Source: a virus. From it: DNA of 64,000 bases. The position numbers and the translations under genes were made by a program. The notes below the pieces were generated by a model, which was not told the DNA's origin, did no database searches, and saw only the letters and a program-made list of their open reading frames with translations. The stretch is taken from IMG/VR virus record IMGVR_UViG_3300045592_000030; one strand, given 5' to 3'. This document shows positions 1 through 64,000 of the stretch, in pieces. How positions within the stretch are numbered: the stretch's first letter is position 1; every line of letters starts with the position of its first letter.

Positions 1-166
1 ACGCCCTTTGCGGATAATCTCCCACGGGGCGCAATACGGGGCGCGTGGCTGCATTGATACGCCCTTTGCGGATAATCTCCCACCAGGGGCGCAATACGGG
101 GCGCGTGGCTGCATTGATACGCCCTTTGCGGATAATCTCCCACCAGGGGCGCAATACGGGGCGCGT
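1..166. repeat. Tandem GC-rich ~60-bp repeat, about 2.8 copies, array cut by window start
   Basis: Unit acgccctttgcggataatctcccac(ca)ggggcgcaatacggggcgcgtggctgcattgat starts at 1, 59 and 119. Copy 1 lacks 2 nt. Copy 3 diverges near 166 into inverted repeats (caatacggg...cccgtattg) ending at 186. Confidence 0.9.
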
Positions 167-186
167 ATTGCGTCCCGTATTGATTA

Positions 187-1032
187 TTATTTGCGATTGG
201 CAAAACATGTATCTAAAATTTCTTGTGAAGAAATTCCTAAAATATCGGTTAATGAAACAATCGTATCACATTTTACACCGGCTTTTTGAAGCCCGGTTTT
301 TATTGTTTCATTGTCGTTTTTTGTCGTTAGGTATCCGTAACAATGTGGCCAATCTTTATATGTTACGCCGGACGTTTCAAGCGCGCGGAACATGTGCCGG
401 CGCAAAAAAGACGGGTTAACCAGGGGGTATGCAATTTTCTTTTTATCAAAAAAAGTTGCACTATCTTTTATTTTTACCGCGCAAATGAAATACTCATCAT
501 TCACGTGGGACGATTGCCCGGTGTACAAATTAACCCGGTACCCCTTACTTTCAAGTGCTAATAAAGCATTCACAAAAGCGGCGTTTGTCTGGATGATAAC
601 CTTTGCTTTTGTTTGATAGCAAACCGATAGATTAAAAAACACATTGATAACCTTTGAAGTCTTGAAAATCTTGCGACGTACATTTATCATGTTATCCGGC
701 GCGCCCTGGAGGTATCTTGCGACATTGGGACAAAAGCCCACAATGCTGTTATATCTTTGTACACGGGGCGCGGATCCTATACTTTTCACGGTACCGACAT
801 TTAACCCGGCGGCGGATAATTTTTTCATGTTATCCGTATCACCTAATTTTAATAGGTTTTGTGCGTGCGTGAAATTTTCAGTACTTGAAAACTTTGTATA
901 GTATTTGCTTTCATGCAAAGAAGCCTCCACGCCCTGAAATAAGGGGTTAACTTCTTTGTCTTTTATGCTATTCACAAATTCAGTAACTGAATTATAAGAA
1001 TAAGCAAAAATCTTTTCTTTCGTTGTTTTCAT
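187..1032 (-). CDS. Hypothetical protein, co-transcribed partner of the AAA ATPase
   Basis: ORF 187..1092. The first ATG after the conserved leader is at 1032 (MKTTKEK). No family recognised by eye. Confidence 0.6.
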   Translation of the reverse strand: MKTTKEKIFAYSYNSVTEFVNSIKDKEVNPLFQGVEASLHESKYYTKFSSTENFTHAQNLLKLGDTDNMKKLSAAGLNVGTVKSIGSAPRVQRYNSIVGFCPNVARYLQGAPDNMINVRRKIFKTSKVINVFFNLSVCYQTKAKVIIQTNAAFVNALLALESKGYRVNLYTGQSSHVNDEYFICAVKIKDSATFFDKKKIAYPLVNPSFLRRHMFRALETSGVTYKDWPHCYGYLTTKNDNETIKTGLQKAGVKCDTIVSLTDILGISSQEILDTCFANRK

Positions 1033-1080
1033 TGTCTTTTGCTTTTTGCCGTCCCAGGCGGGCGGGGGCGGCGTTAAACA
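1033..1080 (-). promoter_or_regulatory. Conserved GC-rich 5' leader motif, copy 1
   Basis: mRNA sense GTTTAAC..CCGCC..CCTGGGACGGCA.AAA.CAAAAG..ATG. The same motif precedes the next gene upstream (2484-2530). Confidence 0.4.
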
Positions 1081-1082
1081 TG

Positions 1083-2483
1083 TTAAGCGCAAAATTTGTA
1101 CATCATCTCTGCAAAACGGTTTTCTTTGTGCTGGAGCCCGTTGTATAAGATGTTTATTTCATCGGTCTGCATACCTTTTAATACAGCCATCTGGAGCAAA
1201 TCGTCTTTGAAAACATCAAAAACTTTAGGATCCGACAATTTGCGCAACTTTGAGATTGCACGATAACCGAGTATCATGTCCACACCGGCGGCGGCTGCAC
1301 TTTGCCGCAAATCGTGAATGAAGTCTAAAACCGACTTATCACCGTTTGCGCAAACTTTCTCTATCTCTGAATCATAATCTATAAAGATAGGATCGAAGCG
1401 GTCAATCGTGGCTTTATCCATTTGATAACGGGTGATATACTGTAAATCTGCACCCTGGAGGGCCGTGTTACCCGTGCCAATGATACGAAAGTTTTCATTA
1501 GCTTTTATAGTTTCCCCGGCAAAGTTATAATAACCGTTTGCAAGTGCTTGATTCAAGTTAGTAAGTACTTCAGGAAGACACGCGTCCATTTCATCAAGAA
1601 GATAAAGCCCGCCAAACTTAAACGCTTTATAAAACGGCGTTTCCTGGTATTCACCGGCGGCGGATTTGAAGCCGGACAAAGTGAATGTTTCAGTTATGCA
1701 AGACTGCATGTAAAAATCAAGTCCCAGAGCGGCGGCGGCTTGCCGGGCAATTTCAGATTTGCCGGATCCGGCGGGGCCGTATAAATACGGGAATTCATTC
1801 ATAGAAATTGCTTGCACAATTTCGTTAAACTTTGCATGATAGTGCTCGCCGGTGGTGGTGTGTGTGGTACCGTCCACGCGCACAATTTTATATTCATGCA
1901 CCACCGGCGCGGCGTTCATGATAGGCGCGAGCATTTTCTTCACTTGTGCCATAACGTTTGCGGTAACTTGTGAAGTCACACCACCAAACAAACCGGCGAG
2001 GGCCGTTGTTGCCGCGTCCATAGTTGGCTCGGCGGGCTCGGCGGGCGTGCTTACTTCTTCATTCGTGGACGTTGCAGCCGGGGCGGGAGTGCTTACTTCT
2101 TCATTCGTGGACGTTGCAGCCGGGGCGGGAGTGTTTTCCTTTGCAGCGCGGCGGGCGGCGGCGTGCTCCTCCACCTTTGCGCGAATTTCAGCGTACCGAG
2201 GCTCGCCCTCAAATGTGATTTCAGTCACAAAGTTTTCAGTATCAAAAGCGCCGTTAATAAGACGTACAATAGTATCTTTGTCGTTTGTATCATCGTCCGT
2301 AGTACCAATCACGCGGCCAAATTTCCACCCGTGCATGTGGCCCTCGCCTGGATTGGTCCCGTCCCACTTTTTGCAGTGGGACATCAAATAGACGTTACCG
2401 GCGCAAAGTAAGATTGCGCTCTTTGTCCCGTTAACATAAGTGTTAACGATTGGATCACCTTTTTTAATTTGGTACTGTATCAT
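1083..2483 (-). CDS. AAA+ ATPase (MoxR/CobS-like AAA_5 core) with N-terminal extra domain
   Basis: Walker A GPAGSGKS and Walker B LYLLDEMD. Start moved to ATG 2483 (MIQYQIKK), because the longer track ORF reads through the promoter -7 box. Confidence 0.75.
   Translation of the reverse strand: MIQYQIKKGDPIVNTYVNGTKSAILLCAGNVYLMSHCKKWDGTNPGEGHMHGWKFGRVIGTTDDDTNDKDTIVRLINGAFDTENFVTEITFEGEPRYAEIRAKVEEHAAARRAAKENTPAPAATSTNEEVSTPAPAATSTNEEVSTPAEPAEPTMDAATTALAGLFGGVTSQVTANVMAQVKKMLAPIMNAAPVVHEYKIVRVDGTTHTTTGEHYHAKFNEIVQAISMNEFPYLYGPAGSGKSEIARQAAAALGLDFYMQSCITETFTLSGFKSAAGEYQETPFYKAFKFGGLYLLDEMDACLPEVLTNLNQALANGYYNFAGETIKANENFRIIGTGNTALQGADLQYITRYQMDKATIDRFDPIFIDYDSEIEKVCANGDKSVLDFIHDLRQSAAAAGVDMILGYRAISKLRKLSDPKVFDVFKDDLLQMAVLKGMQTDEINILYNGLQHKENRFAEMMYKFCA
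2047..2130. repeat. Perfect 42-bp tandem duplication inside the ATPase linker
   Basis: gtgcttacttcttcattcgtggacgttgcagccggggcggga occurs twice back to back and encodes TPAPAATSTNEEVS x2. Confidence 0.9.
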
Positions 2484-2530
2484 TGCTTTTTGTTTTGTGC
2501 CGTCCCAGGGGCGGCGGGTTAAACTTTTAT
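2484..2530 (-). promoter_or_regulatory. Conserved GC-rich 5' leader motif, copy 2
   Basis: Shares tgccgtcccagg, ggcgg and gttaaac blocks with 1033-1080 at the same distance from the ATG. Confidence 0.4.
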
Positions 2531-2550
2531 TTGTTTCTTGTTTACGTGTG

Positions 2551-2581
2551 CAAAGGTACAAAGAATATTTGAAACAACAAA
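2551..2581 (-). promoter_or_regulatory. Host-type promoter (TTTG-N19-TACCTTTG) for the ATPase operon
   Basis: Minus strand reads TTTG ttgtttcaaatattctttg TACCTTTG. This fits the Bacteroides -33 TTTG / -7 TAnnTTTG consensus with a 19-nt spacer. Confidence 0.55.
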
Positions 2582-2654
2582 ATATTTTCTATCTTTTTTT
2601 TCGTTTTCTGCAAAAAAAATCTTTTCGCCCCGGTTTTTGCGTGCTTATACATTA

Positions 2655-2685
2655 TTATATATATTATAAATTATATATATTATAA
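2655..2685. repeat. AT-only 15-bp direct repeat x2
   Basis: ttatatatattataa at 2655-2669 and 2671-2685, abutting the GC-rich island. Confidence 0.9.
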
Positions 2686-2840
2686 GGACCGCCACGGACA
2701 CGCGCCGCCCTGGATCCCCCTCCGGCGGTACTCGGTACCGCTCACCCCGTCCCAGAGCACCCCGAGCGCATATACCCCCGGCGCGCTGCGCCGGGGGCGC
2801 GACCAACGCGCCCAGTGTGGCGGTGGGTCTCGCGTGCGAA
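2686..2840. other. GC-rich, highly self-complementary non-coding island (candidate ori element or structured RNA)
   Basis: Perfect 10-bp stem cccccggcgc/gcgccggggg (2775-2797). Also ggtac-tcg-gtacc, gcgcg-accaa-cgcgc, and long-range ccgccac...gtggcgg. No plausible ORF. Confidence 0.4.
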
Positions 2841-2879
2841 AAATGGCTTTTTTCGGCAAAGTTTGCCAAAAAGCCATTT
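2841..2879. repeat. Near-perfect 39-bp palindrome
   Basis: aaatggcttttt..ggcaaagtttgcc..aaaaagccattt. Further hairpins at 2916-2941 and 2978-3010. Confidence 0.8.
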
Positions 2880-3114
2880 GATAGTCAGCAACTTACGAAC
2901 TTTCGTCGGCTTAATGTTTCACGAAAAAGCAAGCGTGAAACCACAAAAATCAGCCTTTTTAAGCCAAATATATAGGGGCTGAAAAAGCGTTTAGAAAACG
3001 TCTTTTCAGCTTCAAGACAACCATTCTAAGCTACAATATCCATCCAAAAAAAGCGATTTCTTTCTTTTTCTCCACTATTAAGCCGCAAGTTTACCACTAT
3101 TCCACTGCAAACTT

Positions 3115-3156
3115 CCTATTTTGTGGAACATTGAGCATTGCAGTGGAATACATGAA
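3115..3156 (+). promoter_or_regulatory. Conserved upstream regulatory element, copy A
   Basis: cctattttgtggaacattgagcattgcagtggaatac matches the minus strand of 50975-51010 apart from two substitutions and a 2-nt indel. It has the same orientation relative to its downstream genes. Confidence 0.45.
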
Positions 3157-3243
3157 GTATTTTACGGCCGGCGGCACCACCCCGCATCCATAAGCCGCAA
3201 GCACACACACGCTATATATAAAATAGGTGTGGAAGACGTTTTC

Positions 3244-3294
3244 AGGCGGATAGTGAACCAAAAATTCGTTATCCGCCTATTATTTTGTGATTTT
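3244..3294 (+). terminator. Intrinsic terminator-like hairpin in the leader upstream of the methylase operon
   Basis: 9-bp stem aggcggata/tatccgcct followed by attattttgtgatttt. Confidence 0.5.
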
Positions 3295-3340
3295 AACAAA
3301 TTTATTTTGTGAAAATGGATATTATATCAAATATATTGTT

Positions 3341-3348
3341 TACCTTTG
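3341..3348 (+). promoter_or_regulatory. -7 box TACCTTTG of the plus-strand operon promoter
   Basis: Perfect TAnnTTTG 26 nt before ATG 3374. The flanking ~55 nt are homologous to the promoter at 50734-50775. Confidence 0.5.
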
Positions 3349-3373
3349 CGGACGTAATATTGAAAACAAGCAA

Positions 3374-4099
3374 ATGACAGAACAGACAGAACGTCCACAA
3401 AGCAAGGTTATCCTCGGCGACTGTGTGCAATATATGCACACACTGGACGACAACAGCTTTGACCTGGCCATTGTGGATCCGCCCTATGGAGACGCTGCCG
3501 GGCAATATCAGCGTGGAACGCGCTTTGGTGGTCGTTTCTGCCGTTACTTCGAGAAGAATGTCAAGGCGGGCATCACCACCGACAACGCCAACCGCAAGGA
3601 CGCGCCGACGTGGGACATGGCACCGACGGAGGAATATTTCGACGAGCTGCGGCGTGTATCACGCAATCAGATTATATGGGGTGCCAACTACTTCAACATG
3701 CCGCCTACGCGATGCTTCGTGATATGGAACAAAATGCTGCCGGAGCAATTCTCTATGGCCATGTGCGAGTATGCGTGGACATCGTTTGACCGATCGGCTA
3801 AGCTTTTCTCCATGCAGCCGATGCGCAATGAGCACAGCGGACGTTTCCATCCTACGGAGAAGCCCATCGAGCTCTACGCGTGGCTCATCCACATGTTTGC
3901 CAGCGACGGCGATACCATCCTTGACACGCACATGGGTTCACAAAGCTCACGCATTGCAGCTTATCTCACGGGCCACGACTACACCGGCTGCGAAATAGAC
4001 CCGTGGTATTTCAAGAAAGGCAATGAGCGGTTCGACCGCGAATGCCACGGTATCATCAAGGACAACGGAACGACCATCAAACAAGAAAGTATTTTTTAA
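3374..4099 (+). CDS. DNA methyltransferase, beta-class N6A/N4C type
   Basis: AIVDPPYG near the N-terminus and FHPTEKP...ILDTHMGSQSS near the C-terminus. Start at ATG 3374 (MTEQTERP). Confidence 0.75.
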   Translation: MTEQTERPQSKVILGDCVQYMHTLDDNSFDLAIVDPPYGDAAGQYQRGTRFGGRFCRYFEKNVKAGITTDNANRKDAPTWDMAPTEEYFDELRRVSRNQIIWGANYFNMPPTRCFVIWNKMLPEQFSMAMCEYAWTSFDRSAKLFSMQPMRNEHSGRFHPTEKPIELYAWLIHMFASDGDTILDTHMGSQSSRIAAYLTGHDYTGCEIDPWYFKKGNERFDRECHGIIKDNGTTIKQESIF

Positions 4100-4138
4100 T
4101 TTATAAGATTATGACAGACGAACAAAGGAAACACATTG

Positions 4139-4408
4139 ATGATTGATGAATGTGCCAAAACAGCGACAAGGAACGCGGAACAATCCATTAAGGGACTGAT
4201 TAGCGAGCTTGGCGACCTTATCGAGGAAAACCCAAACGACGAAAAATTAAACTTTCACGCGCAACTGAGTGTGCTGACCGCATGCTCTATGATACTGATG
4301 CGCGGACTTATCGCCGTGGACTTGGAGAAAGACGATCTGCTGAAACTTTCCGGAAAGACATGGGAGGCAGTTCAGGAAATCAAGCAAAAAAACGATGCCG
4401 ATGCTTGA
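4139..4408 (+). CDS. Hypothetical small protein
   Basis: Track ORF 4136..4408 starts at TTG. The first ATG is at 4139. Confidence 0.5.
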   Translation: MIDECAKTATRNAEQSIKGLISELGDLIEENPNDEKLNFHAQLSVLTACSMILMRGLIAVDLEKDDLLKLSGKTWEAVQEIKQKNDADA

Positions 4409-4530
4409 CGGCTCGTTCTTTTTCGCGCTAATACTTATCGGGATTGCAGCCTACGCCATCACGGTATAGCTGTTCCCGTTTGATGATGAGAAGTAAATTT
4501 CACCAACAACTTATTTTTTCACAAAACACT

Positions 4531-4839
4531 ATGGCAGACGAAAAAACAAAGAAGGACGCAATGTCCGAATATGAAATGGTAAAGAAAGTGCTGGAAGCAC
4601 TTCACGACACCAAAGTGGCAAAAGGGACAAAGGTAATCATCGAGTGCACCAATGATGAAGGAGGCAGTGAAAAAATGAGCTTACACAAAATCATACATGG
4701 AACACCCTTCCAGCTTATCAAGATGCTGCATGCCGCGATGTGTGTTTACCCCGATTTCAAAAAACTCATCATTGCAACAGCACAACTCAGTGAAGTTGTA
4801 GTGTCTCATGTAGAAACACAAGAAAAAACAAACGAATAA
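4531..4839 (+). CDS. Hypothetical protein
   Basis: ORF 4444..4839. Likely start is ATG 4531 (MADEKTKKD). Confidence 0.5.
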   Translation: MADEKTKKDAMSEYEMVKKVLEALHDTKVAKGTKVIIECTNDEGGSEKMSLHKIIHGTPFQLIKMLHAAMCVYPDFKKLIIATAQLSEVVVSHVETQEKTNE

Positions 4840-4916
4840 GAAAATTAGCTTCGTTCAGAAATATTTGGTGGGGTTTGTGCTATCTGTTCCCTAATACGGG
4901 CATTTTAGACAAAAAT

Positions 4917-5102
4917 ATGAGTAAAGACGCAATCATTATAGCCATTGAGCTATTCCTTATCGTATGTGTGTATTTGTTTATCAGCCATACCACCATCAAT
5001 AAGACATTCCCGTACATTCATGTGCAATATCCGCTTCGCGGCCTTATTATCTTCATCGGCTGCACAATAGTTGGAATATTAGCCATGCACATCAAGCACT
5101 AA
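4917..5102 (+). CDS. Small membrane protein (two hydrophobic helices)
   Basis: ORF 4875..5102 with ATG at 4917 (MSKDAIIIAIELFLIV...). Confidence 0.45.
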   Translation: MSKDAIIIAIELFLIVCVYLFISHTTINKTFPYIHVQYPLRGLIIFIGCTIVGILAMHIKH

Positions 5103-5103
5103 G

Positions 5104-5160
5104 CACAACGTCCGCACCATCAAAATTGACGATGCGGACGTTGTGTTTGTGTTGTTGTTT
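5104..5160 (+). terminator. Intrinsic terminator at the convergence point of plus and minus operons
   Basis: 13-bp stem cacaacgtccgca/tgcggacgttgtg followed by tttgtgttgttgttt. Confidence 0.7.
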
Positions 5161-5608
5161 ACTTGATCGTGATAAAGACATCGCTACCGCGCATAAAATC
5201 CGCGTTGAGCTTTCGCAAGAGGATGTCGAACCAATAGCGCGAGTTGTTCACTCGTCCTTTGGCTGTGTTCTCACCCACAAGGATGCAGCCATCGGTGTCA
5301 GCTTCCGTATTGCCAGGATGAATGCGCACACCCGAATAGCCGGGAACATTGTTCAACAAAGGAAGGTCGCACTTGAAACGCGGCGAATAGGTGATTGTCA
5401 CCTGATAGCGGCCAGTGGGAATGGCCGTTACATGCGGCTGCTTCATAAACATAATCTCATTGAGCGACATCTTCGAGTCAAGGCCGCGGTCGGTGTCCTC
5501 TAATGTACAGCAATAATGCTTGCCGTCGCCCAGCCGCTTGCCGTCGATGCTCAGCGTGCCGATGGTATAGCCATCGCACTTCCATTTTCTTTCAAGTAGT
5601 ATTTCCAT
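5159..5608 (-). CDS. DUF5675-like protein, putative cell-wall peptidase of the lysis cassette
   Basis: IHPGNTEADTDGCILVG His/Cys motif, positioned after the holin and wall-hydrolase genes. Function is inferred. Confidence 0.5.
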   Translation of the reverse strand: MEILLERKWKCDGYTIGTLSIDGKRLGDGKHYCCTLEDTDRGLDSKMSLNEIMFMKQPHVTAIPTGRYQVTITYSPRFKCDLPLLNNVPGYSGVRIHPGNTEADTDGCILVGENTAKGRVNNSRYWFDILLRKLNADFMRGSDVFITIK

Positions 5609-5614
5609 CTTTTG

Positions 5615-6013
5615 TTATTCTTTAGCTAACTTCCAACCCTGCTTTACATCATCAATATCAGCCGATACGCCATTCTCCACATAGCTCATGGCGGCAACGA
5701 CAGCGCATATCTCGCCTTCCGACCATGCCAGCTTTCGCCCACGTGCTATGCAGGTGCGTTGGCTCACCGTAGCGATATACCGCTCGGTGTTGTTCTCATT
5801 GTTCGGTGCCCATCGTGAAATGATCTTGCCGATGGTGTTGCAGCCGTAAGCGTGATAATACTTATAGAGGATTTTGATGGCTGCACGATAGCCGTAAGCC
5901 ATCGACTGAAAAGTTTCAAACGACGGGTCGGATCCTTTTATCTCGCCCTTCCAGTCATTGCCCTTGCGAATGTTCAAGGGGTTGTTGTTGCGTAATCCGC
6001 GTGTCAGTGCCAT
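5615..6013 (-). CDS. Putative endolysin / wall-degrading protein (NNP-x-NIR motif family)
   Basis: N-terminal RNNNPLNIRKG motif. Lies immediately downstream of the holin. Confidence 0.5.
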   Translation of the reverse strand: MALTRGLRNNNPLNIRKGNDWKGEIKGSDPSFETFQSMAYGYRAAIKILYKYYHAYGCNTIGKIISRWAPNNENNTERYIATVSQRTCIARGRKLAWSEGEICAVVAAMSYVENGVSADIDDVKQGWKLAKE

Positions 6014-6016
6014 AGG

Positions 6017-6586
6017 TCAGTCTTTCTTGGAATGTTTTATCGATTGTTGCGGTTCCTCCGTGTTAGAACCATAGCGATGATGCTGTCGTTTCTCCCACCG
6101 ATCGCGCTCACGCTGGCGCATCTGCTCCAATCCGGCATCATCAACGAGCATGGATGATTCCGCATCAGAAGCGTGGAGCAAACGAGAGGAAAAGAAAAGT
6201 ACAATACCTTTAGGGGTAATATCAATGCCGTAAGGTTTAAGGATGTTGGAAAGAATGCTGCCACCCTCCAGCGCACAGATGAACAGACAGCCCCACGTGG
6301 CGACATTATAACTATGTCCGCTTGCCGCGTCGATCATCGCCACCATCAGCACGAAAGCCACATACGTTATCATCTTACCCATCGTCTCGCGGAAAGCCAT
6401 CGACCACGATACATGAATGCCGAGTTTCAGACTCTTGCGGATGCCCGCTATCAGGTCGCATAGCACTACACTCAACATCACCATAATCCATGGCAACATC
6501 GTGCGGAACGTGTCATGCAAAAAAACTGCCGCCATCGGTACAAACAATCCGCTGGCTGTATTTGTAGCTGTTTGTGGTATCTTCAT
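6017..6586 (-). CDS. Phage holin family protein
   Basis: Several hydrophobic helices and an EGGSILSN motif like the Phage_holin_4_1 family. First gene after late promoter copy 1. Confidence 0.6.
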   Translation of the reverse strand: MKIPQTATNTASGLFVPMAAVFLHDTFRTMLPWIMVMLSVVLCDLIAGIRKSLKLGIHVSWSMAFRETMGKMITYVAFVLMVAMIDAASGHSYNVATWGCLFICALEGGSILSNILKPYGIDITPKGIVLFFSSRLLHASDAESSMLVDDAGLEQMRQRERDRWEKRQHHRYGSNTEEPQQSIKHSKKD

Positions 6587-6628
6587 CTTTTCTTTTCCTT
6601 AAACATTGATACTTTAATTTTTCTATCT

Positions 6629-6663
6629 CAAAGATAAGAAAAGCCCCGCCGGGCTTAGGGACA
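6629..6663 (-). promoter_or_regulatory. Late-promoter-like motif copy 1 (TGTCCCTAA-N18-TATCTTTG)
   Basis: Plus-strand ttagggaca 6655-6663 and caaagata 6629-6636, with an exact 18-nt spacer. Lies 43 nt upstream of the holin ATG. Confidence 0.6.
6631..6656 (-). terminator. Intrinsic terminator after the fibre gene, embedded in the promoter spacer
   Basis: Minus strand AAGCCC-GGCG-GGGCTT followed by TTCTTATCTTT. Confidence 0.55.
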
Positions 6664-6755
6664 CCGACGGGGCAAACATAAAAGAAAACATACGGACAGA
6701 ACGCCCTATCCGTTCTCGATAATATCCACTATCTGACATTTATTTAATTAACAAT

Positions 6756-7976
6756 TTATGCCCAATTATTATCGAACTCACTTATCATAAGCCATCCAGC
6801 CCCATGCTTATCTGATGATATCAAAGGATTTGTAAACTCTCTGATATTTATAAATGTTTGTACTTTACCACCAGATAGTAACCAATCTGGATTTCCATTA
6901 ATGTTTAGAAAAACGTTATTGTATGTATCATGTGCATTTACAACTGTTACTTTTTTGCCAGTCCCTCCTGCAAGCATTTCGTAATGATAGTAAGTACTAT
7001 TGTCAAATATTAATAAATCAACTGGGAAACCATATATATCTGCTAATGTTGCATTACCATAAGCCGAAGAATATCCAGTGCTAGAGTCTGGATATAGGGG
7101 AACGTAGTATCCACCAACACCATTCGATTGAAGATCAAATCTTACATAAGAGTTAGTATCTCCATTAACGTAATAGTCTATAACAGTGTCATGTACTCTA
7201 GCCATATTTAGACAAGTAGTTCCGAACGACCCTCTACATCTAATATTACCTGAATAAAATCTTAATGTACGGCTGTTTTTTGTTCCTTGCTGGCTAATAT
7301 CTTCATTCTCGAACGTCATTCCATGTGTTCCAAATACTAATCTACCACTAGAGCCAACTCCTTGTAGATAATTAAATGTCCCGCTCACACCATTTAAAGT
7401 TCCACTAATACGACAGTCCCTTACTTCACTGTCTCCAGTTATCAGCATCTTAGTAGCTACAACTGACCCATCTTCAGAAACACGATATGGTGCTGTAGCA
7501 GGGTCACTTCCTCCTATCCAAAGTCTTACGTCATTGCTTTCTGTACTAAAACCACTTAAACCACCTACAATATTAAAATCACTATCCATTAGTAATAGTT
7601 GATTACCTTGCAAAAACTTAATCTTTGCATTCTTAGCGATAATGAGAGATGTAAATATTGCTGTGACATTAGCAGAGAATTGTTCCCAGTATGTATTTCC
7701 TCCAGTAGTTCCCGGTTTATTGCTAGCATTAGCAGTATGATCTTGCAGACATAAATAAGCATCCCATCCTGTAGTAGCGTTACTGTTAGCTATAAGAGCT
7801 ACATCAATATATCTTATTCCGTCTTGCTTTACGTTAGATTGATTAAGATACTGTGTACCTTCTACCCATTCACTGTCACGTATTACACAACCTTGTATTC
7901 CTTGGTCTCCCTTCTCACCAGTCGCACCCTTCCTCGCCCGCTTGACGGTGGTTGAACCCATTGCTATTAATGACAT
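6756..7976 (-). CDS. Tail fibre / receptor-binding protein candidate (AT-rich cassette)
   Basis: The N-terminal motif MS-I--GS-TVKR-R-G is shared with 13090..14259. Short collagen-like GATGEKGDQGIQG. Last structural gene of the operon. Confidence 0.55.
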   Translation of the reverse strand: MSLIAMGSTTVKRARKGATGEKGDQGIQGCVIRDSEWVEGTQYLNQSNVKQDGIRYIDVALIANSNATTGWDAYLCLQDHTANASNKPGTTGGNTYWEQFSANVTAIFTSLIIAKNAKIKFLQGNQLLLMDSDFNIVGGLSGFSTESNDVRLWIGGSDPATAPYRVSEDGSVVATKMLITGDSEVRDCRISGTLNGVSGTFNYLQGVGSSGRLVFGTHGMTFENEDISQQGTKNSRTLRFYSGNIRCRGSFGTTCLNMARVHDTVIDYYVNGDTNSYVRFDLQSNGVGGYYVPLYPDSSTGYSSAYGNATLADIYGFPVDLLIFDNSTYYHYEMLAGGTGKKVTVVNAHDTYNNVFLNINGNPDWLLSGGKVQTFINIREFTNPLISSDKHGAGWLMISEFDNNWA

Positions 7977-7982
7977 ACGCTT

Positions 7983-8273
7983 TTATTTGTTATATCTAAA
8001 GAACATCCATCCGAATAATCGGACTAAAGAATAATACACATAGGCCATGATACGCTGAAAGGCATTATGGCTGGCAGATAGACATGCACAGAGAAACAGC
8101 AAATCATAGGCATAACGATCCTCGCCATCGCCGAGTGTATCGTAGCACTCATCATGCTGGCGTGCTGCCTTGTCAAACGTCTTGCGGCATGGAAGCAAAA
8201 AGCGCAACCACACCGGGCCGACACCCAGGCCATTCACACCCTCATGCCATAAAAAACCTTTCATCGTCATCAT
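7983..8273 (-). CDS. Small protein with phospholipase A2-like motifs
   Basis: GLGVGP ... FDKAARQHDECYD resembles the parvovirus-type YxGxG / HDxxY PLA2 signature. First ATG at 8273. Confidence 0.45.
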   Translation of the reverse strand: MMTMKGFLWHEGVNGLGVGPVWLRFLLPCRKTFDKAARQHDECYDTLGDGEDRYAYDLLFLCACLSASHNAFQRIMAYVYYSLVRLFGWMFFRYNK

Positions 8274-8279
8274 CAACCA

Positions 8280-8951
8280 TTACTTAGAAGTGGAACTTGC
8301 TTTTGCAGAGCTTGCGCTGTCGTTAACCGCAGATGCTCCTTCCGTGCTTTCGTTTGTCGTCTTTCCATCATCCATGCTTGCCTTAGTCGTGAACGACGGC
8401 TTTTCAGGATAGCCCTGCTTGTAGTCGTAGGCCAACACTTTCTCGATGCCGGTAAGTGTATCGGACTTAACAGCTGCCTTGTGAGCCTCGGTGTTGTCGT
8501 AACACTGACACGCATACACCTCTATGGCGTTGAGCATCGTCAGTGCGTCGCTGACATCAAGATTGAACACGTAGCTGCCATAATGGATATAAGTCTTGTC
8601 AATGCCGCTTGCCTGTTCAGCCGCGAAACGCTGTCGCAATGCCAGCCGCGTGTCTCTGTCAAGCCATATCTCCTTGCCGTCGATAGTAAGAGAGTTCACG
8701 GCGGAGGATTTGTCGTAGGCGGAAATCTCGCTCAGTATAAGATCTTTCAGCCGTGGCATCACATCCTGCTCAGAAAGAACATTCAAGAGCTTTACACCAT
8801 CATAGACATATTCCGCCACAGTGCCGTTGGTCTGATTGCCATCAGCATCAAAGACAGGATGCTCCTCGACGGTCTCGTTAATCAATACATAAGCCTGTTT
8901 GTTGCTCAACGTAACCTGCTTCTGCGGTTCTGAAAATCTGTATTTTTCCAT
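8280..8951 (-). CDS. Hypothetical protein, possibly a DUF4376-like fibre-assembly factor
   Basis: Sits between the RT and fibre genes and has a Ser/Ala/Thr-rich tail. The family call is by eye only. Confidence 0.5.
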   Translation of the reverse strand: MEKYRFSEPQKQVTLSNKQAYVLINETVEEHPVFDADGNQTNGTVAEYVYDGVKLLNVLSEQDVMPRLKDLILSEISAYDKSSAVNSLTIDGKEIWLDRDTRLALRQRFAAEQASGIDKTYIHYGSYVFNLDVSDALTMLNAIEVYACQCYDNTEAHKAAVKSDTLTGIEKVLAYDYKQGYPEKPSFTTKASMDDGKTTNESTEGASAVNDSASSAKASSTSK

Positions 8952-8971
8952 AATTGTTATTGTTTTAATCG

Positions 8972-10897
8972 TTAATATATCAAATTCTTAAACTCATCCA
9001 TCGACGCAAGACTCTGTACGGCATCCTGCTCGCTGACATGATATTCTTTGTAAAATATCTTGTTATTTTCGGAGCATTTATGCAAACGTTGATGTATCGA
9101 TGCCTTACCTTCATTCACAAGCATATAAAACTCAACGATTTCGAGGCTGCTTTCCGGTGAATGACAAAGTACAGGCTCCTGCTTACCCGGCAGAATAGCA
9201 AGATATAGCAACTTCACGTAATATGATTTTGGTACTTGCTTCAATGCTTTATCAACCGAAATATGCTTTTCCTCTGCAAGTTTCGCGGCATTCTCCTTCA
9301 TCCGCAAGTCGGACACAATTAGTTTGTATTCCACGGGGATGACAACCGTTCCATCAGGCAAATCCGCATGTTTTTTCTTGCAGCCCTTCTGAATAGTTGA
9401 AGAAACTCCTTTCTTATTGGTGAAAATCATACGATGCTCGATTAAATATTGTAGATGTTTGCTATCAGTCTTATCAAGAATACCTTTATAGCCGGCATAG
9501 TGCTGTTTGCCTTTGCGAAAAGCGCGAATGCTCCTGCGCCGTATCTCTGCACGAGGCTTCACAAAGCTGCGGAAGAAATCATATTTACAGAAGCGAAAGC
9601 CATCATCGACTTTCTTTATCTGATAATCATTCTTCACAGTTAATGAATAGCGTCCTTCGTAGAACGACATTTGAAACGACATAGCTTCGCGCACCACCTG
9701 CTTATCATAACTGCCTATCAACCGATTGTCGCCAAAGCAACAGAAAAAGACGTGATAACGCTGCAAGATAATACTATCGCATTCTGCTATCGTTATCATC
9801 GCCATCAGTTGCGAGAGGCAACCACCAATCGGAAGTTTTACGGTTTTAGAAAAAGCCGTTACAAACAGCCAGCGAAGATAAGGACAAACGATCGTTTGAA
9901 ACATCACCGAGAAAACAACCTGTATGGAGGTATTTTCATAGAAATGCTTAATATCCGTCAATCCTACGTATGCTCCTGGATGTGTATCAACCCAATGGCG
10001 TATGATATTAATCATACAATACTTCGGATCGTTGGATAACATCGAGCGTCCCTTGATGCCGCTGTACACATTCCTCACGAGCTTATTGCGGAACTTCTGC
10101 TCCACGACAATCAGAAGAATATTCTGTACGATGCGGTCAAAGACATCCGAAATATCCGCGTTTCTGTCCTTATCACCCTTACCACGCTTATGAATAATAC
10201 GTCGCTCATTCGGTAATGGCTCATAGGTCTGAGTAGCTAACAGATACCAGATATAAGCGCAAACTTCTAAACGATGAACTTCGTACCAATTCTTGACAGG
10301 CTTAGAGCAATGTGTGCGTTCCATCGTGCGGTCAAATCCAGCGAGGATTATCTCACGTGATAGAACAAATCTCCGCATATTTTTCAGTTTCCTTTTCGAG
10401 TTGGCTGTCTTGAGTTCTTTAAAAATCGGGTCGTCTTGCCGGTAGCCCGTTGCGTTGCTTTCCGCTTTCACCTCGTCGCTACCCCAAAAAGGAAGTTCTG
10501 AGCCGTAATCACACCGCCCATACGCACCAGTGGCCGCATGGTCTTCCGTTATCTTTAGGCTTGCTGCCTGCGATGCGAGGGATTCCCTGTTTATGATATT
10601 CACTACCGCTTTGACAGCCGAAGCCCCGACGTAATTGTCATTGCCATTACCTGCGTGGTTGTTACCATTCAAAGTCCGAACCGAAGGATTCGGATTCCAA
10701 GTGTTGAGGTTACAACCGACGACGGAGCCGTCATCCTCGCCTTCGCTCTTCGATAAGGTTTCATCGGTATCGTTGTTCGTAAGGAAGGGATTGCCTTGCG
10801 ATACCGCGTCTGCCTTACCGTCAACCCACAGTTGATAGTACGAGAGTATTTCTTTAGCTCTCGGCACACAATCGTAGATATGTTTTTTCTTACTCAT
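8972..10897 (-). CDS. DGR reverse transcriptase with a long N-terminal extension that contains the TR
   Basis: RT motifs: RIIHKRGKGDKDRNADISDVFDRIVQ, VYSGIKGRS, LTDIKHFYE, LPIGGCLSQ (DGR-type SQ motif), and FGDN in place of YxDD. The first ATG after the TR is at 10378. Confidence 0.8.
   Translation of the reverse strand: MSKKKHIYDCVPRAKEILSYYQLWVDGKADAVSQGNPFLTNNDTDETLSKSEGEDDGSVVGCNLNTWNPNPSVRTLNGNNHAGNGNDNYVGASAVKAVVNIINRESLASQAASLKITEDHAATGAYGRCDYGSELPFWGSDEVKAESNATGYRQDDPIFKELKTANSKRKLKNMRRFVLSREIILAGFDRTMERTHCSKPVKNWYEVHRLEVCAYIWYLLATQTYEPLPNERRIIHKRGKGDKDRNADISDVFDRIVQNILLIVVEQKFRNKLVRNVYSGIKGRSMLSNDPKYCMINIIRHWVDTHPGAYVGLTDIKHFYENTSIQVVFSVMFQTIVCPYLRWLFVTAFSKTVKLPIGGCLSQLMAMITIAECDSIILQRYHVFFCCFGDNRLIGSYDKQVVREAMSFQMSFYEGRYSLTVKNDYQIKKVDDGFRFCKYDFFRSFVKPRAEIRRRSIRAFRKGKQHYAGYKGILDKTDSKHLQYLIEHRMIFTNKKGVSSTIQKGCKKKHADLPDGTVVIPVEYKLIVSDLRMKENAAKLAEEKHISVDKALKQVPKSYYVKLLYLAILPGKQEPVLCHSPESSLEIVEFYMLVNEGKASIHQRLHKCSENNKIFYKEYHVSEQDAVQSLASMDEFKNLIY
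10610..10731 (-). repeat. DGR template repeat (TR)
   Basis: 122 nt aligning without gaps to 11096-11217 (offset 486). Contains 30 coding-strand adenines and 10 AAY codons. Confidence 0.9.
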
Positions 10898-11086
10898 TTG
10901 TCCCTTTAAAGAAACTGAACTGCTTTCGCACGTATGGCTACGCGTCGCGCCGCTAAGCCGCGGCGCAACACTGCCGCCATCTTTCAGCTATTGGCCATTT
11001 GCCTTATGCTTGTGGCCGTAATCTCGTTAAGCCACTGCTCACATTTACAATTCGTATATTATTAATGTTAATTGTTCTCTTTTTAA

Positions 11087-13057
11087 TTATGCTATCAAGA
11101 CAGCCGAAGCCCCGACGTAAAAGTCAAAGCCATAACCTGCGTGGTTGTGACCATCCAAAGTCCGAACCGAAGGATCCGGACTCCAAGTGTTGAGGAAACA
11201 ACCGACGACGGAGCCGTGTACCTGTCGTTTACCGACACCGGCGTTATTGGTCGCATACGTCCATAGATAACAATTCTCGTAGGTTCGGGCACCGCCGCCA
11301 ACGGTCTTTGCACAGAAGAGCGAAAGGGCATAGTTGCTTGTCGCAACCCAAGCCTCATTAGCCAGGACCGATGGATAAGCATAACGCTGCGACAAGCCTT
11401 TTTCGATGTCTGCCTCGCCATCTATATCAGCCTCGTAACCGAAAGACTTTCGAGCGGGAAGATCATCAATACTGGCCGTACAGCGAAATTCCATTGACAA
11501 GTTACTGCTTGCATCTTGCTTGATAACATAGAAAGCACCGTCCGTCTGTTCAAAGCAACCATACGCATACGGCAGTATCTTGCCACGGTAAACGGGCATA
11601 GAACGTTTCAAGATAGCTTTTTTGCCAGTCAGTGAAGTGCCGTCAGAAGTCAGCGTCATACCGTCGGCAAACTCCATCAGCGTATAACTGTTCACGACAG
11701 CCGTCATCACACCATCTGCCATACCTTCACAATTAGGCACATCGCGCACAATGAAGTAATGCTTTAGAGCAGTCATACCCGTACCAGTGCTCACATCAAT
11801 ACTGCCATCAGTAGAGCATTTCATCTTACCGTCATCGCCATAATAGAAAATATGGCTCTTGCTGCCTATCATAGAGATAAGTCCGGCAGCGGAAATAGCA
11901 TCGAGAACACGTTGTGGCTCCAGCATCTCGACAATGCCATAATTACTATTGCCAGCGATACCTTGTACAAGTCCGTATTTAGTGCCGCTATTGGTAATAG
12001 CCGAATCGCCCCATGTATTATAATAACGTGCATCTGTGTTCGACACGATTACCTTCCATCCGCTGTTACCGCTGACAGCATCATCATTAAAAGTTGTAGC
12101 ATTCACACTGTCAAGTGGTGTAAGTCCTGCACCGAAACAGTTCAATGCCGTTTCGTTAAGCGTGCCGATTTCTGCATAGAGCAAAGCACACCATGCCTCG
12201 TAGAACTCATAATACTCACCTAAATAAGGTGTGCGAGTCAACGGATCGGTATTCTTTGCCTGTGCACGCTGTATGCTCTGTACGCAAGACGTGAACTGCG
12301 TAGGATAGCCGCCACCGCTCTTTTTATAAGAAGCCTTAAAGATACCATTAGGCGCGTCATAGGTTCCTGCAACAGCGGTGTTGTAGATACAATGCTGCTG
12401 TGTGTTAGTATCGCCGCTGAGCTTGCCATATACCTCGCCCATCGCACAAATACCATGTTTCGGCAACAGTTTTGCCATCTTGCCGTTCCAATAAGCCGGT
12501 ACAAGGCCAATACCCATGACATTAGTCTCTTTATCATCAACTGTCTTAGTATCTTTGAGAAGATACGGCTTGGTGTCCCAACAAAGATACAGATCCCCGT
12601 CGCTTCCATCTATTGCCACCGTGTCGCCATTTGTGGCCTTAGTCAGGCAAGTACCTTCAAGCGTATGCTGCTTCGCTCCGCCTTTTACAGTGCACAAGTG
12701 CAGATGCGATCCGATTTCATGTATAAGCGATTTGCTGCCATAAGTTGTAGCCGCATCCGGAGACTGCGCACCATTCTGACGTGCGAAACCGGCAAACTGA
12801 TTTTTCTCGGAAAATGCCGCCATCAACGCGGCAAACTGCGAAACGGTATCAGATGCTTTCTGTGCGGCTGATGTCGCCGACTCCGCCGCCGTGCGAGCCT
12901 CCGCAAGATCTCCTGCTGTATTGTCGCCCACTTTTTCAGTGAGCGTTTTAATTGTTACTCTGCGCACATGCCCATCTCTCTCGGCCACCACCGCGTCGGT
13001 GTCCTGTGGGTCGGTGATAAGGGTTGCGGTACCCAAGTCTTTAATTTTGCTTTCCAT
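11087..13057 (-). CDS. DGR target: tail fibre-like receptor-binding protein
   Basis: 656 aa in the fibre module, with the VR at its extreme C-terminus (...GSVVGCFLNTWSPDPSVRTLDGHNHAGYGFDFYVGASAVLIA). Confidence 0.8.
   Translation of the reverse strand: MESKIKDLGTATLITDPQDTDAVVAERDGHVRRVTIKTLTEKVGDNTAGDLAEARTAAESATSAAQKASDTVSQFAALMAAFSEKNQFAGFARQNGAQSPDAATTYGSKSLIHEIGSHLHLCTVKGGAKQHTLEGTCLTKATNGDTVAIDGSDGDLYLCWDTKPYLLKDTKTVDDKETNVMGIGLVPAYWNGKMAKLLPKHGICAMGEVYGKLSGDTNTQQHCIYNTAVAGTYDAPNGIFKASYKKSGGGYPTQFTSCVQSIQRAQAKNTDPLTRTPYLGEYYEFYEAWCALLYAEIGTLNETALNCFGAGLTPLDSVNATTFNDDAVSGNSGWKVIVSNTDARYYNTWGDSAITNSGTKYGLVQGIAGNSNYGIVEMLEPQRVLDAISAAGLISMIGSKSHIFYYGDDGKMKCSTDGSIDVSTGTGMTALKHYFIVRDVPNCEGMADGVMTAVVNSYTLMEFADGMTLTSDGTSLTGKKAILKRSMPVYRGKILPYAYGCFEQTDGAFYVIKQDASSNLSMEFRCTASIDDLPARKSFGYEADIDGEADIEKGLSQRYAYPSVLANEAWVATSNYALSLFCAKTVGGGARTYENCYLWTYATNNAGVGKRQVHGSVVGCFLNTWSPDPSVRTLDGHNHAGYGFDFYVGASAVLIA
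11096..11217 (-). repeat. DGR variable repeat (VR)
   Basis: 14 mismatches to the TR, all at TR adenines. Covers the last 41 codons of ORF 11087..13057. GC-rich 3' end cgtcggggcttcggctgtc is identical in both copies. Confidence 0.9.
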
Positions 13058-13089
13058 ATTATTTGTTCTTTTATGATTTTACGTATAAA

Positions 13090-14259
13090 TTAAGATGCTG
13101 CGGAAGTGGAATCCAACTCGAACTGTACGGTACCGGCCACATCAATATCGCACATTACCGTTGTCTTGTTCCCGGCATTATCCGTCACATCGTAATCGGT
13201 ATCGCTGGTACTGATGGTAACATCCTTCGTCTTTACCGTGCGCACATCAACGAAGTTAGCTCCGTTGTCCTGCAAGCGATAAATATGGTGTTCCCATGTA
13301 TCATTTACGATTTTGATGAGTTTTCCAGTGCTCATCTGTACTACAGCCGGAGTCAGTCCTACGCTTTCGCCATCATCGACCTGCTGCTTGGTCGCATCAG
13401 TGTAACTATATACAATCTTGAATGGGTCTGTTGTATCAAGCACATCAAAACCAACGGTATAAACGTACTTTGTAACATCAGTAACACCTTCCGGATAGAA
13501 ATAGACAACAAATGTAGTCTGTCCGTCCACATCATCCACGCCGATAGCGTTATCCTTCTTTTCCTGCAAGGCAGATGCCGCTGTTACGCTCAGCTTCTTT
13601 GTATTCTTAAGCAAGTCATAGTCAGCCTTGCAGATAAGATAGCCGAACTTCACAGCATCTCCGCCATAGAGCAAAGAAAACGTTAGACCGATATGGTCGG
13701 ATGTTGTGTTGAGTGAATCCGTAGAAACGCCATCGCTTTCAGCTACGAGATTACCCGTCAATCCGACGATGCCGACATACGAACCTGCGCTCAGTGGCGA
13801 GATGATTACGTCGATGCTTCCGCTTACAGGCTGCTCCTGTGCACCGGCGCAACGAGCATCACAAGAGAATGTCAGCGTGTCGTTGCTGTCATTGTCCTTG
13901 CTCGCAAGGTTGCCGATGATAACCAGCGTATAGCTGCCATCGGTGAGCATCTTGAACTTGTCTGTATAACCCGTTGTCGTACACGCGCCATTAGCATCAA
14001 AAGCCAATTCGATATTAAGGTATTTCCATTTTGCAGTGCCATCCACGATGGTAACGGGCTGTTTGTTCGTTGCCTCCAGTACCGGCTTAACCTGCGGACG
14101 ATTGGAATCCTCAATGATTTTACTCCAGTCTGGCGTTACCGCTCCTGCCGAGTTCACACCCTGGTAGAGGGCCACGCCAGTAGGCATCTCGAAGTGCATT
14201 GCTATGGTATATCCACGGCGCAAACGCTTCACAGTGATAGAACCTGTTGTTATTGACAT
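13090..14259 (-). CDS. Virion structural protein (fibre/baseplate-associated)
   Basis: 389 aa, beta-rich. N-terminus MSITTGSITVKRLRRG is paralogous to that of 6756..7976. Confidence 0.6.
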   Translation of the reverse strand: MSITTGSITVKRLRRGYTIAMHFEMPTGVALYQGVNSAGAVTPDWSKIIEDSNRPQVKPVLEATNKQPVTIVDGTAKWKYLNIELAFDANGACTTTGYTDKFKMLTDGSYTLVIIGNLASKDNDSNDTLTFSCDARCAGAQEQPVSGSIDVIISPLSAGSYVGIVGLTGNLVAESDGVSTDSLNTTSDHIGLTFSLLYGGDAVKFGYLICKADYDLLKNTKKLSVTAASALQEKKDNAIGVDDVDGQTTFVVYFYPEGVTDVTKYVYTVGFDVLDTTDPFKIVYSYTDATKQQVDDGESVGLTPAVVQMSTGKLIKIVNDTWEHHIYRLQDNGANFVDVRTVKTKDVTISTSDTDYDVTDNAGNKTTVMCDIDVAGTVQFELDSTSAAS

Positions 14260-14271
14260 AGCTTTAAGACA

Positions 14272-14466
14272 TTATTTGTGTGATACCCCTCCTATGAGTT
14301 TACCATCAAGAGCGGCCATGCGCTCGTCGATGTCGCCTTGAAGAAGGGGAGAGGTAACGACCTCCTTCTCGGTCAATATCAATTTTCCGTCAGCGGATAG
14401 TGTGTGAATAGAATCAGAAAATCCTATCGACACCGCCTTATCTTTGTCTGCTAAAATATAGTTCAT
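14272..14466 (-). CDS. Hypothetical small protein
   Basis: 64-aa ORF with an ATG start inside the structural operon. Confidence 0.45.
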   Translation of the reverse strand: MNYILADKDKAVSIGFSDSIHTLSADGKLILTEKEVVTSPLLQGDIDERMAALDGKLIGGVSHK

Positions 14467-14470
14467 AGTG

Positions 14471-14504
14471 TGTAGTGTATTAATGTATGTAGTGTATTAA
14501 TGTA
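14471..14504. repeat. 17-nt tandem repeat x2 (plus a degenerate third copy) in an intergenic gap
   Basis: tgtagtgtattaatgta at 14471-14487 and 14488-14504. Confidence 0.85.
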
Positions 14505-14533
14505 TAATGTGTAGTGTGTAATGACGATAAGCA

Positions 14534-15829
14534 TCAGCGGAACGCAAGCGTATTGCCGTAGCTGTCAGTAAGCACATTGCCGTCATCATCAACAGCCGTA
14601 GCGAGCGGTTCTTTGAAGTCTCCGTACACATTCTCCGTATAGTCGGCATTAGCCGCTACATTCGTGATACCCAATGCAGTCAGTGGATAGGTAACATTCG
14701 CGCCGGTGCCAACTTCCTTGCCATCAGGATAAGCTTCCGATATTCCCGACCACACGAAATCGAAATAAGCGTCCGGGAATTCAAGCTCCACATCGCCGAA
14801 GCCAGTACCGAGCGTTGTTGACTTCGTTTTTATCTTCACCCCGTTGGTATGGTAGGTATCGGTAGGCAATGTGCCAGCCGTTATCAGCATGGACGGAGTA
14901 AAATCGGGTCTTGTGAACTTCGCCGACAAAGTAATATCAGCGAGCTTCACGTCCTTACCCTCTGCGTTTGTCTGATAAGCGACGACCTTAAACGAGCGCG
15001 ATGCAAACATACGTGCATCGATGGTCAGCGATGTCTTTGTCAGCTCCATCACGCCAAATTTCGGATCAATGGCAATCTCGTTGTCGTTGTCGTTAGGGTC
15101 AACGAGCTTCACCTTATAGTTGTCGGATTCTACCGGATTTGTACCACCTTTCAATGAGAAATGCCACGTATGCAGATAGCTGAACCTGTCGAGCACAATG
15201 TCCTCTGTATCAGTACCCACATCCATGCCACGTGAGCGTTTCCACTCGAACAGCAAGAGTTTATCCATAAAAGGATTGTAGAGAAAATTCAACGGGTCGA
15301 GACAAGACAGCGCATACTGGTCCATTCCCCTTGCTACCGTATTCAGTGTGAATTTCTTCGTAACGACGTGAACTTCCTGATTGGTACGCTTGTCAAGGAT
15401 GTAACCGTCAAAATAGACATCATACGATTCATTCTCCGGCACATTCTTCAACACCTTCAACATGCAACGCGTGTTGACACCTAAATTGGCATCATCTTTA
15501 CCTACGCGTTCAATCTCATACTCGTTAGCAGCAAAAACTTGCTCGATAGGCTTATTGTTCACCATCCAGTGCATCTTATCGCTGCTTGTGATTACGTCCG
15601 CATTGGTGTATGGCACTACATGGCCGTCGGCATCTTTCATTGAACCGTCGTTAGCGACGAGTGAAAGATCTGGCAGAATACAAGTCGGTGCAATCATGCG
15701 GTCGGGAAGATACTGCCCCGTCATGGAATCATAAACCTGCGTGAGCGGACTGGCCTTGCTCAGCACGCGCACACTGACCGCCATATTAAGCGGTTGAAAG
15801 TCTCTGTGTATTCGGTTGGTTAACTGCAT
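14534..15829 (-). CDS. Virion structural protein, function unknown
   Basis: 431-aa ORF tightly packed in the tail/baseplate operon. Confidence 0.6.
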   Translation of the reverse strand: MQLTNRIHRDFQPLNMAVSVRVLSKASPLTQVYDSMTGQYLPDRMIAPTCILPDLSLVANDGSMKDADGHVVPYTNADVITSSDKMHWMVNNKPIEQVFAANEYEIERVGKDDANLGVNTRCMLKVLKNVPENESYDVYFDGYILDKRTNQEVHVVTKKFTLNTVARGMDQYALSCLDPLNFLYNPFMDKLLLFEWKRSRGMDVGTDTEDIVLDRFSYLHTWHFSLKGGTNPVESDNYKVKLVDPNDNDNEIAIDPKFGVMELTKTSLTIDARMFASRSFKVVAYQTNAEGKDVKLADITLSAKFTRPDFTPSMLITAGTLPTDTYHTNGVKIKTKSTTLGTGFGDVELEFPDAYFDFVWSGISEAYPDGKEVGTGANVTYPLTALGITNVAANADYTENVYGDFKEPLATAVDDDGNVLTDSYGNTLAFR

Positions 15830-15841
15830 ATCTTTTGTATT

Positions 15842-17788
15842 TTATATTGCGATTGATTTTGTTGCGAGTACCGCGCTGTCTTTGTCGTATGCCTTGAAAG
15901 TGAACAGGGTAGAGAGTTCATCCATAGACAGATCATTGTCGCCATCCTTAAAGGAGATGTCAAACCCTACATACTTACGCTGTCCGTCCTCTGTAGTCTT
16001 GATGGTCGGCGTGTTGTTGAATGCCACCACCTTTGCTTCCTGCTGCCAGGCAGCATCATTAGTAGCGTCGCCACTATCCCGCGTTACCGACCACTTCACG
16101 GCCTTCTCCGTGAAATCATCGAAACCGCGCGTAAGGAAGATGCGCAACGGAGCGGTCTCGCCAAAGTCGAGTGTTTCGGAAAAAGTGTTCTCTATCTCCA
16201 TCCTTACGGCGAGCTTCTCTATCTGCTTGATGGTGCCCGACATGTAGATATTTTCGAGATAGATGGAATATCCCGTCATGTCAAGTCCATAGACTTTCAA
16301 ATTGTCAAGATCGCCCTCCTGCATGGCGATGTTCGCTACCTGGAACTCCCATGTATTGACATTAACAAGCATACGCTCGTAGCGCAAGGTAGAGTACCGG
16401 CTGCTCTGGCGGTCTTTGTTCGTGAAGTTACCGTAACAGACAAAGTGCATATAAGCCGACGGATGCTTAGAGAATGTCCCGTCGGAATATTCCCTCAGTG
16501 CGTATCTGAATGAAGAATTAGTTGCCGTCTCCATTATCTCCGTAATACGAAAATAGCAAGTATAGAAACCGCTGAAACGAAAGTTACCCTTGTAGTCATC
16601 GTAATCATCAGTTGAATTGTTGGCTGTATTGTTGTCGTGGAAGATACCCATGCAAATATCATCGACTGCGATCTTACCGATTTCACCCTCTTCAAGTTTC
16701 AGATACACGGTACCCGTATTAGCCGTTGTCCCGGCGCTGTTGGTGTCTGGAACAACCGTCTTGACGATACCTGCACCCGGCGCACGCCACTGGTTGCCGA
16801 CAAAGACTTCTACGCGGTTGTATCTTAATTCGGGAACTTCGATAAAACGGCGTAAGGTAAGACTATCGCCCTGCATGGCACCATCCTTGCCGAACTTAAT
16901 ACCGAAGCCCGTCATGCCATCGGAAAAACCCTGCTCGCCAATGACAATATCGCTCAGAAAATCAGCATTGCCATGAGTCTTTGATTTGCCCGTTACCTCG
17001 GTTTCACCTATGGTGAGCTTGTGAAGTGTGGCATCATCTTTTGTCTTGCTCAGATATTCTTTCTCTCCATGATCTGAAACATACTCAGGCGTAACGACAT
17101 CGGTTTCAGAGTCGGAAGAAGTCTTAGGATATTCAGCAACGCCCGTGAGCAGTTTGCCACCAAGGAAAAGCTTTGAAACAGTGGCTATCTTTGCCGTGAT
17201 ATTATCAAAAACAGCCTTTGCAATCGTCTTGATGAATGTAACCGTATCATCCACCGATGAATATTTCCACCAGGTATCAATACCACCGGCGGCAATGGCT
17301 TCGTCGGAAGAGAGCGAACCGCAATCGACGCGCTGCGTCCATGAACGCATCTGCGTAGTACCGTCCGTAGCGACGCTGGCAGAGATGATACCCTGCAAGA
17401 AAACGAAATAATAACCCTCAACGCCTATCTGCTCGCCATTGGCATTCTTGCCATAAAGGTCTATCTTCTCCGATGGATAGACGATTTGCGCATAAGCGTT
17501 GACAGCCTCCGACTTAGGGATGGCGGCATAGACGTACTTAGGCGTTGATGTGTTGAAATATGTCGGTGCCACGGCTAAAGGCCACCGGCGGTAGTTGTGT
17601 CCGGCATCGAAGGAAAGTCCGTCGATGCCACGCATGTAGCACATGATGACCGCACCGCTCGACACATTGCCCTGCAAGTAATCAGGCTGGCCCATTGCAT
17701 TGAGCGTGATGTAGAGTGCATCCGGCGCAATCCAATAGTTTTCGGGTCGCGCATCGGTCATCTGGTATGTCGTCGTTTCGTCTGCCAT
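15842..17788 (-). CDS. Virion structural protein, function unknown
   Basis: 648-aa ORF, first gene after late promoter copy 2. Confidence 0.6.
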   Translation of the reverse strand: MADETTTYQMTDARPENYWIAPDALYITLNAMGQPDYLQGNVSSGAVIMCYMRGIDGLSFDAGHNYRRWPLAVAPTYFNTSTPKYVYAAIPKSEAVNAYAQIVYPSEKIDLYGKNANGEQIGVEGYYFVFLQGIISASVATDGTTQMRSWTQRVDCGSLSSDEAIAAGGIDTWWKYSSVDDTVTFIKTIAKAVFDNITAKIATVSKLFLGGKLLTGVAEYPKTSSDSETDVVTPEYVSDHGEKEYLSKTKDDATLHKLTIGETEVTGKSKTHGNADFLSDIVIGEQGFSDGMTGFGIKFGKDGAMQGDSLTLRRFIEVPELRYNRVEVFVGNQWRAPGAGIVKTVVPDTNSAGTTANTGTVYLKLEEGEIGKIAVDDICMGIFHDNNTANNSTDDYDDYKGNFRFSGFYTCYFRITEIMETATNSSFRYALREYSDGTFSKHPSAYMHFVCYGNFTNKDRQSSRYSTLRYERMLVNVNTWEFQVANIAMQEGDLDNLKVYGLDMTGYSIYLENIYMSGTIKQIEKLAVRMEIENTFSETLDFGETAPLRIFLTRGFDDFTEKAVKWSVTRDSGDATNDAAWQQEAKVVAFNNTPTIKTTEDGQRKYVGFDISFKDGDNDLSMDELSTLFTFKAYDKDSAVLATKSIAI

Positions 17789-17806
17789 TTTCTCTTTTGT
17801 TTACTC

Positions 17807-17841
17807 CAAATATAGCAAATGACAGACGGAACTTAGGGACA
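17807..17841 (-). promoter_or_regulatory. Late-promoter-like motif copy 2 (TGTCCCTAA-N18-TATATTTG)
   Basis: ttagggaca 17833-17841 and caaatata 17807-17814, with an 18-nt spacer. Lies 19 nt upstream of ATG 17788. Confidence 0.6.
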
Positions 17842-17850
17842 GGGGGAAAG

Positions 17851-18879
17851 TCAGACTTTCAGCGAAGGCGAGCCGTTCAAGTCGAAAATCACACTAAACT
17901 GCACGTCCATCACATCGTGAGCATGACGGTTGAGAGCCGAAACGCTGTCATCAGGCGACACCACACAAGGAAGCCAGTTTCCGGACACCAACATCCAAGC
18001 GTGCTCAGTCATCAGAAAGTCGTGCATCACCCATTGCTGCCAGTCGTCATCGAGCGGCCCCGTGCTCATCTTCCACGTCTCCACATCATTCTGTTTCTTG
18101 ATGAGACGACGCGAGAATCTGTTGAATGTCTCACGATTGGCCAACAAATAGTTATTTTTCGTGATAGCAACCGTCGTCTCCCTTAAACCCATTGCCGAAA
18201 ACGACTCCATCACTCCAAATCGGTTAATGAAACGGAACTGATAGCGGTCGCGCTGTGCTGGCATCACATAAACACTACGTCCGCCCAACGTGCGCAATCC
18301 CGCCGGATTGTCCTTATCGATGACAACGGGGTAGGGTAGCGACCGCGGCCCTGCCGTAATGTTGGCTATCGTGGCCGACATATCGTTTGGCAGAATATAC
18401 GTATCACCATCACAGAGCAATTCGGGATGCGATGTCGGCTTGCGCGTGAAGTGAAGCGCGTCGCGCGAGGCTGATGAGAGCAAACGGTCTAAGTCAGAAT
18501 AGCCACCAAGCAAAGCCCGTCCGCCCGTATCGGTAACAATGCCAACATTCTCATGCACCTCACCATTCTGCATGTATTCGTCCCATGCTTTCAGCGTGAA
18601 AGAGATGTAAGGATAGTTGGCTGGAGCCGTAGCCTCGTATTGATAGGTGGAAGCAACAGCACGCAAAGCGGAGCTGATGTCGATCTGCACCGTCTCACCG
18701 CTATCGACTGGTGAGTGCAATACATAATCGACATAGCTACCGCCTTGCAGCCCTGCTGATACCTGCAACATAACGTTGTGAAAACTCACGGTGCCCGTTA
18801 CATCGCTGGCTGTTACGTTATATACTATCGGCGTATCGACAAAAGGCGAAGCCGACAAAAGGGATATAGTCTTTGCCAT
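17851..18879 (-). CDS. Virion structural protein, function unknown
   Basis: 342-aa ORF in the structural operon. Confidence 0.6.
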   Translation of the reverse strand: MAKTISLLSASPFVDTPIVYNVTASDVTGTVSFHNVMLQVSAGLQGGSYVDYVLHSPVDSGETVQIDISSALRAVASTYQYEATAPANYPYISFTLKAWDEYMQNGEVHENVGIVTDTGGRALLGGYSDLDRLLSSASRDALHFTRKPTSHPELLCDGDTYILPNDMSATIANITAGPRSLPYPVVIDKDNPAGLRTLGGRSVYVMPAQRDRYQFRFINRFGVMESFSAMGLRETTVAITKNNYLLANRETFNRFSRRLIKKQNDVETWKMSTGPLDDDWQQWVMHDFLMTEHAWMLVSGNWLPCVVSPDDSVSALNRHAHDVMDVQFSVIFDLNGSPSLKV

Positions 18880-18882
18880 AGT

Positions 18883-21597
18883 TTATGAAGCATAAAAAGT
18901 TATCTTTGCCTCCGTAATACCCGTTTCCGCGCTGATAGTGTAGCTCACCTTATCTATATAGCCCACCATACCGTTGATACGGTAGCGTTGCATCCAGTGG
19001 TTAGGAATGTCAGCTATCTGTGCTGCCGTTACCTGGCACGTTACGATGAACTTCTTGCGATTCAGCACGAAATGCGCATATTCAGAGATAAACGAGTCGA
19101 ACAATCCACGTGAGCGTATCTTCATCGTTACATCGCCCGTCTTTGCATCGACGACATCATTATCACAGATAGGGCTTTTTGCCCACGACGGTTGTTTCCA
19201 TGCCCGTATTTTCAGTGCGAAACGCTCATCACCTCCTATGCCATCCAGCTTTCCGTTGTAATCATAGACGTTGGCCATGTTATCCATCGTGTCAGACGAC
19301 ATCGCATATTTTCCTGCCACGGTGCGCCACTTGCTGTTGCCAAAGCCATCATAGTCATAATCATAGCTCTGCACATCAGCATCGGCACCACCACCACGCA
19401 TCAAGGTCAGGTCGAAGCCCCACAATGAATCGCTCTGCAAAGGCGAATTGCCGTCATCGGTCTTTGTCGGATCATAGCTCTCGATGAGATTCAATTCCTC
19501 TGTCAGATAGAAATCAGCCAGTCCCTCAGAGAACGTATTACGGATTTTCTGCGTAACAAACTCATGTTCCATATCATCGTCGATGAATACTGCCATCATC
19601 GGTTTGGCATCGTCGGCATTGATATTGTTGGCCTTGTAGGTACCCGTATCGTCCTGGTAAGTGTTGCCAAAACTGTTAACATAGATAAGTTCGTTGTGAT
19701 AGTTCACATCGTTAAACTCCACGGGGGTAAAGCCTATCTTGCGCTCCTCGATAAAATCGTTGTTCAGTTCCGAGCAATCGCCTAATTCTACACCATGAAA
19801 CTGCCCCACCTCAAACAATCGCGGCTGCAACTCACTGGCTTGCGTCGCGTCCTTATCCACCTTGATACGATAAACATTGCCAGTGCGCCGGTCAATGTAA
19901 CAATTGTGGTCGCCCGCACTAAGATTGCGGAAGAAATCAGTGTAGGTCTTATCCGTTACGGTATGATCCTGCGGATAATCGATATAATCGTAGGTCGTAT
20001 CGTAGTCGGGCTTACCATCCGTTATGTTCTTTTGCTGTTCACGGTCGCTGCTCTCCTTAGAATAAATCATACGGAAGCCCGTAATCTTCTCGCTGATTTT
20101 ATTCATCGAGATAATCTGTCCGACAAAATCAATCGGTGTTTCCTGTGAACGGAATATGTTGCGCACAAGATAAGCCGTTACCCGTTTCTTCTCATAATCA
20201 TAGCTGAAACGGATGCCAAAAGCGGCCTCCAATGCGTCGAGCACTTCCTGTACCGACGTATCAGGCAGACAATAGCTGTTGGCATACATACCCATTACAT
20301 TGGCCGTAATGGTACTCGACTTAATCTTTGCGGTGATTTTAATCTCCTTTACCTTGTCAACGCCCACCTGAATATGCGATGTTTTCCACGTCTTAGACGA
20401 AGTATCATACTGATACCAGTCGCACGAATCGACGCTTTTATTTTCGGTGTCCTCCAAGTAGAGCTTACCGCCACATCCTCGGCTGTCGAGCCATGCCTGT
20501 ATCTCATCGATATTCGAGAAATACGGCTGATAAGAAGAAATCTGCTTTCCTGTCTCGCCATCAGTGTAAACGGTCGCACCCTGACTGTCGAGCGACACAC
20601 TCGTACCATGAATGACCCGCTCATCATACTTACAGCGCGTCGTGAAGAAACAAAGGCGCGAGAAATCGCCAACGGCCAACAATGCCGACTTATCAAACGT
20701 TACACCTAAATATTCAAAGAGCTTATCAAGGAAGTGCAAGACATAGAAACACACGCCCGACTGCTGGCGGTCGGCATCGAGTACCCAATACGGCGATTTG
20801 TCCTCCCACTGGTTTTTGCTGTCCTTTGCCGGAACAATATCAGAGGAAGTCTTACCATCGTCGTTTAAAGCATGATGACGATAACAGACACGTGCATTGA
20901 CATACTTTGCACCGTCGGAATAGGTCTTATCCGTATTGATGTAACTTGTATCGACTTTTGGAATGATGACTGAATGGCCGTTAGGATAATCCCGCTGCGA
21001 TGCTTTCACGGCTACCTGCTTGCCCGACACGACACATTTACCAGAAAAAGAAAAGCCTAAAGCCTGCGGATTACATGAAGCCGTGGTCTTGCGGTTGGTA
21101 GCCCAATAATCGGCATCTTTCTTTTTGCCCTTGTACTTCACATACACATGATAGTCGTAAGTGATTTCGGCCTTCACGTCGCCTATCTTCTCACCAATGA
21201 GAATATCATCTCCCATCGGCACATCTCGGCATTTCAACTGTCCGATAAGGTCAGAGAAACTATGCTCGTTGGCATCGATATTCATACTGAGCTTATCATC
21301 CACTTCCTCGTCGTCCTGCATCACAAGCGTACCACTGCGAAACGGCATACCGTCCACAAGAATACGCGCCGGAAGATGCTCTAATGATACCGGCCGCAAA
21401 TCGCTGTAAGCATCCTCAATATTCTTCACCACGGCACGGTTGCCGTCGAGCGGCATCTCCACGGGATAAGTGAACATCTCACTCTCATGGAACAGCTGGT
21501 TCTGATCTTCTATAGAGATAGAGGCATCCTCCTTGAGCGTCAGGTCGTGCAACGCCCCGTCCTTGGTCTGTACCTGTATGTTAAGATGACTGTGCAT
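18883..21597 (-). CDS. Large virion structural protein (baseplate/tail hub candidate)
   Basis: 904-aa ORF. Call rests on size and position only. Confidence 0.6.
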   Translation of the reverse strand: MHSHLNIQVQTKDGALHDLTLKEDASISIEDQNQLFHESEMFTYPVEMPLDGNRAVVKNIEDAYSDLRPVSLEHLPARILVDGMPFRSGTLVMQDDEEVDDKLSMNIDANEHSFSDLIGQLKCRDVPMGDDILIGEKIGDVKAEITYDYHVYVKYKGKKKDADYWATNRKTTASCNPQALGFSFSGKCVVSGKQVAVKASQRDYPNGHSVIIPKVDTSYINTDKTYSDGAKYVNARVCYRHHALNDDGKTSSDIVPAKDSKNQWEDKSPYWVLDADRQQSGVCFYVLHFLDKLFEYLGVTFDKSALLAVGDFSRLCFFTTRCKYDERVIHGTSVSLDSQGATVYTDGETGKQISSYQPYFSNIDEIQAWLDSRGCGGKLYLEDTENKSVDSCDWYQYDTSSKTWKTSHIQVGVDKVKEIKITAKIKSSTITANVMGMYANSYCLPDTSVQEVLDALEAAFGIRFSYDYEKKRVTAYLVRNIFRSQETPIDFVGQIISMNKISEKITGFRMIYSKESSDREQQKNITDGKPDYDTTYDYIDYPQDHTVTDKTYTDFFRNLSAGDHNCYIDRRTGNVYRIKVDKDATQASELQPRLFEVGQFHGVELGDCSELNNDFIEERKIGFTPVEFNDVNYHNELIYVNSFGNTYQDDTGTYKANNINADDAKPMMAVFIDDDMEHEFVTQKIRNTFSEGLADFYLTEELNLIESYDPTKTDDGNSPLQSDSLWGFDLTLMRGGGADADVQSYDYDYDGFGNSKWRTVAGKYAMSSDTMDNMANVYDYNGKLDGIGGDERFALKIRAWKQPSWAKSPICDNDVVDAKTGDVTMKIRSRGLFDSFISEYAHFVLNRKKFIVTCQVTAAQIADIPNHWMQRYRINGMVGYIDKVSYTISAETGITEAKITFYAS

Positions 21598-21602
21598 AAA
21601 TA

Positions 21603-22265
21603 CTATTTTTCCTTATTGTATTTTTCGTAATAGGATGATGACGGTGCCAGCAAACGGCTCTCATCATCGAGTTCTACATGATAGGACGTAGTGCCGAACA
21701 CCATGCTATGATAGGCACGGATAGACTCGTGGCCAAAGTCGAAACAAATGCCATCTCGAATGATGACCGATGCATTGTTGTGAGTCTCAAAAGCATTCCA
21801 CGACTCCGCCCTGCTGTAATCATAACCCTTGCCATAGCCCTTTTTGAGCAATCCGTAGCTACTGCCGTATAAGTGGACATGCGAGAAGTCAGCCCGACAA
21901 TGTATCTCTGCCTTATCGTAGGCATCGACATCCGACGGAGCAAGAATAAAAACCTTTGGCTTACCATGAAGAACAAGCGTTTGTCCCGGATTATCGACGA
22001 ATACGAAACCATGCTCAGAAGGCTCGTTGTAGAATACGTCGGCAGCATGGAAATCAGCCTCGTGCCCATTGAACCACTGCCCGAAATAACGGCAAAAGAG
22101 ATGATAGAAACCACCGTCGTACACCCAATCCCAATTGTTGTACATCACGCGCAACATCTGGGTATAGCTCTCCGAGGCCATCATCTGCCGGTAGCCATCA
22201 ACACACGCATGGTTCTCGTGTGCTGCCTTGCGTATCTGTTTTTTGAAAGTATCAAAGTCTATCAT
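21603..22265 (-). CDS. Hypothetical structural-module protein
   Basis: 220-aa ORF, tightly packed. Confidence 0.55.
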   Translation of the reverse strand: MIDFDTFKKQIRKAAHENHACVDGYRQMMASESYTQMLRVMYNNWDWVYDGGFYHLFCRYFGQWFNGHEADFHAADVFYNEPSEHGFVFVDNPGQTLVLHGKPKVFILAPSDVDAYDKAEIHCRADFSHVHLYGSSYGLLKKGYGKGYDYSRAESWNAFETHNNASVIIRDGICFDFGHESIRAYHSMVFGTTSYHVELDDESRLLAPSSSYYEKYNKEK

Positions 22266-22267
22266 TG

Positions 22268-23272
22268 TTACTTGCTCCTTATCTTTTCCATTTCCTCATT
22301 CTGCTGTGCCATATACTCCATGTGCTGCAAGACAATGTGGAAGTTCTGCTGATTGACCGACTGCTCGTCGAGTCCCAAATATTTCTCCATCGTGGCCACG
22401 GTGCGCGTATAGAGTTCAAGCGGGGTGGAGCGGTGCCCGTCGTCGGTACTCTGCCGTTTGAAGCACCTCGGATAACGCTGCCCAAGATAGTGCATCATGC
22501 CCGACCACCAAAGCAAGACAACCTGCCACCGCACGGGGCTGAAATGGGAGAAGTCTTTCCAGTTCGTTATCGGTTGGTCGGGACGGAAAGCGAAATCGTG
22601 CTCCTTGATACCGCTCTGCTCGTTGACATAGCGCACACGACGGTTATAGATAGTGGCTAAAAACTGTGCCATTGCCTTTCTTACGAGCTTCTCCTGCGCT
22701 GCAATTGCTTTCACGTCATAGGTGCGACGATGCTTCATCATACGCACCAGCTCATTGCTGCAATGCACATACCACTCCATGAAGTCCTGTGCAAAACGAT
22801 ACCGCTGCCATGTGAAATCCTGCATCAGTGTGGCGGGTCCATCGTAGATATGGCGGTGGGGAAATGGATATAACGTCCACTTCTTGTAAGTTGGATAGAC
22901 AAAATTTGTCAATCCATTGCCTTTCTCATCATCTATCCATTTAAGATTATCCTCGACGAATGAATGTAATTGCCACAAGTATAAAGAAAATGTTTGTTCG
23001 TCGCCGTGTATCTTACAGACATAATATTTATGTAATAAGGCATCATCGGACGTATCATCCGCTTTTTCGTCTTGCTTAGTGGATAAAACATCTATATTGG
23101 CCAATGCAAGAAAGATATTACATTTAGTCTCGAACATGGTAGACACATTCGCGGTCGCAAAGATCAACGACTGCCCGACAAAAACGGCAGCAATCGTTTC
23201 CAGTTGTTCACGGCTGCAAAAGTTCCATGCCCGTGGTATCTGAATATCTATCTTTCTCGGCGGTGTAAACAT
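22268..23272 (-). CDS. Hypothetical structural-module protein
   Basis: Track ORF starts at TTG 23281. The first ATG is at 23272. Confidence 0.55.
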   Translation of the reverse strand: MFTPPRKIDIQIPRAWNFCSREQLETIAAVFVGQSLIFATANVSTMFETKCNIFLALANIDVLSTKQDEKADDTSDDALLHKYYVCKIHGDEQTFSLYLWQLHSFVEDNLKWIDDEKGNGLTNFVYPTYKKWTLYPFPHRHIYDGPATLMQDFTWQRYRFAQDFMEWYVHCSNELVRMMKHRRTYDVKAIAAQEKLVRKAMAQFLATIYNRRVRYVNEQSGIKEHDFAFRPDQPITNWKDFSHFSPVRWQVVLLWWSGMMHYLGQRYPRCFKRQSTDDGHRSTPLELYTRTVATMEKYLGLDEQSVNQQNFHIVLQHMEYMAQQNEEMEKIRSK

Positions 23273-23288
23273 AACGTCCAACTAATTG

Positions 23289-24329
23289 TTAATTCATGCC
23301 CGGTAAAACGAACATAACATTTCCCGGATCGTTGTTTCTGAACTCTGGCTGCGCGTCGCAATCGCACGTATCGGATTTCTCGTACCAAGGTGCGAGCTTG
23401 ACCGATGCAGATATAACGTCCATCTTTTCGAGTTCGTCCTGATGGATGCGGCAATACTCCACGGCGGCATTGATGTGCCGCTCGCCCTCGGTATGGGCAA
23501 TGATTTTTCTGTCCTTGCTGACAGTGATAATACTCGTGCGTTCCTCAAGGTATGCGGCAAGACAGCGACTCAAACGGCTTATCAGCGTGCATAACGTCTT
23601 ATCGTCGGTACCCTTCACGGCTATGCGGCAAAGATCGTTGCAGAAGTCCTCTCCTATCAGGGGAGCTATCTGCTCGTCCTGTATATACCGTATGTCGGGA
23701 AGCATGGAAATGAACTTTTCACGGTTGCCGTAGATGTCAAGATACTGCTGCAATACGGTTGCCGACGGTATCAGCACGTCGGCTGCAAGAAAGTAGTAAC
23801 GGCTCTCCTGCCATGCCTCGCAAATGTCGGATGCTTCCTTCTGTGCGTCGGTCATTGCCGTGGGGTCTGTAATAGCAGCATGATCGCGGCAAAGTTCCTC
23901 GAGGTATTCAAGTATCTGGTTGATGCAGATGCGTGTCTCCTTTAAGCACGTATTCTTGAAAAGGTCGAGCATGTCTTTTGTTGGCGTGCCGTAGTCGTCG
24001 GCTGTTGCCACGTTCACTCCCATGTTGCTCAGACTGACTGCCTGAACGCCGATGGCCCGCGACATGGCATCGAAGGCCACGGTGCGCTGGCAAAGGGCAA
24101 TGAGATGTGTCATCGGATTCTGCTCGTTGTTGTTGGCCATGTCGGAAAGATAGGTTTTCACATCGAGCGACTTGTAGGCTTTCACGAGCTGCGTGTAAAG
24201 CTTACGTCCTAACTTATCAACCAAAAGTTCATGCTCACTGTTGTTGATGAACCCGGCCAACGGTCTTACGTCGTCAAGGGCATGTGCCGGAAAAGCCAGT
24301 TTTAATTCGTCTATCGTTGTTATGATCAT
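23289..24329 (-). CDS. Hypothetical structural-module protein
   Basis: 346-aa ORF directly downstream of the portal candidate. Confidence 0.55.
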   Translation of the reverse strand: MIITTIDELKLAFPAHALDDVRPLAGFINNSEHELLVDKLGRKLYTQLVKAYKSLDVKTYLSDMANNNEQNPMTHLIALCQRTVAFDAMSRAIGVQAVSLSNMGVNVATADDYGTPTKDMLDLFKNTCLKETRICINQILEYLEELCRDHAAITDPTAMTDAQKEASDICEAWQESRYYFLAADVLIPSATVLQQYLDIYGNREKFISMLPDIRYIQDEQIAPLIGEDFCNDLCRIAVKGTDDKTLCTLISRLSRCLAAYLEERTSIITVSKDRKIIAHTEGERHINAAVEYCRIHQDELEKMDVISASVKLAPWYEKSDTCDCDAQPEFRNNDPGNVMFVLPGMN

Positions 24330-24347
24330 CGTCGTAGGTGTTAATGG

Positions 24348-26183
24348 TTATTCCTGTGTAGCATCGGCAATGCCGGTCTTGCTGTTGTCAAGTGTGGTGA
24401 TAGCCTCTCGCTTGATGACCCAACGGAGGTGCGGGTCCCAGTCGTTGAACTGCGAGGCCACCTGCCAGGGTCTTAGCACCAGCTGCTGGGTAGGCATCAT
24501 CTGTAACTGCTTCATCAGATAGCGCGTGCGCATGTCGGTGCCACTGTTCTTTCCCGCCGCGCCGGGGGTGTTGCCGATAAGGGTAGAGTCCAGTCCCATA
24601 GCAAAGAAGATGATGCTTGATATTTCCAACAGTTCGGTCTGCTGTGCATCGGCATTGTTCTTACTGCTGCTTTCTATCTCCACTACCTTGAAGCTGTCGT
24701 GGTCTTTGCCGTCGCTGCCCGAGAAGGTGAAGGCGATAAGGCTCTGTCCGGCATTGGTGCGATGGTTGAGCCAGTTATTGATTTGCGTGAAAAGCTCATC
24801 ACGGAGCTGTGGTTTTGTCTTGATGGCTACTTCCTTGCCCTTTGCACGTTTCTGCTGTGCGTAGAGCGTCTGCTCGTTATAAAGCGAGTTGAGATAATCG
24901 TTGTGAATGTAAATCACGCGGCCAATGACATTAGCATTGCGCTTGCGCGTGTATCGGTCAGAGATGATCGTGGCGGCATATTCATAGACATCACCCGTGA
25001 AGATGCTGTGCCACGGCTGCACGGGATAGTAAGGCCGTCCGCTGGTAGGGTAGGAGCAAGGGAGGATGAAGTGTGTGCGTCGCTGCTCCGGGCTCTTATC
25101 CCTGTCCTCGCGCACATAGCGTTTCATGTCGGCCAGTGGTGTTTGCCAGGTCAGTGCGGGCAAAGCGACGATTTCCTCGTCCTTGATGTTTTTCAATGTC
25201 GTGGGGTCATCATAGAAGCGGTTGGAGAGATACACGTAGTTGATACGTCCGTCGTCGTCCATGCGCTCCAGTCGGCAGAGATGTGCCGGACGGTAGCGTA
25301 TGGCCTGTACCTTCGGCTTCCATACGGGTTCGAGTTTGTGGGTACTATCGTTATAGCTCTGCTGATTGATGTCGAGTTCGGGGAAACATATACCGAGCAA
25401 GTCAATATCACTGCCCAGTTGCAAGGCGGTCAGTCCGTTGCAGGTGTTGTCGCAAAGCTGCTGTATCTCCGGCGCGTCGAGCTGCCAGCGTTCCAAATCA
25501 TTATTATACTGATCTATCTGATTGTCGATGCTGGCAATAAGCGTATCGGTGCTGTTGCCGTTCTGCTCTTCTCTGTTGTCGCCATCGATAGGAAACATCG
25601 CGGCAGAATCGGGATCGTCGGCAACGCCCTGCATTTGCAACTGTACCTTCTCGCGCTGTAAGTCACGGATAAAGCCCTTGAGCAAGACGTTGGCAAAGGC
25701 GTATGGCACATCACCCTCTATCATCGTACCTCCGTTCTGATAGCGCACATAGTGGTACATGGGCTGCGGGCCTTGTCCGGCGAGCAAGTCGGTATTGAAC
25801 TTATGTCCTGCCGCGGTATAGGGAAGCATCGACGTGAGCAAGGCCACCACGTTAGGGATTTTGTTCTGTGCACCCCACGTGATATAGCCTCTGTCCTTTG
25901 TCCCCGCGTTGGCCACCAACTGCTCCGAGCCGCTGGTCTGCATCAGCAAGGGGAGCATACGGCGTTGGCCGGTGCCATCGTCCTGTCCGTTGCTACAACC
26001 GAGTTGTGCGTTGATATACTGTCCGTAGTCGCCACCCGGCATATTATTGTCGTCGTGAGTGTAGTGGTTAGGTGCCACGGCATAACCGGCTTCCAACAGA
26101 TGCTGCTGCACACGGGCAAACTGACTGGTGCCCTTGGCGGTGATCACGCGCCGGTCGGCTAATGTATTCTTTGTGCGTACCAT
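24348..26183 (-). CDS. Portal protein candidate
   Basis: 611 aa, first gene after late promoter copy 3 and next operon after the terminase. Call rests on size and position only. Confidence 0.4.
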   Translation of the reverse strand: MVRTKNTLADRRVITAKGTSQFARVQQHLLEAGYAVAPNHYTHDDNNMPGGDYGQYINAQLGCSNGQDDGTGQRRMLPLLMQTSGSEQLVANAGTKDRGYITWGAQNKIPNVVALLTSMLPYTAAGHKFNTDLLAGQGPQPMYHYVRYQNGGTMIEGDVPYAFANVLLKGFIRDLQREKVQLQMQGVADDPDSAAMFPIDGDNREEQNGNSTDTLIASIDNQIDQYNNDLERWQLDAPEIQQLCDNTCNGLTALQLGSDIDLLGICFPELDINQQSYNDSTHKLEPVWKPKVQAIRYRPAHLCRLERMDDDGRINYVYLSNRFYDDPTTLKNIKDEEIVALPALTWQTPLADMKRYVREDRDKSPEQRRTHFILPCSYPTSGRPYYPVQPWHSIFTGDVYEYAATIISDRYTRKRNANVIGRVIYIHNDYLNSLYNEQTLYAQQKRAKGKEVAIKTKPQLRDELFTQINNWLNHRTNAGQSLIAFTFSGSDGKDHDSFKVVEIESSSKNNADAQQTELLEISSIIFFAMGLDSTLIGNTPGAAGKNSGTDMRTRYLMKQLQMMPTQQLVLRPWQVASQFNDWDPHLRWVIKREAITTLDNSKTGIADATQE

Positions 26184-26205
26184 ATCTTTCTCGTTATTTC
26201 TAAGG

Positions 26206-26240
26206 TAAAGATAGTGTTTCGGGATAGGATATTAGGGACA
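26206..26240 (-). promoter_or_regulatory. Late-promoter-like motif copy 3 (TGTCCCTAA-N18-TATCTTTA)
   Basis: ttagggaca 26232-26240 and taaagata 26206-26213, with an 18-nt spacer. Confidence 0.55.
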
Positions 26241-26279
26241 CGAAAAAGCTCATCAGTGCTTTACTTCATACGCACAACC

Positions 26280-26323
26280 GCAATACTCCTTACTTTCAAC
26301 TGCAATACTCCTTACTTTCAACT
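26280..26323. repeat. 22-bp tandem repeat x2
   Basis: gcaatactccttactttcaact at 26280-26301 and 26302-26323. The 16-mer ttcaactgcaatactc recurs at about 50978-50993. Confidence 0.85.
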
Positions 26324-26330
26324 GCTAAAG

Positions 26331-26379
26331 AGAAAGCTCACAACCGCTAAACTTTGTGTATTGCGGTGGTGAGCTTTCT
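26331..26379 (-). terminator. Long hairpin after the methylase operon
   Basis: 17-nt arms agaaagctcacaaccgc / gcggtggtgagctttct with one mismatch and a 15-nt loop. The downstream T-tract is weak. Confidence 0.4.
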
Positions 26380-26383
26380 GTTT

Positions 26384-26454
26384 TTCTAAGAAATTGAAGT
26401 TGTTTTTCTAAGAAAAGTTCATCGTTTTTCTTAGAAAAGTAAGTTTCTAAGAAA
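26384..26454. repeat. Four spaced copies of the palindromic decamer TTCTAAGAAA / TTCTTAGAAA
   Basis: Copies at 26384, 26406, 26428 and 26445 (spacing 22, 22, 17), most preceded by gtttt. Confidence 0.8.
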
Positions 26455-26475
26455 TGGCGAGCGATAATGATTAAA

Positions 26476-26787
26476 CTACAAAGCTAATAGTGGATTGATA
26501 TAGCGGTCAGCGAAACGGGATTGAACAAAGATTTTCTCCACACGCTTCACGGGTCTGTCGCTGTTCATAATGTTGCTGATGCCCGTGGCCGCAATGGGTG
26601 TAAAGCCTTCGGGCATGGCATACTCACTTACAAAGACGGGCTGTGGTTTGTCCAGACACCAGCCATAGAAAGCGTCGAAATCAAACGAGGAAAGATATTT
26701 CTTCGTATTCTGATAAGGTGGATCGCAATAGATAACACTATGCGGTGGAACAGCTACATTTCTGTAGTCAGCTTGCGAGACGTGCAA
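26476..26787 (-). CDS. Dam-like (D12 class) adenine methyltransferase, C-terminal DPPY half; no ATG of its own
   Basis: SVIYCDPPYQ motif IV. The track start is TTG. The frame stays open upstream through the poly-G tract. Confidence 0.6.
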   Translation of the reverse strand: MHVSQADYRNVAVPPHSVIYCDPPYQNTKKYLSSFDFDAFYGWCLDKPQPVFVSEYAMPEGFTPIAATGISNIMNSDRPVKRVEKIFVQSRFADRYINPLLAL

Positions 26788-27626
26788 AGAGACGGAATGG
26801 CTGATACCCCCCCAAGTCTTTCTAAGCTCTGCAACCTTTCAAGGCTTTCTAAGCTCTCCAACCTTTCGAGTCTTTCTAAGCTCTGCAATCTTTCAAGGCT
26901 TTCTAAGCTCTGCAACCTTTCAAGGCTTTCTAAGCTCTGCAAACTTTGTAAAGACTCCAACCGCTGTAAGCGTTCCAGCCGCTCGATATTCGGGTTGCAT
27001 TCAAATTCGCGGATGTCGCTTGTAGATTTCTTTTTATCTTTCTTGAAATGACAGGAAGCGTAGAGCGGATTGGTCTGCAACACGCGCTCATCGCCATTGC
27101 GCTGCAAAGCTTCTACAACGGAGCCTTGAAAACGTATGCGACGGACATGGATATGGTTGTTGGTATCAGGATGACCGCAAAGCGATACTTTATCCTTAAC
27201 ATAGTCGCATATTTCCGGACAGAGCTGCTCCATCATCTGCCATCGGTCAAAGACGACGGCCTCGTGGCACGCACGCTTGTATGGTTCAAGCTGTTGGGAA
27301 TACATATAACTGCGTTGGTCGTTACCAAAAGAAAAGCACAGCCGGGCATACGAATCATGGTCTTTCAGCGAGAAAAAATCCTTGCACGAAATCCACCTGC
27401 GCTCATTGTGAAACTTACCCCGAATGGCATCTGGGAACACCAGTGCGGAGTCGGTGATGTCGTTGGCGATGACCTGCTTGTATCTGCCCGATACCATCGC
27501 GGCATGGCTCGCGGCACAGCCACCGGCAAACAAATCAACAAAGGTATCTGCACCCGGCAATGAACTCATCAGCCAACCAATGACACGGTTCTTACTGCCC
27601 TGATAAGGTAATCCGTAATTTTTCAT
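26754..27626 (-). CDS. Dam-like (D12 class) adenine methyltransferase, N-terminal AdoMet-binding half plus repeat tract
   Basis: YQGSKNR and FVDLFAGGCA (FxGxG) motifs. Ends 20 codons after the poly-G tract. Confidence 0.7.
   Translation of the reverse strand: MKNYGLPYQGSKNRVIGWLMSSLPGADTFVDLFAGGCAASHAAMVSGRYKQVIANDITDSALVFPDAIRGKFHNERRWISCKDFFSLKDHDSYARLCFSFGNDQRSYMYSQQLEPYKRACHEAVVFDRWQMMEQLCPEICDYVKDKVSLCGHPDTNNHIHVRRIRFQGSVVEALQRNGDERVLQTNPLYASCHFKKDKKKSTSDIREFECNPNIERLERLQRLESLQSLQSLESLERLQSLESLERLQSLERLERLESLESLERLQSLERLGGVSAIPSLCTSRKLTTEM
26807..26813 (-). repeat. Homopolymer G7 (C7 on the plus strand) at the frame break of the methylase
   Basis: One extra G would join frame 26754..27626 to frame 26476..26787, giving ...LERLGGGISHSVSLHVSQADY... 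Confidence 0.9.
26818..26952 (-). repeat. 27-bp tandem repeat, about 5 copies, inside the methylase ORF
   Basis: Unit ctttctaagctctgcaacctttcaagg at 26818, 26845, 26872, 26899 and 26926. Encodes (LESLERLQS)n. Each unit consists of three related 9-mers. Confidence 0.9.
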
Positions 27627-27940
27627 GCTGAATAAAATCTTGTGCCATCAACCTCTATCACCAGATAGTCGTTGATGCGTCGTATCTCGCCACTATTGAC
27701 AAACTTAATCATGTGCTGGCGCACACGGGGAAAGGCTTTCAGACAGATGCAATAACCTTCCTCCAAAACGCCCTGCTGAGTAACATACTTGATATGGAAC
27801 GGCACCTGCTGCTTGTGTCGTGCATCGGCAGGAGCGTTGTAACCTACGGTGTGATGACCCGTCAGCGGATCATCCCATTCCCATTTCTCGATATAGTTGC
27901 GTAGATACTCGAAACTGACTGTTGGATTATTCTTTGGCAT
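27623..27940 (-). CDS. Hypothetical protein
   Basis: 105-aa ORF between terL and the methylase. Confidence 0.5.
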   Translation of the reverse strand: MPKNNPTVSFEYLRNYIEKWEWDDPLTGHHTVGYNAPADARHKQQVPFHIKYVTQQGVLEEGYCICLKAFPRVRQHMIKFVNSGEIRRINDYLVIEVDGTRFYSA

Positions 27941-27951
27941 AATGATAATGA

Positions 27952-29949
27952 TTAGAAACCGCCCGGCATACAGAGGCCGGTAAGGTTGTTACGATAGAAA
28001 CGACAACCGATGTAAAGGTCATCGAAAGCGTCGGTACCATCGGTACGCAACTCTGCGGGAACAGACGATCCATCCACATTGTCGGTACTCAGTTTCTCAC
28101 CCGTCTTGTCTTTCTTGAAAGTGCCCATGACCTGGCGGATGCCGCAATTCTCCATCGCTATCAAGAGACTTTCGTTGTTCTCACGGTTGAAACGAATGAC
28201 CGGATAGACATACCCTGCCAATCCCTCGTTGATGTTCTTATACTTCATGTCGTGTTCCATTGCCTGACCCATATAGATAGGGTTGACCGCCCAGCCATGT
28301 TTACGGAGCTCGGCAATCACGGTGTCCTTGATGTCGGCATTACCGCTGATGGAATAGACTTTCATCTTGGCCGTATGGTTGTAATAGTAAAAGACGTTGT
28401 TGTTCTTAGCCTTGTGAGGTGCATAATATTTATCCCACAGAGCGATCAAGTCCTGCAACATCTGACCGTCCTTGACGAACATACTGCTCAGCACGTTCAT
28501 GGCCTCTACGCTATCACGGCGATACATCTGCGCCGTTACTATCCAGTTGATTTTCGCGTTGTAGTCAAGGGCAATGTGCAAGGGTAGTCCGTCGATGCAA
28601 TCGCCATCCAACAAACAGTCGTTCTTTAAGCCTAAGTAGTGGAAGTTAGGCGTTTCATATTCCTGCTGCTGTAAGGCACCATTATACACCGTGCTGGCGG
28701 TCTTGACACAATAAGCGTTGTCGATGGCCGGGCAATCCTCACAGATATAACCATGCACATTCTCAATGTCAAGGTTGCAATAAAAGCCGTCGCTCAGTCG
28801 CTTGGGCTTTTGGTTAAGCACCGATATTTGGAACACGAGCGGGCTAAGGTCCCGCTTCATGCGTGCAATATATTCCTTGCCGAGAAGGTCAACGTTGTCA
28901 AGCGTGGATCCGCGATAGACGATGAATGCCGCACAACGCAAATCGTTGATGTGGCGTGCGTACTTCTTGCTGCCACGTATAGCCATCATCTCAAAATGCT
29001 GCTCCTGGGTAATGAGGAACTCGTAATCAAAGATAAGGTCGGCATCGTCAGCATCTATCAGATGATAGGAAAGACAATAGTCCACCATGCCCTTAGTCAT
29101 GTTGACATATTGCCGCGGCAAAGCCTTGAACGGTCCCTCGTGGCGCATCATGGAAACGGCAATCTGCTGGATGCGGTCTTTCGTCTCCTTATCGACTTCG
29201 TGAATGCGGTGTTTGCTATCCTCTGCACGGCGCATAAGCTCGTTCCAGAAGTCCACTTTGTCGGCATAGTCAAACAACTCCTGCTGAATATCGCGGTAGG
29301 TCTTTCCGGCAAACTCACCGGACGGGATTTTCAGGTCGAGTTTCTTTTCCTCCTTTTCAAGCCAGTTGTTTTTATTCGACAAAGATGCATCCGACGTGAA
29401 ACATGTACTCTTGTAGAACGGATTGTTGTTGTTGAAACCATTGATAGGAGACGGGGGGACAATACCCGACAGAGCGGGCATCACTTCCTGGTTAAGCTTG
29501 GTGTAAGGAATGAACTTACACTCATCGATAATCAGCGAGTTCAGGGTCATGGAGTTCACGGATCCGAACACCGCAAGGGAGGCTGAATACCATAGCCAGC
29601 CGTTAGCCATCCACAACATGTTGTCGTAAGATTTTGGTTTCATCACCGGCTTTGGCACCCATTTTGGCGGAATGCCCCAACCGAAATGCACGCCCTCTTT
29701 GAAACCATAGAAACTTTCCATAGCAAAGAGCATGGCGGGAATGGTGCGAGCCCACAGCTGCTTGCGCGACGAACCGCAAATGGCACCCAGACCGCGGGGC
29801 ATGGTCTGCGCTACCTGCCATAGACGTGCGCCCTGGAACTGCGACTTTCCCCAACGGCGACCACATATCGCACGCAAATCACGAGCCTGCGAATAATAGA
29901 GCTTTCGCTGGCCACGGTGCATATAGACATCTCTACGCTTCTGTGCCAT
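27952..29949 (-). CDS. terL: Terminase large subunit
   Basis: Walker A CGRRWGKSQ and Walker B LIIDEC. 665 aa. Confidence 0.7.
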   Translation of the reverse strand: MAQKRRDVYMHRGQRKLYYSQARDLRAICGRRWGKSQFQGARLWQVAQTMPRGLGAICGSSRKQLWARTIPAMLFAMESFYGFKEGVHFGWGIPPKWVPKPVMKPKSYDNMLWMANGWLWYSASLAVFGSVNSMTLNSLIIDECKFIPYTKLNQEVMPALSGIVPPSPINGFNNNNPFYKSTCFTSDASLSNKNNWLEKEEKKLDLKIPSGEFAGKTYRDIQQELFDYADKVDFWNELMRRAEDSKHRIHEVDKETKDRIQQIAVSMMRHEGPFKALPRQYVNMTKGMVDYCLSYHLIDADDADLIFDYEFLITQEQHFEMMAIRGSKKYARHINDLRCAAFIVYRGSTLDNVDLLGKEYIARMKRDLSPLVFQISVLNQKPKRLSDGFYCNLDIENVHGYICEDCPAIDNAYCVKTASTVYNGALQQQEYETPNFHYLGLKNDCLLDGDCIDGLPLHIALDYNAKINWIVTAQMYRRDSVEAMNVLSSMFVKDGQMLQDLIALWDKYYAPHKAKNNNVFYYYNHTAKMKVYSISGNADIKDTVIAELRKHGWAVNPIYMGQAMEHDMKYKNINEGLAGYVYPVIRFNRENNESLLIAMENCGIRQVMGTFKKDKTGEKLSTDNVDGSSVPAELRTDGTDAFDDLYIGCRFYRNNLTGLCMPGGF

Positions 29950-30697
29950 TGTCGTTGTCTCCTATGTTTTCATCATCGGGCATGGGCATTTCCATCTCCT
30001 TCTTGTTTTCCTCCTCGTCATCGTCGTCATCAGCGGAAAAGGTGCCGTCCTCCTGTTCTTTCAGTTCCTTCACCTCGGTAGGCGTGAGGCCGTAATGCCG
30101 TTCAAGACTCTTACGATCCTTTTCAGAAAGGTTACTGCGGCTGTTGTCAATGATGCTGACATCACCCGTAACGTTAAGGTTAGGATTGGCCATACTCTCC
30201 TGCGGATTGTCCTTCTCGTTGAAGTTCTGATATATATCCATATAGATTTTTGCTCCCGACGTAACGCTGCGGTCATTACCCATTTTCATGCCGTGCGACA
30301 TCAGCCAGTCGGCACTGGCCGTTACCTTGATGCGGTCCATCGCACGCGTGGAAACAGTAAGGGTGTTGACAATATAGTTGAGCGTATACACGTCGCTGCT
30401 TATCTCGCTCGGCGTGCGTGGCACACCTTCACGGATATTCAGTGCATCGACATATTCCTGTGCCTCACTGTTGCCCTCTTTGGCCTTGTGAAGAAGCATG
30501 GCATATTCGCGTTTCGCCAATCGACGAAGCGTATCAGACGGGTCTATGAAATGGTCTTGAAGCCACTCCCAATATGCCTCGTAAACAATACGGGCACGAA
30601 AACGCTGTACGGTGGAGAAGTTGATGCGCTGCAAGTCGGCACCCCCGCGGATCCACTGCTCCACACGATGAAGATAGTTGGATGATGGTTGACTCAT
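29933..30697 (-). CDS. Terminase small subunit candidate
   Basis: 254 aa, overlaps the terL start by 17 nt, acidic C-terminal tail. Call rests on position only. Confidence 0.35.
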   Translation of the reverse strand: MSQPSSNYLHRVEQWIRGGADLQRINFSTVQRFRARIVYEAYWEWLQDHFIDPSDTLRRLAKREYAMLLHKAKEGNSEAQEYVDALNIREGVPRTPSEISSDVYTLNYIVNTLTVSTRAMDRIKVTASADWLMSHGMKMGNDRSVTSGAKIYMDIYQNFNEKDNPQESMANPNLNVTGDVSIIDNSRSNLSEKDRKSLERHYGLTPTEVKELKEQEDGTFSADDDDDEEENKKEMEMPMPDDENIGDNDNGTEA

Positions 30698-30706
30698 GGA
30701 TAAAGA

Positions 30707-32104
30707 TTACTTCTTTTGTTTCTTTGCTGCCTTTTTCTGTTCGTAGGCTTTGTTGTCCTCGATGGTCTTGTCAATAAATGGCTGATAGGCTTTTGCCTCT
30801 TCGTCGCCTATCAGTGCGGCTAACTCCTTTAGATTTTCCTGCATACCGGCAATACGCGTCTTGGTGGGCTGTTTGTCGGTACGGCGAAGATACTTGATGA
30901 TAGCATCGGCTTTTGCTTTTCGCTCAGCTGCTGCCTGGCGACGTGCCACGGCTTCGGGATTATTATCATCAATCCACTGGCGTACACTCAGCTCAAAAGC
31001 GGGGTCGGCCTCCGTTACCTTGCGATGATAAGACTTCAAGAGCGACAAAAGACGGACTTTTCCGTTTTCGTCTATCTTGAAGCGGTCTTTCATCTCTTTC
31101 TGATACTGCTCGTCATAGCGCAAACGAAGCCATACCTTTGCCAGTTCCCTATCTACATGCTCATAGACAGTCTCGTATTGCTTGGTGGCATCAGCGGCTT
31201 GCTGAGCATAGACAGCCACTTCCTCAGGCTTACCGCCCTGCTGTGCCATCAGCTTTGCTCGCTCGGCGGCAGCGGTGGCGGTGGCACGCATATTGCGCAC
31301 GTTATCGACATCGGCTTGCAATGATGCCGGCAGCAGCCATTTCACCTGATCAAGATGCAAAGAAGAGGATAACGACATAGCATCAAGAGCGGATGCGCCA
31401 CCATTTATGGAAACATCAGCATCGTTGCTAACATGCTCGGTAGATTGCTTGTTTACTTCATTCGTTGATGTTCCCTTTTTGTCGTTGGCGGTATCAGCGG
31501 ATAGGGTAGGGGCTTTTGTCTGTGTGGGGGATGCCGGCGTGGCAGCATCAAACAAAGATGGTGCAATCTTTGCCTCTTCTGCCTCTCGCTCGGCTCTTTC
31601 GGCTGCAAGTTCATCATTGTTTTTCTCACGCGCCTCTTTGTCGGTGATAATTGTCATGCCCAACAATGCGGCTATCTTCTCTTGTGTCCGCGTGTCGGCT
31701 GACTGCAATTCTTTCTTGCATTGTTCGCGCTGCATGGCTTCCTCCTTGGTAGGACGACCACGGCGTTTCCTGCGCTGCAAGGCTGTGATATAGGCATAGG
31801 TCTCGCCATTCACGCCCTGCACAGTCATACCCTTGCTGATTTCATCTTTTATCTGCTCGACATAATATCGCAAACGACTTACCCGGCGACTGTAATCACC
31901 GAGCATTAATGAAGTCTTGGCAAACTTGTAGGCAAACTGAAAAGCGGTAATAAGCTTTAATCCGGTCTCAATATCCTTACGGTCGGATAATTCCCATACA
32001 TCCCCCAATCGCTCCAAACGGGGGAGCGTGTCAGTAGTAAAATTAGAAAAATCCGTTACCCATTTTAATTTTTCATCATCTGTCATATCCTTGTATAGCT
32101 CCAT
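30707..32104 (-). CDS. Hypothetical coiled-coil protein with a basic RRKRRGRPTKEE patch
   Basis: Start moved to ATG 32104 (MELYKDM), because the longer track ORF reads through the promoter -7 box. Confidence 0.55.
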   Translation of the reverse strand: MELYKDMTDDEKLKWVTDFSNFTTDTLPRLERLGDVWELSDRKDIETGLKLITAFQFAYKFAKTSLMLGDYSRRVSRLRYYVEQIKDEISKGMTVQGVNGETYAYITALQRRKRRGRPTKEEAMQREQCKKELQSADTRTQEKIAALLGMTIITDKEAREKNNDELAAERAEREAEEAKIAPSLFDAATPASPTQTKAPTLSADTANDKKGTSTNEVNKQSTEHVSNDADVSINGGASALDAMSLSSSLHLDQVKWLLPASLQADVDNVRNMRATATAAAERAKLMAQQGGKPEEVAVYAQQAADATKQYETVYEHVDRELAKVWLRLRYDEQYQKEMKDRFKIDENGKVRLLSLLKSYHRKVTEADPAFELSVRQWIDDNNPEAVARRQAAAERKAKADAIIKYLRRTDKQPTKTRIAGMQENLKELAALIGDEEAKAYQPFIDKTIEDNKAYEQKKAAKKQKK

Positions 32105-32147
32105 AATCGCTGTATTTTTGATTCCACACAAAACTTTTCTTTCTACA

Positions 32148-32182
32148 CAAAGATACAAAACGGGGGAATTGACTAAGGGACT
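32148..32182 (-). promoter_or_regulatory. Late-promoter-like motif copy 6 (aGTCCCTtA-N18-TATCTTTG)
   Basis: taagggact 32174-32182 (2 mismatches) and caaagata 32148-32155, with an exact 18-nt spacer. Confidence 0.5.
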
Positions 32183-32262
32183 GAAAGTAAAGGTATTCTT
32201 CCCCTATTCTTAACGCCTTTGCCCATCATCCCGTGCGTCGAATTATAATTCGACAACTATAA

Positions 32263-32301
32263 ACAAAAAAAACCGCACCGAAGAAAAATCTCCGGTGCGG
32301 T
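32263..32301 (-). terminator. Strong intrinsic terminator after the capsid operon
   Basis: Minus strand ACCGCACCG-loop-CGGTGCGGT followed by TTTTTTTTG. Confidence 0.8.
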
Positions 32302-32398
32302 ACCCTCTATGCGAGGTATATGCGGGCCTATGAAGCATCTCATTTATGAAACCTTAATGGCTAAGTAATAGTCGGTGCCCGCCTTGGTGATACGTGGT

Positions 32399-32989
32399 TT
32401 AAGCTTTACTTGGGTCTTTTGCTGTCGGTGCTGCTGCCTTTGCGCTTGCGAGCAAGCTGTCCCAACCTTCGGTAGGCTCTTCGACGAACAGATGCGGATA
32501 GACTACTCCGTTGAGCTTTAAGTCCATCTTCATCTGTCGGTCAGAGCTTGCGCTGTCGCCGGTATCGGAGTTGATGCCTCCTGAATCGGCCTTCACCTTA
32601 CGCACCTTATCGTAGAGGATCTGCGAGTTACCGTCAGAGTCGGGGATGATGACAAACACATCGTTGTTGTTCACGGCACGCGCAAACTTACTGGTGGTTG
32701 CATCGACGACCTCGGAAACGACGGTAGCGGTCAAGTTAAAGCCCTTGCGATAGCCGGCGGAATCGCCGACAATCTTCTGCTTCTCATCAGCGGCCTCGAA
32801 CTTATACAGTCCCTTACCTGAATTAAAGATAGGGGTGCTGTATGTATTATCGGTACGGGTCAGCGGAGCTGTAAGGTCAGACTTCAAACCGAAGTAGGCC
32901 ACAGAGCCCATTCCGGCAAAGTTCTCCATACAACTGTTGGCGTTGGTAACGTCCATCATTGTAGGGCATGTTTCTTTAATTGCTGCCAT
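32399..32989 (-). CDS. Virion protein downstream of the capsid gene (decoration or tail-tube candidate)
   Basis: 196 aa, last gene before the strong terminator. Function not resolved. Confidence 0.5.
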   Translation of the reverse strand: MAAIKETCPTMMDVTNANSCMENFAGMGSVAYFGLKSDLTAPLTRTDNTYSTPIFNSGKGLYKFEAADEKQKIVGDSAGYRKGFNLTATVVSEVVDATTSKFARAVNNNDVFVIIPDSDGNSQILYDKVRKVKADSGGINSDTGDSASSDRQMKMDLKLNGVVYPHLFVEEPTEGWDSLLASAKAAAPTAKDPSKA

Positions 32990-33102
32990 AATTATATGTT
33001 TTTATTTGTTGTTACTAAGAATATGTTCTCTTATCAAGAAGCAAGATAGAAGAGAGTAGGAAGGCAAATGCCTGTCCTTGCTCTCTTTATCTGGGGGCTT
33101 GT

Positions 33103-34392
33103 TTACTCCTTAGCGAAGATAGCGGTGATTGCGTCAGGCTGATTCTTCGTGATGTAGGTCAGAGCTGCGTTGGTAGAACCGTTGCTCCAACGGACGAACT
33201 TATAACCAGTCTCGGCTGTTGCGGTCAGCGTCAGCGTTGTACCTGGAACGTATGCGCCATTGGCATCAGCACTGCCACCTGTAACGACTACCTTACCACC
33301 CCCGGCAGGAGTGGCGGTAACAGCGAGCGTGTTATCGTGATAGTCGCCGCTAATCAACGATGTAGGAGCAACGACAGCTGCGTCAGTCATCGCGAACTTA
33401 GAAGGCATGAGCTGCACGATACGCGTACCGATAGTGGTCTGAATCTGGAACTGGATGTCGGTAAGGTCGTCATCGGTGCCCTCCTTGATGCCAACGTAGT
33501 TGTCAACGGGATCGCCGTTGTTGACACCAATCTCAAAGTTATTAGGAACAGTGAACACGATGCGGTCGCCAACGCCCCAGTCCTCAACAGGAACAACAGT
33601 TAGTCGTGGCATCTCGATAAACTTGAAGTTGACAGTATTGCCCTGCATGATGACCTCACGGTTGTTGCGGCGAGCATTGCCGTAAGCATCAGAGATAGCA
33701 ACAGATGTGTCAACATTCATGTAAGCAAAGGTTTCCTGACGTTTCAGGGCATCAGGCAGAGCGTTGTAAGCTGCGCGGAAATTCTTCCATGCGGCTGTAT
33801 CGCTGTCGTCCTTCGGCGCATCGAGCACATCGCAATGGATAAGGTTTTTATTCTCCTTAGAGATAAGGCCGTTCTCAACCTCGTGTGCTATAACGGTCTG
33901 GAAACCGTCAAAGAGGCCAAGAGCTTTCTTGTCATCCTCATTAGCGTCGGCGTTGTCCTTATCACCCCACCACAGGTTAGACATACAGTCGTCAGAGAAG
34001 GCTGTTGCAATCTGGGTCAGTGCTAACTCAGAAAGCGGATAGCTGACAGTAGCATCGCCATTGACATTAGCAACAGGCAGCTCGCGATAGTTACCCTTAT
34101 TGTCTGTGTAATGGTTCCAAACGGTGTAAGTAACCAGCGGACGCTCCTGTAAAAAGCCCATCTGCGAGTTAATCTTATCACCGGCATTCTTGCGACGTGT
34201 GGTGCCACCCTTACGATAGAACACATATTTTGTGTTCATGAGCTGAATGCCGGTAAGAACGTTGATGCCTAAGCGGGCAATCTCATCCTTGGCATAGTAA
34301 GCAGGACCCATAAGGATGTTTTGCTCAATCTGATTGGCCAAAGTCTTTAAGGTCTGAATTCCGATAAACGGAACAGTGTTAATTGTATTCAT
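33103..34392 (-). CDS. Major capsid protein candidate with a C-terminal Listeria-Bacteroides repeat-like domain
   Basis: 429 aa, directly after the protease-scaffold gene. The C-terminus ...TATAETGYKFVRWSNGS... resembles the GYxFxGW repeat. Confidence 0.55.
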   Translation of the reverse strand: MNTINTVPFIGIQTLKTLANQIEQNILMGPAYYAKDEIARLGINVLTGIQLMNTKYVFYRKGGTTRRKNAGDKINSQMGFLQERPLVTYTVWNHYTDNKGNYRELPVANVNGDATVSYPLSELALTQIATAFSDDCMSNLWWGDKDNADANEDDKKALGLFDGFQTVIAHEVENGLISKENKNLIHCDVLDAPKDDSDTAAWKNFRAAYNALPDALKRQETFAYMNVDTSVAISDAYGNARRNNREVIMQGNTVNFKFIEMPRLTVVPVEDWGVGDRIVFTVPNNFEIGVNNGDPVDNYVGIKEGTDDDLTDIQFQIQTTIGTRIVQLMPSKFAMTDAAVVAPTSLISGDYHDNTLAVTATPAGGGKVVVTGGSADANGAYVPGTTLTLTATAETGYKFVRWSNGSTNAALTYITKNQPDAITAIFAKE

Positions 34393-34438
34393 AGTGCTAT
34401 GAGTTTATATGAATTAATATCTGATGATTTGTCGTTGA

Positions 34439-36130
34439 TTACTTCTTGCCGTTGTCGAACATCTGTGCGGCATAAGGCTTCGACGGGTCGTAAACCTGCT
34501 GCACAGCGGCAATGCGAACCTGCTTTGCACCTGCGCCATTATCGACGGGAGCGTTTCCGGCTTCGACATTCTTACCGGCACTCTGGCCCATTTCCTTCAT
34601 CTGCTCGTCGCGGTCTTTCAGGTTCTGCTCCAGTTCGGCGATGCGAGCGGTCTTTGCGTCGATGTCTTTCTGTATCTCGGCCATCTTCGCGTTGAGCTCA
34701 GAAACCTGTTTATCGCTTGCGGCCTTTGCGTCGGCAGTAGCCTTCTCGTTTGCAGCTTTCTCATCTGCAAGAGCTTTGTCGCTTGCGGCTTTTGCGTCGG
34801 CAGTGGCTTTCTCGTTTGCAGACTTCAACTCGGCAATCTGAGCCTCGTAGTTAGCCTTTGCGTCGGCCAGCTTCTTCTCGTAGTCCTCCTGGGCTTTCTG
34901 AGCGGCTGCGGCATTGTCTGCTTTCTGTTTCTCACTTTCCGCCTTGATGTTGCCAATAGCGGACTCAAGCGTATCAAGCTGTGCGATGTTGAGGAACGAA
35001 CCGTTCTCAATCTCTTTCTCGCTACCAGTCTTTACGGCCAACTGCTCCACGTTGAGCAATGCGGCCACATTCTGATATTTCTTATCCATGTTGCTGTTAT
35101 TTTGTTGATTAGAATGAGCATTGATTTGTACTGTTGCAGGGGCTTGTGCCTGTGCTGCAATCTGCGTTGGTGCGGACATAGCCACATGCGCTGTTGCGGA
35201 AGAAGCGGTAGTGCGTGCGGATGCGGCATCCTGTGCGGCTGGAATACCGGCAGCTTTTGCCAAAGCTATCACACGGTCGAAAGCCTGGCCATAATCACAC
35301 TGGCCATTCGTCCAGATGCCTTTGGTCTTTTCAGCGTCGTACAAGTTGCCATGTATCATTTCATCCTTGCTCTTCGGGAAACTTTTCATAATGGCCGCGC
35401 GGAACTCCACGCCCGACTGAGCCAAATCATCGAGGATGATCTTATCGCCATCACTACCATCAGCCTTGCGGTACCATTCATTCTTATTGTAGCTATCCGG
35501 ATCGTAAAGCTCGCGATAGGTTTCACCGGTGTAAAGCTTATCCATATCACCCATCTTGTAGAACATGGCCATCACACCAATAGAGCCAAACTGGTCTTTC
35601 GGGTGCATGTACCATATTTCATCGCACATGCTGGCTAAGTACATAGCAGCCGACGCACACATACCATCGACCCACATCACTACCGGCTGCTTCTTGCTAT
35701 GAGCATAATCGATAGCTTGCTGGTAATCGTTGTGCGTCCATGCGGCTCCGCCTGGAGAGTTCACAACAAAGAGATGACCGACGCACTTAGGGTTGTCGGC
35801 ATTGCTCATAATCATATCGCGGTGGTCGGCACTTCCATAGGAACACAAGTCTCCGGCACGTGTCATTGGACCGTCGATAGTCATCACGTTTATGAATGGA
35901 TCGTTGATATTGTCTTGATAAGAAGAAATGCTCAACCCCGTTTCCGTAGAGATGTTCACATCCTGAATGACCTCCATTGTCGCGGCGTTGACCAACTGTC
36001 CAATCGTCTTTTCCATCGAAATGGGATAATGGCCGTTGAGATTTTGCTCCACCACATTGCGATAAGCTGCGGCGGCACTGGGCTCAATGGCAAATATCTT
36101 TGCGGTAAGTAATTCGTGTAATCCTCGCAT
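34439..36130 (-). CDS. Head maturation protease (ClpP/S49-like) fused to a coiled-coil scaffold domain
   Basis: VVNSPGG and MCASAAMY motifs. The Ala/Lys/Glu-rich C-terminal half has a repeated NEKATADAKAASDK. Start at ATG 36130. Confidence 0.7.
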   Translation of the reverse strand: MRGLHELLTAKIFAIEPSAAAAYRNVVEQNLNGHYPISMEKTIGQLVNAATMEVIQDVNISTETGLSISSYQDNINDPFINVMTIDGPMTRAGDLCSYGSADHRDMIMSNADNPKCVGHLFVVNSPGGAAWTHNDYQQAIDYAHSKKQPVVMWVDGMCASAAMYLASMCDEIWYMHPKDQFGSIGVMAMFYKMGDMDKLYTGETYRELYDPDSYNKNEWYRKADGSDGDKIILDDLAQSGVEFRAAIMKSFPKSKDEMIHGNLYDAEKTKGIWTNGQCDYGQAFDRVIALAKAAGIPAAQDAASARTTASSATAHVAMSAPTQIAAQAQAPATVQINAHSNQQNNSNMDKKYQNVAALLNVEQLAVKTGSEKEIENGSFLNIAQLDTLESAIGNIKAESEKQKADNAAAAQKAQEDYEKKLADAKANYEAQIAELKSANEKATADAKAASDKALADEKAANEKATADAKAASDKQVSELNAKMAEIQKDIDAKTARIAELEQNLKDRDEQMKEMGQSAGKNVEAGNAPVDNGAGAKQVRIAAVQQVYDPSKPYAAQMFDNGKK

Positions 36131-36454
36131 AATAGATATATTGTTTATTTCGATTTTGATTTCTACACCAAAAGTAAACAATACATTTTTCGTCAGGACG
36201 CAAAAATTAGGGGGAAAACCTTTGTTTTCGGGAAAGAGCAAAAAAAAAGTGAAAACAAAAAATCCGCATATCCTCACGGACAGCGGATCAACCATTGAAT
36301 TTATGAAATACAAAAAAATCAGCAAATGAAAGCGCATCCCTGCGCCATCATTTGCAATGCCTATAGATATGAATGAAACAATCTATTTTCTAACATACAA
36401 AACATTTCCGACATTTTTAACCTTTTCAATATACAATCTTACTATTCAATCTTA

Positions 36455-36937
36455 CTATTCAATACTAACAATCCTTGACCTTGACTGCATCACCAGTTCC
36501 ACGTTCATGGTGTGCGTTAGGTCTGCATAGCTCTCTGATACAGCAAACGAACAGGTGTTTGGCAGTGGGACGAGTGCTTTCTGCTCGCCATTGCGTATTG
36601 TCAATAAGACCAAAACGTCCATATTTTCGACGTTATCTGCCTTTTCGCGCACCGTATCGAAGCCACCTGTAACAACACACTGCAAAGTGTGCTGGTGAAT
36701 ACGTCCATAGACAGCATCCTTATCCTCCGTAGCCAGCGATGGTGAAGTGTCCATATCGCCGTCGCCGGTACCATCCATTGCTAACGACAATACCGACGCG
36801 CCCAACGTAATATTCGATTTCTCCATGATCACAAGCTTAGGCACCAAATAAAGAATACCCTTACAAGCTTCAAGAGGAATGAAATCAACCTTGACCACAT
36901 CATCTAATATCTGTTCCAAACAACTGTTATCTGCCAT
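36455..36937 (-). CDS. Hypothetical protein
   Basis: 160-aa ORF. Its 3' end overlaps a 13-nt tandem repeat (36434-36459). Confidence 0.5.
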   Translation of the reverse strand: MADNSCLEQILDDVVKVDFIPLEACKGILYLVPKLVIMEKSNITLGASVLSLAMDGTGDGDMDTSPSLATEDKDAVYGRIHQHTLQCVVTGGFDTVREKADNVENMDVLVLLTIRNGEQKALVPLPNTCSFAVSESYADLTHTMNVELVMQSRSRIVSIE

Positions 36938-37066
36938 CGTTATTTATATATGCGCTGACAACGCAAAAAAACATCAGAAAAATCAATTCTGTTGTATGGT
37001 TGCCAAAAATACATTATTAATTATTTCTTTAACGTTTGTTTATAATTAACTTAACATCGTTTTTGC

Positions 37067-37822
37067 TTATACTTCTGTTTTTACCTTTTCGTCTTTCATT
37101 CCGTTGCTGATTTGCTCAGCCTCTTTTGCAGTGATATGCTCGAAGAATCGGTCAGAAAAATCTATGCGGTCGTTAGGCAAAATATTCGCGCGGTCAAGCC
37201 ATCGGTTTGTCATCCGTCGCAACGACTCGCGTTCTTTCTTGTCTGCTGACACGGGAATACCATACACCATGAAGAAGCGTTCCAACGTCTCCAGCCGTGG
37301 CCGGTCTATGCCACGTTGGTTACAGAAACGACGGTCTTGTATCATCCAGTCGAGCAAACACAAGACAAATTCATGTCTGAGCATTCCTTCCAGTCTGGTA
37401 ACACTGCTGCGGTCGAGCGAATAGCTGTTGTTGACGCGGATAAAACGTCCACCATCGCAAATCTCCTTTGGTGTGGCAATACAAAGATAGTCATAACATT
37501 CGTTGAGGAAGTTACCACTTTCCTTTGCCATTGTGCTTATTTCCTGCGCCGACGGCCATTCCTTTGCGTCCCGTTTGATGATTTTGTCCTTACCGTCGGG
37601 CGTGCGGCCACGAAGCATATTCTTCCATGCCATCTGCGAATAGCAATGATTGCGTGCCATGTCGCTCTCGCTCATCACGCGCAAGCCCATCGACAACACG
37701 ACATATTCCTGCGAGAAAGCACAGAACTGCAATGGCTGCTCCGGCGATAAGGGATGATCCGTATCGCGGTTGCGGTAGAACGCGCAAATGTACTGCGGCA
37801 ATCTAAGATAGATGTTAGCCAT
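37067..37822 (-). CDS. Hypothetical protein
   Basis: ATG at 37822, two nt after the stop of the upstream gene. Confidence 0.55.
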   Translation of the reverse strand: MANIYLRLPQYICAFYRNRDTDHPLSPEQPLQFCAFSQEYVVLSMGLRVMSESDMARNHCYSQMAWKNMLRGRTPDGKDKIIKRDAKEWPSAQEISTMAKESGNFLNECYDYLCIATPKEICDGGRFIRVNNSYSLDRSSVTRLEGMLRHEFVLCLLDWMIQDRRFCNQRGIDRPRLETLERFFMVYGIPVSADKKERESLRRMTNRWLDRANILPNDRIDFSDRFFEHITAKEAEQISNGMKDEKVKTEV

Positions 37823-37824
37823 AA

Positions 37825-38133
37825 TCAGCACTCCTCCTCGTGAAAGACTATCGGCCCCTGCACCTTGTCAGTGTCCGTATCGTTGTCGGGTTTATCCTCC
37901 TTTGTAAACTCTAAACGAAATACACTCAGCACAAAGAACAGCCAATTGAATGTTATGCCATAAACATAACGAAGTCCTGGCTTACCAATGGATTTTTCTT
38001 CGTGTGCCAATATAGGCATACAATTACGGTATATATATAGCGAAGGAATAACAAAGAAAGTGGCGAATGATCGACGCTGTGCTTTATTACACCAATAACA
38101 ACGATCCAAAATCTTGAATTTTATCTTCTTCAT
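37825..38133 (-). CDS. Hypothetical membrane protein
   Basis: 102-aa ORF with hydrophobic segments. Confidence 0.45.
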   Translation of the reverse strand: MKKIKFKILDRCYWCNKAQRRSFATFFVIPSLYIYRNCMPILAHEEKSIGKPGLRYVYGITFNWLFFVLSVFRLEFTKEDKPDNDTDTDKVQGPIVFHEEEC

Positions 38134-38144
38134 ATAATTAAAGG

Positions 38145-38381
38145 TTATATTGCCTGACTGATGTCCTTACCCACATGCCAACATCCACAAATGGAACAGC
38201 GGTAAATAGTATATCCATCGTGCTTGAGCCACCAGTGGCGGCATAGCCAGTGTTTGGCCTTGTGCTCCGTAGAGAATGGCTGTTTGGGTTTCCATCGTCC
38301 TTGTTTCTTACTGTAATGCTCACGTGGCTGCTTACCTTTCGGATGCATCCGCCGGTCGTGGTAGGGTGTATAATCTTTCAT
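38145..38381 (-). CDS. Small basic Cys/His-rich (zinc-ribbon-like) protein
   Basis: 78 aa with CRHWW...CSICGCWH. Confidence 0.45.
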   Translation of the reverse strand: MKDYTPYHDRRMHPKGKQPREHYSKKQGRWKPKQPFSTEHKAKHWLCRHWWLKHDGYTIYRCSICGCWHVGKDISQAI

Positions 38382-38440
38382 ACGCTGCCGGGATTGTTCC
38401 TTACCCTAAAGATAGAACAAAATGCTAACAGTAAAAGACG

Positions 38441-39127
38441 TTATTTCTTCCCTTTCTCACGTTTTGCGGCATCTGCTTTTTTACGCAACTGCGCACTCTT
38501 AGCAATGAATGTTTTCATGCGCTTGTCAAAGTAGTTTTCCATGCTGTCTGCATAGTCAGCAAAGAGAGCCTGCTGCTCTTCGGAGCCCGTACTGCGCGTA
38601 TGGCGGAAAGCGGAGGAAAGCTGATGCAAGGCAGTAGCCACACCCTCAAACTGCGTGAAGTCGTATTCTTCCTGCGGAAAGAGCTCTTTCAGTTCCTGTT
38701 GAATGTCTATCAACTTACTTTCGACAATATCAGAGAGGAAAGTAACCATATTGAGATGGTAGCTGCACAGCTGCTTCACATTCTGCTTGTGTTCATCGTC
38801 AGCCGGTATCTTCTTCCACAAGTCGTTAATCTTGATGTCCTGCTTTTCGGTGTGGTGCAAGGTTTTTCGTTGCATGGCGGTCAGGATCATCATGGCAATG
38901 CGCTGGTCGTCTTGCTCCACTCCTTTACGAATGGCAAGAGGATTAGAACCGGGCCGCTCGGCCACCTTGAACATCTTGTTTCGATGCTCTACAAGTCGCT
39001 CGAATTTCTCATCATGGAACACCAGTTCCAGTACGGACATGTATTCCGACGTGCGGCACACATCAAGCTCCATCGGCATGGTGAACGATGGCAGCTTTTC
39101 ATAATTGATATATTCCTTCTGTTTCAT
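38441..39127 (-). CDS. Hypothetical protein
   Basis: 228-aa ORF. Confidence 0.55.
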   Translation of the reverse strand: MKQKEYINYEKLPSFTMPMELDVCRTSEYMSVLELVFHDEKFERLVEHRNKMFKVAERPGSNPLAIRKGVEQDDQRIAMMILTAMQRKTLHHTEKQDIKINDLWKKIPADDEHKQNVKQLCSYHLNMVTFLSDIVESKLIDIQQELKELFPQEEYDFTQFEGVATALHQLSSAFRHTRSTGSEEQQALFADYADSMENYFDKRMKTFIAKSAQLRKKADAAKREKGKK

Positions 39128-39194
39128 AATTGTTATCTATTAAAATCGTAAATTTCAACATCGAAAGGTTTTTCCATTTTTTGAATTTTATTTG

Positions 39195-39716
39195 TCAAAC
39201 TAATAGATAATCTTGCCAAATTTCGGCAAATTGTTGGCCGAAATAGATTGCGATTTCATCGCTTTCGGAAGCAAGAGCACCACCGTTATGCGCGGACGCG
39301 CTCAAAACATCGTAGTACGAGTACAAACACGACGAACCGACATCGGAACCGCTGTTCGCACTACCGACGCAAAGCGAGGCGTCTTTCTTTATGATTTTGA
39401 ACCAAGGAAAATACTTATATTGACCAAAATCTGCCCAGTCAGGTTTCCAACTGCCCCGCAATGCCTTTGCTATTATACAAAGTTTAGCGTATGCCTTTAG
39501 ATGCTTAGGTGTAATTCCTTCAACATAAGAAGGATCATCTCCTGTTACCTTGCAGGCATCCTCGAAGGTCCTTATTTTTTCATAGTCATTCAGAAACATT
39601 TCTTCTCCGTATAGATTGCGGAGCATTTTCTTACCGTTTTCATCTGCATCTTTATATGCAGTCTGTAATTTTGAAACAGGCACGAATGCCATGTTTATGT
39701 TTTCTTCTTTTTCCAT
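39195..39716 (-). CDS. Hypothetical protein
   Basis: 173-aa ORF. Confidence 0.55.
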   Translation of the reverse strand: MEKEENINMAFVPVSKLQTAYKDADENGKKMLRNLYGEEMFLNDYEKIRTFEDACKVTGDDPSYVEGITPKHLKAYAKLCIIAKALRGSWKPDWADFGQYKYFPWFKIIKKDASLCVGSANSGSDVGSSCLYSYYDVLSASAHNGGALASESDEIAIYFGQQFAEIWQDYLLV

Positions 39717-39722
39717 AATTAT

Positions 39723-39902
39723 TTATTTGAATTGTTCCTTACTCCAATTTACGCCTTTCTTAAATCCTTCTACAAATGCATTAGTGCATATATCATGAAT
39801 TTCCATATTACATATAGACTTTGGAAATGTCCATAAAAGGCATTTACCACATCTCTGACTTCTACCATCATATAAATTAGCTGCTTTTTTTATTCCTACC
39901 AT
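39723..39902 (-). CDS. Hypothetical small protein (AT-rich island)
   Basis: Track ORF starts at TTG 39908. ATG at 39902. Confidence 0.4.
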   Translation of the reverse strand: MVGIKKAANLYDGRSQRCGKCLLWTFPKSICNMEIHDICTNAFVEGFKKGVNWSKEQFK

Positions 39903-39908
39903 AATCAA

Positions 39909-40142
39909 TTATTTTAAATGTTTCATATACCAATCAAATTTAGCACTTATCCTTCCGTAATAAGAGTCATAAATCCTCCTATTATATTCAGCCCTTTCAT
40001 ATCCTACAAAGAAACTATTACATTTACATGTATAAAAATCATTCAGATTCTCTAACTCGTTTGAAAAGTGTTCGGCTCTTTCTTTATAATATCCCTTAGA
40101 AAGTATCTTTTCCCGTAGCTTTTTTATTGTTCTTGCTTTCAT
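39909..40142 (-). CDS. Hypothetical small protein (AT-rich island)
   Basis: 77-aa ORF with an ATG start. Confidence 0.45.
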   Translation of the reverse strand: MKARTIKKLREKILSKGYYKERAEHFSNELENLNDFYTCKCNSFFVGYERAEYNRRIYDSYYGRISAKFDWYMKHLK

Positions 40143-40389
40143 ATCTATTTTCCTGTATTAAATTATGATGCTTTGCGAAAAGACATGGAGTCTTACCATC
40201 AGAACGTAGATCATTACAATCATCAGTGCAATCAACTCCACAATCATACTTTTTTAAGCATGTACCCCAAAGAGAAGTTGCGCATCCGTCTTCATCTTTT
40301 CCATATCAAGGGCAATCTTTGAAAGTTTTCTTCTTGTATTTTTTCCTATGGTGCATGACTGCATCAGGGAATAGTTCCTGCTGCTTCAT
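40096..40389 (-). pseudogene. Cys-rich ORF interrupted by a single in-frame TGA
   Basis: ATG 40389 sits 4 nt after the upstream stop. 25 codons are followed by TGA at 40306-40308, then 69 further sense codons (six Cys) to TAA 40096-40098. Confidence 0.45.
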
Positions 40390-40393
40390 TTCT

Positions 40394-40624
40394 TTACCTT
40401 CTCTTTTGCGTGATTTTTTTATAGATTTCATCTGCATGGTCAAACATCCATGTCATTCCCATACCAAACCCTTTCATGAAGAGCTGCTTTTCGTTATGCG
40501 TCATCTGATAAAGATGATGTTTCAGCAAAGAATCTTCCGCCTTGTCACCTTGGCGCATAGCCTCTTCGGTAATCAATTTTTCCTTTTCTTCCGGTGTCAT
40601 TTCTTTACCTCCTTTTTCTTCCAT
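40394..40624 (-). CDS. Hypothetical small protein
   Basis: 76-aa ORF. Confidence 0.45.
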   Translation of the reverse strand: MEEKGGKEMTPEEKEKLITEEAMRQGDKAEDSLLKHHLYQMTHNEKQLFMKGFGMGMTWMFDHADEIYKKITQKRR

Positions 40625-40803
40625 GTTTGGTAAGAAACATTTACTTCACGAAATGCGTAAAAAGTCTTACCGCAATTTTCGCATTGGACCTCTTCTCGTT
40701 CAAAATCGTCGTCTCCTTCAAAGGCTGTACCTACCTCTTGATGATGTCCGCAATAGGGGCAGATTAATTCATAACTGCTCCATGTATCAATATCTTCCAT
40801 CAT
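40597..40803 (-). CDS. Zinc-ribbon small protein
   Basis: CPYCG...CENCG pair. 68 aa. Confidence 0.5.
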   Translation of the reverse strand: MMEDIDTWSSYELICPYCGHHQEVGTAFEGDDDFEREEVQCENCGKTFYAFREVNVSYQTWKKKEVKK

Positions 40804-40805
40804 AA

Positions 40806-41048
40806 TTATTTCTCCTTTCTAAAAACCTTTGATGATATTCTTTTATATTTCACATCAGGGTTAAAATTCTTTGCTAAAAAATTTAAGCTGCTGTCCTTAA
40901 GTTCTTTAACATCTTCAGCAAATTCTTTTGCATCGGATTGTCGGTCCCCAAAATTCCGTAGGCTGTGCCATCTTTTATGTGCCTCAGGAGGCAAAATAAA
41001 CCATTCTTTAACAATATAACCATAATCAGTATTGCTAACTTGCGCCAT
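40806..41048 (-). CDS. Hypothetical small protein
   Basis: Track ORF starts at TTG 41093. The first ATG is at 41048, 14 nt after the upstream stop. Confidence 0.4.
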   Translation of the reverse strand: MAQVSNTDYGYIVKEWFILPPEAHKRWHSLRNFGDRQSDAKEFAEDVKELKDSSLNFLAKNFNPDVKYKRISSKVFRKEK

Positions 41049-41061
41049 ATCTAATCTCCAA

Positions 41062-41319
41062 TTATTTATTATTTTCGGTAAAATGTAATTCAACCTCTAC
41101 CGGATTATCCCCATAATTCATTTTATACCCCAATATTGATTTAATAGTCCCTTTCGGCAAGACCAGCCAGTCACCGTCAAACGACATGAAGTAATCTAAA
41201 TGTGGCTTTTTCATTGATAGTATTTCTTCCTTTAAAGGATTCACCGAAAGATAAAATCTGTTCATCTTGCTCTTAATGCTGATACCTTCTTGGTATCTTT
41301 CAAAATCTGAATCCGTCAT
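41062..41319 (-). CDS. Hypothetical small protein
   Basis: 85-aa ORF. Confidence 0.45.
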   Translation of the reverse strand: MTDSDFERYQEGISIKSKMNRFYLSVNPLKEEILSMKKPHLDYFMSFDGDWLVLPKGTIKSILGYKMNYGDNPVEVELHFTENNK

Positions 41320-41516
41320 ATCTGTTCCTCCTCTCCCAGATGGTTAGTGTTAACTTTTTTGCTTTTAGCTTTATCTCTCTCATCGGCATCGTCATCTCGA
41401 GCCATTAGAACAAGGCAAGCAAATATTGTCATCATCGCCATTATTATAATTAATCCTAATACTATAGCTCGTATGTTATCAAGTCTTGTGATCCAATAAA
41501 ATGTTTCCATAATCAT
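41316..41516 (-). CDS. Small single-pass membrane protein
   Basis: 66 aa with one hydrophobic helix and an acidic/basic tail. Confidence 0.45.
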   Translation of the reverse strand: MIMETFYWITRLDNIRAIVLGLIIIMAMMTIFACLVLMARDDDADERDKAKSKKVNTNHLGEEEQI

Positions 41517-41530
41517 CTAATTTTTAGTTC

Positions 41531-41704
41531 TTATCCATGAAATTTAATTAATAACTTTGTAATATCTTCTTTAATATCAAGCACCATTTTTTGATTTTCT
41601 TCTGAATAACACATTGACTCTACATAATCACATAGATCATATAAGTCTACAATAGCATCTTTTTTGTCTTTTTCAAAAATTTGACGATCTAAATCCGTTT
41701 CCAT
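41531..41704 (-). CDS. Unlisted 57-aa acidic ORF filling a gap in the track
   Basis: Hand translation: METDLDRQIFEKDKKDAIVDLYDLCDYVESMCYSEENQKMVLDIKEDITKLLIKFHG. Overlaps the upstream gene by 16 nt. Confidence 0.4.
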   Translation of the reverse strand: METDLDRQIFEKDKKDAIVDLYDLCDYVESMCYSEENQKMVLDIKEDITKLLIKFHG

Positions 41705-41880
41705 ACATATACCTTTTCTATGTCTTTTTCTGTGGCGTAATTCTTAATTCCTTTAACCTTGTAAAGGTAAACTCCTCTACTGTCTTTAAGCACTTCGGTA
41801 ATGATAGAGATCTTACCGATCATCTCTTTGTTTTTGTGACTTACAACCTTTACGGTGTCACCTAATTTAAATTTATTCAT
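41689..41880 (-). CDS. Hypothetical small protein
   Basis: 63-aa ORF. Confidence 0.45.
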   Translation of the reverse strand: MNKFKLGDTVKVVSHKNKEMIGKISIITEVLKDSRGVYLYKVKGIKNYATEKDIEKVYVWKRI

Positions 41881-41903
41881 AGTCTTTATGTTTAAATCAT
41901 TTT

Positions 41904-42329
41904 TTACTTATCAGTGCACTTGTTTCTTACCAGTTCGTTATATTCTGCTATCCAATCTGCTGGTATAGCCTTATTTGCATCGATATAACGCTTAATCCCA
42001 TCTTTTATCATGTCTATCCGTTTCCTGTCCCAGATAAATTTAGGCATTACTCCCAACGGTGGTCTATCTGTATTATCTTTTTTCGGATATTTGGCAAAAA
42101 ACACATCAAAATTAAGGTTTCCAATTATATCTCTCCAAAATGCGGGTCCTTCTTTAGTCCTCGACCACTCGAATCCACCATTATCAACACAAGAAGATGG
42201 GTCTATTTGAAATACGCCCACGTCAGCCTTGTTTCCTTGGTGAACTTGATTGCTAACCATTTTCTGAACTATTTCTATAGGGAAATCCTTGATTTGCCCT
42301 TTTAAATCTGACTCTTTAACTTTGTACAT
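41904..42329 (-). CDS. Hypothetical protein with GGFEWSRTKEGPAFW motif
   Basis: 141-aa ORF. The motif is common in small phage proteins of unknown function. Confidence 0.5.
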   Translation of the reverse strand: MYKVKESDLKGQIKDFPIEIVQKMVSNQVHQGNKADVGVFQIDPSSCVDNGGFEWSRTKEGPAFWRDIIGNLNFDVFFAKYPKKDNTDRPPLGVMPKFIWDRKRIDMIKDGIKRYIDANKAIPADWIAEYNELVRNKCTDK

Positions 42330-42331
42330 AA

Positions 42332-42583
42332 TTACTTATTTAATAAGGGAGGTATTGGCATCCAATAGTCAACGTCATCTAATTCTGCACTATCACATAA
42401 AAAATCACCTGTGTCACTCCATATAAATTCACCTTCATCAATAAACAAATATAACGTTGTATATTCATTATTTCCTTTTATATGACAAAGAACTTGTTTG
42501 GAACGCGACATTCCATCTTCTGATTCTTCTTTTGTTTCAGGAAGTCTTACTTTAGCATCTATCCATGTTTCTTGTTCTATCAT
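42332..42583 (-). CDS. DUF551-like small protein
   Basis: WIDAKVRLP...YWMPIPPL pattern. Confidence 0.5.
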   Translation of the reverse strand: MIEQETWIDAKVRLPETKEESEDGMSRSKQVLCHIKGNNEYTTLYLFIDEGEFIWSDTGDFLCDSAELDDVDYWMPIPPLLNK

Positions 42584-42935
42584 AATTAATATTTTTTAAA
42601 ATAAGCCTTCCTAAGAAAGAACTTATATCTTTAATCCGTAGGCAATCATATCTTTCCATAATTGGCTCTACTACATTATCTTTTTTAACTAAAATACATT
42701 TATCTGTTACTACTATGTTAGCTTCATCATCATCATCACGAAATAATTTAGCATCTAATCTACCCCACGGGCGTATATTGATATGGCCCATTCTGATATA
42801 TTCTAAACCCGCACTATTTAGATTTTCAACTATAAGATCAGCGGGAGAATACCATTCTCCGAATATATCCCTAAAACCCATATCAACACGTACATCGCTC
42901 GGTATAGGTATCATTATTCTATTTTCTTGTCTCAT
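42552..42935 (-). CDS. Hypothetical protein
   Basis: 127-aa ORF that overlaps the next gene by 32 nt. Confidence 0.45.
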   Translation of the reverse strand: MRQENRIMIPIPSDVRVDMGFRDIFGEWYSPADLIVENLNSAGLEYIRMGHINIRPWGRLDAKLFRDDDDEANIVVTDKCILVKKDNVVEPIMERYDCLRIKDISSFLGRLILKNINYDRTRNMDRC

Positions 42936-42942
42936 AATCTAC

Positions 42943-43284
42943 TTATATTAATATTTTAAACATTTCACATGATTTATCATCATTTGATTTGTATGTTATA
43001 AATCCTATCCTTTTATACCAGTCTGCTATCCAACTGGTACTATCATTTACATGTAAGTACAGATATTTGCACCCTTTTTGTTTTGCAATATCCTCAACTA
43101 TGGATATAAGTTCTGTGGCCATTCCTTTTCTCCTCTCATGCTCTGAAACATTAAGATTTGACAGGAACATGTTATGGCGTTCATTCTCATAATAGGTTAA
43201 CTCACAGAAAGCATTTCCGTGTTCCTCCATAATGTATATTGATACATCATCATTATCTGAATTTATGTTAGTAATTGTTTTCAT
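42943..43284 (-). CDS. GNAT-family acetyltransferase-like protein
   Basis: RRKGMATELI (R-x-x-G-x-A motif A). 113 aa. Confidence 0.55.
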   Translation of the reverse strand: MKTITNINSDNDDVSIYIMEEHGNAFCELTYYENERHNMFLSNLNVSEHERRKGMATELISIVEDIAKQKGCKYLYLHVNDSTSWIADWYKRIGFITYKSNDDKSCEMFKILI

Positions 43285-43286
43285 AA

Positions 43287-43467
43287 TTAATATTTTTTAC
43301 CGTTCTTATAGGGGCGCAGTTCATTGTACTTCATCTTTAGGTCAATGAATTTGAACAAGTCAATATTGCATCTTTTAGCAAGTGGGAACACATTCCTTTT
43401 CATGAAATCCGTGCGCCTTTGCGATTGAATAAGCACGGTCACGAAGTGCATTTAAATCTTGTTCCAT
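43287..43467 (-). pseudogene. Frame-broken remnant with a MazG-like N-terminus
   Basis: ATG 43467 gives MEQDLNALRDRAYSIAKAHGFHEKECVPTC, ending at the stop at 43375. A second frame stays open to 43287. Confidence 0.3.
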
Positions 43468-43482
43468 AACTACTTTTATTAA

Positions 43483-43650
43483 TTATATATTGTTATCTTT
43501 TTTTAATAGTTCATTTATTAAAACATCTGTATCTGAAATAGCTGTTCTTGCAATAATCTTTTTATCTGCATTAGCATTACTTGCCATTAAATATTTAGCA
43601 TATAGTTCCGTGGAAATGTACACTCTTACCAAATTAAAATTTTGTCCCAT
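43483..43650 (-). CDS. Unlisted 55-aa ORF, paralogue A
   Basis: MGQNFNLVRVYISTELYAKYLMASNANADKKIIARTAISDTDVLINELLKKDNNI. Starts 2 nt after the upstream stop. Confidence 0.5.
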   Translation of the reverse strand: MGQNFNLVRVYISTELYAKYLMASNANADKKIIARTAISDTDVLINELLKKDNNI

Positions 43651-43652
43651 AA

Positions 43653-44387
43653 TCATTCAATCATTAAATAGTCTTTTACCAGTTGCTCGTTGTACTTCAA
43701 AAATGAATCTCGTTGCTCTGCTGTATGGAAAGCAAGAAAATAATATCTATTTAGGCAATTGATTTCCATTATGATATTGTTAATCCTACTTATTACATAT
43801 TTAGTAAGGTGTATATCATCCCATTCTTCATCAGTGATAGCACCCCCGTAATAGGGCATGAGCTGGCTAATCATTGCCATTGCAAGTGCTGACTTGGCAT
43901 GCTTTTCATCATAGAAAACATTGCGATAATTATCACAAAAAACTTCGTATTCACTTATATCTTTTATTTCTGAATGTGTATCTATTTGAACACAATCCCA
44001 AGGAATATCTTTTCCATGTAAATCATCCCAAGTTTTTATAGTTTGTTCATTGTCTTTTATTAACTCAAAAATTACATCATTATGATCTTTTCTGAAAATG
44101 CCATTACATTGATAAGGACCGCAACCTTTTATTTTTTCATAATAACATCCTGCACACCTACAATCAGAAGAGCGACATACCGATGACACAACTCTTAATT
44201 TAGGGCCATTATATCCTAAAGGCCTAAGAATAGAATCTTCTTTTGGGTCTATTTCTTTTTTATGTCTGTTTTTAAATTCCTCATAACTGTCATTTTCGGC
44301 TTGTATTCTCTTATCTCTTTCTTCTTCTTCATGAAACTCTCCGTATTCATCATAATATCCTTGATTAGTCTGATATTTTACTGCCAT
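43653..44387 (-). CDS. Hypothetical Cys-rich protein
   Basis: 244-aa ORF flanked by the two paralogous micro-genes. Confidence 0.55.
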   Translation of the reverse strand: MAVKYQTNQGYYDEYGEFHEEEERDKRIQAENDSYEEFKNRHKKEIDPKEDSILRPLGYNGPKLRVVSSVCRSSDCRCAGCYYEKIKGCGPYQCNGIFRKDHNDVIFELIKDNEQTIKTWDDLHGKDIPWDCVQIDTHSEIKDISEYEVFCDNYRNVFYDEKHAKSALAMAMISQLMPYYGGAITDEEWDDIHLTKYVISRINNIIMEINCLNRYYFLAFHTAEQRDSFLKYNEQLVKDYLMIE

Positions 44388-44393
44388 AATTTT

Positions 44394-44546
44394 TTATTTT
44401 AAAAGTTCATTAATTAAACAGTCTGTATCTTTTACAGCCGTTTTAGCGATTATAATCCTATCAGAATCCGGACAGCTTGCCATTAAATATTTAGCATATA
44501 GTTCAGTGGCTATATATACTCTTACCATGTTTAAATCTTGTTCCAT
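44394..44546 (-). CDS. Unlisted 50-aa ORF, paralogue B
   Basis: MEQDLNMVRVYIATELYAKYLMASCPDSDRIIIAKTAVKDTDCLINELLK. Starts 2 nt after the upstream stop. Confidence 0.5.
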   Translation of the reverse strand: MEQDLNMVRVYIATELYAKYLMASCPDSDRIIIAKTAVKDTDCLINELLK

Positions 44547-44548
44547 AA

Positions 44549-45022
44549 CTATCTGTAATTATAAATTTTATTTTTAACTCCTTCACGTCTTGCAATAGAT
44601 GCAAGCATACATAGATCGCCTGAGTTATTGCATTCAACAAACCTCGGTCTCTTTGTGACATCTATATTCTTTCCGTCATATTCGAGTAGTCCCCAATTTT
44701 CTGGTATTTCTTCTGGAGATAATAGACCTTTCGGAATAAGATAGTATCTAAAATTACCACAGGCATTTTCTTTTTTACGACATTTCTTTTTGCTATCTCT
44801 CAAAAAATCACTCCTACTTGTTTTAATTTCTATCACATAAGATAGAAATCCATTCGTCCCCCATACATCAGGATTCTCAATCCCAATCGTAATGAGCTCT
44901 ATGGCTACGATTTTACAAGAGTCTATCATGGTTCCGTCGGAAGTGTATTTTATTCTTCCATTATGTAACCATCTTGCTCCTTCCTGGCATAATCTATAAT
45001 GTAATGAATCGGTAGCACTCAT
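44549..45022 (-). CDS. PD-(D/E)XK nuclease-like (MmcB-like) protein
   Basis: ENPD...VIEIKTSRSDF pattern. The call is by eye. Confidence 0.45.
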   Translation of the reverse strand: MSATDSLHYRLCQEGARWLHNGRIKYTSDGTMIDSCKIVAIELITIGIENPDVWGTNGFLSYVIEIKTSRSDFLRDSKKKCRKKENACGNFRYYLIPKGLLSPEEIPENWGLLEYDGKNIDVTKRPRFVECNNSGDLCMLASIARREGVKNKIYNYR

Positions 45023-45024
45023 AA

Positions 45025-45216
45025 TTATTTCTTTAAAAAGTCCTTACACTTTAAATTCTCTCCCCTGTGGTCTATCATATAGTACAGTCCTACCGTACCT
45101 TCTTTCAAATACCTTTTGCAGTTTTCTTTCCTCACGCATTTTCCATTCGTGCACATTGCTATGTCAGAATTTGGTGAGATAAATTGTACAGGATTTTTCT
45201 TTAAATCTGTTTCCAT
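45025..45216 (-). CDS. Hypothetical small Cys-containing protein
   Basis: 63-aa ORF. Confidence 0.45.
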   Translation of the reverse strand: METDLKKNPVQFISPNSDIAMCTNGKCVRKENCKRYLKEGTVGLYYMIDHRGENLKCKDFLKK

Positions 45217-45218
45217 AA

Positions 45219-45404
45219 TCAGTTATTTTTATTTACCTTAAACTTATCACAAAACTCAAGAATCCGTAGAATATCTTCTGCAAGGTCAATAACCTGCTTA
45301 TCCAGCGTATTCTTCTTCATTTCTGAAACTACAAACTTTTGATACATAATGATATTATCAAGAGTATTTATCGTTTCCAATTTTAACTGCTTCATAACTT
45401 TCAT
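45219..45404 (-). CDS. Hypothetical small protein
   Basis: Track ORF starts at TTG 45461. The first ATG is at 45404 (MKVMKQL). Confidence 0.4.
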   Translation of the reverse strand: MKVMKQLKLETINTLDNIIMYQKFVVSEMKKNTLDKQVIDLAEDILRILEFCDKFKVNKNN

Positions 45405-45483
45405 AGTTAGTCCTTTCCATTTCCGAATATCGCACAGAAAAAGAACAGCGCTACGATCCAAATTACTATAATCAATATTGCTT

Positions 45484-46017
45484 TCATTTGTCGGTGAATA
45501 TTTGTTTCAAGTAATCCTCGAGATTGATAATACGATAGGGTAGGGCATTCTTCTTACAGTCGTTGACAAAGGTAACATCCACATCATCCAGTGTCAACGG
45601 TGTGCGTTCCTTGTCTCTGTCTTTGCGTGCGGCATCTATCTTCGTGCGGTCGGGTCGGCGGATATATATCACTCGGATGTTGCACTCGTGCGAGAAATGC
45701 TCACGAAGATAGGACAAACCTTTTTCGTCGATGACATACACGTTGATGCGTGTTGTGGAAAGGTCTTTGAAGTTGGCCCAATATTCATATCCGCCATACT
45801 GCGTATAGGCGAACATATCCATCTTGTCATAGCCGATGTTCTTTGTCGGGTCGTGGAAGATATGCTCGCGGCGATTTTGCTCTCCCGGTCGCATCGGGCG
45901 TGTGGTGTGGCTGACCAGCACCTTGAAGCCTACGTCGGTCTTTTCCAACAACCGTGCGATGGTGTCCTTGCCGCTACCACTGGCACCAACGATACATAAT
46001 ACTTTTCTGCGTGCCAT
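45484..46017 (-). CDS. Guanylate-kinase-like (d)NMP kinase
   Basis: P-loop GASGSGKDT and SHTTRPMRPGE motif. Confidence 0.7.
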   Translation of the reverse strand: MARRKVLCIVGASGSGKDTIARLLEKTDVGFKVLVSHTTRPMRPGEQNRREHIFHDPTKNIGYDKMDMFAYTQYGGYEYWANFKDLSTTRINVYVIDEKGLSYLREHFSHECNIRVIYIRRPDRTKIDAARKDRDKERTPLTLDDVDVTFVNDCKKNALPYRIINLEDYLKQIFTDK

Positions 46018-46232
46018 CAGCCTTCTATCTCCTTTAGGTTTTCCTCGACGAACCGATATTCCTCTGTTGTTTCGTCGAAATTGTACAAAGTCAGTTCCCG
46101 AAGCAATCCACGTATAGCCTCCGTTGTGGAATGCGCCTGCTCAACACTGCTCACACTGCCTTTCGGCAATGTAGCCGATACAAGCTCTGCGGACTTAAAA
46201 CCGTCCTCGTCTGAATGAATTTTCAGTTCCAT
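46017..46232 (-). CDS. Hypothetical small protein
   Basis: ATG at 46232. The track ORF starts at TTG 46238. Confidence 0.45.
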   Translation of the reverse strand: MELKIHSDEDGFKSAELVSATLPKGSVSSVEQAHSTTEAIRGLLRELTLYNFDETTEEYRFVEENLKEIEG

Positions 46233-46240
46233 AATCAATC

Positions 46241-46705
46241 TTATTTTATTTCAACTACAATTGCATCCGATGTAAGCGGGTACACCCACATACGACGAAA
46301 CATTTTAGATTTATTCGATGTAATCATCAGTTGCTCATTTTCCAAGCCCTCCACGCGATCAATACAGACAATCCCATTTTTCATAGGTATTTCAATCTTG
46401 GTATCGCTATTTACCGTCAGGCGGTCAGCCGCAAGCGACACACCATCCAACACCTGAACGGCCTGCTGCTGCGCATTGTCAACTGTCGCACTCTGCTGCG
46501 ATTGATACTTATACTGTCGCTTAATCGACTCGAAAAAGAAGATATAAGCTCCAAGACAAAAGAAGCTTCCGGCAGCACAAGTGCACATCTGCACAAACTC
46601 CTTCCACAACCCGAAAAGACCTGCTGCGGAAAGAAACACAAATATGCAACAATATGCCAATGCACAAAGAAATGGCATCAGTTTACTTTTTACGTTTTTC
46701 TTCAT
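46241..46705 (-). CDS. Membrane protein, function unknown
   Basis: Two N-terminal hydrophobic helices and a soluble C-terminal domain. Confidence 0.5.
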   Translation of the reverse strand: MKKNVKSKLMPFLCALAYCCIFVFLSAAGLFGLWKEFVQMCTCAAGSFFCLGAYIFFFESIKRQYKYQSQQSATVDNAQQQAVQVLDGVSLAADRLTVNSDTKIEIPMKNGIVCIDRVEGLENEQLMITSNKSKMFRRMWVYPLTSDAIVVEIK

Positions 46706-47192
46706 CTTTATAATGTTTTAGTTGCCAATATAACTGTTTACGTATCGTTTCCGCCTCGCTCGGTGATAACTGAATGGGGCAATGGAGATAACTCCTTATG
46801 CAACGAGGATCAGCGAGCGAGGATAATGTTGGCGGTCCATACACGCGAACGGGGCTGCTGCTAAGACAGGAGGCATGAAGCTTGCCATCAGAAGGTAGCC
46901 AGTAGTAGCCATCACCGTTAATGATTTTGTCACGAGAAAATCTTAGCTCTGGGATGTCAAGGTGGTCTCGCACCTTTGACGATAACATATCCGATATATC
47001 GTCCTGCTTTTTTGTATGCTGTAATGGCCCTTGCCATAGAAGCAATAAATCTGCAAATTGACAAAACCATTTCTTGCTGCGTCTTACGAAACGACTGTAA
47101 TGCCTCACTTTGCTATGTGTGTGCATCTCGTACAACTGCACCAACAGTTTTACATTATTCTTCTTTGTCTTTCTTATGCTTGTCATTTGCAT
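46683..47192 (-). CDS. Hypothetical protein
   Basis: 169-aa ORF. Confidence 0.5.
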   Translation of the reverse strand: MQMTSIRKTKKNNVKLLVQLYEMHTHSKVRHYSRFVRRSKKWFCQFADLLLLWQGPLQHTKKQDDISDMLSSKVRDHLDIPELRFSRDKIINGDGYYWLPSDGKLHASCLSSSPVRVYGPPTLSSLADPRCIRSYLHCPIQLSPSEAETIRKQLYWQLKHYKDEEKRKK

Positions 47193-47269
47193 CTATTTTA
47201 TCAACCAGTCTTATAAAACTATCAAATATGCTTTCATTATCAATTATTTATTGAAATTCATCTTACTTT

Positions 47270-47914
47270 TTACTTTGTAAACGCTTCCCGTGTCTTGTCA
47301 TCCGCCTCTTTCTTCTTTGCAAGGATATATGCTATACGCTCATTCACGGATTGCAGTTCTGTAAGATCGCATTCATGAATGGGCGTATCTTTCAACCCGA
47401 CTTCATCGCCTTTATGATTCAGCTGTAAAAAGGATTTCCGCTTTTGATACTGCGCAAACATGTTGCCAGTCATCATCGACATAAACTGCGTATTCTGAAC
47501 CTGCTGCAAGGTAACAATTCCAGAATTAGGGAGAAGACCAAGACATACATAGAACGCATAAGCGCGGAAAGAATCAAGCGAATAGATTTTGGTGCATATT
47601 TCCTTTATCTCTCGCTTTTTCGTCATCGGCTCTTTAAGTCGATAGTCTGGGTAGCGACCGACACACGGCTGAAATTCAGGCGCAATCTTATTAGTCTCTG
47701 GCAGTGTGTCAGCCTCCAACAGATACTGCATATCTGCAACACCTTTCAACCACCGCGATGCTTCCACGGCATCGTGGCTTGTGCCAAGTCCGAAAGTGAA
47801 TCCCTTGCTTGTAGAGTCGTAGCCTAAGCCGTGCCAGTCATTTCCCTGTAAAAGGGTATGGTCAGTACATAGCCGCATGGCTTCGTCGGCTCCCATAAAT
47901 CGATATACTCTCAT
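47270..47914 (-). CDS. Hypothetical protein
   Basis: 214-aa ORF. Confidence 0.55.
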   Translation of the reverse strand: MRVYRFMGADEAMRLCTDHTLLQGNDWHGLGYDSTSKGFTFGLGTSHDAVEASRWLKGVADMQYLLEADTLPETNKIAPEFQPCVGRYPDYRLKEPMTKKREIKEICTKIYSLDSFRAYAFYVCLGLLPNSGIVTLQQVQNTQFMSMMTGNMFAQYQKRKSFLQLNHKGDEVGLKDTPIHECDLTELQSVNERIAYILAKKKEADDKTREAFTK

Positions 47915-47970
47915 TATCGTAAAATGTTTAAATCAGTTATTTATCATAATCAGTATTATGATTACTTTGC

Positions 47971-48351
47971 TTATCGCTCGTCGCCATTTCCGTCGATAAC
48001 TCCACGTTGCTGTCGGCTGGCGAGCTTTTCAAGGTTCTCACGTGCCACGTCATCAAGTTTCCAGCCCATAACCGAACACAAGCCTGACAACTGCCAAAGC
48101 ACATCACCGGCCTCTTTGCGGATTAAGGCGATCTGCTCGTCAGTGAGATAATACGATTGTGATAACGGATGCTGGCCCTGCTCGGTGAGCGGCTGTGTTA
48201 CCACGTGAAGATGTTCTTTGCGCACGGCTTTAGCGAACTTACCCAACAGTTCGCCACATTCAGCCGCAAGATTGAAGCCCATATAGACAATGTTGTTGCA
48301 TGTAGGCAAACAGGTCATCATGGCTTTCTTTTGATACTCGTTGATTTCCAT
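47971..48351 (-). CDS. mazG: MazG-like nucleoside triphosphate pyrophosphohydrolase
   Basis: AAECGELLGKFAK ... EAGDVLWQL pattern typical of MazG. Confidence 0.75.
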   Translation of the reverse strand: MEINEYQKKAMMTCLPTCNNIVYMGFNLAAECGELLGKFAKAVRKEHLHVVTQPLTEQGQHPLSQSYYLTDEQIALIRKEAGDVLWQLSGLCSVMGWKLDDVARENLEKLASRQQRGVIDGNGDER

Positions 48352-48370
48352 TTTGATGAATATGTTTTGA

Positions 48371-49255
48371 TTAAACGTTAATTTTCATGCCATCCAGCGT
48401 TAGCTGATACTGAATAGCATTCTGTATTTTCTGTGCGATGATCACCGCATCGGGATGTGCCGGACCCGTTACCTGCCGCAAGCGCAAGTCGAGCAATGCT
48501 TTCCACTCGAAGCCGTTGTAGGTATAGACAGCACGGCTTGCGGTCTCCAGTGGCAGACAAGAGCGTGCATCCTGCGGCTTTACACCCAACCGCAAAGCAA
48601 GACGATAAGCCCAATCGCTGACGTGCCAGGAAAGCTTTATCGGCCACGTGCGCCACCAGCGATGCCGCATCTCATCGCAATGTCCGGCCAACTGAAACCA
48701 TGATCGGCAAATGGTGATGCCACCATACTTCTTACCGAAGTTGACGTAGCGCGTGCTCTGTTCGGCAATGCTGTTAGGCGATTTGCGGTTGAGCTCACGC
48801 GTGATGGCAATGCTCGTCGTTACGCACAACGTATGGCGCACCAGCATCATCACAACTTTTACCTTCGTGGCCTTGGCCTTAGCGATAAACTCTTTTGGCG
48901 ACACCTCATTGTTGCCTAAGATTCCGTTGAAAATATCGTCATGGTCGCGGACAAACTGACCGTTGGTAGAGATGAAGGCGGTCTGCTTTTTCAGAACATA
49001 ACAGCCCACATACGGCTCATTCTGCAAGAAGTGAAGCAACCAGTTATTCTTCATCTTCTGCACGTTGTTGATAATATAATACCGGCTCTCATGGCGGAAC
49101 ATCGACGTATGGCCGTTAGCCTCCAGTCGTGCCACCATCTTTTCATTGTCGGTAGTCTTGTCAGAAGCATAGCACACACGGGCACAACGTGCCACATGCG
49201 CGGCGCGGTCGCTGCCCTGCTGCCAGTATTCTACTAAAGGATTGACGTAATTCAT
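48371..49255 (-). CDS. thyX: ThyX-like flavin-dependent thymidylate synthase homologue (divergent signature)
   Basis: GHTSMFRHE and NRKSPNSIAEQSTRY align by eye with the ThyX GH-S--EH and RHR--S----S-RY motifs. RHR is replaced by RKS. Confidence 0.55.
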   Translation of the reverse strand: MNYVNPLVEYWQQGSDRAAHVARCARVCYASDKTTDNEKMVARLEANGHTSMFRHESRYYIINNVQKMKNNWLLHFLQNEPYVGCYVLKKQTAFISTNGQFVRDHDDIFNGILGNNEVSPKEFIAKAKATKVKVVMMLVRHTLCVTTSIAITRELNRKSPNSIAEQSTRYVNFGKKYGGITICRSWFQLAGHCDEMRHRWWRTWPIKLSWHVSDWAYRLALRLGVKPQDARSCLPLETASRAVYTYNGFEWKALLDLRLRQVTGPAHPDAVIIAQKIQNAIQYQLTLDGMKINV

Positions 49256-49318
49256 TTCTCAAAATTTATGTTGTACTTAATGTTATATACATCACCGATC
49301 ATCGTGCGGACGGGGCCA

Positions 49319-49597
49319 TTATACAAAATCTATCAAACCCTCCACCTTCGAATTGTCCATCTGCTTCTCCGGCATAGGGGCATCAGTGATAGCGTCCCAC
49401 TCGTCGATAGCTTTTTGGATGAACAGCTGCTGTTTCTTCACCAGCCGGTGCAAATCCTCGCGTGCCAGGTCTGCCGTTCGGCATTGGTCGCTGATGAGCC
49501 GCAAGTCCTGATAAGTGAGGAAACTCTGAAATTTCAGCGGTTTGCCGTCGCTCCATGCCACGGGCCGCGTTTCCATCTTTGGTAATCGTTTATTCAT
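49319..49597 (-). CDS. Hypothetical protein
   Basis: 92-aa ORF. Confidence 0.5.
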   Translation of the reverse strand: MNKRLPKMETRPVAWSDGKPLKFQSFLTYQDLRLISDQCRTADLAREDLHRLVKKQQLFIQKAIDEWDAITDAPMPEKQMDNSKVEGLIDFV

Positions 49598-49699
49598 CTA
49601 CTCAAATAGTTTTGATTGTTTCACTTTCATCTTCTGCTGATACCGCACATTCGCCGGAACGTTGAACATCATCCGACGGTTCGTAAAATCATTCTCCAT
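49598..49699 (-). CDS. Possible 33-aa micro-ORF
   Basis: ATG 49699 (MENDFTNRR...). Fills the gap between the primase-like gene and the next gene. Weak support. Confidence 0.25.
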   Translation of the reverse strand: MENDFTNRRMMFNVPANVRYQQKMKVKQSKLFE

Positions 49700-50666
49700 T
49701 GATAACCCGATGCCAAAAGCATTTTCGGTCGTAGTCGGTGGGGAAGTGCAAAGCGTCCCACGATACCGTACCACTATAATAGAGATTGCCCACAAGGGCG
49801 ATGAAACCGGCGATGGTGCTTTTGCTCACCGACCGCAACAGCTCATCAAACTTCTTATCACACTCGGCGGCATTGTAATTGCCCGACAACGCCGATACGC
49901 GGTGGAAGAAACCACGGCCTACGCCCTCACCCATCGACGCGAAACAGAAACCTATCTTATACCACGTGTCGTAGTCGTCGGCGATGTTGGCATGGTCACG
50001 CTCCAGCCTCGTTACAAGCTTATCGATAAATGCCGTCTGGTCGCGCTCCTGCGGCTGCAAGTCGTAGCGCATCGGACGGATGGCCCGTTTCGGCACATAC
50101 AAGCCACGGTAGGCCACACATCGCTCGTTGATATAAGGCTGGTCATCATACGAGGCAAAGCGAATGCGAGTGATGTCGCTGCAAGCCTTGTCAAGGGTGA
50201 TGCCAAGGGCCTTGTATTCATCATAGAGAGCCTGAAACTGCTCCTTATGTTTTTCGGGATAGGCGAGACGCACGAGAGCAAACAATCCGGTGCCACTGCA
50301 ACTGTGCATGAACATCGCCACCTCCGGACGGAACCGCAACACCATCGCGATGTTGTCGGGATTGCTGATGCCCTCGTTGTCGCCTTTGTCAATGTCAAGC
50401 GCAATATATCCCGTGTGCCTGACAAGGGCATCGCCACGGCGCACACGAAACTCACCGCTCAGTGTGGCCCCTGGCAATTGCCGTTTGAGAGCCTGATACT
50501 CCGGCATGGCTTTGGCCGCTGCCGCACCATGATCGGCTATCAGTTGGCGAAGCTTACTGACCTGCGGCTTCCAACGGTCAGTGAACAGAAACTCGCGCAT
50601 CTCCACGGTCCCTATTCCCTGCCGGTCTTTGGCGTTGGCATATAAGCTGCATCTCTCGGTAAACAT
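49689..50666 (-). CDS. Primase-like replication protein (BT4734/VirE-like N-terminus plus PriCT-2-like region)
   Basis: IALDIDK, HSCSGTGLFALV and YDTWYKIGFCFASMG patterns recognised by eye. Confidence 0.5.
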   Translation of the reverse strand: MFTERCSLYANAKDRQGIGTVEMREFLFTDRWKPQVSKLRQLIADHGAAAAKAMPEYQALKRQLPGATLSGEFRVRRGDALVRHTGYIALDIDKGDNEGISNPDNIAMVLRFRPEVAMFMHSCSGTGLFALVRLAYPEKHKEQFQALYDEYKALGITLDKACSDITRIRFASYDDQPYINERCVAYRGLYVPKRAIRPMRYDLQPQERDQTAFIDKLVTRLERDHANIADDYDTWYKIGFCFASMGEGVGRGFFHRVSALSGNYNAAECDKKFDELLRSVSKSTIAGFIALVGNLYYSGTVSWDALHFPTDYDRKCFWHRVINGE

Positions 50667-50733
50667 TGTTGTTTAATATTAAAGTTTAACGTTCAAAACA
50701 ACCATCTCCAGTCATGGATAGGTCATTACATTT

Positions 50734-50764
50734 GCAAAGGTAAACATTATGTCCATATTTACAA
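50734..50764 (-). promoter_or_regulatory. Host-type promoter (TTTG-N19-TACCTTTG) for the replication operon
   Basis: Minus strand TTTG taaatatggacataatgtt TACCTTTG. The surrounding ~55 nt are homologous to 3297-3362. Confidence 0.55.
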
Positions 50765-50974
50765 AATAAATCAAGAGAAAATTTATAGAAAAAGTCGATT
50801 TTAGCCAAGATTTAACATTTCGTGGACGTTTCTACCTTCATAATAATAAATAATATATCCACATGCGCGTAAAGAAAACATTCATCAGCCAACATCGGCC
50901 GGGAAGATTGTTTCACACAGAAACTGAAAAGTAAACAACATCTCTACTGCAAGTATTGCTATGCTAAGGATGAA

Positions 50975-51010
50975 GTATTCAACTGCAATACTCAATGTTC
51001 CACAATAGGG
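50975..51010 (-). promoter_or_regulatory. Conserved upstream regulatory element, copy B
   Basis: Minus strand ccctattgtggaacattgagtattgcagttgaatac matches 3115-3151. Confidence 0.45.
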
Positions 51011-51124
51011 AGTTTCCAACTTACCACTGCTAAACTTCCAACTCACCACTGCTATAATAAGAAAAAGTATTAAAACCATGTAGAAATATTTTATTATTTG
51101 AATTATTCTTCTTATCTTTGCGAT

Positions 51125-51727
51125 ATGAAGAGTGCTAAAGTGTTAAAGATATTGCATGTATCGCGTCAAACGCTCGTGCAGTACGTGAAGAAGAAAGAGA
51201 TAAGGGTCGTATCATTGCCAAACGGCACGTACGACTACAACGATGATGATGTATATCGCAAGGCTGGGCTTGCTTCAGAAAGAATGAACATTGTCTATTC
51301 ACGTGTATCTACGGCAAAACAAAAAAACGACCTTGATAATCAAGAAAAGACTTTGATTGACTATTGTAACAAGAATGGTGTTAAGGTAAGCAAGTCTTAT
51401 AAGGATATTGCAAGCGGAATGAATTTTGACCGTAAGCAGTTCAAGCAACTACTTGGCGAGATACTGAATTTCAAAGTTGGCAGGTTATACATTACGTACA
51501 AAGATAGGCTTTCTCGCATCTCGTTCGATATGTTCAAGCGACTGTTCAGTGAATTTGGATGCGAGATAATAGCCATCAATGATACGGACGATAAGGCAAA
51601 CGAGACAGAGATATTCGAAGAAATCATTTCAATGCTTCATTGCTTCGCTATGCGGATGTATTCACGAAGGAGAAAAAGGAAACTCGAAATAATGGAAGAG
51701 GATTTGAAAAATGAGATTAGTCTATAA
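51125..51727 (+). CDS. tnpA: IS607-type serine recombinase transposase (MerR-like HTH plus resolvase domain)
   Basis: N-terminal HTH KVLKILHVSRQTLVQYVKK and catalytic YSRVSTAKQ. ATG at 51125. Confidence 0.75.
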   Translation: MKSAKVLKILHVSRQTLVQYVKKKEIRVVSLPNGTYDYNDDDVYRKAGLASERMNIVYSRVSTAKQKNDLDNQEKTLIDYCNKNGVKVSKSYKDIASGMNFDRKQFKQLLGEILNFKVGRLYITYKDRLSRISFDMFKRLFSEFGCEIIAINDTDDKANETEIFEEIISMLHCFAMRMYSRRRKRKLEIMEEDLKNEISL

Positions 51728-52952
51728 GTTCTACATACGGCACGCAGAAGATCTTGACAGGTTGTTTAGTATTTCAAACAATCTGTACAATCAGGCGTTG
51801 TATCTGTTCCGTCAGCAGCTGAATGCCGACGGTACGTGGCTGTGGTATAACGACATGGATAAACTCATGAAAAAGACCACTAACCTCGAAGGCGAATGTA
51901 ACTACAAGTTGCTGAAATCTCAATGCTCTCAGCAGATACTCCGTGTTCTTGATAAGAACATCAAGGCTTATTGCAAGAGTATCAAGGATTGGAAGAAGCA
52001 CCCCGAGAAATACAATGGAATGCCTAAGATGCCTTGTTACCGAAAACGAGGCGGTATGTTTAACCTGTATTATACCAATCAGTCATGCAGTATTAAAGAT
52101 GGAAGAATCCGACTTGCTAAGGATTTATTTGTCTCTATTCCTCAATGGGAAAAATATGGCGAAAGTCTAAAGTCGATACACCAGGTACGTTTAATACCAA
52201 ACTTCCGTAACATCAAGGTTGAAATTGTCTATGATAAGGAGACAGAGCAAGCTGATGTGGATAAGGCAAAATACGCTGCTATTGACCTTGGACTCGATAA
52301 TCTCGCCACGATGGTTACTTCTGAAGGCTGCACGATTTATAGCGGCAAATATCTCAAATCTTACAATAATCACTTTAACAAGACACTTTCTCACTTGCAG
52401 TCTATCAAGAGTCTGCAAGGCATAAAGCGAACGACAAGAAGAATCACTCGTATTTACGACAAACGAGACCGCTATTTTGAGGACGCATTCCAGAAGGTTA
52501 GCCGTCAGATTGTCGATACACTTGTACGGAACCGTATAGGAACGTTAGTTGTAGGCTACAATGCCGGATGGAAACAAAAATCCGACATGGGCAAAAAGAA
52601 CAATCAAAAGTTTGTTCAGATGCCTTTTGCGAGACTGGCAGACTATCTCCGCTATAAGTGCGAGATGATTGGAATTAAGTTCATTATGCACGAGGAAAGT
52701 TATACAAGCAAGTGCGATGCTCTTGCTCTTGAACCTATTGAGAAGCATGAAACATATCTTGGGCGCAGGGTTAAGCGCGGATTATTCCGCTCCTCGACCG
52801 GGAAGATGATTAATGCTGACCAAAACGGAGCCTTTAACATTCTTAGAAAAGTAGTCGGCGATTCTGAGTTTTCTCGGATAGTCGGTAGCGGGCACTCGTT
52901 ATGTCCGATACGATACCGCAATCCGTTTCAAACGGTTGCAGGAAGTATGTAA
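51711..52952 (+). CDS. tnpB: TnpB (OrfB_IS605-type RuvC nuclease), lacking the usual CxxC zinc-finger pairs
   Basis: RuvC motifs AIDLGLDN, HEESYTSK and NADQNGAFNI. Only one Cys lies between RuvC-II and RuvC-III. Overlaps tnpA by 17 nt. Confidence 0.75.
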   Translation: MRLVYKFYIRHAEDLDRLFSISNNLYNQALYLFRQQLNADGTWLWYNDMDKLMKKTTNLEGECNYKLLKSQCSQQILRVLDKNIKAYCKSIKDWKKHPEKYNGMPKMPCYRKRGGMFNLYYTNQSCSIKDGRIRLAKDLFVSIPQWEKYGESLKSIHQVRLIPNFRNIKVEIVYDKETEQADVDKAKYAAIDLGLDNLATMVTSEGCTIYSGKYLKSYNNHFNKTLSHLQSIKSLQGIKRTTRRITRIYDKRDRYFEDAFQKVSRQIVDTLVRNRIGTLVVGYNAGWKQKSDMGKKNNQKFVQMPFARLADYLRYKCEMIGIKFIMHEESYTSKCDALALEPIEKHETYLGRRVKRGLFRSSTGKMINADQNGAFNILRKVVGDSEFSRIVGSGHSLCPIRYRNPFQTVAGSM

Positions 52953-53804
52953 AAAGTAGAATAATTATTAATACATTTAATACTTTTAATAACGTACTAC
53001 AACCGCAACAATGCTTCACTTTCACTACACCACCGTTTCACTTCCACCGCGCCACGGGATCCGCCTTCATCATCCACACAAATCATGCTGTTTCAGCCAC
53101 AATGTTTCACGGCTGGCGACCGCAAAATCAAGCGAAAAATCGTCATCGGGAGAAAAATATACGTTTTGTACGAGAAAGATATATTTTGTATAAAAACGAG
53201 GGCGTTTGTACGAAATCAAGGGCGTTTTTGCAGTTGTTAACAATGTAAAATTATATTTTTCGTGTTAAATTATACACTCCATATATCTTTTTAGTACGAA
53301 AATTATACGTTTTTTTTTGCCTAACTCGCTGATTTCCTTTTACTTCCTATATAAAATATACATTTTAACACTATTTTTAGATATTACGTGTACGCAGGAG
53401 GAGTAAAATAAGGGTATAGAAAATAAGGTTTTACTTGAATAAATACGGACATTCGCGATCTCTCGCTTGCCTACCTTTCCTATCTGCAACCAACTGATTT
53501 ACAATATACAAGCGGAGCTTGTATATGCTGCTTACATTAATTTTACGGGTGAGGGTATTTTTACAAAATAGGGGTAATAGAGGTTGGGGATTTTTTTTAT
53601 TAGTTATAGAGAGATTTTCGACCAATTTGTATAATTTTGGGGACATTTTCGGGTTTAGTGGCTGATTATTAGTTAGTTAGCGTGTATAATTTTTGTACGA
53701 AAAGTGTATGTGAGTGTATAATTTCCGAGACACGCCCACCTTCGGGAAGGGAGTAACGGAGCCTCTCGAAAGTGAGCGTGAAACATTTTTTGATATGTCT
53801 TGCG

Positions 53805-54758
53805 TCAGTAGGTTACATTTGGTTTGTCCTTCCATTCCACTTCCTCGAAGCCGACTTGAAAGCCGCCACCTTGTGCTGCCGTGGTACCACCAAAGAAGTT
53901 GCCGGTATAGACGGTGCGGTAGCCGCGCTCAATGTCAGCGTCGGAGAATAGTTTTTCGTAGACAACATTTCCAGATTTGTCAAAAGCCTGAACTTGAACA
54001 ACGAGTTTTCCGGTGCCGTCCGTGGATTTCGGGAAGGTGAACACGTCCCACTGCCCTACCCTGCCGTGCTGGTCTTGTGAGATGTTGAATACTTCCGTCT
54101 GCTTACTGTTTTCCGTGCCCTGGAGTGTTACGGGATTGAGCGTCGATGAGCCCTGAAGATAATAGAACTTCATCTGCGCCACCGTATCGGGTATCGCGTC
54201 GGTCGTCTTTAAGCGGAAACAAGCCACGGTGCGACGGAGCGTGAGATTGTGGCCGGTGTCGTTGTCGGTAACGGTAACATTGCCGCCATAAGCGAATGTG
54301 TCGCTCAGATGATTGCCGTTGAAGGTTATCTTTGTCGGTGTGGATATAATAGCTTCCTGTTGGCCGTTGTGCGCCACAGCGACGATAGAATAATCGCCCG
54401 GCGTAAGATTGGCGGTCAGCGTGCCAAAATCAGCGTCATCGTTGGTCTGATGCGCTTGAAAGGCCACCTCACTGCCATAGAACACGATGAAGTCGATACG
54501 CTTCACCACGTCCTTTACGGCGGCGGCTTCCGCCCGCGTGACAGGGGTGCGGGGTGAGGATAAATGTTTGGCGGACGATGGTTCATGGGATTGTGTGAAA
54601 CCGTCGATTGTGAAGATTACCTTTGCGGGTGTGCCTTGCGGCATGGTGGGTGTGGAGGATAAGTCCTCGTCGATAGCTTTCTGACAGGCGGAAAGCGAGA
54701 ACAGCATAGCGAGTGAAAGAGCGCACAATGCTGCGGAACAGAAATAAAAGTGCTTCAT
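53805..54758 (-). CDS. Lipoprotein (moron-like stand-alone gene)
   Basis: Signal peptide with lipobox LSAC (MKHFYFCSAALCALSLAMLFSLSAC). A terminator lies upstream and a long non-coding region downstream. Confidence 0.65.
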   Translation of the reverse strand: MKHFYFCSAALCALSLAMLFSLSACQKAIDEDLSSTPTMPQGTPAKVIFTIDGFTQSHEPSSAKHLSSPRTPVTRAEAAAVKDVVKRIDFIVFYGSEVAFQAHQTNDDADFGTLTANLTPGDYSIVAVAHNGQQEAIISTPTKITFNGNHLSDTFAYGGNVTVTDNDTGHNLTLRRTVACFRLKTTDAIPDTVAQMKFYYLQGSSTLNPVTLQGTENSKQTEVFNISQDQHGRVGQWDVFTFPKSTDGTGKLVVQVQAFDKSGNVVYEKLFSDADIERGYRTVYTGNFFGGTTAAQGGGFQVGFEEVEWKDKPNVTY

Positions 54759-54834
54759 AAGTTTTTAGATTAGATGATCGGATTGTATGTTTGAACGTTA
54801 CTCAACAGGATAACGGATTTCCTTTGTTTTTATT

Positions 54835-54876
54835 ACAAAAAAGAGTGGCTATTTCCATCACGGAAACAACCACTCT
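54835..54876 (-). terminator. Intrinsic terminator after the tape-measure operon
   Basis: Minus strand AGAGTGG-loop-CCACTCT followed by TTTTTTG. Confidence 0.6.
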
Positions 54877-54946
54877 GAGCATCGAATGAAAACCAATCGC
54901 AATGACGTGGCTTGCGGCCACGCTGGTGCGTTATATTGTGTCCAGC

Positions 54947-55531
54947 TTAATGCCAGTACACAACCGACGTTACAAGCGCGTGTGTGGCTTTTATCGTAGG
55001 TCGGGTGTGGAGTTTGGCCATCATTGCCTCGGTAGCATTGCGCCAGGGGTTTATCTTTGCGCTGTCAGTTCCGGGAATGGAATAACCATAATAGCCGGTG
55101 TATAGAGAAAGCGAGAAGTCTTTTTTATCCAACATGGCTCCTTGCAGGATAACCGACTTGATTTTGTCGCCCGTCAACGATGCGAAAGCAATTTGCCCGT
55201 CAATCACAAGGGGGTCGTAGGCGTATTGCACGCGGTCGATGACATCACCTAAAGCGGCTCTGACCTGTTCGGTCCGGTCGTCGTGGGTGAGCAACAAAAG
55301 TCCGCCCTGCCATTCCCGCTGAAAATAATAGCGGATGGTGTTAAGCGTATCGCTGTCAACGGTTGGTACTTGCAGCAACATCACAAAAGGCGCGTCCACC
55401 ATACAAGAAACTGCTTGCATGAAGCGAGCTATGGTAATGTCGCCGCTGGTCTGAAAGAATACCGGCTGACCGACATTGCTCTGTAAAAGATTGGGCAACT
55501 GACGGTCAACACAACAGGGTTCTATATACAT
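54947..55531 (-). CDS. Hypothetical protein downstream of the tape measure gene
   Basis: 194-aa ORF. Confidence 0.55.
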   Translation of the reverse strand: MYIEPCCVDRQLPNLLQSNVGQPVFFQTSGDITIARFMQAVSCMVDAPFVMLLQVPTVDSDTLNTIRYYFQREWQGGLLLLTHDDRTEQVRAALGDVIDRVQYAYDPLVIDGQIAFASLTGDKIKSVILQGAMLDKKDFSLSLYTGYYGYSIPGTDSAKINPWRNATEAMMAKLHTRPTIKATHALVTSVVYWH

Positions 55532-55555
55532 GGTCTATTCATTTAAATGAAATCG

Positions 55556-58500
55556 TTACTTATGTTTATTCATAAATTGCTGGGCTTTGTTCAATGCGTC
55601 CAGTGCTCCACCGCGTCCGTATGGATCCATACGAGCTTCAAAGGGCTGATTAAGACGATCAACGAGCGACGTGATAGCCACCGACAGCGCACCCATAATG
55701 GCTTTCGTGTCGTTATCCACACCCGTAGCACCACTCGCCGCGGCCACCTGCTGCACGTTACCGGCATCGTAGGTGCGGTAAGGCATCGAACTGCGGTTCT
55801 TATCGTACATGATGATTTCCCTCAGTAAGTCGGGTCGGTTCATCATCATGGCTGCTGTGGTCTCACGGCCTATCACCATTTCCGGACCGCGCTCGGCAAC
55901 CAATGACGGTTGGCCGTTAATCATCGTAGCAATCGGTGAGCGCACAATACCCGTAACGGCTTGTGATATGCTTGTAGCAGCATAGACGCGGCCATCATCA
56001 CCGACAACGGGATAGCTCTGACCGTCCAAAAGTCCACGGTATTTCTGCACGTTACCTTCATCATAGGTGAGCATTCCCGTCTTGAGCTTCGTATTCGTAG
56101 ATGCCGAAGAAGTGTTGCTCTTGCCTAACTTGGAGAGGAAGGCAGAAAGCAAACCATTCAACAATGCTGTGATAACAGCCACCAAAGGAATACCCCACCA
56201 ACCTAATTTGCCAATAATATTAGCGGCACCGCTGACAATACCTCCCTCAGTATCAGTTGTGGCTTTCTTCACAGTGCTATGCGTGTTCGATGCGTCCTGA
56301 TCTTGCTGAGCCTTGTCAAGAGCAGCGTTCATCGTCGTGGTGATAGTCTGCTGACCGGCTGACTTGGCTGTTTCAGCCGCAAGAATATTCTTATTGCTCT
56401 CCTTGTGTTCCTGAACGCGTATCTTACTGCTTTCCTTTTCTGACTTGCTGATGGTTTTGGAGGAATTCTTATTCTCCTTTGCCATCTTGTCATTGTGCTT
56501 TTGGTTCTCTTTCTCAATGGCTTTATCATCGGCCACTTTTTGTTTCACTTTCGAAGATAACCCGCCCAAAGCATCACCAGCCACACTACTAATGGCACCA
56601 CCGACAACACTTGTGGCATCGGTATTGCCCTGTCCAATACTCTGTGCTGCACCCGTGGCCGCGTTCTGCGCTGCCGTTACGTCAGTAGCACCAGCCGAGG
56701 AAGTTCCTGTCATTGTTGCCGCACCATTGCCCTTACCCATATCCGTAGCTCCAGCCGCACCGCTTGCTGCACCGGTTGTCTCCGTGGGTGCGGGAGTTGA
56801 CAAGTTGCTGTTACCAATAATAATATTCGCGTTCTCAATGGTTCCGGTCGGTATGCCGTTGTCATTGAAAAGCTCAGTTTCAAAACCGCTCTTCTTGCCT
56901 TTCTTCGCGGCTTTACGGATAAGCTCTTCCTTGACCTTGCGCATCATGAGCTCGTTGATGATCTTCACCGTCGATTGCGCATAGGCACGCACCATGTCGG
57001 CCAATGCTTCCTTGACGGCATCACGGCCAGCCTTGGCACTATCCGACATCATCGCGAAAGCCTTACCCATTGCCGTGCCCAACTGCTCAATAGGATCCGT
57101 CCACTGCTTCAACTCACTCATACGGTCGGTAACGCGTGTGGCTACGGTCTTTTCAAGTTCATTCTGCGCCTTATCTATCTTGTCAAGGTAATCGTTTAAT
57201 ACCTTCGGGTCGGTAGTCTTTAGTTTGGCCATCTGGTATTGCGCCTGTGCCGCCCATAGATTATTGCGCTTTTCGGCCATTTCCACATCATCGCCGCGGA
57301 CGGTCTTGGAAAAACCGAATGGTTGCCAGTCGTTCTGCCGACGACCATAAAGACTTTCCTTATCTGACATTCGCGACAACGCCCTGTCAGCATTGCTGTA
57401 CTGACGATACTCATTACTACGCTGCCACATCGTATCAATGATTTTCTTGAGTTCATCAGAACGTTTCTTCTGCTCTTCCCAAAAATCATCACCATACTTC
57501 ATAAGAAGATTATAGAGATAATAAATATTATCTCTCAATTCTCCTTTGTTAGCGTCGAGTATCTTCTTCAAGTCGTCAAGGTCGGGAATGCCATTACCGT
57601 CAAGTTTGACATCATATAAACCTTTTATATGATTACCCTTGTCATCCTCGTAGCCGTTCATCATCTTACCGGTGGTTTCCCAGTTGTTCGCCCATTTCAC
57701 CATTTTAGGCGTACCATCCGGATTAAGAACACCGCTAAAATTAGAAACGAGTCCTGTTATCCATTTCCAAAGTCCTTTATCTGTGCTTATATCGCTCTCA
57801 TAAGGATGATAACCATTACGCGGGAACTGCATAAGCATCTCATAAAACGGCGACATAAAGCGTTTGGGAGCCGTGCCATTAACAATTACCTCGTCAAGTG
57901 TATTACCGCTTCCCTTTGCCCCCTCTGTATTCTTTAACGGATTTGCTCCACCGGCATAACGACGGACATCGACAGGATTTAAGCCCACATCGATAGCTTG
58001 CTGAGTATATTTCTTGATAACATTACCCAGTATATCAAACGACTCTACAACCTTTTCGGTTGCATCTGCCTGTTTTTCGTGAATATCAGCATTAGACTTT
58101 AGATTTTCCGTTCCATTCTTATATATCTCATCAAGAACAGCACCGGCGTTTATGCCATAAACAGCATCGGAACCGTTGAACTTAGCGAGATTTCTATAAG
58201 CCTTGTCAAGGTCAACATTCTGCATACGAGCCATGAGAGCCTTACTTGCGGTTCCGCCATTTTCCGTATCAAGTTGTAAATAGCCAGTAGAAAGCTCCTG
58301 AAGCATCTTAGAAAAGTCTAATTCAGGATGCTCGTTTTGGTGTCCTGACAAGCGGAAACGTGCTGCCGCAAGGAAACGGTTCTCGTAATCTTTCAACTGT
58401 GCTGTCAGTGCTACACCAACATCAGGCGTTAGGTCTTTTCCTATACGGTCTTTCAATCCTGTCAACTGTAAATTGAAATACGCCTCAATGTCAGATATAA

Positions 58501-61189
58501 TAGCAGTAGCATCTGTCTTTGCGAGTTTCAATTCCTCATTAGCTGCTTTTCTTGCCTTAGCCCTTGCCTCACGTTCCTTCTTTAATCGATCTCTTTCTGC
58601 TTTTGCTGCTGCCTTTGCCGCAAGTTTATCCTCGGTCTTATCATTATTGAATGTACCTGCGTCGGAATCGTCGGCGGAAAGATCCTCGTTAGAGATGAAT
58701 GGCCCAAAAGCTGCATTTACCTTACCAGTCCATTTATCCGTGGATTTCTGTTGAGCGTAATAAGCCACTGCGTTCCAAAAAGCATTAGCTTCTCTCGCGT
58801 TCTTAGATGGATGCCACTTAAAACCGCTTGTTATACTATTCGCCTTAAATCGTCCATCAGGATCATCGAAGAATTTACCTGACCGTTGATTTATAGCTGC
58901 GGCAAACTGAGCATCGGAAATGTTATACCCGGCATGGCGACGCAAAAAATTAGCGAACCCCCAAGGGCCTAAATGACTATGATCTTGATAAAAGCCATAC
59001 AGCCACGAACTACCCTGCGCACTATGTTTTGTACCCTTTATACTTTCATCATAACTTTCAAGTCTGTTTGCCGACCACTGAATACGCGGCTGCACTACGC
59101 GTTTCATTTCTTTATCACGAGCCTCTAACGCATACTTGTTTTGCAGTTGTTTGACAACAGCGCGATAGGCATTTGACAAATCTTTAGCGGACGAAGTCTC
59201 CGTTAATAGATTATTAAGATAGCCTCCGTAAATCTTATTAAATTCCTTAATAGCTGCCGTGCGCTCTTGCGTGCCCTTCTTTGCTTTAAGAATAGCCTGA
59301 TAATGCCGATAAACTTCTATTTCCGCCGCTTTCGCTTGCACCTTGTACTCATGTACGGCATCATTCAGACTATTTTGTTTTTCAGTAGCTTCTTTTGTTG
59401 CCGACGCATACGCATAAATAGTGCCGATGACAGTAACGACGAGAGCCGCGATTGCACCAAAGACATTCGACTTCATCGCAATGTTCAAGCCCTCTTGCGC
59501 TGTCCTGGCCGCAAGCATAGAGGCACGAAGTTCTGTAAGAGCTGTTACCGCTCCCTGTATGCCACGGATGATGCCATAGGTACTAAAGAACATGATGATT
59601 TGCGGCAAAAAGCGGATGATGGTCTTTGCGTCGAAAATGAGCAACTCAAAAGTCAGGCGCAAAGAGTTCATCACACCCTGCGAGCCGGTCATCTCTTTGC
59701 TCAGATTGTACCACTGCAAAGCCAGTTCCTTCACAGAGTCAACTCCATCTTTGTTGACGAAAGCTTTAGACCAAAGATTATTGGCCCGCTCCATCAATCC
59801 GTTGGCAGTCTCCTGACGAAGATTGTACTCCTTAGTAACATCCTGGCCATCGATGAATGCTTCATTAGCTGTTTTGACATGCTCACGAAGCATATCAACG
59901 TTCTTTGCCATTGACACAGCCACGGCATTCAGTCGCGCACCTTCTGAACCTAACGGCTTAAAAATATTCCACATGGCATTCATGTTACCCATGTCGTGCA
60001 TGCGCTGGAAGATAAGCAAGAGCGCGTCCATCGTCTTACCTGCCGAAAGCATGTCTTTCAACGTGTCCTTCGGTAACTTTAATGCTTTAGCAAGAGTTTG
60101 CGGCTGCGTCTGCAACGCCGTGATCATCTTATTGAATGCCGTTGACGCGACTTCCGGCATCAGCATCATGGAGTCGGATGCCGAGCCTAATGCCAACAGC
60201 TGCGGTGTGGTAATTTTACTTACCGATGCAAGGCCGGCCAATCGTTTAGCAAACTCCATGATGTTGTTTGCCGATGACGTACTGCTGGAAGCCAGTCGGA
60301 ACATGGCCGAGCCGGTGGATAACAGTGCCTTCTCAATTCCCATCTTTTTGATGAGCCCCATGTTTTCCACCATCTTAGACATCATCGGCAACGTGTCCTC
60401 ACCCATCTGCTCTTTCAGCGCGACGTTTACCTGGTTGGCTGCTTCCGTGAAACCAGCCAAACCCTCTACGCCGTACTTACCAAAGCCGAGCTTACTGCCC
60501 TCGTAGGCAATCTGCTGTAAATCGGTCAGTGTAGAACGTGTGTCAACCTGCCGCAACCGCTCGCTCAGCTTATCCACCATACGCATCGACAATCCCGACA
60601 CCATGCGGATTTGCGAAAGCTGGTCGCTCATGTCAAGGTTCTTTCGGAACATGTCGCCCAACTTCGATATAGCTGTGCTGACAAGGGCAAACATTCCAAG
60701 GTAAGTACCGATATTGCGGATAGACGTTTTCCACGCATTGCCATGTTTGCTCACGGCACCCGTGTTTTTGTCTATCTGCTTTTGCACGGCTTTCATCTGC
60801 ATCTGCAACTGCTTCTGCCGTTGTATCTCACTGCCGGATGTATTCTCCAGCTCTTTTCTCAGCGTAGAGAGAGCCGAGCGAAGCTGCCGTGTGGTAGCCC
60901 CACCAAGGTTTTTCAGAATTTTATTGATGTCGCCAAGTTCCTGCAAGTTGTGCTTCTCGGCACTGTCGAGCGTCTTGAACTGCCGTTCCAGCGCATTGAT
61001 TTCCTTGCGCAACTGTCGTGTTTTGTCAGTCTCCTTACCCGACTGTGCAAGGAGCTTCTTGTATTCCTCCACGCGCTTTGCATAGGTCCGACGGAGCTGC
61101 TCAGCTTTTGCTCTGAGCATTTCTATCATCTGCTTTGCCTGTGAAGCGTTACAGGTGATGACAACCTCTGCCTTTTGTGATCTTGCCAT
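55556..61189 (-). CDS. Tail tape measure protein
   Basis: 1877 aa with long coiled-coil stretches, internal hydrophobic segments and Gly/Ala/Thr-rich tracts. Confidence 0.75.
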   Translation of the reverse strand: MARSQKAEVVITCNASQAKQMIEMLRAKAEQLRRTYAKRVEEYKKLLAQSGKETDKTRQLRKEINALERQFKTLDSAEKHNLQELGDINKILKNLGGATTRQLRSALSTLRKELENTSGSEIQRQKQLQMQMKAVQKQIDKNTGAVSKHGNAWKTSIRNIGTYLGMFALVSTAISKLGDMFRKNLDMSDQLSQIRMVSGLSMRMVDKLSERLRQVDTRSTLTDLQQIAYEGSKLGFGKYGVEGLAGFTEAANQVNVALKEQMGEDTLPMMSKMVENMGLIKKMGIEKALLSTGSAMFRLASSSTSSANNIMEFAKRLAGLASVSKITTPQLLALGSASDSMMLMPEVASTAFNKMITALQTQPQTLAKALKLPKDTLKDMLSAGKTMDALLLIFQRMHDMGNMNAMWNIFKPLGSEGARLNAVAVSMAKNVDMLREHVKTANEAFIDGQDVTKEYNLRQETANGLMERANNLWSKAFVNKDGVDSVKELALQWYNLSKEMTGSQGVMNSLRLTFELLIFDAKTIIRFLPQIIMFFSTYGIIRGIQGAVTALTELRASMLAARTAQEGLNIAMKSNVFGAIAALVVTVIGTIYAYASATKEATEKQNSLNDAVHEYKVQAKAAEIEVYRHYQAILKAKKGTQERTAAIKEFNKIYGGYLNNLLTETSSAKDLSNAYRAVVKQLQNKYALEARDKEMKRVVQPRIQWSANRLESYDESIKGTKHSAQGSSWLYGFYQDHSHLGPWGFANFLRRHAGYNISDAQFAAAINQRSGKFFDDPDGRFKANSITSGFKWHPSKNAREANAFWNAVAYYAQQKSTDKWTGKVNAAFGPFISNEDLSADDSDAGTFNNDKTEDKLAAKAAAKAERDRLKKEREARAKARKAANEELKLAKTDATAIISDIEAYFNLQLTGLKDRIGKDLTPDVGVALTAQLKDYENRFLAAARFRLSGHQNEHPELDFSKMLQELSTGYLQLDTENGGTASKALMARMQNVDLDKAYRNLAKFNGSDAVYGINAGAVLDEIYKNGTENLKSNADIHEKQADATEKVVESFDILGNVIKKYTQQAIDVGLNPVDVRRYAGGANPLKNTEGAKGSGNTLDEVIVNGTAPKRFMSPFYEMLMQFPRNGYHPYESDISTDKGLWKWITGLVSNFSGVLNPDGTPKMVKWANNWETTGKMMNGYEDDKGNHIKGLYDVKLDGNGIPDLDDLKKILDANKGELRDNIYYLYNLLMKYGDDFWEEQKKRSDELKKIIDTMWQRSNEYRQYSNADRALSRMSDKESLYGRRQNDWQPFGFSKTVRGDDVEMAEKRNNLWAAQAQYQMAKLKTTDPKVLNDYLDKIDKAQNELEKTVATRVTDRMSELKQWTDPIEQLGTAMGKAFAMMSDSAKAGRDAVKEALADMVRAYAQSTVKIINELMMRKVKEELIRKAAKKGKKSGFETELFNDNGIPTGTIENANIIIGNSNLSTPAPTETTGAASGAAGATDMGKGNGAATMTGTSSAGATDVTAAQNAATGAAQSIGQGNTDATSVVGGAISSVAGDALGGLSSKVKQKVADDKAIEKENQKHNDKMAKENKNSSKTISKSEKESSKIRVQEHKESNKNILAAETAKSAGQQTITTTMNAALDKAQQDQDASNTHSTVKKATTDTEGGIVSGAANIIGKLGWWGIPLVAVITALLNGLLSAFLSKLGKSNTSSASTNTKLKTGMLTYDEGNVQKYRGLLDGQSYPVVGDDGRVYAATSISQAVTGIVRSPIATMINGQPSLVAERGPEMVIGRETTAAMMMNRPDLLREIIMYDKNRSSMPYRTYDAGNVQQVAAASGATGVDNDTKAIMGALSVAITSLVDRLNQPFEARMDPYGRGGALDALNKAQQFMNKHK

Positions 61190-61214
61190 ATCTCAATCCT
61201 TTAATTTTTCTTAG

Positions 61215-61249
61215 GTAAAAATACGAAATACAAAGAGGCCGTTAGGGAC
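61215..61249 (-). promoter_or_regulatory. Late-promoter-like motif copy 4 (TGTCCCTAA-N18-TATTTTTA)
   Basis: ttagggaca 61241-61249 and taaaaata 61215-61222, with an 18-nt spacer. Preceded by a GCCCCG...CGGGGC hairpin (61266-61292). Confidence 0.5.
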
Positions 61250-61376
61250 AATACCCAACGAAACAGCCCCGCCATTATCACAACGACGGGGCCGTAAAGA
61301 CAGAAAAAAACACATCCTTTCTGTTTACTGATCGTAAACCTAAAAAAATACTATGATAAAAAAAGAGTTCCTGAAG

Positions 61377-61898
61377 TTATATCTGCATGGCCATACCCTC
61401 GATACCCTCTGCAAGGTAGGTCTGACCTTTCAACCCGTAATAATCCTGCACATAACCGCACACACGACTCTGCACATGTCGCATCTCCATCATAATAGCC
61501 GGTCGCTGCGAGCGTCCTGTACGACGGTTCCACTTCTGTGTATAGGTTGTTTTGTATCGTGCCTTGCGCGAACTATCAACACCGCCTAACTTCGTGCCAT
61601 CACCAACACCCATATCCACAAATCGCAAATAGTCGTTGAAAGAGAACACCATCGCAATGTCTGCCGGATTGTTGGCATTGATGATACGCGCTTCGACGCT
61701 TCTTTCTCCTTCACCGGTGGAATACCACTGACCACGCACACGGCGGTACTCGTTGATGGCATCATAGCCAGGATAGACAAGCGTAGGCCATACATGTTGT
61801 GTAAACATATTAGCATGCAACTGATACATCGCATCGGTCATAAACTCATAGATGACGCGGTTCAGCGGTCGGGTGCGTTTCTTGTATTTTACTGCCAT
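61377..61898 (-). CDS. Tail-module protein, function unknown
   Basis: 173-aa ORF upstream of the tape measure gene. Confidence 0.55.
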   Translation of the reverse strand: MAVKYKKRTRPLNRVIYEFMTDAMYQLHANMFTQHVWPTLVYPGYDAINEYRRVRGQWYSTGEGERSVEARIINANNPADIAMVFSFNDYLRFVDMGVGDGTKLGGVDSSRKARYKTTYTQKWNRRTGRSQRPAIMMEMRHVQSRVCGYVQDYYGLKGQTYLAEGIEGMAMQI

Positions 61899-61918
61899 GA
61901 TGGTTCCTCCTCTGATGA

Positions 61919-62485
61919 TTATTCCTTTGCATCCAACAGTTTCTTCACCGTCTGCCAGTCGGTAGTCTGAAAGTTCTCGCTGTCATAGTCGTAGGTTCCC
62001 ACAAGAATGATGACTCCTGCGGGCTTTTCGTGTTTTGTCTCATCATTCGGTTTCTCGCTCTGCTCGCGCACCACATAGAACTCAAACGGCTCTACCTTTG
62101 GCATAGCCACATCGTCCTGCTTGATTTCATCGCGCCGTGCATGACGGATGCGCATCACGTCGGCATGGGTCAGCACAGCATATTTGCGCTGAGCACGATG
62201 AACGGATTTTATTTCTTCCTGCTGAAAATACTTTTCGTAAGCCTCCTGACACTGATGATAGTAAAGCCAGTAGAAAGCATTTTCAAGAAAAGCCATCCAC
62301 TTCTCCGCACTGACCATCATCGTGCGAGCAATCGGCTCCTCGATGAACAGCCGTCGGGTCTTGACATCAAAGGACAACAGCCCTTCTTTCTGCACGGCAT
62401 CGAAGGTGGCAAAGAGGCGGATGGTACGCGTCGCGACATCTTCCTCCTGCTTGTGCTTACGTTTGAATAAGGATAAATTTTTCAT
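61919..62485 (-). CDS. Tail-module protein, function unknown
   Basis: 188-aa ORF. Confidence 0.55.
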   Translation of the reverse strand: MKNLSLFKRKHKQEEDVATRTIRLFATFDAVQKEGLLSFDVKTRRLFIEEPIARTMMVSAEKWMAFLENAFYWLYYHQCQEAYEKYFQQEEIKSVHRAQRKYAVLTHADVMRIRHARRDEIKQDDVAMPKVEPFEFYVVREQSEKPNDETKHEKPAGVIILVGTYDYDSENFQTTDWQTVKKLLDAKE

Positions 62486-62488
62486 CGC

Positions 62489-63070
62489 TCAAAGATTATA
62501 TTTGGCATTAACGACACAAAGCGGTCGCTGCACCAGTTGAATAACATTCAGTTCACACACCCACCAGGCGTTGTACATCTTCGGTATCGTAGCCCAATTA
62601 GCGTTTTCCACCTGCAAGCCAGCGCAAGGCGCAATGTCGAACTGCTCACGAAACGGCTTCACCATCGCAAGCTGTTCCTCGCTGAGCCCATTGAGATGAT
62701 TCGACGCGGCTTTCTTCAACAACGAGAGGAAAGCCAAACAATCCAGTGCCATATCGTTACCTAATATCTTGCAGTCGGACGCATCCATATCGCGCTGCGC
62801 CTGTGTGGTAGCCATGCCGCCAAGGTTTTGCTTCACCATAAATAAGATGCGGTGCTGATAACTGATGACAGAACCCTGCACCATACCATCTATCTGCGTG
62901 CAATAGCCCACGGAAGGCGACGAAACCAGCGGCAAACTTTTTATCCACTCATCGCTGCGGTAGTCCACCTCGGTACGAAAGAAAGTCCTACGCTTTCCTC
63001 CCGCTCCGCCGTTATTGGTCAGCTTATACAGCTCCGTCCACCGCTCTAACATGTTATCAAGTCTGAACAT
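62489..63070 (-). CDS. Tail-module protein, function unknown
   Basis: 193-aa ORF, first gene after late promoter copy 5. Confidence 0.55.
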   Translation of the reverse strand: MFRLDNMLERWTELYKLTNNGGAGGKRRTFFRTEVDYRSDEWIKSLPLVSSPSVGYCTQIDGMVQGSVISYQHRILFMVKQNLGGMATTQAQRDMDASDCKILGNDMALDCLAFLSLLKKAASNHLNGLSEEQLAMVKPFREQFDIAPCAGLQVENANWATIPKMYNAWWVCELNVIQLVQRPLCVVNAKYNL

Positions 63071-63094
63071 AATACTAATGTTTTGTTGCTATAA

Positions 63095-63129
63095 CAAAGA
63101 TAGAATATAGACTAACAGATATAGGGACA
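63095..63129 (-). promoter_or_regulatory. Late-promoter-like motif copy 5 (TGTCCCTAt-N18-TATCTTTG)
   Basis: atagggaca 63121-63129 and caaagata 63095-63102, with an 18-nt spacer. Confidence 0.55.
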
Positions 63130-63239
63130 GCTTCGACTATTCAAAAGAAAATTGCGGAGCACAGATTTTATAGGTGTTTTTAGTAATCATAACATTGTTT
63201 ATTTTTCTATGAAAAACGAGTAAGAAAAACAAAATAAAA

Positions 63240-63305
63240 TTCTAAGAAAAGTACGAAGCTTATAATAAGAGAGCACAATGCTCAGATATTGCGAGCTCCG
63301 TACTT
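63240..63305 (-). terminator. Hairpin plus T-rich tail after the dnaN-proximal genes
   Basis: 11-bp arms aagtacgaagc / gctccgtactt with one mismatch. The minus-strand tail reads TTTTCTTAGAATTTTATTTTG. Confidence 0.4.
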
Positions 63306-63314
63306 TTCACTGCG

Positions 63315-63476
63315 CTACTCCTCGATACGCGGTGTAGTCTGCGTGCCGTCCTTAAAGAACGACACCACACTGACGATAATCAGGAACAGACACAAAAGGC
63401 CAACGATGGCAAGGGGCAACCCGAAGAGGATAGTCACAGTCCAGGCGAGCCACGTAGGAACGATAATTGTTGTCAT
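63315..63476 (-). CDS. Unlisted 53-aa hydrophobic ORF
   Basis: Hand translation: MTTIIVPTWLAWTVTILFGLPLAIVGLLCLFLIIVSVVSFFKDGTQTTPRIEE. Starts 29 nt after the dnaN stop. Confidence 0.45.
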   Translation of the reverse strand: MTTIIVPTWLAWTVTILFGLPLAIVGLLCLFLIIVSVVSFFKDGTQTTPRIEE

Positions 63477-63505
63477 AGCTATAAAGTGTTTGGTGAGACA
63501 AATGG

Positions 63506-64000
63506 TTAGGCGTTCTCGGCCAGCAAGAGTGGCATCTGCAAGAGCGACAACGACGATTTCGGATCTTCCTCTTTCATGGTGATGGCCTTCGACGGGTCGG
63601 ACATCATCAGTCGCACGTTGTCGGTGGTGGTCAGTGAAAGCATGCTGATGAAGTCAACACCTTTCAAGCCTATCTGGAAACCGACAGGCAGCGTACACTC
63701 CACACACTGCAAGGTCTCCTTGCTGGAACGTGCGAAGTCAAGGTCCTGCGAGAATAAAGATAACTCACCGTCTTTCTCGCATTTCAGGCAGATAAGCGAT
63801 GTCTGTATAGAAGAAAACATCACGATACGCTTCAAGGCAGAAACGAGCATCTTTACATCGACGACAACATGGTAGTCCTGCTGTTGTGGGAACACGACGT
63901 TGTAGTTAGGATAACGGCCTTCGATGGTAGTAATGTACATACTGGTGCCACCGGCATAGAAATGCACGGCGCGGTTGTCAGCCTCGATATGTACGGTCTC
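63506..64000 (-). CDS. dnaN: DNA polymerase III beta sliding clamp, C-terminal part (5' end outside the window)
   Basis: GRYPNYNVVFP, ALKRIVMFS, IGLKGVDFISML and LLQMPLLL patterns typical of DnaN. The frame stays open to the window edge. Confidence 0.75.
   Translation of the reverse strand, partial: ETVHIEADNRAVHFYAGGTSMYITTIEGRYPNYNVVFPQQQDYHVVVDVKMLVSALKRIVMFSSIQTSLICLKCEKDGELSLFSQDLDFARSSKETLQCVECTLPVGFQIGLKGVDFISMLSLTTTDNVRLMMSDPSKAITMKEEDPKSSLSLLQMPLLLAENA

Follow-up and report, generated by a model that had tools for sequence, protein, structure and literature searches.

The 64,000-nucleotide window (the whole stretch of DNA analysed, IMG/VR record IMGVR_UViG_3300045592_000030) comes from a ~84-kb tailed phage, probably of Bacteroidales, and very probably carries a functional, recently active diversity-generating retroelement (DGR) that rewrites the tip of a receptor-binding fibre via a template repeat (TR) copied by the adjacent reverse transcriptase (RT). 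A DGR had been proposed in a preliminary description, and the adenine pattern of the TR and variable repeat (VR), the C-terminal position of the VR in its target, the resemblance of the RT to that of Bordetella phage BPP-1 (bRT) and the turnover of VRs among related phages all support it. The DGR lineage is apparently undescribed, combining an FGDN motif C, no nearby Avd gene and a TR within the RT's own frame, and it is atypical in its RT open reading frame (ORF) of 600–640 aa, compared with 300–500 aa in canonical DGR RTs. The main features are as follows.

11087..13057, minus strand: target gene (ORF, 656 aa), receptor-binding/tail-fibre-like, with a diversified C-terminus
11099..11217, minus strand: VR, 119-nt core encoding target residues 615–653; 11 mismatches, all at TR adenines
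10613..10731, minus strand: TR, 119-nt core with 27 adenines and 10 AAY codons, in the RT frame (ORF residues ~56–95)
8972..10897, minus strand: RT ORF, 641 aa; N-terminal extension 1–154 (TR and structured RNA), core 155–490, C-terminal alpha/beta domain 500–641

TR/VR repeat pair and its natural variation

Segments 10610–10731 (TR side) and 11096–11217 (VR side) align without gaps, each position lying 486 nt from its counterpart. A scripted realignment and a repeat search agree on this and reproduce the earlier hand count of 14 mismatches in 122 nt, all at plus-strand T, that is, A on the coding minus strand, with none off a TR adenine. Changes thus affect 14 of 30 adenines and 0 of 92 other bases (A>T 9, A>G 4, A>C 1). 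On recount, eight of the ten TR AAY (Asn) codons are altered in the VR, to exactly the residues first listed (F, S, D, D, H, Y, F and F). The terminal AAA to TTG change (10610–10612 versus 11096–11098), which had been taken for mutagenesis and included in the VR, is instead the homology boundary just beyond the VR core, because the Leu encoded there is constant in 15 natural target variants in which each of the 15 internal adenine codons is variable. Setting these three mismatches aside as the end of homology leaves 11 adenine substitutions in a defensible 119-nt core (10613–10731 versus 11099–11217; 11 of 27 adenines changed). The probability of all mismatches falling on a single base class by chance, corrected for four bases and two directions, is ~1e-7 for this core and ~1e-9 for the 122-nt version. 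No second VR was found anywhere in the 64-kb window, where the next-best matches agree at 41–42 of 92 non-A positions.

Phage genomes often carry direct repeats close to fibre genes, and such a pair could in principle be a segmental duplication diverging through ordinary mutation or fibre-gene recombination, with no retroelement involved. This origin is vanishingly improbable and already refuted by the mismatch statistics: mismatches are confined to one base, one strand and one copy, both here and in 54 related loci (671 adenine versus 15 non-adenine mismatches), the changed copy is always that in the target gene, and a DGR-type RT is always adjacent.

Population variation was assessed with natural protein variants in place of reads. 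Fifteen near-identical target proteins carry 14 distinct VR peptides and share 97.9% identity outside the VR and 73.7% within it; outside the internal adenine codons only three singleton changes occur. The expectation that VR polymorphism is confined to TR adenines thus holds, as the variants differ at adenine codons and almost nowhere else. In one related locus (L026) the TR is identical and the RT 100% identical to those here, yet the two VRs differ at 12 positions, every one an adenine site, against a background divergence of ~0.8%. The DGR is recently active, as near-identical phages carry differing VRs with changes almost only in adenine codons.

Target protein

ORF 11087..13057 carries the VR at its 3′ end, with 6 nt separating the VR from the stop codon. 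Its 656-aa product has >150 homologues and no match in Pfam, PHROG or NCBIfam. Its AlphaFold2 (AF2) model (pLDDT 87.5) matches, in BFVD, a ‘receptor binding complex’ and crAss-like tail fibre and tail-collar fibre proteins (E 1e-28 to 1e-9), consistent with the original assignment of the VR to the C-terminus of a fibre-like protein. The suggested C-type lectin or other DGR scaffold was not recovered, since predicted-fold comparison gave only weak, non-significant matches to DGR variable proteins.

Reverse transcriptase

9428..10435, minus strand: RT core (NTE, fingers, palm, thumb), residues 155–490; pLDDT mostly >90, pN/pS 0.14–0.17
9809..9829, minus strand: motif 4/B, IGGCLSQ, of the DGR type [I/L/V]GxxxSQ, aligning with IGSLTSQ of bRT
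9725..9736, minus strand: motif 5/C, FGDN, replacing YxDD, at the turn between strands E384–388 and E391–396 of the AF2 model
8975..9400, minus strand: C-terminal alpha/beta domain, residues 500–641; pLDDT ~90, pN/pS 0.16

RT homologues of 590–670 aa cover at least 90% of the ORF, down to 41% identity. The presence near the VR of an RT with a DGR-type LPIGGxxSQ motif is borne out: LPIGGCLSQ occupies residues 355–363, with G358, S362 and Q363 invariant across 88 homologues, and bRT is the best PDB match both to the family profile (8ub7, E 1e-6) and to the AF2 model (8ubd_A and 8ub7_A, TM 0.84–0.85, rmsd 2.8–2.9 Å). FGDN falls on YxDD in three independent alignments (bRT YMDD, group II intron RT YADD and phage Versailles RT YMDD), is invariant in 18 RT clusters at 50% identity, and lies within a stretch (F388, G389, D390, N391 and R392) that is invariant in the 88 aligned homologues. 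The C-terminal domain, which has no Pfam or PDB sequence match, is modelled as a mixed alpha/beta fold rather than an Avd-like four-helix bundle. ‘Classic’ does not describe this RT, given FGDN in place of YxDD, the lack of a nearby Avd gene and an ORF of 640 aa.

An Asp-to-Asn change in motif C is expected to impair a canonical RT. The locus could be a decayed DGR, its RT killed by FGDN and its TR/VR differences a fossil of past activity; of the two catalytic aspartates of YxDD the second is here an Asn, the RT scores under the curated threshold for Pfam RVT_1, and both aspartates are 100% conserved in the DiGReF survey of 155 DGRs (mean RT length 378 aa; PMC3521204). Decay is nonetheless very unlikely. 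FGDN is retained in homologues with identities as low as 41%, and a pN/pS of 0.14–0.17 shows strong purifying selection on the RT; every FGDN lineage has a clean adenine-only TR/VR pair, and phages with identical TR and RT differ in their VRs only at adenine sites. To judge by the mutational footprint alone, an RT with this Asp-Asn motif C would be enzymatically active.

A Pfam search of eight ORFs around the DGR (5.2–14.5 kb) gave no Avd-like match. With the search covering these neighbouring ORFs, the element appears to work without Avd, and the conserved RT C-terminal domain may stand in for functions that Avd has elsewhere.

TR within the RT reading frame

The TR sits not in an intergenic spacer but inside the RT ORF, together with structured flanking RNA that is also in frame, in every lineage examined. 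Across 25 loci representing about eight divergent lineages, the region from 150 nt before the TR to the RT core has no stop codon in frame 0, compared with 168 and 236 in the other two frames. The TR-to-core spacer is 65–89 codons long, with length differences that are always multiples of three, and none of its start codons is conserved between TR and core in the 25 loci. In 24 of 25 loci an in-frame ATG in A-rich context precedes the TR by 55–67 codons (by 41 in L005), and the TR-encoded peptide is conserved in all RT homologues, with invariant Asn codons. Residues 98–127 lack a codon-position signature, and the pre-TR and spacer parts have a pN/pS of 0.62 with a pS of only 0.15, so constraint there falls chiefly on the nucleotide (RNA) sequence. 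The open frame through the TR could be maintained for reasons other than a functional peptide.

These values also bear on an ordinary DGR layout, in which the TR and spacer form an untranslated leader, the RT starts at a lineage-specific internal codon near residue 100–170, and the long ORF is a by-product of RNA-level conservation and of the TR mirroring coding sequence. The missing coding signature and the strongly lowered pS fit this layout, as do the disorder predicted by AF2 for residues 1–154 (pLDDT ~30) and the internal ATG, GTG or TTG present in each locus; the literature treats the TR as untranslated (PMC5758913), and RT ORFs overlapping the TR are already catalogued as ‘group 3’ without functional meaning (PMC3521204). 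It sits poorly with the stop-codon counts over divergent lineages, the multiple-of-three indels and the ATG kept in A-rich context ~60 codons 5′ of the TR. Moreover, the only post-TR start codon of several lineages is six codons beyond the TR, so most of the spacer would be translated regardless, and invariant R169, K170, L171 and F177, with which the N-terminal extension of the RT begins, precede the sole internal Met that is semi-conserved. We regard the ordinary layout as possible but doubtful. Under the preferred reading, the TR and its flanks being in frame within a 600–640-aa RT ORF, the template RNA would be the 5′ portion of the RT's own mRNA, with the ORF beginning ~55–65 codons upstream of the TR.

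RNA structures around VR and TR

10942..10971, minus strand: GC-rich hairpin (12-bp stem, 6-nt loop GGCUUA), ~127 nt downstream of the VR and 5′ of the RT start codon; fold −25.4 kcal/mol, z = −3.1
10838..10867, minus strand: hairpin upstream of the TR (CGAGAG...CUCUCG, then UAC) within the 5′ part of the RT ORF, from folding
10735..10746, minus strand: 5′ strand of a TR-bracketing duplex, GCGAAGGCGAGG, directly upstream of the TR; partner 10570–10580
10570..10580, minus strand: 3′ strand of the duplex, CCUCGCAUCGC, 33 nt past the TR end
10557..10569, minus strand: stem-loop GGC AGCAA GCC right after the duplex, followed by the A-rich run UAAAGAUAA
10518..10541, minus strand: second spacer stem-loop, CCAUGCGGCC ACU GGUGCGUAUGG; 10 pairs, 9 with compensatory changes, 95–98% paired

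Hairpin 10942–10971 is a candidate for either a GC-rich inverted repeat of the kind found after the IMH in some DGRs or a terminator/insulator; most related loci have counterparts 76–124 nt past the VR, with other stem sequences and a ..YUUAG.. loop. The stems of hairpin 10838–10867 covary over 25 lineage representatives (7–13 sequences with double changes per pair). The TR-bracketing duplex shows compensatory changes in 8 of 10 pairs, with 96.8% of cells paired versus 28–57% when the partner is slid, and 0 of 500 shuffles attain the observed value on four of five measures. In stem-loop 10557–10569, three of four pairs have 9–13 compensatory changes and pairing is 100%; over all spacer helices, compensatory changes occur in 16 of 22 pairs, with 97.5% paired versus ~30% when slid. 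The sequence of a candidate TR 3′-end pairing (10614–10618 with 10404–10408) never varies. In BPP-1, the cPRT Stop consists of a duplex, a stem-loop and adenosines (10.1101/2023.10.23.563531); here too a covarying duplex brackets the TR and is followed by a stem-loop and A-rich run, the same layout.

Comparison with known DGRs

The prototype BPP-1 DGR (mtd-avd-TR-brt) shares with this locus the single-strand order of target with 3′ VR, TR and RT, adenine-only, AAY-rich mutagenesis of a phage receptor-binding fibre, the RT core fold and the IGxxxSQ motif. It differs in having avd nearby, in an RNA that binds Avd directly after the TR, where no conserved stem-loop is found here, in a TR and spacer placed between avd and brt, and in a 328-aa bRT with YMDD rather than a 641-aa RT ORF with FGDN and an additional C-terminal domain of 140 aa. 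Neither a detectable sequence match nor a significant fold match links the target to BPP-1 Mtd.

An Avd-independent mechanism has already been inferred for Avd-less DGRs (Architecture A; ‘Lineage 3’, Wu et al. 2018; PMC5758913), which, by published description, likewise have a TR-RT core and no accessory gene. RTs in that survey are 300–500 aa, some DGR RTs having C-terminal extensions of up to ~150 aa, and the TR is treated as untranslated (PMC5758913), whereas the present family has RTs of 600–640 aa with the TR in the RT ORF. DiGReF ‘group 3’ (Schillinger et al. 2012), a cassette-drawing category only, also has the TR overlapping the annotated 5′ end of the RT ORF (PMC3521204), but here the overlap is complete (TR, ~70 spacer codons and ~55 codons upstream), family-wide and combined with FGDN. 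Bacteroides and crAss-like gut-phage DGRs (phage Versailles, ON453897; crAssphage LMMB; epsilon crAss-like phages) are alike in their gut-phage context and tail or tail-collar fibre target, and the predicted fold of the target here matches crAss-like fibre proteins. Among 50,697 GenBank phages there is no close relative of the RT or target; the nearest RT, from phage Versailles (395 aa, YMDD), is only 24–26% identical over the core to the 641-aa FGDN enzyme.

Proposed mechanism

The adjacent RT would copy RNA spanning the TR (10613–10731, minus strand) and misincorporate nucleotides opposite adenines, cDNA synthesis being cis-primed from downstream RNA if the analogy with BPP-1 holds. The mutagenised cDNA would then replace the VR (11099–11217), so that as many as 15 codons for the C-terminal tip of the receptor-binding fibre protein could change. 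With up to 15 rewritable codons, ~1e14–1e16 peptides would be possible.

Template and variable repeats

Realignment by script of 10570-10780 against the sequence 486 nt downstream in window coordinates yielded a template repeat (TR, 10613-10731, minus strand) and a variable repeat (VR, 11099-11217, minus strand) that differ at 11 positions and are otherwise identical; a repeat search returned the same 119-nt pair at 91% identity. The preliminary description had extended this core by 3 bases (TR 10610-10731, VR 11096-11217; TTT in the TR versus CAA in the VR on the plus strand), and its count of 14 mismatches, all on TR adenines, was reproduced, with 14/30 adenines changed versus 0/92 other bases. 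The mismatches fall on plus-strand T in the TR, that is, on adenine of the minus strand, which codes all genes at the locus, and the TR-to-VR spectrum over the 14 is A>T 9, A>G 4 and A>C 1. After correction for four bases and two directions, the probability that mismatches would be confined to a single base class by chance is ~1e-7 for the core and ~1e-9 for the extended pair. As originally noted, eight of the ten AAY codons in the TR are altered in the VR (to F, S, D, D, H, Y, F and F), and the VR lies at the 3' end of a 656-aa target ORF (11087..13057, minus strand), whose stop codon follows 6 nt past the VR end. The leucine at the terminal AAA-to-TTG change is invariant in 15/15 target variants, so this change marks the end of homology and not, as had been supposed, mutagenesis.

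In diversity-generating retroelements (DGRs), the GC-rich 3' ends of the repeats (IMH and IMH*) mark which copy is the target and which the template, and in some DGRs the IMH is followed by a GC-rich inverted repeat. Here the GC-rich 3' ends (GUCGGGGCUUCGGCUGUC) are the same in TR and VR, and divergence begins right after them. No second VR was found elsewhere in the 64-kb window, and an inverted-repeat match between 10616-10635 and 13805-13824 was dismissed as chance-level.

The target protein and its genomic context

A recognised mark of DGRs is the display of the variable residues on a C-type-lectin (or Ig-like) fold. The AlphaFold2 (AF2) model of the target protein (58 homologues; pLDDT 87.5, pTM 0.86) had no significant fold match in the PDB; its weak top matches, TaqVP (E 0.12), Mtd (0.9) and a Nanoarchaeota CLec (3.4), are DGR variable proteins, a suggestive but non-significant result. 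In BFVD, the model matched 'receptor binding complex', crAss-like tail fibre and tail-collar fibre proteins (E 1e-28 to 1e-9). The target protein had no match in Pfam, PHROG or NCBIfam, and sequence profiles of its C terminus and of the C-terminal domain of the reverse transcriptase (RT) returned only noise against the PDB. The theoretical repertoire is ~1e16 peptides, or ~6e14 without the boundary codon.

The target gene closes a run of large structural ORFs. Next downstream are the RT gene and two small ORFs, after which come a second fibre-like ORF, a holin and a DUF5675 protein. The second fibre-like ORF (6756-7976, minus strand, 406 aa) has a short collagen-like Gly-X-Y stretch near its N terminus, matches the C termini of very long PHROG proteins and carries no VR. 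Farther afield, a 1,877-aa ORF (55556-61189, minus strand), with tape-measure-protein PHROG matches almost all in its first ~700 residues and the remainder unassigned, lies far from the fibre module, beyond the head protease gene (34439-36337). A transposase-like ORF (51711-52952, plus strand; PHROG 506, E 1e-43), in a genome otherwise almost entirely minus-strand, may represent an insertion sequence or point to a transposable or temperate lifestyle. An AAA-type ATPase of 492 aa (1083-2561, minus strand; PHROG 249, 'porphyrin biosynthesis', CobS/MoxR-like, E 2e-51) is an auxiliary gene. Several contigs encoding the same target protein (among P0388-P0399) are 83.4-84.3 kb long, which suggests a complete phage genome of ~84 kb, with the window representing about three quarters of it; P0388 has a VR exactly like that of the window.

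VR turnover among close relatives

The target cluster (P0121, 59 members) provided 15 full-length 656-aa variants, including that of the window. These variants are 97.9% identical outside the VR versus 73.7% inside and comprise 14 different VR peptides. Each of the 15 internal TR codons with adenine at position 1 or 2 is variable among them, and the other VR codons show three singleton changes only. One related locus, L026, has an RT 100% identical to that of the window and an identical TR, with a VR that differs at 12 sites, 12/12 of them at TR adenines, on a background divergence of ~0.8% over 6 kb. The adenine-restricted VR variation anticipated in population reads was seen on assembled variants, namely the 15 proteins and L026, and this variation shows that the DGR is currently active.

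A DGR-type reverse transcriptase with an FGDN motif C

The 641-aa RT (8972..10897, minus strand) matches Pfam RVT_1 weakly (E 2e-4; 21.4 bits versus a gathering threshold of 29.6) and PHROG 1423 'reverse transcriptase' well (1e-28). Among all PDB sequences, the best match to a profile of 21 homologues was the RT (bRT) of the prototype DGR, that of Bordetella phage BPP-1 (8ub7). The core (residues 155-490) is confidently modelled by AF2 (88 homologues; pLDDT mostly >90), and its best fold matches are the BPP-1 DGR ribonucleoprotein structures 8ubd and 8ub7 (TM 0.84-0.85 on target, rmsd 2.8-2.9 A), ahead of group II intron, G2L4, DRT9 and retron RTs. The DGR-type motif previously noticed in the RT adjoining the TR was also recovered: motif 4 is IGGCLSQ (residues 357-363), fitting [I/L/V]GxxxSQ. 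Group II introns and retrons have as hallmarks intron RNA domains or msr/msd, a maturase or X domain, and GxxxSP in motif 4. An RT of either kind was rejected on the basis of the SQ ending of motif 4 and the higher rank of the bRT structures in the fold search, and a group II intron RT also by its TIGR04416 score (39.7 versus a cutoff of 300). An Rfam scan of the whole window and of the TR region gave no match.

The aspartate of motif A, D315, is invariant. Motif C is FGDN, which aligns to YMDD of bRT, YADD of group II RT and YMDD of the phage Versailles RT, and sits at the turn of a beta hairpin (384-396) in the model. GDN is known from the palm of negative-strand RNA virus polymerases. F388, G389, D390, N391 and R392 are invariant in the 88 homologues, down to 41% identity. 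The RT thus departs from the catalytic YxDD used to recognise DGR RTs, both aspartates of which were 100% conserved in a survey of 155 DGRs (PMC3521204).

Homologues of the RT fall into 317 clusters (90% identity), nearly all of them 590-670 aa long and with at least 90% query coverage. An exhaustive HMM search of 1.8 billion representatives recovered ~18 FGDN-bearing clusters at 50% identity, with a TR-like N terminus in every full-length one. The nearest outgroups, P0252 (YGDD) and P0258 (FCDD), both have a TR-like N terminus, and more distant still are canonical RTs of 300-450 aa with YCDD, YADD or YMDD. In a sister branch (P0242, P0245, P0247-P0251 and P0254), motif 4 is GxxxSP (LSP, not LSQ), and both FGDN (P0254 ends before the motif) and a TR-like Asn-rich N-terminal segment are kept; the SQ rule of DGR finders would miss these members. 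We note that xxDN replaces xxDD in motif C of several shorter prokaryotic RTs (P0271, P0274, P0275, P0280, P0289 and P0356), in which motif 4 ends in SH, SP or SA. Given these sporadic occurrences in other RT groups, Asp-Asn is not unique to the FGDN family, and the novelty is an Asp-Asn motif C in a DGR with a footprint of activity.

Among GenBank phages, the nearest RT is that of Bacteroides phage Versailles (395 aa, 26% identity). No close relative of the RT or target was found among 50,697 GenBank phages, where a nucleotide search and tblastn with the target protein also returned nothing. Close relatives occur in 2 of 185,579 species-representative genomes, both Bacteroidales metagenome-assembled genomes (Prevotella sp. 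and Bacteroidaceae). Most RT homologues have no precomputed Pfam domain, and this scarcity, together with the sub-threshold RVT_1 score, means that Pfam-gated RT and DGR surveys may skip the family; motif-based DGR finders may under-call it in gut viromes owing to the same low score and the lack of YxDD.

Adenine mutagenesis across the FGDN family

Scans of IMG/VR and of metagenomes provided 24 and 50 related loci, respectively. The TR motif is in frame within the RT ORF in 60 loci, and the VR is present on the fetched DNA in 54 of these 60. TR/VR mismatches in the 54 loci total 671 at adenine versus 15 at other bases, so that in each lineage the FGDN enzyme goes together with clean adenine mutagenesis. 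As a rule, VR and TR share a strand, the VR starting 400-525 nt upstream of the TR start, and the target stop codon lies 7-17 nt past the VR. The spacing of the cassette is not fixed across the family, as the VR of L065 (922-1031) lies 2.1 kb upstream of its TR (3023-3132) instead of ~0.5 kb. On the 279-kb IMG/VR contig L022, the VR occurs twice, at 5008-5110 and 7503-7605, at a distance of 2.5 kb; each copy has 20 adenine substitutions relative to the TR, and these equal counts suggest either duplication of the target gene or recent homogenisation of two targets.

The template repeat lies within the RT reading frame

The RT ORF starts at 10897, and its residues 56-95 are encoded by the TR. 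The canonical RT N-terminal extension begins near K168, in a stretch (KRKLKN) similar by eye to the GKRHRN with which bRT opens. The 25 loci first analysed all have an open frame that runs from 51-119 codons upstream of the TR through to the RT. Over the interval from 150 nt before the TR to the RT core, these loci have no stop in frame 0, versus 168 and 236 in the other frames in 4,066 codons. TR-to-core spacers are 65, 66, 68, 71, 72, 73, 80 or 89 codons long, with every difference a whole number of codons. The 25 loci have no conserved start codon between the TR and the RT core, and an in-frame ATG, often ATGAAGAAA in an A-rich context, occurs 55-67 codons upstream of the TR in 24/25 (41 codons in L005). 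The frame is kept open across the TR region, which, we infer, is most likely translated as a disordered leader. The alternative, that the frame is maintained to encode a functional N-terminal peptide, is opposed by a pN/pS of 0.62 with a pS of just 0.15 in the pre-TR and spacer parts (RT: pN/pS 0.14-0.17, pS ~0.5), by fewer third-position than first- or second-position changes in residues 98-127, and by the predicted disorder of residues 1-154 in AF2. We read the region 5' of the RT core as constrained mainly as RNA.

The TR is treated as untranslated in the literature (PMC5758913), and 'TR overlaps annotated RT ORF' appears solely as a drawing category ('group 3', PMC3521204). Beyond this category, no literature description was found of FGDN or GDN in DGR RTs or of a translated TR.

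Covarying RNA structures around the template repeat

RNAalifold was applied to 25 non-redundant representatives of the lineage, followed by pair counts with controls. The duplex and two stem-loops from this analysis are listed here with two further hairpins:

10735-10746 with 10570-10580: TR-bracketing duplex, between the 12 nt directly upstream of the TR and a segment 33 nt downstream of it
10557-10569: 4-bp stem-loop directly past the duplex, with 9-13 compensatory changes per pair, then UAAAGAUAA
10518-10541: 10-bp stem-loop in the spacer RNA
10838-10867: covarying hairpin upstream of the TR
10942-10971: conserved GC hairpin past the target stop codon and ahead of the RT start, located 76-127 nt beyond the VR across loci

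Compensatory changes occur in 8/10 pairs of the TR-bracketing duplex, 96.8% of cells are paired versus 28-57% with the partner slid, and on four of five measures 0/500 shuffles came up to the real duplex. A 3-bp long-range helix was also predicted. In the spacer helices overall, 16/22 pairs are compensatory and 97.5% are paired, versus ~30% when slid. A cPRT Stop is predicted in 207/278 DGRs of the type with the accessory protein Avd. In BPP-1, it consists of a duplex of upstream and downstream RNA, an adjacent stem-loop and adenosines, and it positions the template:primer duplex and ends cDNA synthesis (bioRxiv 10.1101/2023.10.23.563531). The window TR has this same layout of duplex, stem-loop and UAAAGAUAA. 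Unlike BPP-1, in which an Avd-binding stem-loop directly follows the TR, the corresponding segment here is short and variable, consistent with an absence of Avd.

For the GC hairpin at 10942-10971, three roles are conceivable: IMH-associated inverted repeat, terminator, or 5' end of the DGR RNA. The TR 3' end (GCUGU) could pair with ACAGC at 10404-10408, but this tentative candidate for the template:primer duplex was not retained, because the helix never varies and overlaps conserved codons. Visual inspection of the purine-rich sequence immediately 5' of the duplex strand revealed no priming nucleotide. Scans of 10300-11300 for sigma-70 promoters and intrinsic terminators were uninformative; the sigma-70 consensus is also inappropriate for Bacteroidales.

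No Avd gene nearby and an additional RT domain

None of the eight DGR-flanking ORFs between 5.2 and 14.5 kb has an Avd-like Pfam match, and the 367-nt gap between VR and TR leaves no room for a gene. Avd occurs in ~74% of DGRs and is not universal. Avd-less elements made up 29% of a 372-element survey, including one whole lineage (PMC5758913), so the lack of Avd alone is not new. Residues 500-641 of the RT form a confidently folded (AF2), mixed alpha/beta domain under purifying selection, with no sequence match in Pfam or the PDB; we speculate that this domain substitutes for Avd.

Discussion

The original interpretation of this locus stands: with its adenine-only TR/VR pair, DGR-type RT and VR turnover, the element is a genuine, active DGR. 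DGRs in phage fibre genes are ordinary in themselves; this one stands out by its lineage, which combines the invariant FGDN, a 600-640-aa ORF holding the TR and its covarying cis-RNA in frame, a lack of Avd in the vicinity and an additional C-terminal domain. Despite these departures, the BPP-1-like RNA architecture bracketing the TR is kept. No description of this combination was found in the searchable literature, and none of the Quimbyvirus, Hankyphage-type, tentaclin or crAss-like DGRs as published fits the present layout, although the family may already sit unremarked within large DGR catalogues.

On a joint reading, to which we give somewhat less than even credence, the locus would represent a separate DGR lineage that abounds in gut phages and whose RT mRNA doubles as the DGR RNA. 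The TR and the priming and stop structures would be translated as the disordered N terminus of the RT, and because they are part of the RT mRNA, each new enzyme would capture its own message in cis. Avd would be dispensable, its bracing role taken by the extra C-terminal domain, and adenine-mutagenic reverse transcription would be carried out by a GDN rather than a DD palm.

To our knowledge, no natural system outside adaptive immunity other than DGRs hypermutates proteins in a targeted way, and the mechanism of DGRs is known entirely from one RT-Avd-RNA complex, that of BPP-1. They are also under development as directed-evolution tools. A widespread, active lineage that apparently does without Avd is a natural experiment for telling which mechanistic components are essential, and the FGDN lineage alters a catalytic aspartate thought invariant in DGR RTs. 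The fusion of the template RNA into the RT frame may give a simpler, single-gene diversifier.

Follow-up and report, generated by a model that had tools for sequence, protein, structure and literature searches.

The locus described here raises the question of how a DGR functions when its TR is embedded in frame in the gene for its own RT and no Avd gene accompanies it. The window, by which we mean the whole 64,000-nt stretch of viral DNA that was analyzed (IMG/VR record IMGVR_UViG_3300045592_000030), encodes a 641-aa product in which a leader, the TR, a spacer, the RT domain and a C-terminal domain follow one another in a single reading frame (Table 1), as a sequence-only reading of this DNA had proposed. 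The other particulars of that layout were also recovered. Where 56 codons had been counted ahead of the TR, we find 55–56; the TR, translated in the coding frame of the VR, gives the VR-like peptide DGSVVGCNLNTWNPNPSVRTLNGNNHAGNGNDNYVGASAVK; the target stop codon (11087) and the start of the TR are 355 nt apart, a gap that holds ORFs of only 43, 64 and 66 aa and none of Avd size; and the first internal ATG of the ORF, M174 at 10378, does lie beyond the TR. Homologues of the ORF numbered 317 and, among the 120 listed, nearly all are 560–670 aa long with at least 86% query coverage. We think it probable that the locus is an active, Avd-less phage DGR whose cis-acting RNA lies wholly within the first ~380–520 nt of the RT coding sequence.

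Table 1. Coordinates of the features of the DGR locus in the window.
Feature	Position	Strand	Basis or remark
DGR target gene, 656 aa, VR at 3' end	11087..13057	-	ORF; target-then-RT order in relatives
VR	11099..11217	-	119-nt direct repeat of TR core
Candidate element between VR and RT gene: small hairpin and conserved motif, GTGGCTTAACGA...GGCCAC	11012..11035	-	present in all clades
Conserved GC-rich gap hairpin, loop GGCTTAG conserved	10934..10980	-	RNAfold per locus
Single 641-codon ORF	8972..10897	-	ORF calling and homologues
Leader, codons 1-55	10733..10897	-	length mostly 55-70 codons across relatives; 5' end A-rich
TR-enclosing duplex, 5' strand, GCGAAGGCGAGG	10735..10746	-	RNAalifold, pair counts
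TR, codons 56-95 of the RT ORF	10613..10731	-	119-nt repeat with VR, in frame
TR-enclosing duplex, 3' strand, CCTCGCATCGC	10570..10580	-	RNAalifold, pair counts
Short stem-loop hp1, AGGC-AGCAA-GCCT, adjoining the duplex 3' strand	10557..10569	-	covariation
A-rich single strand, AAAGATAACGGAAGA	10542..10556	-	sequence
Stem-loop hp2, 10 bp, CCATGCGGCC-ACT-GGTGCGTATGG	10518..10541	-	covariation
S-x-L-P-F-W motif, aa 133-138, in spacer	10484..10501	-	amino-acid-level conservation
DGR-type RT domain, aa 158-489	9431..10426	-	AF2, fold match and motifs
C-terminal alpha/beta domain, aa 490-641, family-specific	8975..9430	-	AF2

The TR and VR are 91% identical over their 119 nt, and 11 of 11 mismatches fall on adenines of the TR, of which there are 27. 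The VR occupies the target gene's 3' end and ends 9 nt upstream of its stop codon; over the final ~20 nt (11099–11118, ACGTCGGGGCTTCGGCTGTC) the two repeats are identical and GC-rich, with divergence beyond, which appears to fit the IMH/IMH*-like end that would be expected there. When the window is compared with a relative that is 98.7% identical over 9 kb (L025), the TRs are the same and the VRs differ only at positions that are adenines in the TR, and both the layout and an adenine bias in TR/VR mismatches are kept across 24 IMG/VR loci and the close relatives whose sequence includes the VR. Variation of this kind between near-identical genomes indicates that the DGR is active in nature. The target gene had no match in Pfam or PHROG; it belongs to a block of uncharacterized genes that closes with an endolysin-like gene and a holin, and PHROG searches of the neighboring genes came back almost empty. 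Wherever a related locus extends to the upstream gene, target-then-RT order is present. The related loci, 36 in number, belong to Bacteroidales phages and to MAGs. The locus had no megablast match among 50,697 phage records, and tblastn returned only RTs at ~25% identity. A scan of genome contigs found only two MAG loci, one from Prevotella and one from a member of the Bacteroidaceae, so that the host can be assigned no lower than order.

The sequence-only reading had seen no separate Avd gene, and this stands: Pfam detected no Avd among some 20 candidate small genes in the window or in the two plus-strand ORFs of the gap, and the region near 10732–11086 contains no Avd-like ORF, its ORFs being at most 66 aa and the two on the plus strand being without a real Pfam match. 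The further idea that the extensions of the RT might themselves hold an Avd-like four-helix bundle or an HRDC domain was not borne out. The N-terminal part is acidic and predicted to be disordered and the C-terminal part is predicted to be alpha/beta; Pfam found no Avd family in either, no helical bundle is present in the AF2 model, and HRDC had no Pfam match in the RT, its extensions or the neighboring genes. The cassette has the target-TR-RT order without an accessory gene that describes Architecture A1, and contains neither the avd gene (a basic four-helix bundle of ~110–130 aa) of Architecture B nor the HRDC gene or fusion of Architecture C.

That the stop-free frame ahead of the RT is not a matter of chance, as had been argued from the window by itself, is borne out by its relatives, in which the upstream frame is kept as coding. 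The TR lies within the RT frame in 35 of the 36 related loci, and over the 31 loci for which stops were counted there are none in the RT frame across 1,952 leader and 2,276 spacer codons, as against 458 when those segments are read in the other two frames (196 in the leader, as 84 and 112 in the two frames at 39 distinct sites, and 262 in the spacer). These other-frame stops occupy 85 distinct sites, 54 of which are private to one clade, so stops evidently arise readily in frames that tolerate them; the indels that separate clades, moreover, keep the RT frame. Taken across loci, the pattern indicates that selection keeps the TR-containing RT frame open. The exception is a 2.2-kb metagenomic contig (L035) in which the TR is in a different frame, a stop follows three codons past it, and the RT ORF starts 47 nt past the TR and has neither leader nor TR peptide. 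The expectation that homologues would show no stops or frameshifts between 10379 and 10897 thus holds for 35 of the 36 and fails for L035, which has both, and fusion is not obligatory unless this contig is erroneous or its element is decaying.

It might be argued that translation initiates past the TR, at M174 or a non-canonical codon, leaving the 641-aa protein unmade or of no consequence, the upstream frame being open merely as the TR mirrors a coding VR and its flanks are conserved as RNA. The start past the TR in L035, the disorder predicted for the N-terminal 157 aa and a constraint there that is mostly at the nucleotide level would all sit well with such a scheme, as would two distant RTs (P0173 and P0193) in which an in-frame TR peptide precedes an obvious canonical start, probably through over-extension by the gene caller. 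We nevertheless regard it as very improbable in view of the absence of RT-frame stops, the mostly clade-private stop sites of the other frames and the frame-preserving indels. No ATG, GTG or TTG, moreover, is conserved in the stretch from the TR to the KRKLK motif, itself conserved, and one locus (L027) has none of the three from the end of its TR to S-x-LPFW; M174 was rejected as a conserved start, the residue being Leu in most homologues. S-x-LPFW and the KRKLK region both lie upstream of M174 and are under selection at the amino-acid level: in S-x-LPFW, TCN and AGT codons are both used for Ser, five codons for Leu and four for Pro, with Phe and Trp conserved, a pattern that indicates selection on the residues themselves. 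The start at 10897 and the long protein are what we infer from these evolutionary patterns. As outgroup DGR RTs (300–450 aa) start at the RT domain, the N-terminal extension is specific to this clade.

The same ~380 nt that carry this open frame also form a structured DGR RNA. Around the TR there is a covarying duplex, after which come a short stem-loop, then an A-rich strand and finally a long stem-loop. Overall, 98.1% of cells in the alignment are paired, compared with 28–42% in slid controls, and RNAalifold together with pair counts reveals compensatory changes in 15 of the 24 pairs. The TR-enclosing duplex is 96.4% paired with compensatory changes in 7 of 10 pairs, hp1 is paired in 98.9% of cells (3 of 4 pairs) and hp2 in 99.5% (5 of 10 pairs). 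Cis-acting RNA elements thus flank the TR by the criterion of covariation, and their functional equivalence to those of known DGRs would be by analogy; the A-rich strand in particular may have its counterpart, by order only, in the Bordetella phage RNA, in the form of the A-minor adenosines and 'Thumb Ring'. The 32 nt between the end of the TR and the 3' strand of the duplex (10581–10612) contain no helix conserved by RNAalifold, which leaves room for at most a very small Avd-binding element. Further structure lies upstream. The leader has constrained synonymous sites and hairpins, for example at 10841–10863 (CGAGAG...CTCTCG), where a compensatory change could be read by eye in one relative (L030). 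In the gap, the core of the GC-rich hairpin (10947–10966) reads GCGCCGC-GGCTTA-GCGGCGC, and its stems vary by clade yet remain complementary (GGAGCGGC/GCCGCTCC, GGGGCGGC/GCCGCCCC, GTAGCGGC/GCCGCTAC and ATGCCGC/GCGGCAT), as judged from per-sequence folds and reading by eye. No Rfam family was found in 10300–11300.

Protein-level constraint ahead of the RT domain is slight. The leader cannot be aligned between clades as protein, and parsimony assigns 146/163/184 changes to its three codon positions (p = 0.11); since amino-acid constraint on the leader is weak, the open frame is the one line of evidence for its translation. In the spacer there is an excess of third-position substitutions (p = 0.001). 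Values of dN/dS were 0.12–0.56 in all but one near-identical pair, with dS depressed (0.06–0.5 in the leader as compared with 0.5 to >3 in the RT domain). Recombination alone was considered as the source of the low upstream dS and rejected: all 10 pairs and the parsimony counts alike show the pattern, and RNA structure accounts for the covariation. Most of the peptide conservation in the N-terminal extension coincides with RNA helices or loops: the conserved top of hp2, GCCACTGGTG, encodes the conserved peptide 'ATG(G)', so that 'ATGG' and the hp2 loop are one and the same. An example of the peptide encoded by the region 10897–10426 is SEGEDDGSVVGCNLNTWNPNPSVR.

Might the extension nonetheless be a functional module, either an acidic tail that regulates or chaperones the basic RT in place of Avd, or a TR peptide that acts as a decoy or assembly signal? 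The conserved open frame, the dN/dS below 1 in close pairs and the conservation of S-x-LPFW are what such a module would predict, and there is a family-wide contrast in charge, the median pI being ~5 for the extension and ~9.9 for the RT. We find it unlikely all the same. AF2 assigns pLDDT below 50 to the N-terminal 157 aa (23–44 for residues 1–150), with no predicted fold; Pfam gives no match even at E = 10; the extension is acidic where Avd is basic (mean pI 9.5; PMC5758913); its conserved residues fall mostly on RNA helices and loops; its leader is unalignable between clades; and the L035 RT ORF does without both leader and TR peptide. The more specific proposal that the RT carries a decoy copy of the tip of its target fares no better, as the TR peptide is among the residues predicted to be disordered and weakly constrained, and in L035 the TR is out of frame; a folded decoy was rejected on these grounds. 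The leader was also considered as a remnant of avd and rejected, as it has no profile similarity and lies in the disordered, acidic region.

From residue 158 onward the AF2 model is confident (pLDDT ~90), and the RT is of DGR type: its best fold match is the Bordetella phage bRT (8ub7_A; TM 0.85, rmsd 2.7 Å), which is also its best match in a sequence-profile search of the PDB, and it has the IGxxxSQ form of motif 4. Motif A is TD315I and motif B is an invariant IGGCLSQ (aa 357–363). The canonical YxDD is absent; motif C is FGDN (aa 388–391, nt 9725–9736), which HMM alignment places on the YMDD of bRT and which is invariant in 67 sequences. FGDN is without the second catalytic Asp of YxDD; the sister clade of these in-frame-TR RTs carries FCDD instead. 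The same FGDN is found in an active RT-Cas1 (PMC11662929), so it is no argument against DGR activity, and the VR variation together with this precedent suggests that the FGDN enzyme is active.

The C-terminal extension, put at about 170 aa with no recognized motif in the sequence-only reading, is ~150–170 aa and indeed has no Pfam match, and on the evidence of the AF2 model (pLDDT 88, with a core above 95) is a real, conserved and confidently folded domain. It has an alpha/beta fold and a median pI of ~6.3. Foldseek found no fold match in the PDB (best E = 0.19), PDB sequence searches gave no match and the PDB profile search only noise; the sole significant match, in BFVD, was a 602-aa protein annotated as an RT and belonging to the same family. 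A role for this domain (aa 490–641) in place of Avd, in holding RNA or cDNA, in oligomerization or in homing, is a possibility that we entertain with some doubt; it concerns only how Avd was replaced and is compatible with our main explanation. In its favor are the domain's conservation in the family, its confidently predicted fold and its absence from the Avd-dependent bRT (328 aa), as well as an RNA in the window that seems to have no room for an Avd-binding stem-loop; some outgroup RTs of 430–475 aa, such as P0139 and P0157, align into the region. Against this, it resembles neither Avd nor HRDC nor solved nucleic-acid-binding domains in fold or sequence, its pI is atypical of an RNA binder, and the Avd-less RT of Bacteroides phage Versailles has no such domain, from which it follows that the Avd-less state does not require one.

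An explanation that accommodates these observations is as follows. The DGR RNA would consist of the upstream duplex strand, the TR, a presumed primer region in the spacer that would serve for self-priming, the 'cPRT-Stop'-like duplex with its stem-loop and adenosines, and the long stem-loop. Translation would begin at the conserved A-rich ATG (10897), upstream of the RNA element, and proceed through leader, TR and spacer to yield an acidic, disordered 157-aa N-terminal extension, the FGDN RT domain and the family-specific C-terminal domain. Two things would keep the frame open, a start codon that lies ahead of the structured RNA and a need for S-x-LPFW in the protein; the TR-encoded peptide is most likely a passenger. 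As the template for adenine-mutagenic cDNA, the RT would then take the 5' portion of the mRNA from which it was made, or an identical transcript, and this cDNA would replace the VR in the 3'-terminal part of the upstream target gene.

One may go further and picture a one-gene DGR, whose enzyme and full template and priming RNA would all come from one ORF, with no accessory protein. Translation and reverse transcription may then compete for the 5' RNA, with the RT acting in cis and repressing its own translation; the N-terminal extension, the C-terminal domain or both may take the part of Avd; and FGDN may be a true catalytic variant for adenine mutagenesis. That all of these points hold jointly we consider rather doubtful. 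The group II intron protein LtrA offers a parallel, in that it binds domain IVa, a structured RNA that overlaps its own coding start, with cis preference and autoregulation of translation as consequences. It belongs to another class of retroelement, and for the DGR in the window such binding and autoregulation would be a matter of analogy only.

Nearly all that is known of DGR mechanism comes from a single Avd-dependent system, although ~29% of DGRs have no accessory gene; for these, the clade described here provides a model that is compact and apparently active. It suggests that a DGR template can sit in translated sequence under dual constraint as RNA and as protein, and such elements will escape surveys in which TR/RT overlaps are dropped as artefacts. 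An invariant FGDN in the RT of an evidently active DGR bears on the need for the second catalytic Asp, and a self-contained single-ORF diversifier would be attractive for DGR-based tools of targeted mutagenesis.

How much of this layout is new? The sequence-only reading had known of no such arrangement, and this holds in part. DGRs without Avd are well described, 'Architecture A' accounting for 29% of DGRs, and ~20% of DGR RTs carry C-terminal extensions (Wu et al., 2018; PMC5758913). TRs that overlap an annotated RT ORF are also known, as 'group 3' of Schillinger et al. (2012; PMC3521204). One survey takes TR/RT overlaps to conflict with what defines a DGR and removes them (PMC11661182). A conserved, selected in-frame embedding of the TR is what we did not find described in the literature searched. 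Group 3 resembles the window in the overlap between the TR and the 5' region of an annotated RT ORF, but it is defined by annotation with no claim as to translation or conservation, whereas the overlap here is in frame, conserved in the clade and, as the relatives indicate, selected. Schillinger et al. (2012) judged the spatial arrangement to be irrelevant and the TR and RT RNAs to be probably separate transcripts (PMC3521204).

Among Avd-less systems, the closest in layout are the A1/lineage 3 elements of Wu et al. (2018), exemplified by crAssphage LMMB and Bacteroides phage Versailles, which share with the window the order target-TR-RT without an accessory gene and Bacteroidales hosts for their phages; in crAssphage LMMB the VR likewise lies at the C-terminus of a protein of the phage structural block, there a tail-collar fiber. 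The RT of the window is only ~25% identical to the crAss-like and Versailles RTs. In Versailles the TR is outside the RT ORF: the RT, a 395-aa protein with YMDD, has a frame that is open for no more than 27 nt ahead of its start codon.

The Bordetella phage BPP-1 DGR is similar in its adenine-specific flow of sequence from TR to VR, into the 3' end of a gene of the phage structural block, and in the fold and IGxxxSQ motif of its RT. The likeness extends to the RNA, whose elements map one-to-one, save the Avd-binding stem-loop, onto those of the Bordetella phage RNP (element order from Handa et al., bioRxiv 10.1101/2023.10.23.563531): duplex, short stem-loop, adenosines, single strand and long stem-loop would correspond to the cPRT Stop, the Thumb Ring and the bRT-binding stem-loop, and in BPP-1, too, the upstream strand of the duplex is in coding sequence, there the 3' end of avd. 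The differences center on Avd and on the RT ORF. From the TR to the duplex strand (Sp59-70), BPP-1 has ~58 nt that hold the Avd-binding stem-loop Sp3-33, whereas the DGR in the window, which has no Avd gene, has 32 nt; BPP-1 has YMDD where the window has FGDN; the bRT is complete in 328 aa whereas the RT here has in addition 157 aa at its N-terminus and a domain of ~150 aa at its C-terminus; and the RNA of the window, unlike that of BPP-1, is contained wholly in the RT ORF and shares its reading frame.

The template repeat (TR) of this diversity-generating retroelement (DGR) lies in frame within a 641-codon ORF that runs into the reverse transcriptase (RT) domain. The coordinates, the repeat and the frame that a sequence-only reading had proposed were confirmed, and its descriptive statements on the layout were all correct. 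The 11 mismatches between TR and variable repeat (VR) all fall on TR adenines, of which there are 27; translated in the VR frame the TR reads DGSVVGCNLNTWNPNPSVRTLNGNNHAGNGNDNYVGASAVK, with 55-56 leader codons before it and about 77 codons from it to M174, the first internal ATG of the ORF, at 10378. The 355 nt from the target stop codon to the TR start had been said to hold no ORF the size of Avd, the accessory protein of the Bordetella phage BPP-1 DGR, and this was borne out: the longest in the ORF listing for that interval is 66 aa, a Pfam scan of its two plus-strand ORFs gave no real match, and 20 small ORFs scanned in the window included no Avd.

Features of the DGR cassette, in window positions
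Feature	Position	Strand	Basis or remark
RT ORF, 641 codons	8972-10897	-	ORF listing
TR	10613-10731	-	119-nt direct repeat with VR, 91% identical
VR	11099-11217	-	3' end of 656-aa ORF 11087-13057
Target ORF, 656 aa	11087-13057	-	carries VR at 3' end
Long-range duplex enclosing TR	10735-10746 with 10570-10580	-	RNAalifold
4-bp stem-loop, directly after duplex	10557-10569	-	RNAalifold
10-bp stem-loop, further on	10518-10541	-	RNAalifold
GC-rich hairpin, conserved loop GGCTTAG	10934-10980, core 10947-10966	-	conserved in gap between VR and RT start
GTGGCTTAACGA motif	11012-11035	-	conserved in gap between VR and RT start
Motif C FGDN, aa 388-391	9725-9736	-	aligned to YMDD of the Bordetella phage RT
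C-terminal alpha/beta domain, aa 490-641	8975-9430	-	predicted, pLDDT 88 overall, core above 95

Pfam recognizes RVT_1 alone in the RT ORF, and weakly (aa 242-412). The AlphaFold2 model, which drew on 67 homologues, has high confidence from residue 158 onward, and its best PDB fold match is 8ub7_A, the Bordetella phage DGR RT (bRT; TM 0.85 on target, rmsd 2.7 Å), which is also the top sequence-profile match; the DGR hallmark IGxxxSQ is present as IGGCLSQ (aa 357-363) and invariant in the family. A related contig (L025), 98.7% identical to the window over 9 kb, has an identical TR and a different VR, the two VRs differing only at TR adenines, which shows recent retrohoming in this lineage. Judged from these comparisons, the element is an active DGR. 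Its motif C, FGDN, is invariant in 67 sequences, and related RTs have FTDN and FADN there. As an RT-Cas1 fusion that is RT-active in vitro has an FGDN catalytic core, inactivated by mutation to FGAA (PMC11662929), FGDN, although unusual among DGRs, is not without precedent in an active RT; the DGR bearing it here is evidently active despite the replacement of YxDD.

The in-frame layout is a conserved and selected trait shared across a clade of Bacteroidales-phage DGRs. Searching 5.8 billion proteins yielded 317 homologues of the RT protein, and among the 120 listed nearly all are 560-670 aa long with at least 86% query coverage, down to 41% identity; the clade comprises about 30 representatives at 50% identity (E below 1e-30). 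In a DNA set of 36 loci (24 IMG/VR contigs, seven close relatives, two further contigs, the window and two MAGs, Prevotella sp. UBA1104 and a Bacteroidaceae bacterium), the TR lies within a frame continuing into the RT in 35, and every contig that includes the upstream gene has a VR 400-525 nt upstream, with mismatches almost all at TR adenines. The upstream frame, whose lack of stops the sequence-only reading thought unlikely to be chance, is uninterrupted in these relatives: across 31 loci the RT frame has no stop in 1,952 leader codons (those before the TR) or 2,276 spacer codons (those between the TR and the RT domain), whereas stops in the remaining two frames of these segments number 84 and 112 over the leader and 156 and 106 over the spacer. 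As these out-of-frame stops are spread over 85 distinct positions of the alignment, 54 of them private to one clade, stops arise freely where they are tolerated; indels between clades preserve the RT frame. There is no conserved ATG, GTG or TTG between the TR and the KRKLK motif opening the RT domain, M174 is Leu in most homologues, and at least one locus (L027) has no candidate start from the TR end to a conserved downstream S-x-LPFW motif. The leader is conserved in length, mostly 55-70 codons, and its first part is A-rich. With more distant DGR RTs of 300-450 aa the alignment starts at the RT domain, at their residues 2-40, which makes the N-terminal extension specific to this clade.

The sole exception among the 36 loci, and the only family member found with its TR outside the RT frame, is L035 (1-330), where the TR is followed after three codons by a stop, and the ATG opening the RT ORF, which still encodes ...LLPFY..., lies 47 nt past the TR; this single 2.2-kb metagenomic contig may be misassembled or come from an element in decay. 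In a sister clade (L037:360-1829 and L038:516-1730), whose RTs share the KR(K/L)LRNIKAF opening of the FGDN clade and have FCDD at motif C, the TR is also in the RT frame, with just about 10 codons between start codon and TR in L037, so the arrangement may predate the FGDN clade and extend beyond it.

The same segments also make up a structured RNA. Synonymous divergence of leader, TR and spacer is several-fold below that of the RT domain (0.41, 0.34 and 0.42 between the window and L027, as against more than 3 for the RT), and change at third positions reaches, per site, about half the RT value. In the RNAalifold consensus structure from 22 sequences, the 24 predicted pairs show standard pairing in 98.1% of cells, compared with 28-42% in controls with the partners slid 1-3 columns out of register, and 15 of the 24 have compensatory double changes (84 cells; 3-7 in the slid controls). 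The conserved peptide ATGG corresponds to the conserved loop GCCACTGGTG of the 10-bp hairpin. The RNA runs from upstream strand through TR, a 32-nt linker, downstream strand, small stem-loop, adenosines and single strand to the long stem-loop.

An Avd-like four-helix bundle in the N-terminal extension, one possibility raised earlier, is disfavoured: residues 1-155 are modelled with pLDDT below 50 and without a helical bundle, Pfam gives nothing even at E = 10, and the extension is acidic (pI 4.8 in the window; family median about 5), whereas Avd proteins are basic (mean pI 9.5; PMC5758913). Amino-acid constraint on it is weak overall. Substitutions by codon position, counted by parsimony, are 149/156/212 in the spacer (p = 0.001) and 146/163/184 in the leader (p = 0.11), and dN/dS is 0.12-0.56, one near-identical pair excepted, against 0.03-0.05 for the RT. 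The motif S133-x-L-P-F-W138, with Ser encoded by TCN and AGT and with five Leu and four Pro codons in use, is clearly selected as protein. We conclude that the spacer must be translated; leader and TR would be as well, since translation would start upstream of the RNA element. A decoy role as a copy of the target tip had been suggested for the TR peptide, but given the predicted disorder, the weak constraint and the out-of-frame TR of L035 it is probably a passenger.

The confidently predicted C-terminal domain has no significant match among PDB folds (best E = 0.19) and no Pfam or PDB sequence match, and BFVD gave one significant match, a 602-aa protein of the same family. The fold may be new or too divergent to recognize, and the domain may be a candidate for functional replacement of Avd. 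The Avd-less RT of Bacteroides phage Versailles (395 aa, YMDD, TR outside the ORF) does without such a domain.

Of the two conserved elements between VR and RT start, the GC-rich hairpin has stems that vary between clades yet remain complementary. Neither resembles a terminator, as no U tract follows; they might serve in recognition of the homing target or form the 5' part of the DGR RNA. In L022, a related locus with one TR and two VRs in two target genes (2999-3110 and 5494-5605), a segment of about 150 nt with hairpin motifs is repeated after both VRs, which suggests that the elements behind the VR move together with the target and not with the TR. Downstream of the RT, ORF 8280-8951 is followed by a 97-aa minus-strand ORF (7983-8276), two genes from the RT and conserved in position in relatives at 92-95 aa, that has weak sub-threshold matches to phospholipase A2-like families and DUF1353. 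Elsewhere on the minus strand are a small GNAT acetyltransferase (42943-43284), a guanylate-kinase-like P-loop protein (45484-46017) and a MazG-like pyrophosphohydrolase (47971-48351); most structural genes of the phage have no Pfam or PHROG match.

The mechanism that we favour from the sequence comparisons is one in which the start codon would have been displaced upstream of a dual-use RNA, leaving an N-terminal extension that is largely passenger with one functional motif in it, and in which cDNA synthesis would be Avd-independent and self-primed. The arrangement varies a known system and is not a new kind of system. Avd-less cassettes (Architecture A) make up 29% of DGRs, lineage 3 is without avd, and C-terminal extensions occur in about 20% of DGR RTs (PMC5758913); in crAss-like phages, too, the target-TR-RT cassettes lack avd (PMC7290462). 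Overlap of a TR with an annotated RT ORF was recorded as 'group 3' by Schillinger et al., who drew no functional conclusion (PMC3521204), and a 2024 survey deemed it inconsistent with the DGR definition and filtered it out (PMC11661182); in open-access papers and bioRxiv we found no description of a conserved, selected in-frame TR within an RT ORF. The Bordetella phage RNP has a cPRT Stop duplex with a stem-loop and A-minor adenosines, a Thumb Ring and a bRT-binding stem-loop (bioRxiv 10.1101/2023.10.23.563531), and the order of its RNA elements is the same as in the window, but about 58 nt, including a 31-nt Avd-binding stem-loop, separate its TR from the duplex strand, compared with 32 nt here. 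With the same order and a shorter linker, the window RNA resembles an Avd-independent version of the Bordetella phage machine, to whose RNA we infer that it may be functionally equivalent.

Follow-up and report, generated by a model that had tools for sequence, protein, structure and literature searches.

The 64,000-nucleotide stretch of viral DNA analysed here (the window) carries six copies of a bipartite motif ahead of structural and lysis operons, and a seventh copy lies just beyond its edge. Its source is best explained as an ~83.5-kb Prevotella/Bacteroidales phage with plasmid-like maintenance genes. Each copy joins a -7 box of the Bacteroidota housekeeping type, at a nucleotide-exact distance, to an upstream element whose family-wide core gives the motif TGTCC-N22-TAnnTTTG. 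The reading of these sites as late promoters is well supported by their position and conservation. We consider it probable that they are factor-dependent, with host sigma-A reading the -7 box and a phage-encoded specificity factor reading TGTCC; the phage-encoded factor itself is plausible. The initial annotation of this DNA described six copies, to which we add the seventh copy, the family-wide core and its clade variants.

A bipartite motif upstream of structural and lysis operons

The initial annotation reported a nonamer followed, after 18 nt, by a -7 box at six places in the window, and all six were recovered (Table 1). Allowing up to two mismatches in the nonamer, TGTCCCTAA-N18-TAnnTTT occurs six times against 0.36 expected, a count that none of 100 shuffles reached; the exact nonamer occurs four times against 0.35 expected, and none of 100 dinucleotide-preserving shuffles reached four. 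All six composite copies are on the minus strand and all are intergenic, in a window of which ~9.7% is intergenic. They stand 18-43 nt upstream of an ATG, every downstream gene being on the minus strand, in agreement with the earlier placement at operon starts. The annotation also raised the matter of nonamers within genes. With up to two mismatches on both strands there are ~170, mostly coding, and just six have TAnnTTT at exactly 18 nt; the composite motif has no coding copies. Five of the six annotated intervals and all six -7 boxes were placed correctly, and the interval given as 61215-61249 was off by one (61216-61250). The -7 boxes match TAnnTTT at every site, ending in G at four and in A at two. 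A scan of the window permitting one mismatch in TGTCC and/or in the box, with spacings of 21-23, returned no further intergenic copies; ahead of the head protease gene (~36,380-36,415) there is a degenerate TGTCG-N23-TAGATTGT, which taken alone does not make a credible copy.

Table 1. Late-type promoters of the window and the features around them; downstream genes were identified by PHROG, Pfam and tblastn
Feature	Position	Strand	Description
Late-type promoter	6629-6663	-	TGTCCCTAA-N18-TATCTTTG; before holin and two more lysis-region genes
Holin, 189 aa	6017-6586, ATG 6586	-	PHROG holin; Pfam Phage_holin_4_1
Intrinsic-terminator hairpin	6643-6673		z = -4.3; ends preceding operon; overlaps holin promoter, nonamer in loop
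Late-type promoter	17807-17841	-	TGTCCCTAA-N18-TATATTTG; before 648-aa structural gene
648-aa structural gene	ATG 17788	-	Heads tail/DGR block
Late-type promoter	26206-26240	-	TGTCCCTAA-N18-TATCTTTA; before portal gene; copy named in the initial finding
Portal, 611 aa	24348-26183, ATG 26183	-	tblastn: distant match to Polaribacter phage Leef_1 portal
Late-type promoter	32148-32182	-	AGTCCCTTA-N18-TATCTTTG; before 465-aa / 254-aa / large-terminase (665 aa) operon
Intrinsic terminator	32272-32301	-	13-bp stem, T8 tail; ~90 nt upstream of the 32182 promoter
Late-type promoter	61216-61250	-	TGTCCCTAA-N18-TATTTTTA; before tape measure gene
Tape measure, 1877 aa	ATG 61189	-	Tape measure PHROGs; Pfam PhageMin_Tail
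Possible hairpin	~61266-61293		Near tape measure promoter
Late-type promoter	63095-63129	-	TGTCCCTAT-N18-TATCTTTG; before three tail genes
Three tail genes, 193, 188 and 173 aa	ATG 63070	-	Downstream of 63095-63129 promoter

Several copies had been described as adjoining or overlapping a terminator. This is so for the hairpin at the holin site and for the terminator upstream of the terminase operon, which closes a head protease / 429-aa / 196-aa unit, and possibly so near the tape measure gene; the other copies have no significant structure. Folding was significant at one site of the six, that of the holin, with z between -0.6 and +1.3 at the other five, and no Rfam family matched at the motif. 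The tail promoter lies directly downstream of the replication module that contains the sliding clamp. No TGTCC promoter precedes the head protease / 429-aa / 196-aa unit (34439-36454) here, which means that part of the phage's late transcription falls outside the class.

Other repeated sequences were seen near some sites. Immediately upstream of the portal promoter come a 22-nt tandem repeat of 2.3 copies (26275-26325) and four copies of TTCTTAGAA, one of them inverted (26384-26453). An extra TTCTTAGAA is found at 63240-63248, ~110 nt upstream of the tail promoter, for a total of six copies against 0.45 expected, and the related strings TTAGAAA, TAAGAAA and TAGAAA follow four of the -7 boxes. 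These repeats may represent a pac site or a further regulatory site.

Distribution of the motif across the whole genome

The genome measures ~83.5 kb (JGI contig Ga0455830_011) and was assembled from the window and a remainder rebuilt from L159, L163 and L166. L159 extends 9.1 kb past position 64000 and encodes a replication module with a sliding clamp, an exonuclease and a 1167-aa protein, while L163 extends 9.8 kb beyond position 1 and encodes a Cro/CI-type repressor, ParA and a Rep3-type initiator; the close relative L166 bridged the remaining ~0.65 kb. A seventh exact copy, TGTCCCTAA-N18-TATCTTTG, lies just outside the window at L163:20800-20834. It is followed by a lone gene (L166:8210-8925) embedded among replication and maintenance genes, whose 212/213-aa product has an N-terminal lipoprotein-type signal (LFVSC) and a C-terminal transmembrane helix and is a candidate unimolecular spanin or other envelope protein.

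In the whole-genome census, all seven sites precede packaging, portal, structural, tail, tape-measure, holin or lipoprotein-plus-transmembrane (spanin-like) genes. Within the reconstructed genome, none was found before the primase/thyX/MazG, clamp/exonuclease, AAA/DUF7192, repressor, ParA or Rep operons, and the motif is likewise absent from the repressor's own divergent region. The replication, nucleotide-metabolism and maintenance operons have TTTG-type or other promoters instead. As the initial annotation had noted, the nonamer is absent from the three early-type promoters of the window, at 2551-2558(-), 3341-3348(+) and 50735-50742(-), two of which carry TTTG at -33. These three and the early-type promoters at L163:11169 and L159:2440 have a common extended box, TACCTTTGC, with ACGTAA or ATGTAA 4-5 nt past it in three of them, which points to another promoter subclass or to an operator that they share.

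The plasmid-like maintenance genes occupy L163:13454-20768 and comprise a Cro/CI-type HTH_3 repressor with a zinc ribbon, ParA and the Rep3-type initiator. No integrase was found anywhere in the genome, and the element may be a phage-plasmid. Elsewhere, the minus strand of the window bears a diversity-generating retroelement (8972-13057). Its reverse-transcriptase ORF (8972-10897) matches the PHROG reverse transcriptase at E = 1e-28, and a repeat of ~120 nt, lying upstream of and overlapping the annotated start of this ORF, matches the 3' end of a 656-aa gene (11087-13057). Between the template repeat (~10612-10731) and the variable repeat (~11098-11217) there are 14 mismatches, and at every one the template has A and the variable repeat a different base. 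An IS607-like insertion (51125-52952, +) encodes a serine recombinase (Resolvase, N-terminal HTH) and TnpB (OrfB_IS605 / Cas12f-like); it separates the tail module from the primase operon, is on the opposite strand and has its own TTTT/TATCTTTG promoter at 51113. Finally, an AT-rich block at 40000-46000 (GC 33-37% against ~47% elsewhere) with many very small ORFs may be an acquired accessory (moron-like) region.

Conservation in related phages

Metagenomes hold more than 600 homologues of the portal protein. Full contigs of the relatives are ~70-105 kb long (for example CADADN010000004.1, JAFZUS010000103.1, ONMN01000004.1 and ONDP01000003.1), and one relative, L135, is present in an isolate, Prevotella sp. 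MGM1 (contig NZ_BEWV01000204.1). For comparison we used the contigs of three graded relatives (portal identity 77%, 60% and 48%) together with 30 loci taken from species-representative genomes of GTDB, labelled in almost every case as Prevotella, Prevotellaceae, Bacteroidaceae or Bacteroidales and often of rumen origin; the set comprises 33 loci and 528 kb at 27-77% portal identity. On the gene strand of these loci, GTCC occurs exactly 26 nt upstream of TAnnTTT[GA] 39 times, against 0-2 times at each other offset from 4 to 51; counts for the opposite strand are 0-3 at every offset. A T, which the search did not impose, precedes GTCC in 41 of 45 aligned sites. The same alignment shows no conservation in the 18-22-nt spacer, with T-rich sequence flanking the sites upstream and A-rich sequence after the box.

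The relatives' sites also sit before corresponding genes. TGT[CA][CA]-N22/23-box is found at most 500 nt upstream of the portal gene in 17 of 31 related loci, and other sites precede homologues of the 465-aa gene, the 648-aa gene and the head protease (L140, L142, L146). In L127 the site orthologous to 17807-17841 stands before the 704-aa homologue, and L130, L140, L143 and L148 have it at the equivalent position. The 77% relative (L123) retains even AGTCCCTTA, the variant with two mismatches ahead of the terminase operon, and L125 has AGTCCCTAT there. Rigid spacing is thus preserved at orthologous operon starts although the spacers themselves have diverged, and conservation in relatives, a check proposed in the initial annotation, came out in favour of the motif. 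In the most distant clade (L151-L158, portal ~27-29% identical) no such sites were found, and L150 has TGTCC with N23.

Among the head protease promoters of the relatives, those with N22 have TGTCC in L140 (1186) and L142 (4520) and AGTCC in L146 (4706); in L125, TGTCC with 20-nt spacing lies upstream of the head protease. In L146, a sequence resembling a tRNA (4770-4850, ending ...GGTTCGACTCCC...CCA) follows immediately on the late-type promoter of the head protease.

An exact-pattern scan of IMG/VR for TGTCCCTAA-N18-TAnnTTT returned at least 118 single matches and was uninformative, since 14 specified bases give such counts by chance in a collection of that size; among the matches listed, only L091 had two same-strand sites. 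A megablast of 10 kb against GenBank phages gave no match, tblastn of the portal against phages and plasmids gave remote portal matches only, and a single-protein portal search of IMG/VR returned nothing. In the literature, of which our coverage was incomplete, we found no description of the motif or of late promoters of Prevotella/Bacteroides siphophages or myophages.

A family-wide core, lineage-specific extensions and the -33 position

The nonamer of the initial annotation divides into two parts of different reach. Its TGTCC part belongs to the family-wide core, and its CTAA part is lineage-specific. Other lineages extend the core differently, with TGTCCTTTT three times in L130, TGTCCGC in L138 and L139, TGTCCCC in L144 and TGTCCCTAC in L148, and further clades have alternatives at the same spacing, TGTCA (L134, L136, L147) or TGTAC (L131-L133). 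The extensions are homogeneous within a genome: across 40 within-genome site pairs, ten of them from this phage alone, identity at nonamer positions 6-9 is 70% against 35% between genomes, a within-genome value that 0 of 2,000 label permutations reached. The spacers are 33-35% identical within and 27-29% identical between genomes. Homogeneity within and difference between genomes, together with TGTCA and TGTAC in sister clades, lends indirect support to a phage-encoded factor.

Differential RNA sequencing of Bacteroides thetaiotaomicron and Segatella copri gave a host consensus of TAnnTTTG at -7 with TTTG, not TGTCC, at -33; the -33 box was detectable at just ~15% of S. copri promoters (PMC7366714; bioRxiv 10.1101/2024.04.05.588293). 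A -33 box at so few Segatella promoters means that the -7 box alone may suffice, and that TGTCC need not be activating. In the sequences compared here, TTTG peaks 23-25 nt upstream of all other TAnnTTTG boxes (spacers of 19-21 nt). The nonamer spans 27-19 nt upstream of its box at a single invariant spacing, approximately -39 to -31, ending 18 nt before the -7 box; at none of the six window sites is there a TTTG 19-21 nt upstream of the -7 box, and the nonamer covers that position. Because its span includes the TTTG peak, the element occupies the -33 slot. The nonamer had been proposed as a fixed-spacing substitute for the -33 element. The fixed spacing and the lack of TTTG stand, with the refinement that the element lies physically within the -33 slot and not beside it.

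Search for a phage-encoded factor

Searches of ~60 ORFs of the window, L159 and L163 against Pfam and PHROGs detected no sigma factor, MotA, AsiA, Ogr or other activator. Neither the Pfam scans nor the precomputed Pfam columns for the whole ~83.5-kb genome contain a sigma-70-family domain, which favours a non-sigma factor acting with host sigma-A. The ~60 ORFs and the precomputed columns likewise yielded no Pfam or PHROG match to MotA or AsiA, a search by sequence that would miss analogues. Among the scanned ORFs are replication and nucleotide-metabolism functions and many unknowns, the only regulator being the Cro/CI-type repressor beyond the window. The initial annotation had recognised no factor gene in the window and suggested a search of the remainder, which turned out to be equally devoid of a recognisable sigma or activator gene. 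Its proposal of a phage-encoded activator or sigma-like factor is therefore left plausible, and consistent with the lineage-specific extension, but with no such gene recognised.

Two proteins are candidates for the factor by position only. The genes of a 251-aa protein (37067-37822, -) and its 228-aa neighbour (38441-39127) close the early/middle region just before the head module, and do so likewise in L130, L140, L142 and L146. The former has 61 homologues, none with a Pfam domain, and an invariant N-terminus, MxNIY; its AlphaFold2 model has a pLDDT of 85, and Foldseek against the PDB and BFVD gave no match with E below 0.2. That it redirects RNA polymerase is speculative. The 228-aa protein has six homologues and a model with a pLDDT of 51. 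No family match was obtained for a basic, Cys-rich 78-aa ORF (38145-38381), whose conservation does not extend to L142 or L146. A PDB sequence search with four candidate factors returned nothing.

A proposed model for late promoter recognition and its alternatives

That these are late promoters, as the initial annotation proposed, is supported by all the predictions open to computation, namely absence of the motif from coding sequence, orientation with the genes, a place at packaging, head, tail and lysis starts in all seven cases, absence from replication, nucleotide-metabolism and maintenance operons, and retention at rigid spacing in relatives. From sequence we infer that transcription starts at these sites, late in infection, and that it requires a phage protein. 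Each promoter would keep the housekeeping -7 box TAnnTTTG of Bacteroidota, with the -33 TTTG replaced by a phage-specific TGTCC, lengthened in this phage to TGTCCCTAA. Host RNA polymerase with its primary sigma factor would bind the -7 box, and a phage specificity factor made earlier in infection would contact TGTCC, standing in for the missing contact of sigma region 4 with -33. Such a factor might work as an activator of class-II type or, as a pair resembling T4 MotA/AsiA, by sigma appropriation. Seven separate packaging, head, tail and lysis operons would in this way be switched on together, and the terminators in front of several sites would insulate the late units from read-through.

Four features, a short asymmetric core, spacing that is exact to the nucleotide at ~40% portal identity, restriction to one gene class and the existence of clade variants, favour a stereospecific partner of RNA polymerase and disfavour a free-standing operator or an RNA signal. 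We regard as possible, though less likely than not, the more specific proposal that an undescribed, non-sigma-70-like phage protein redirects Bacteroidota sigma-A RNA polymerase to TGTCC-N22-TAnnTTTG, and that sister clades carry matched factor/promoter pairs (TGTCC, TGTCA, TGTAC and the extensions) that would be naturally orthogonal switches.

A short asymmetric 5-bp core at rigid spacing is also what a single holoenzyme-bound sigma might leave, and the whole motif could then be the site of an alternative sigma factor, either a divergent one of the phage or one of the host, with TGTCC as its -35-like element and a -10-like element that happens to match the housekeeping box. Phage sigma factors such as T4 gp55 and SPO1 gp28/gp34 escape family models, so the lack of a sigma-70-family domain in any ORF of the ~83.5-kb genome weighs against this without settling it. 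Known alternative sigmas, however, normally alter the -10 element too, and here it is the canonical TAnnTTTG; a host sigma is at odds with an extension that is homogeneous within a phage and variable between phages. We judge this explanation unlikely.

A repressor could instead be the protein that reads TGTCC(CTAA). The element would then be an operator placed over the -33 region of constitutive -7-box promoters, silencing late genes in a plasmid or prophage state, by analogy with the operators of P1 C1, which are dispersed and asymmetric. The HTH_3 repressor, ParA and Rep3 initiator encoded in the genome make a carrier state plausible, most Segatella promoters can do without a -33 box, and lineage-specific variation of the site would suit any phage-encoded DNA-binding protein. 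Yet a conserved core of just 5 non-palindromic bp is short for a stand-alone operator, a nucleotide-exact distance to the -10 element across portals ~40% identical is rare for operators, and the site is missing from the repressor's divergent region. On balance such an operator seems quite improbable.

We give an equally low probability to strong host sigma-A promoters that need no factor, in which TGTCC would either extend or replace the usual upstream contact, or belong to a T-rich UP-like region, and would have no temporal meaning. The perfect -7 boxes, the T-rich sequence before many sites and the empty-handed search for a factor agree with this. Against it, TGTCC differs from the host -33 consensus, the replication and maintenance promoters of this same phage use TTTG with variable spacing of 19-21, the motif is confined to one functional gene class at seven of seven sites, and TGTCC/TGTCA/TGTAC clade variants are not expected of a conserved host sigma.

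Finally, although the nonamer lies in the loop of a strong hairpin with a T-run at the holin site and several sites adjoin terminators, a role as an RNA-level or DNA-transaction signal (terminator or processing, antitermination, packaging or recombination site) is very improbable, and its RNA/terminator form essentially excluded: five of six copies do not fold significantly, Rfam has no match, the spacers are unconserved, and the exact -7 register and the 18-43 nt to the start codon would go unexplained.

Significance

To our knowledge, temporal gene control in Bacteroidota phages other than the crAss-like phages is essentially uncharted, and Prevotella and Segatella are hard to manipulate genetically. 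With a sharply defined class of putative late promoters, direct tests could address which phage protein would reprogram the primary sigma holoenzyme, an unusual one in Bacteroidota, by what means the -33 contact can be replaced, and whether the clade variants are orthogonal promoter/factor pairs that could serve as switches in gut Bacteroidota. The motif is also an annotation tool, flagging predicted late operon starts in hundreds of uncultured rumen and gut phage contigs; since it marks such starts, it marks structural and lysis genes whose sequence family is unknown.

Comparison with known promoter systems

Phage sigma cascades (SPO1 gp28 and gp33/34; T4 gp55) likewise place a class-specific consensus before late genes. 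The SPO1 and T4 cascades change the -10 element, whereas the promoters described here retain the -7 box of the host, and the genome has no detectable sigma-like gene. Nor does the motif qualify as a promoter of an alternative or ECF sigma, its -10-type element being the housekeeping TAnnTTTG and the genome encoding no recognisable Sigma70 domain.

Phages P1 (Lpa), P2 (Ogr) / P4 (Delta) and Mu (C) have dispersed late operons with a good -10 and a poor or absent -35 element, served by one small phage activator made earlier, an arrangement like that proposed here; P1, moreover, is a plasmid prophage, a further likeness to this putative phage-plasmid. The sites themselves differ. The P1 Lpa site is a 9-bp inverted repeat at about -22, between -35 and -10; here the corresponding spacer is unconserved within and between genomes. 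P2-type late promoters carry a TGT-N12-ACA dyad at about -55, bound by the zinc-finger activators Ogr/Delta, whereas here no ACA follows TGT after 12 nt, there is no dyad, the element lies at about -39 and none of the ORFs scanned matched the Ogr/Delta family. Mu C binds a dyad overlapping -35; the core here is 5 bp, asymmetric and without a dyad.

Bacteroidota sigma-ABfr housekeeping promoters share the identical -7 box, followed by an A-rich leader without a Shine-Dalgarno sequence (PMC7366714). They differ in having TTTG at -33 with variable spacing of 19-21 nt, in place of TGTCC(CTAA) at an invariant one.

The closest parallel in architecture is with T4 middle promoters. The T4 MotA box, (a/t)(a/t)(a/t)TGCTTtA with the consensus TTTGCTTTA, is centred at -30, whereas the element here, TGTCCCTAA or TGTCC(CTAA), does not fit the MotA consensus and lies at about -39 to -31. 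T4 middle promoters control middle genes, and those described here precede structural and lysis genes predicted to be late, in a host phylum, Bacteroidota, with sigma-A and a -7/-33 geometry. With box sequence and position different and no MotA/AsiA homologue detected by sequence searches, the motif is not a member of the T4 MotA/AsiA family. The two are alike in that a host -10-type element is kept while a phage-specific, asymmetric box of ~9 bp at a fixed distance replaces the -35 element, in that many copies precede a phage gene set that is, or here is predicted to be, temporally co-regulated, and in that no new sigma would be needed. If the reading proposed here is true, the non-sigma factor would be the Bacteroidota counterpart of T4 sigma appropriation.
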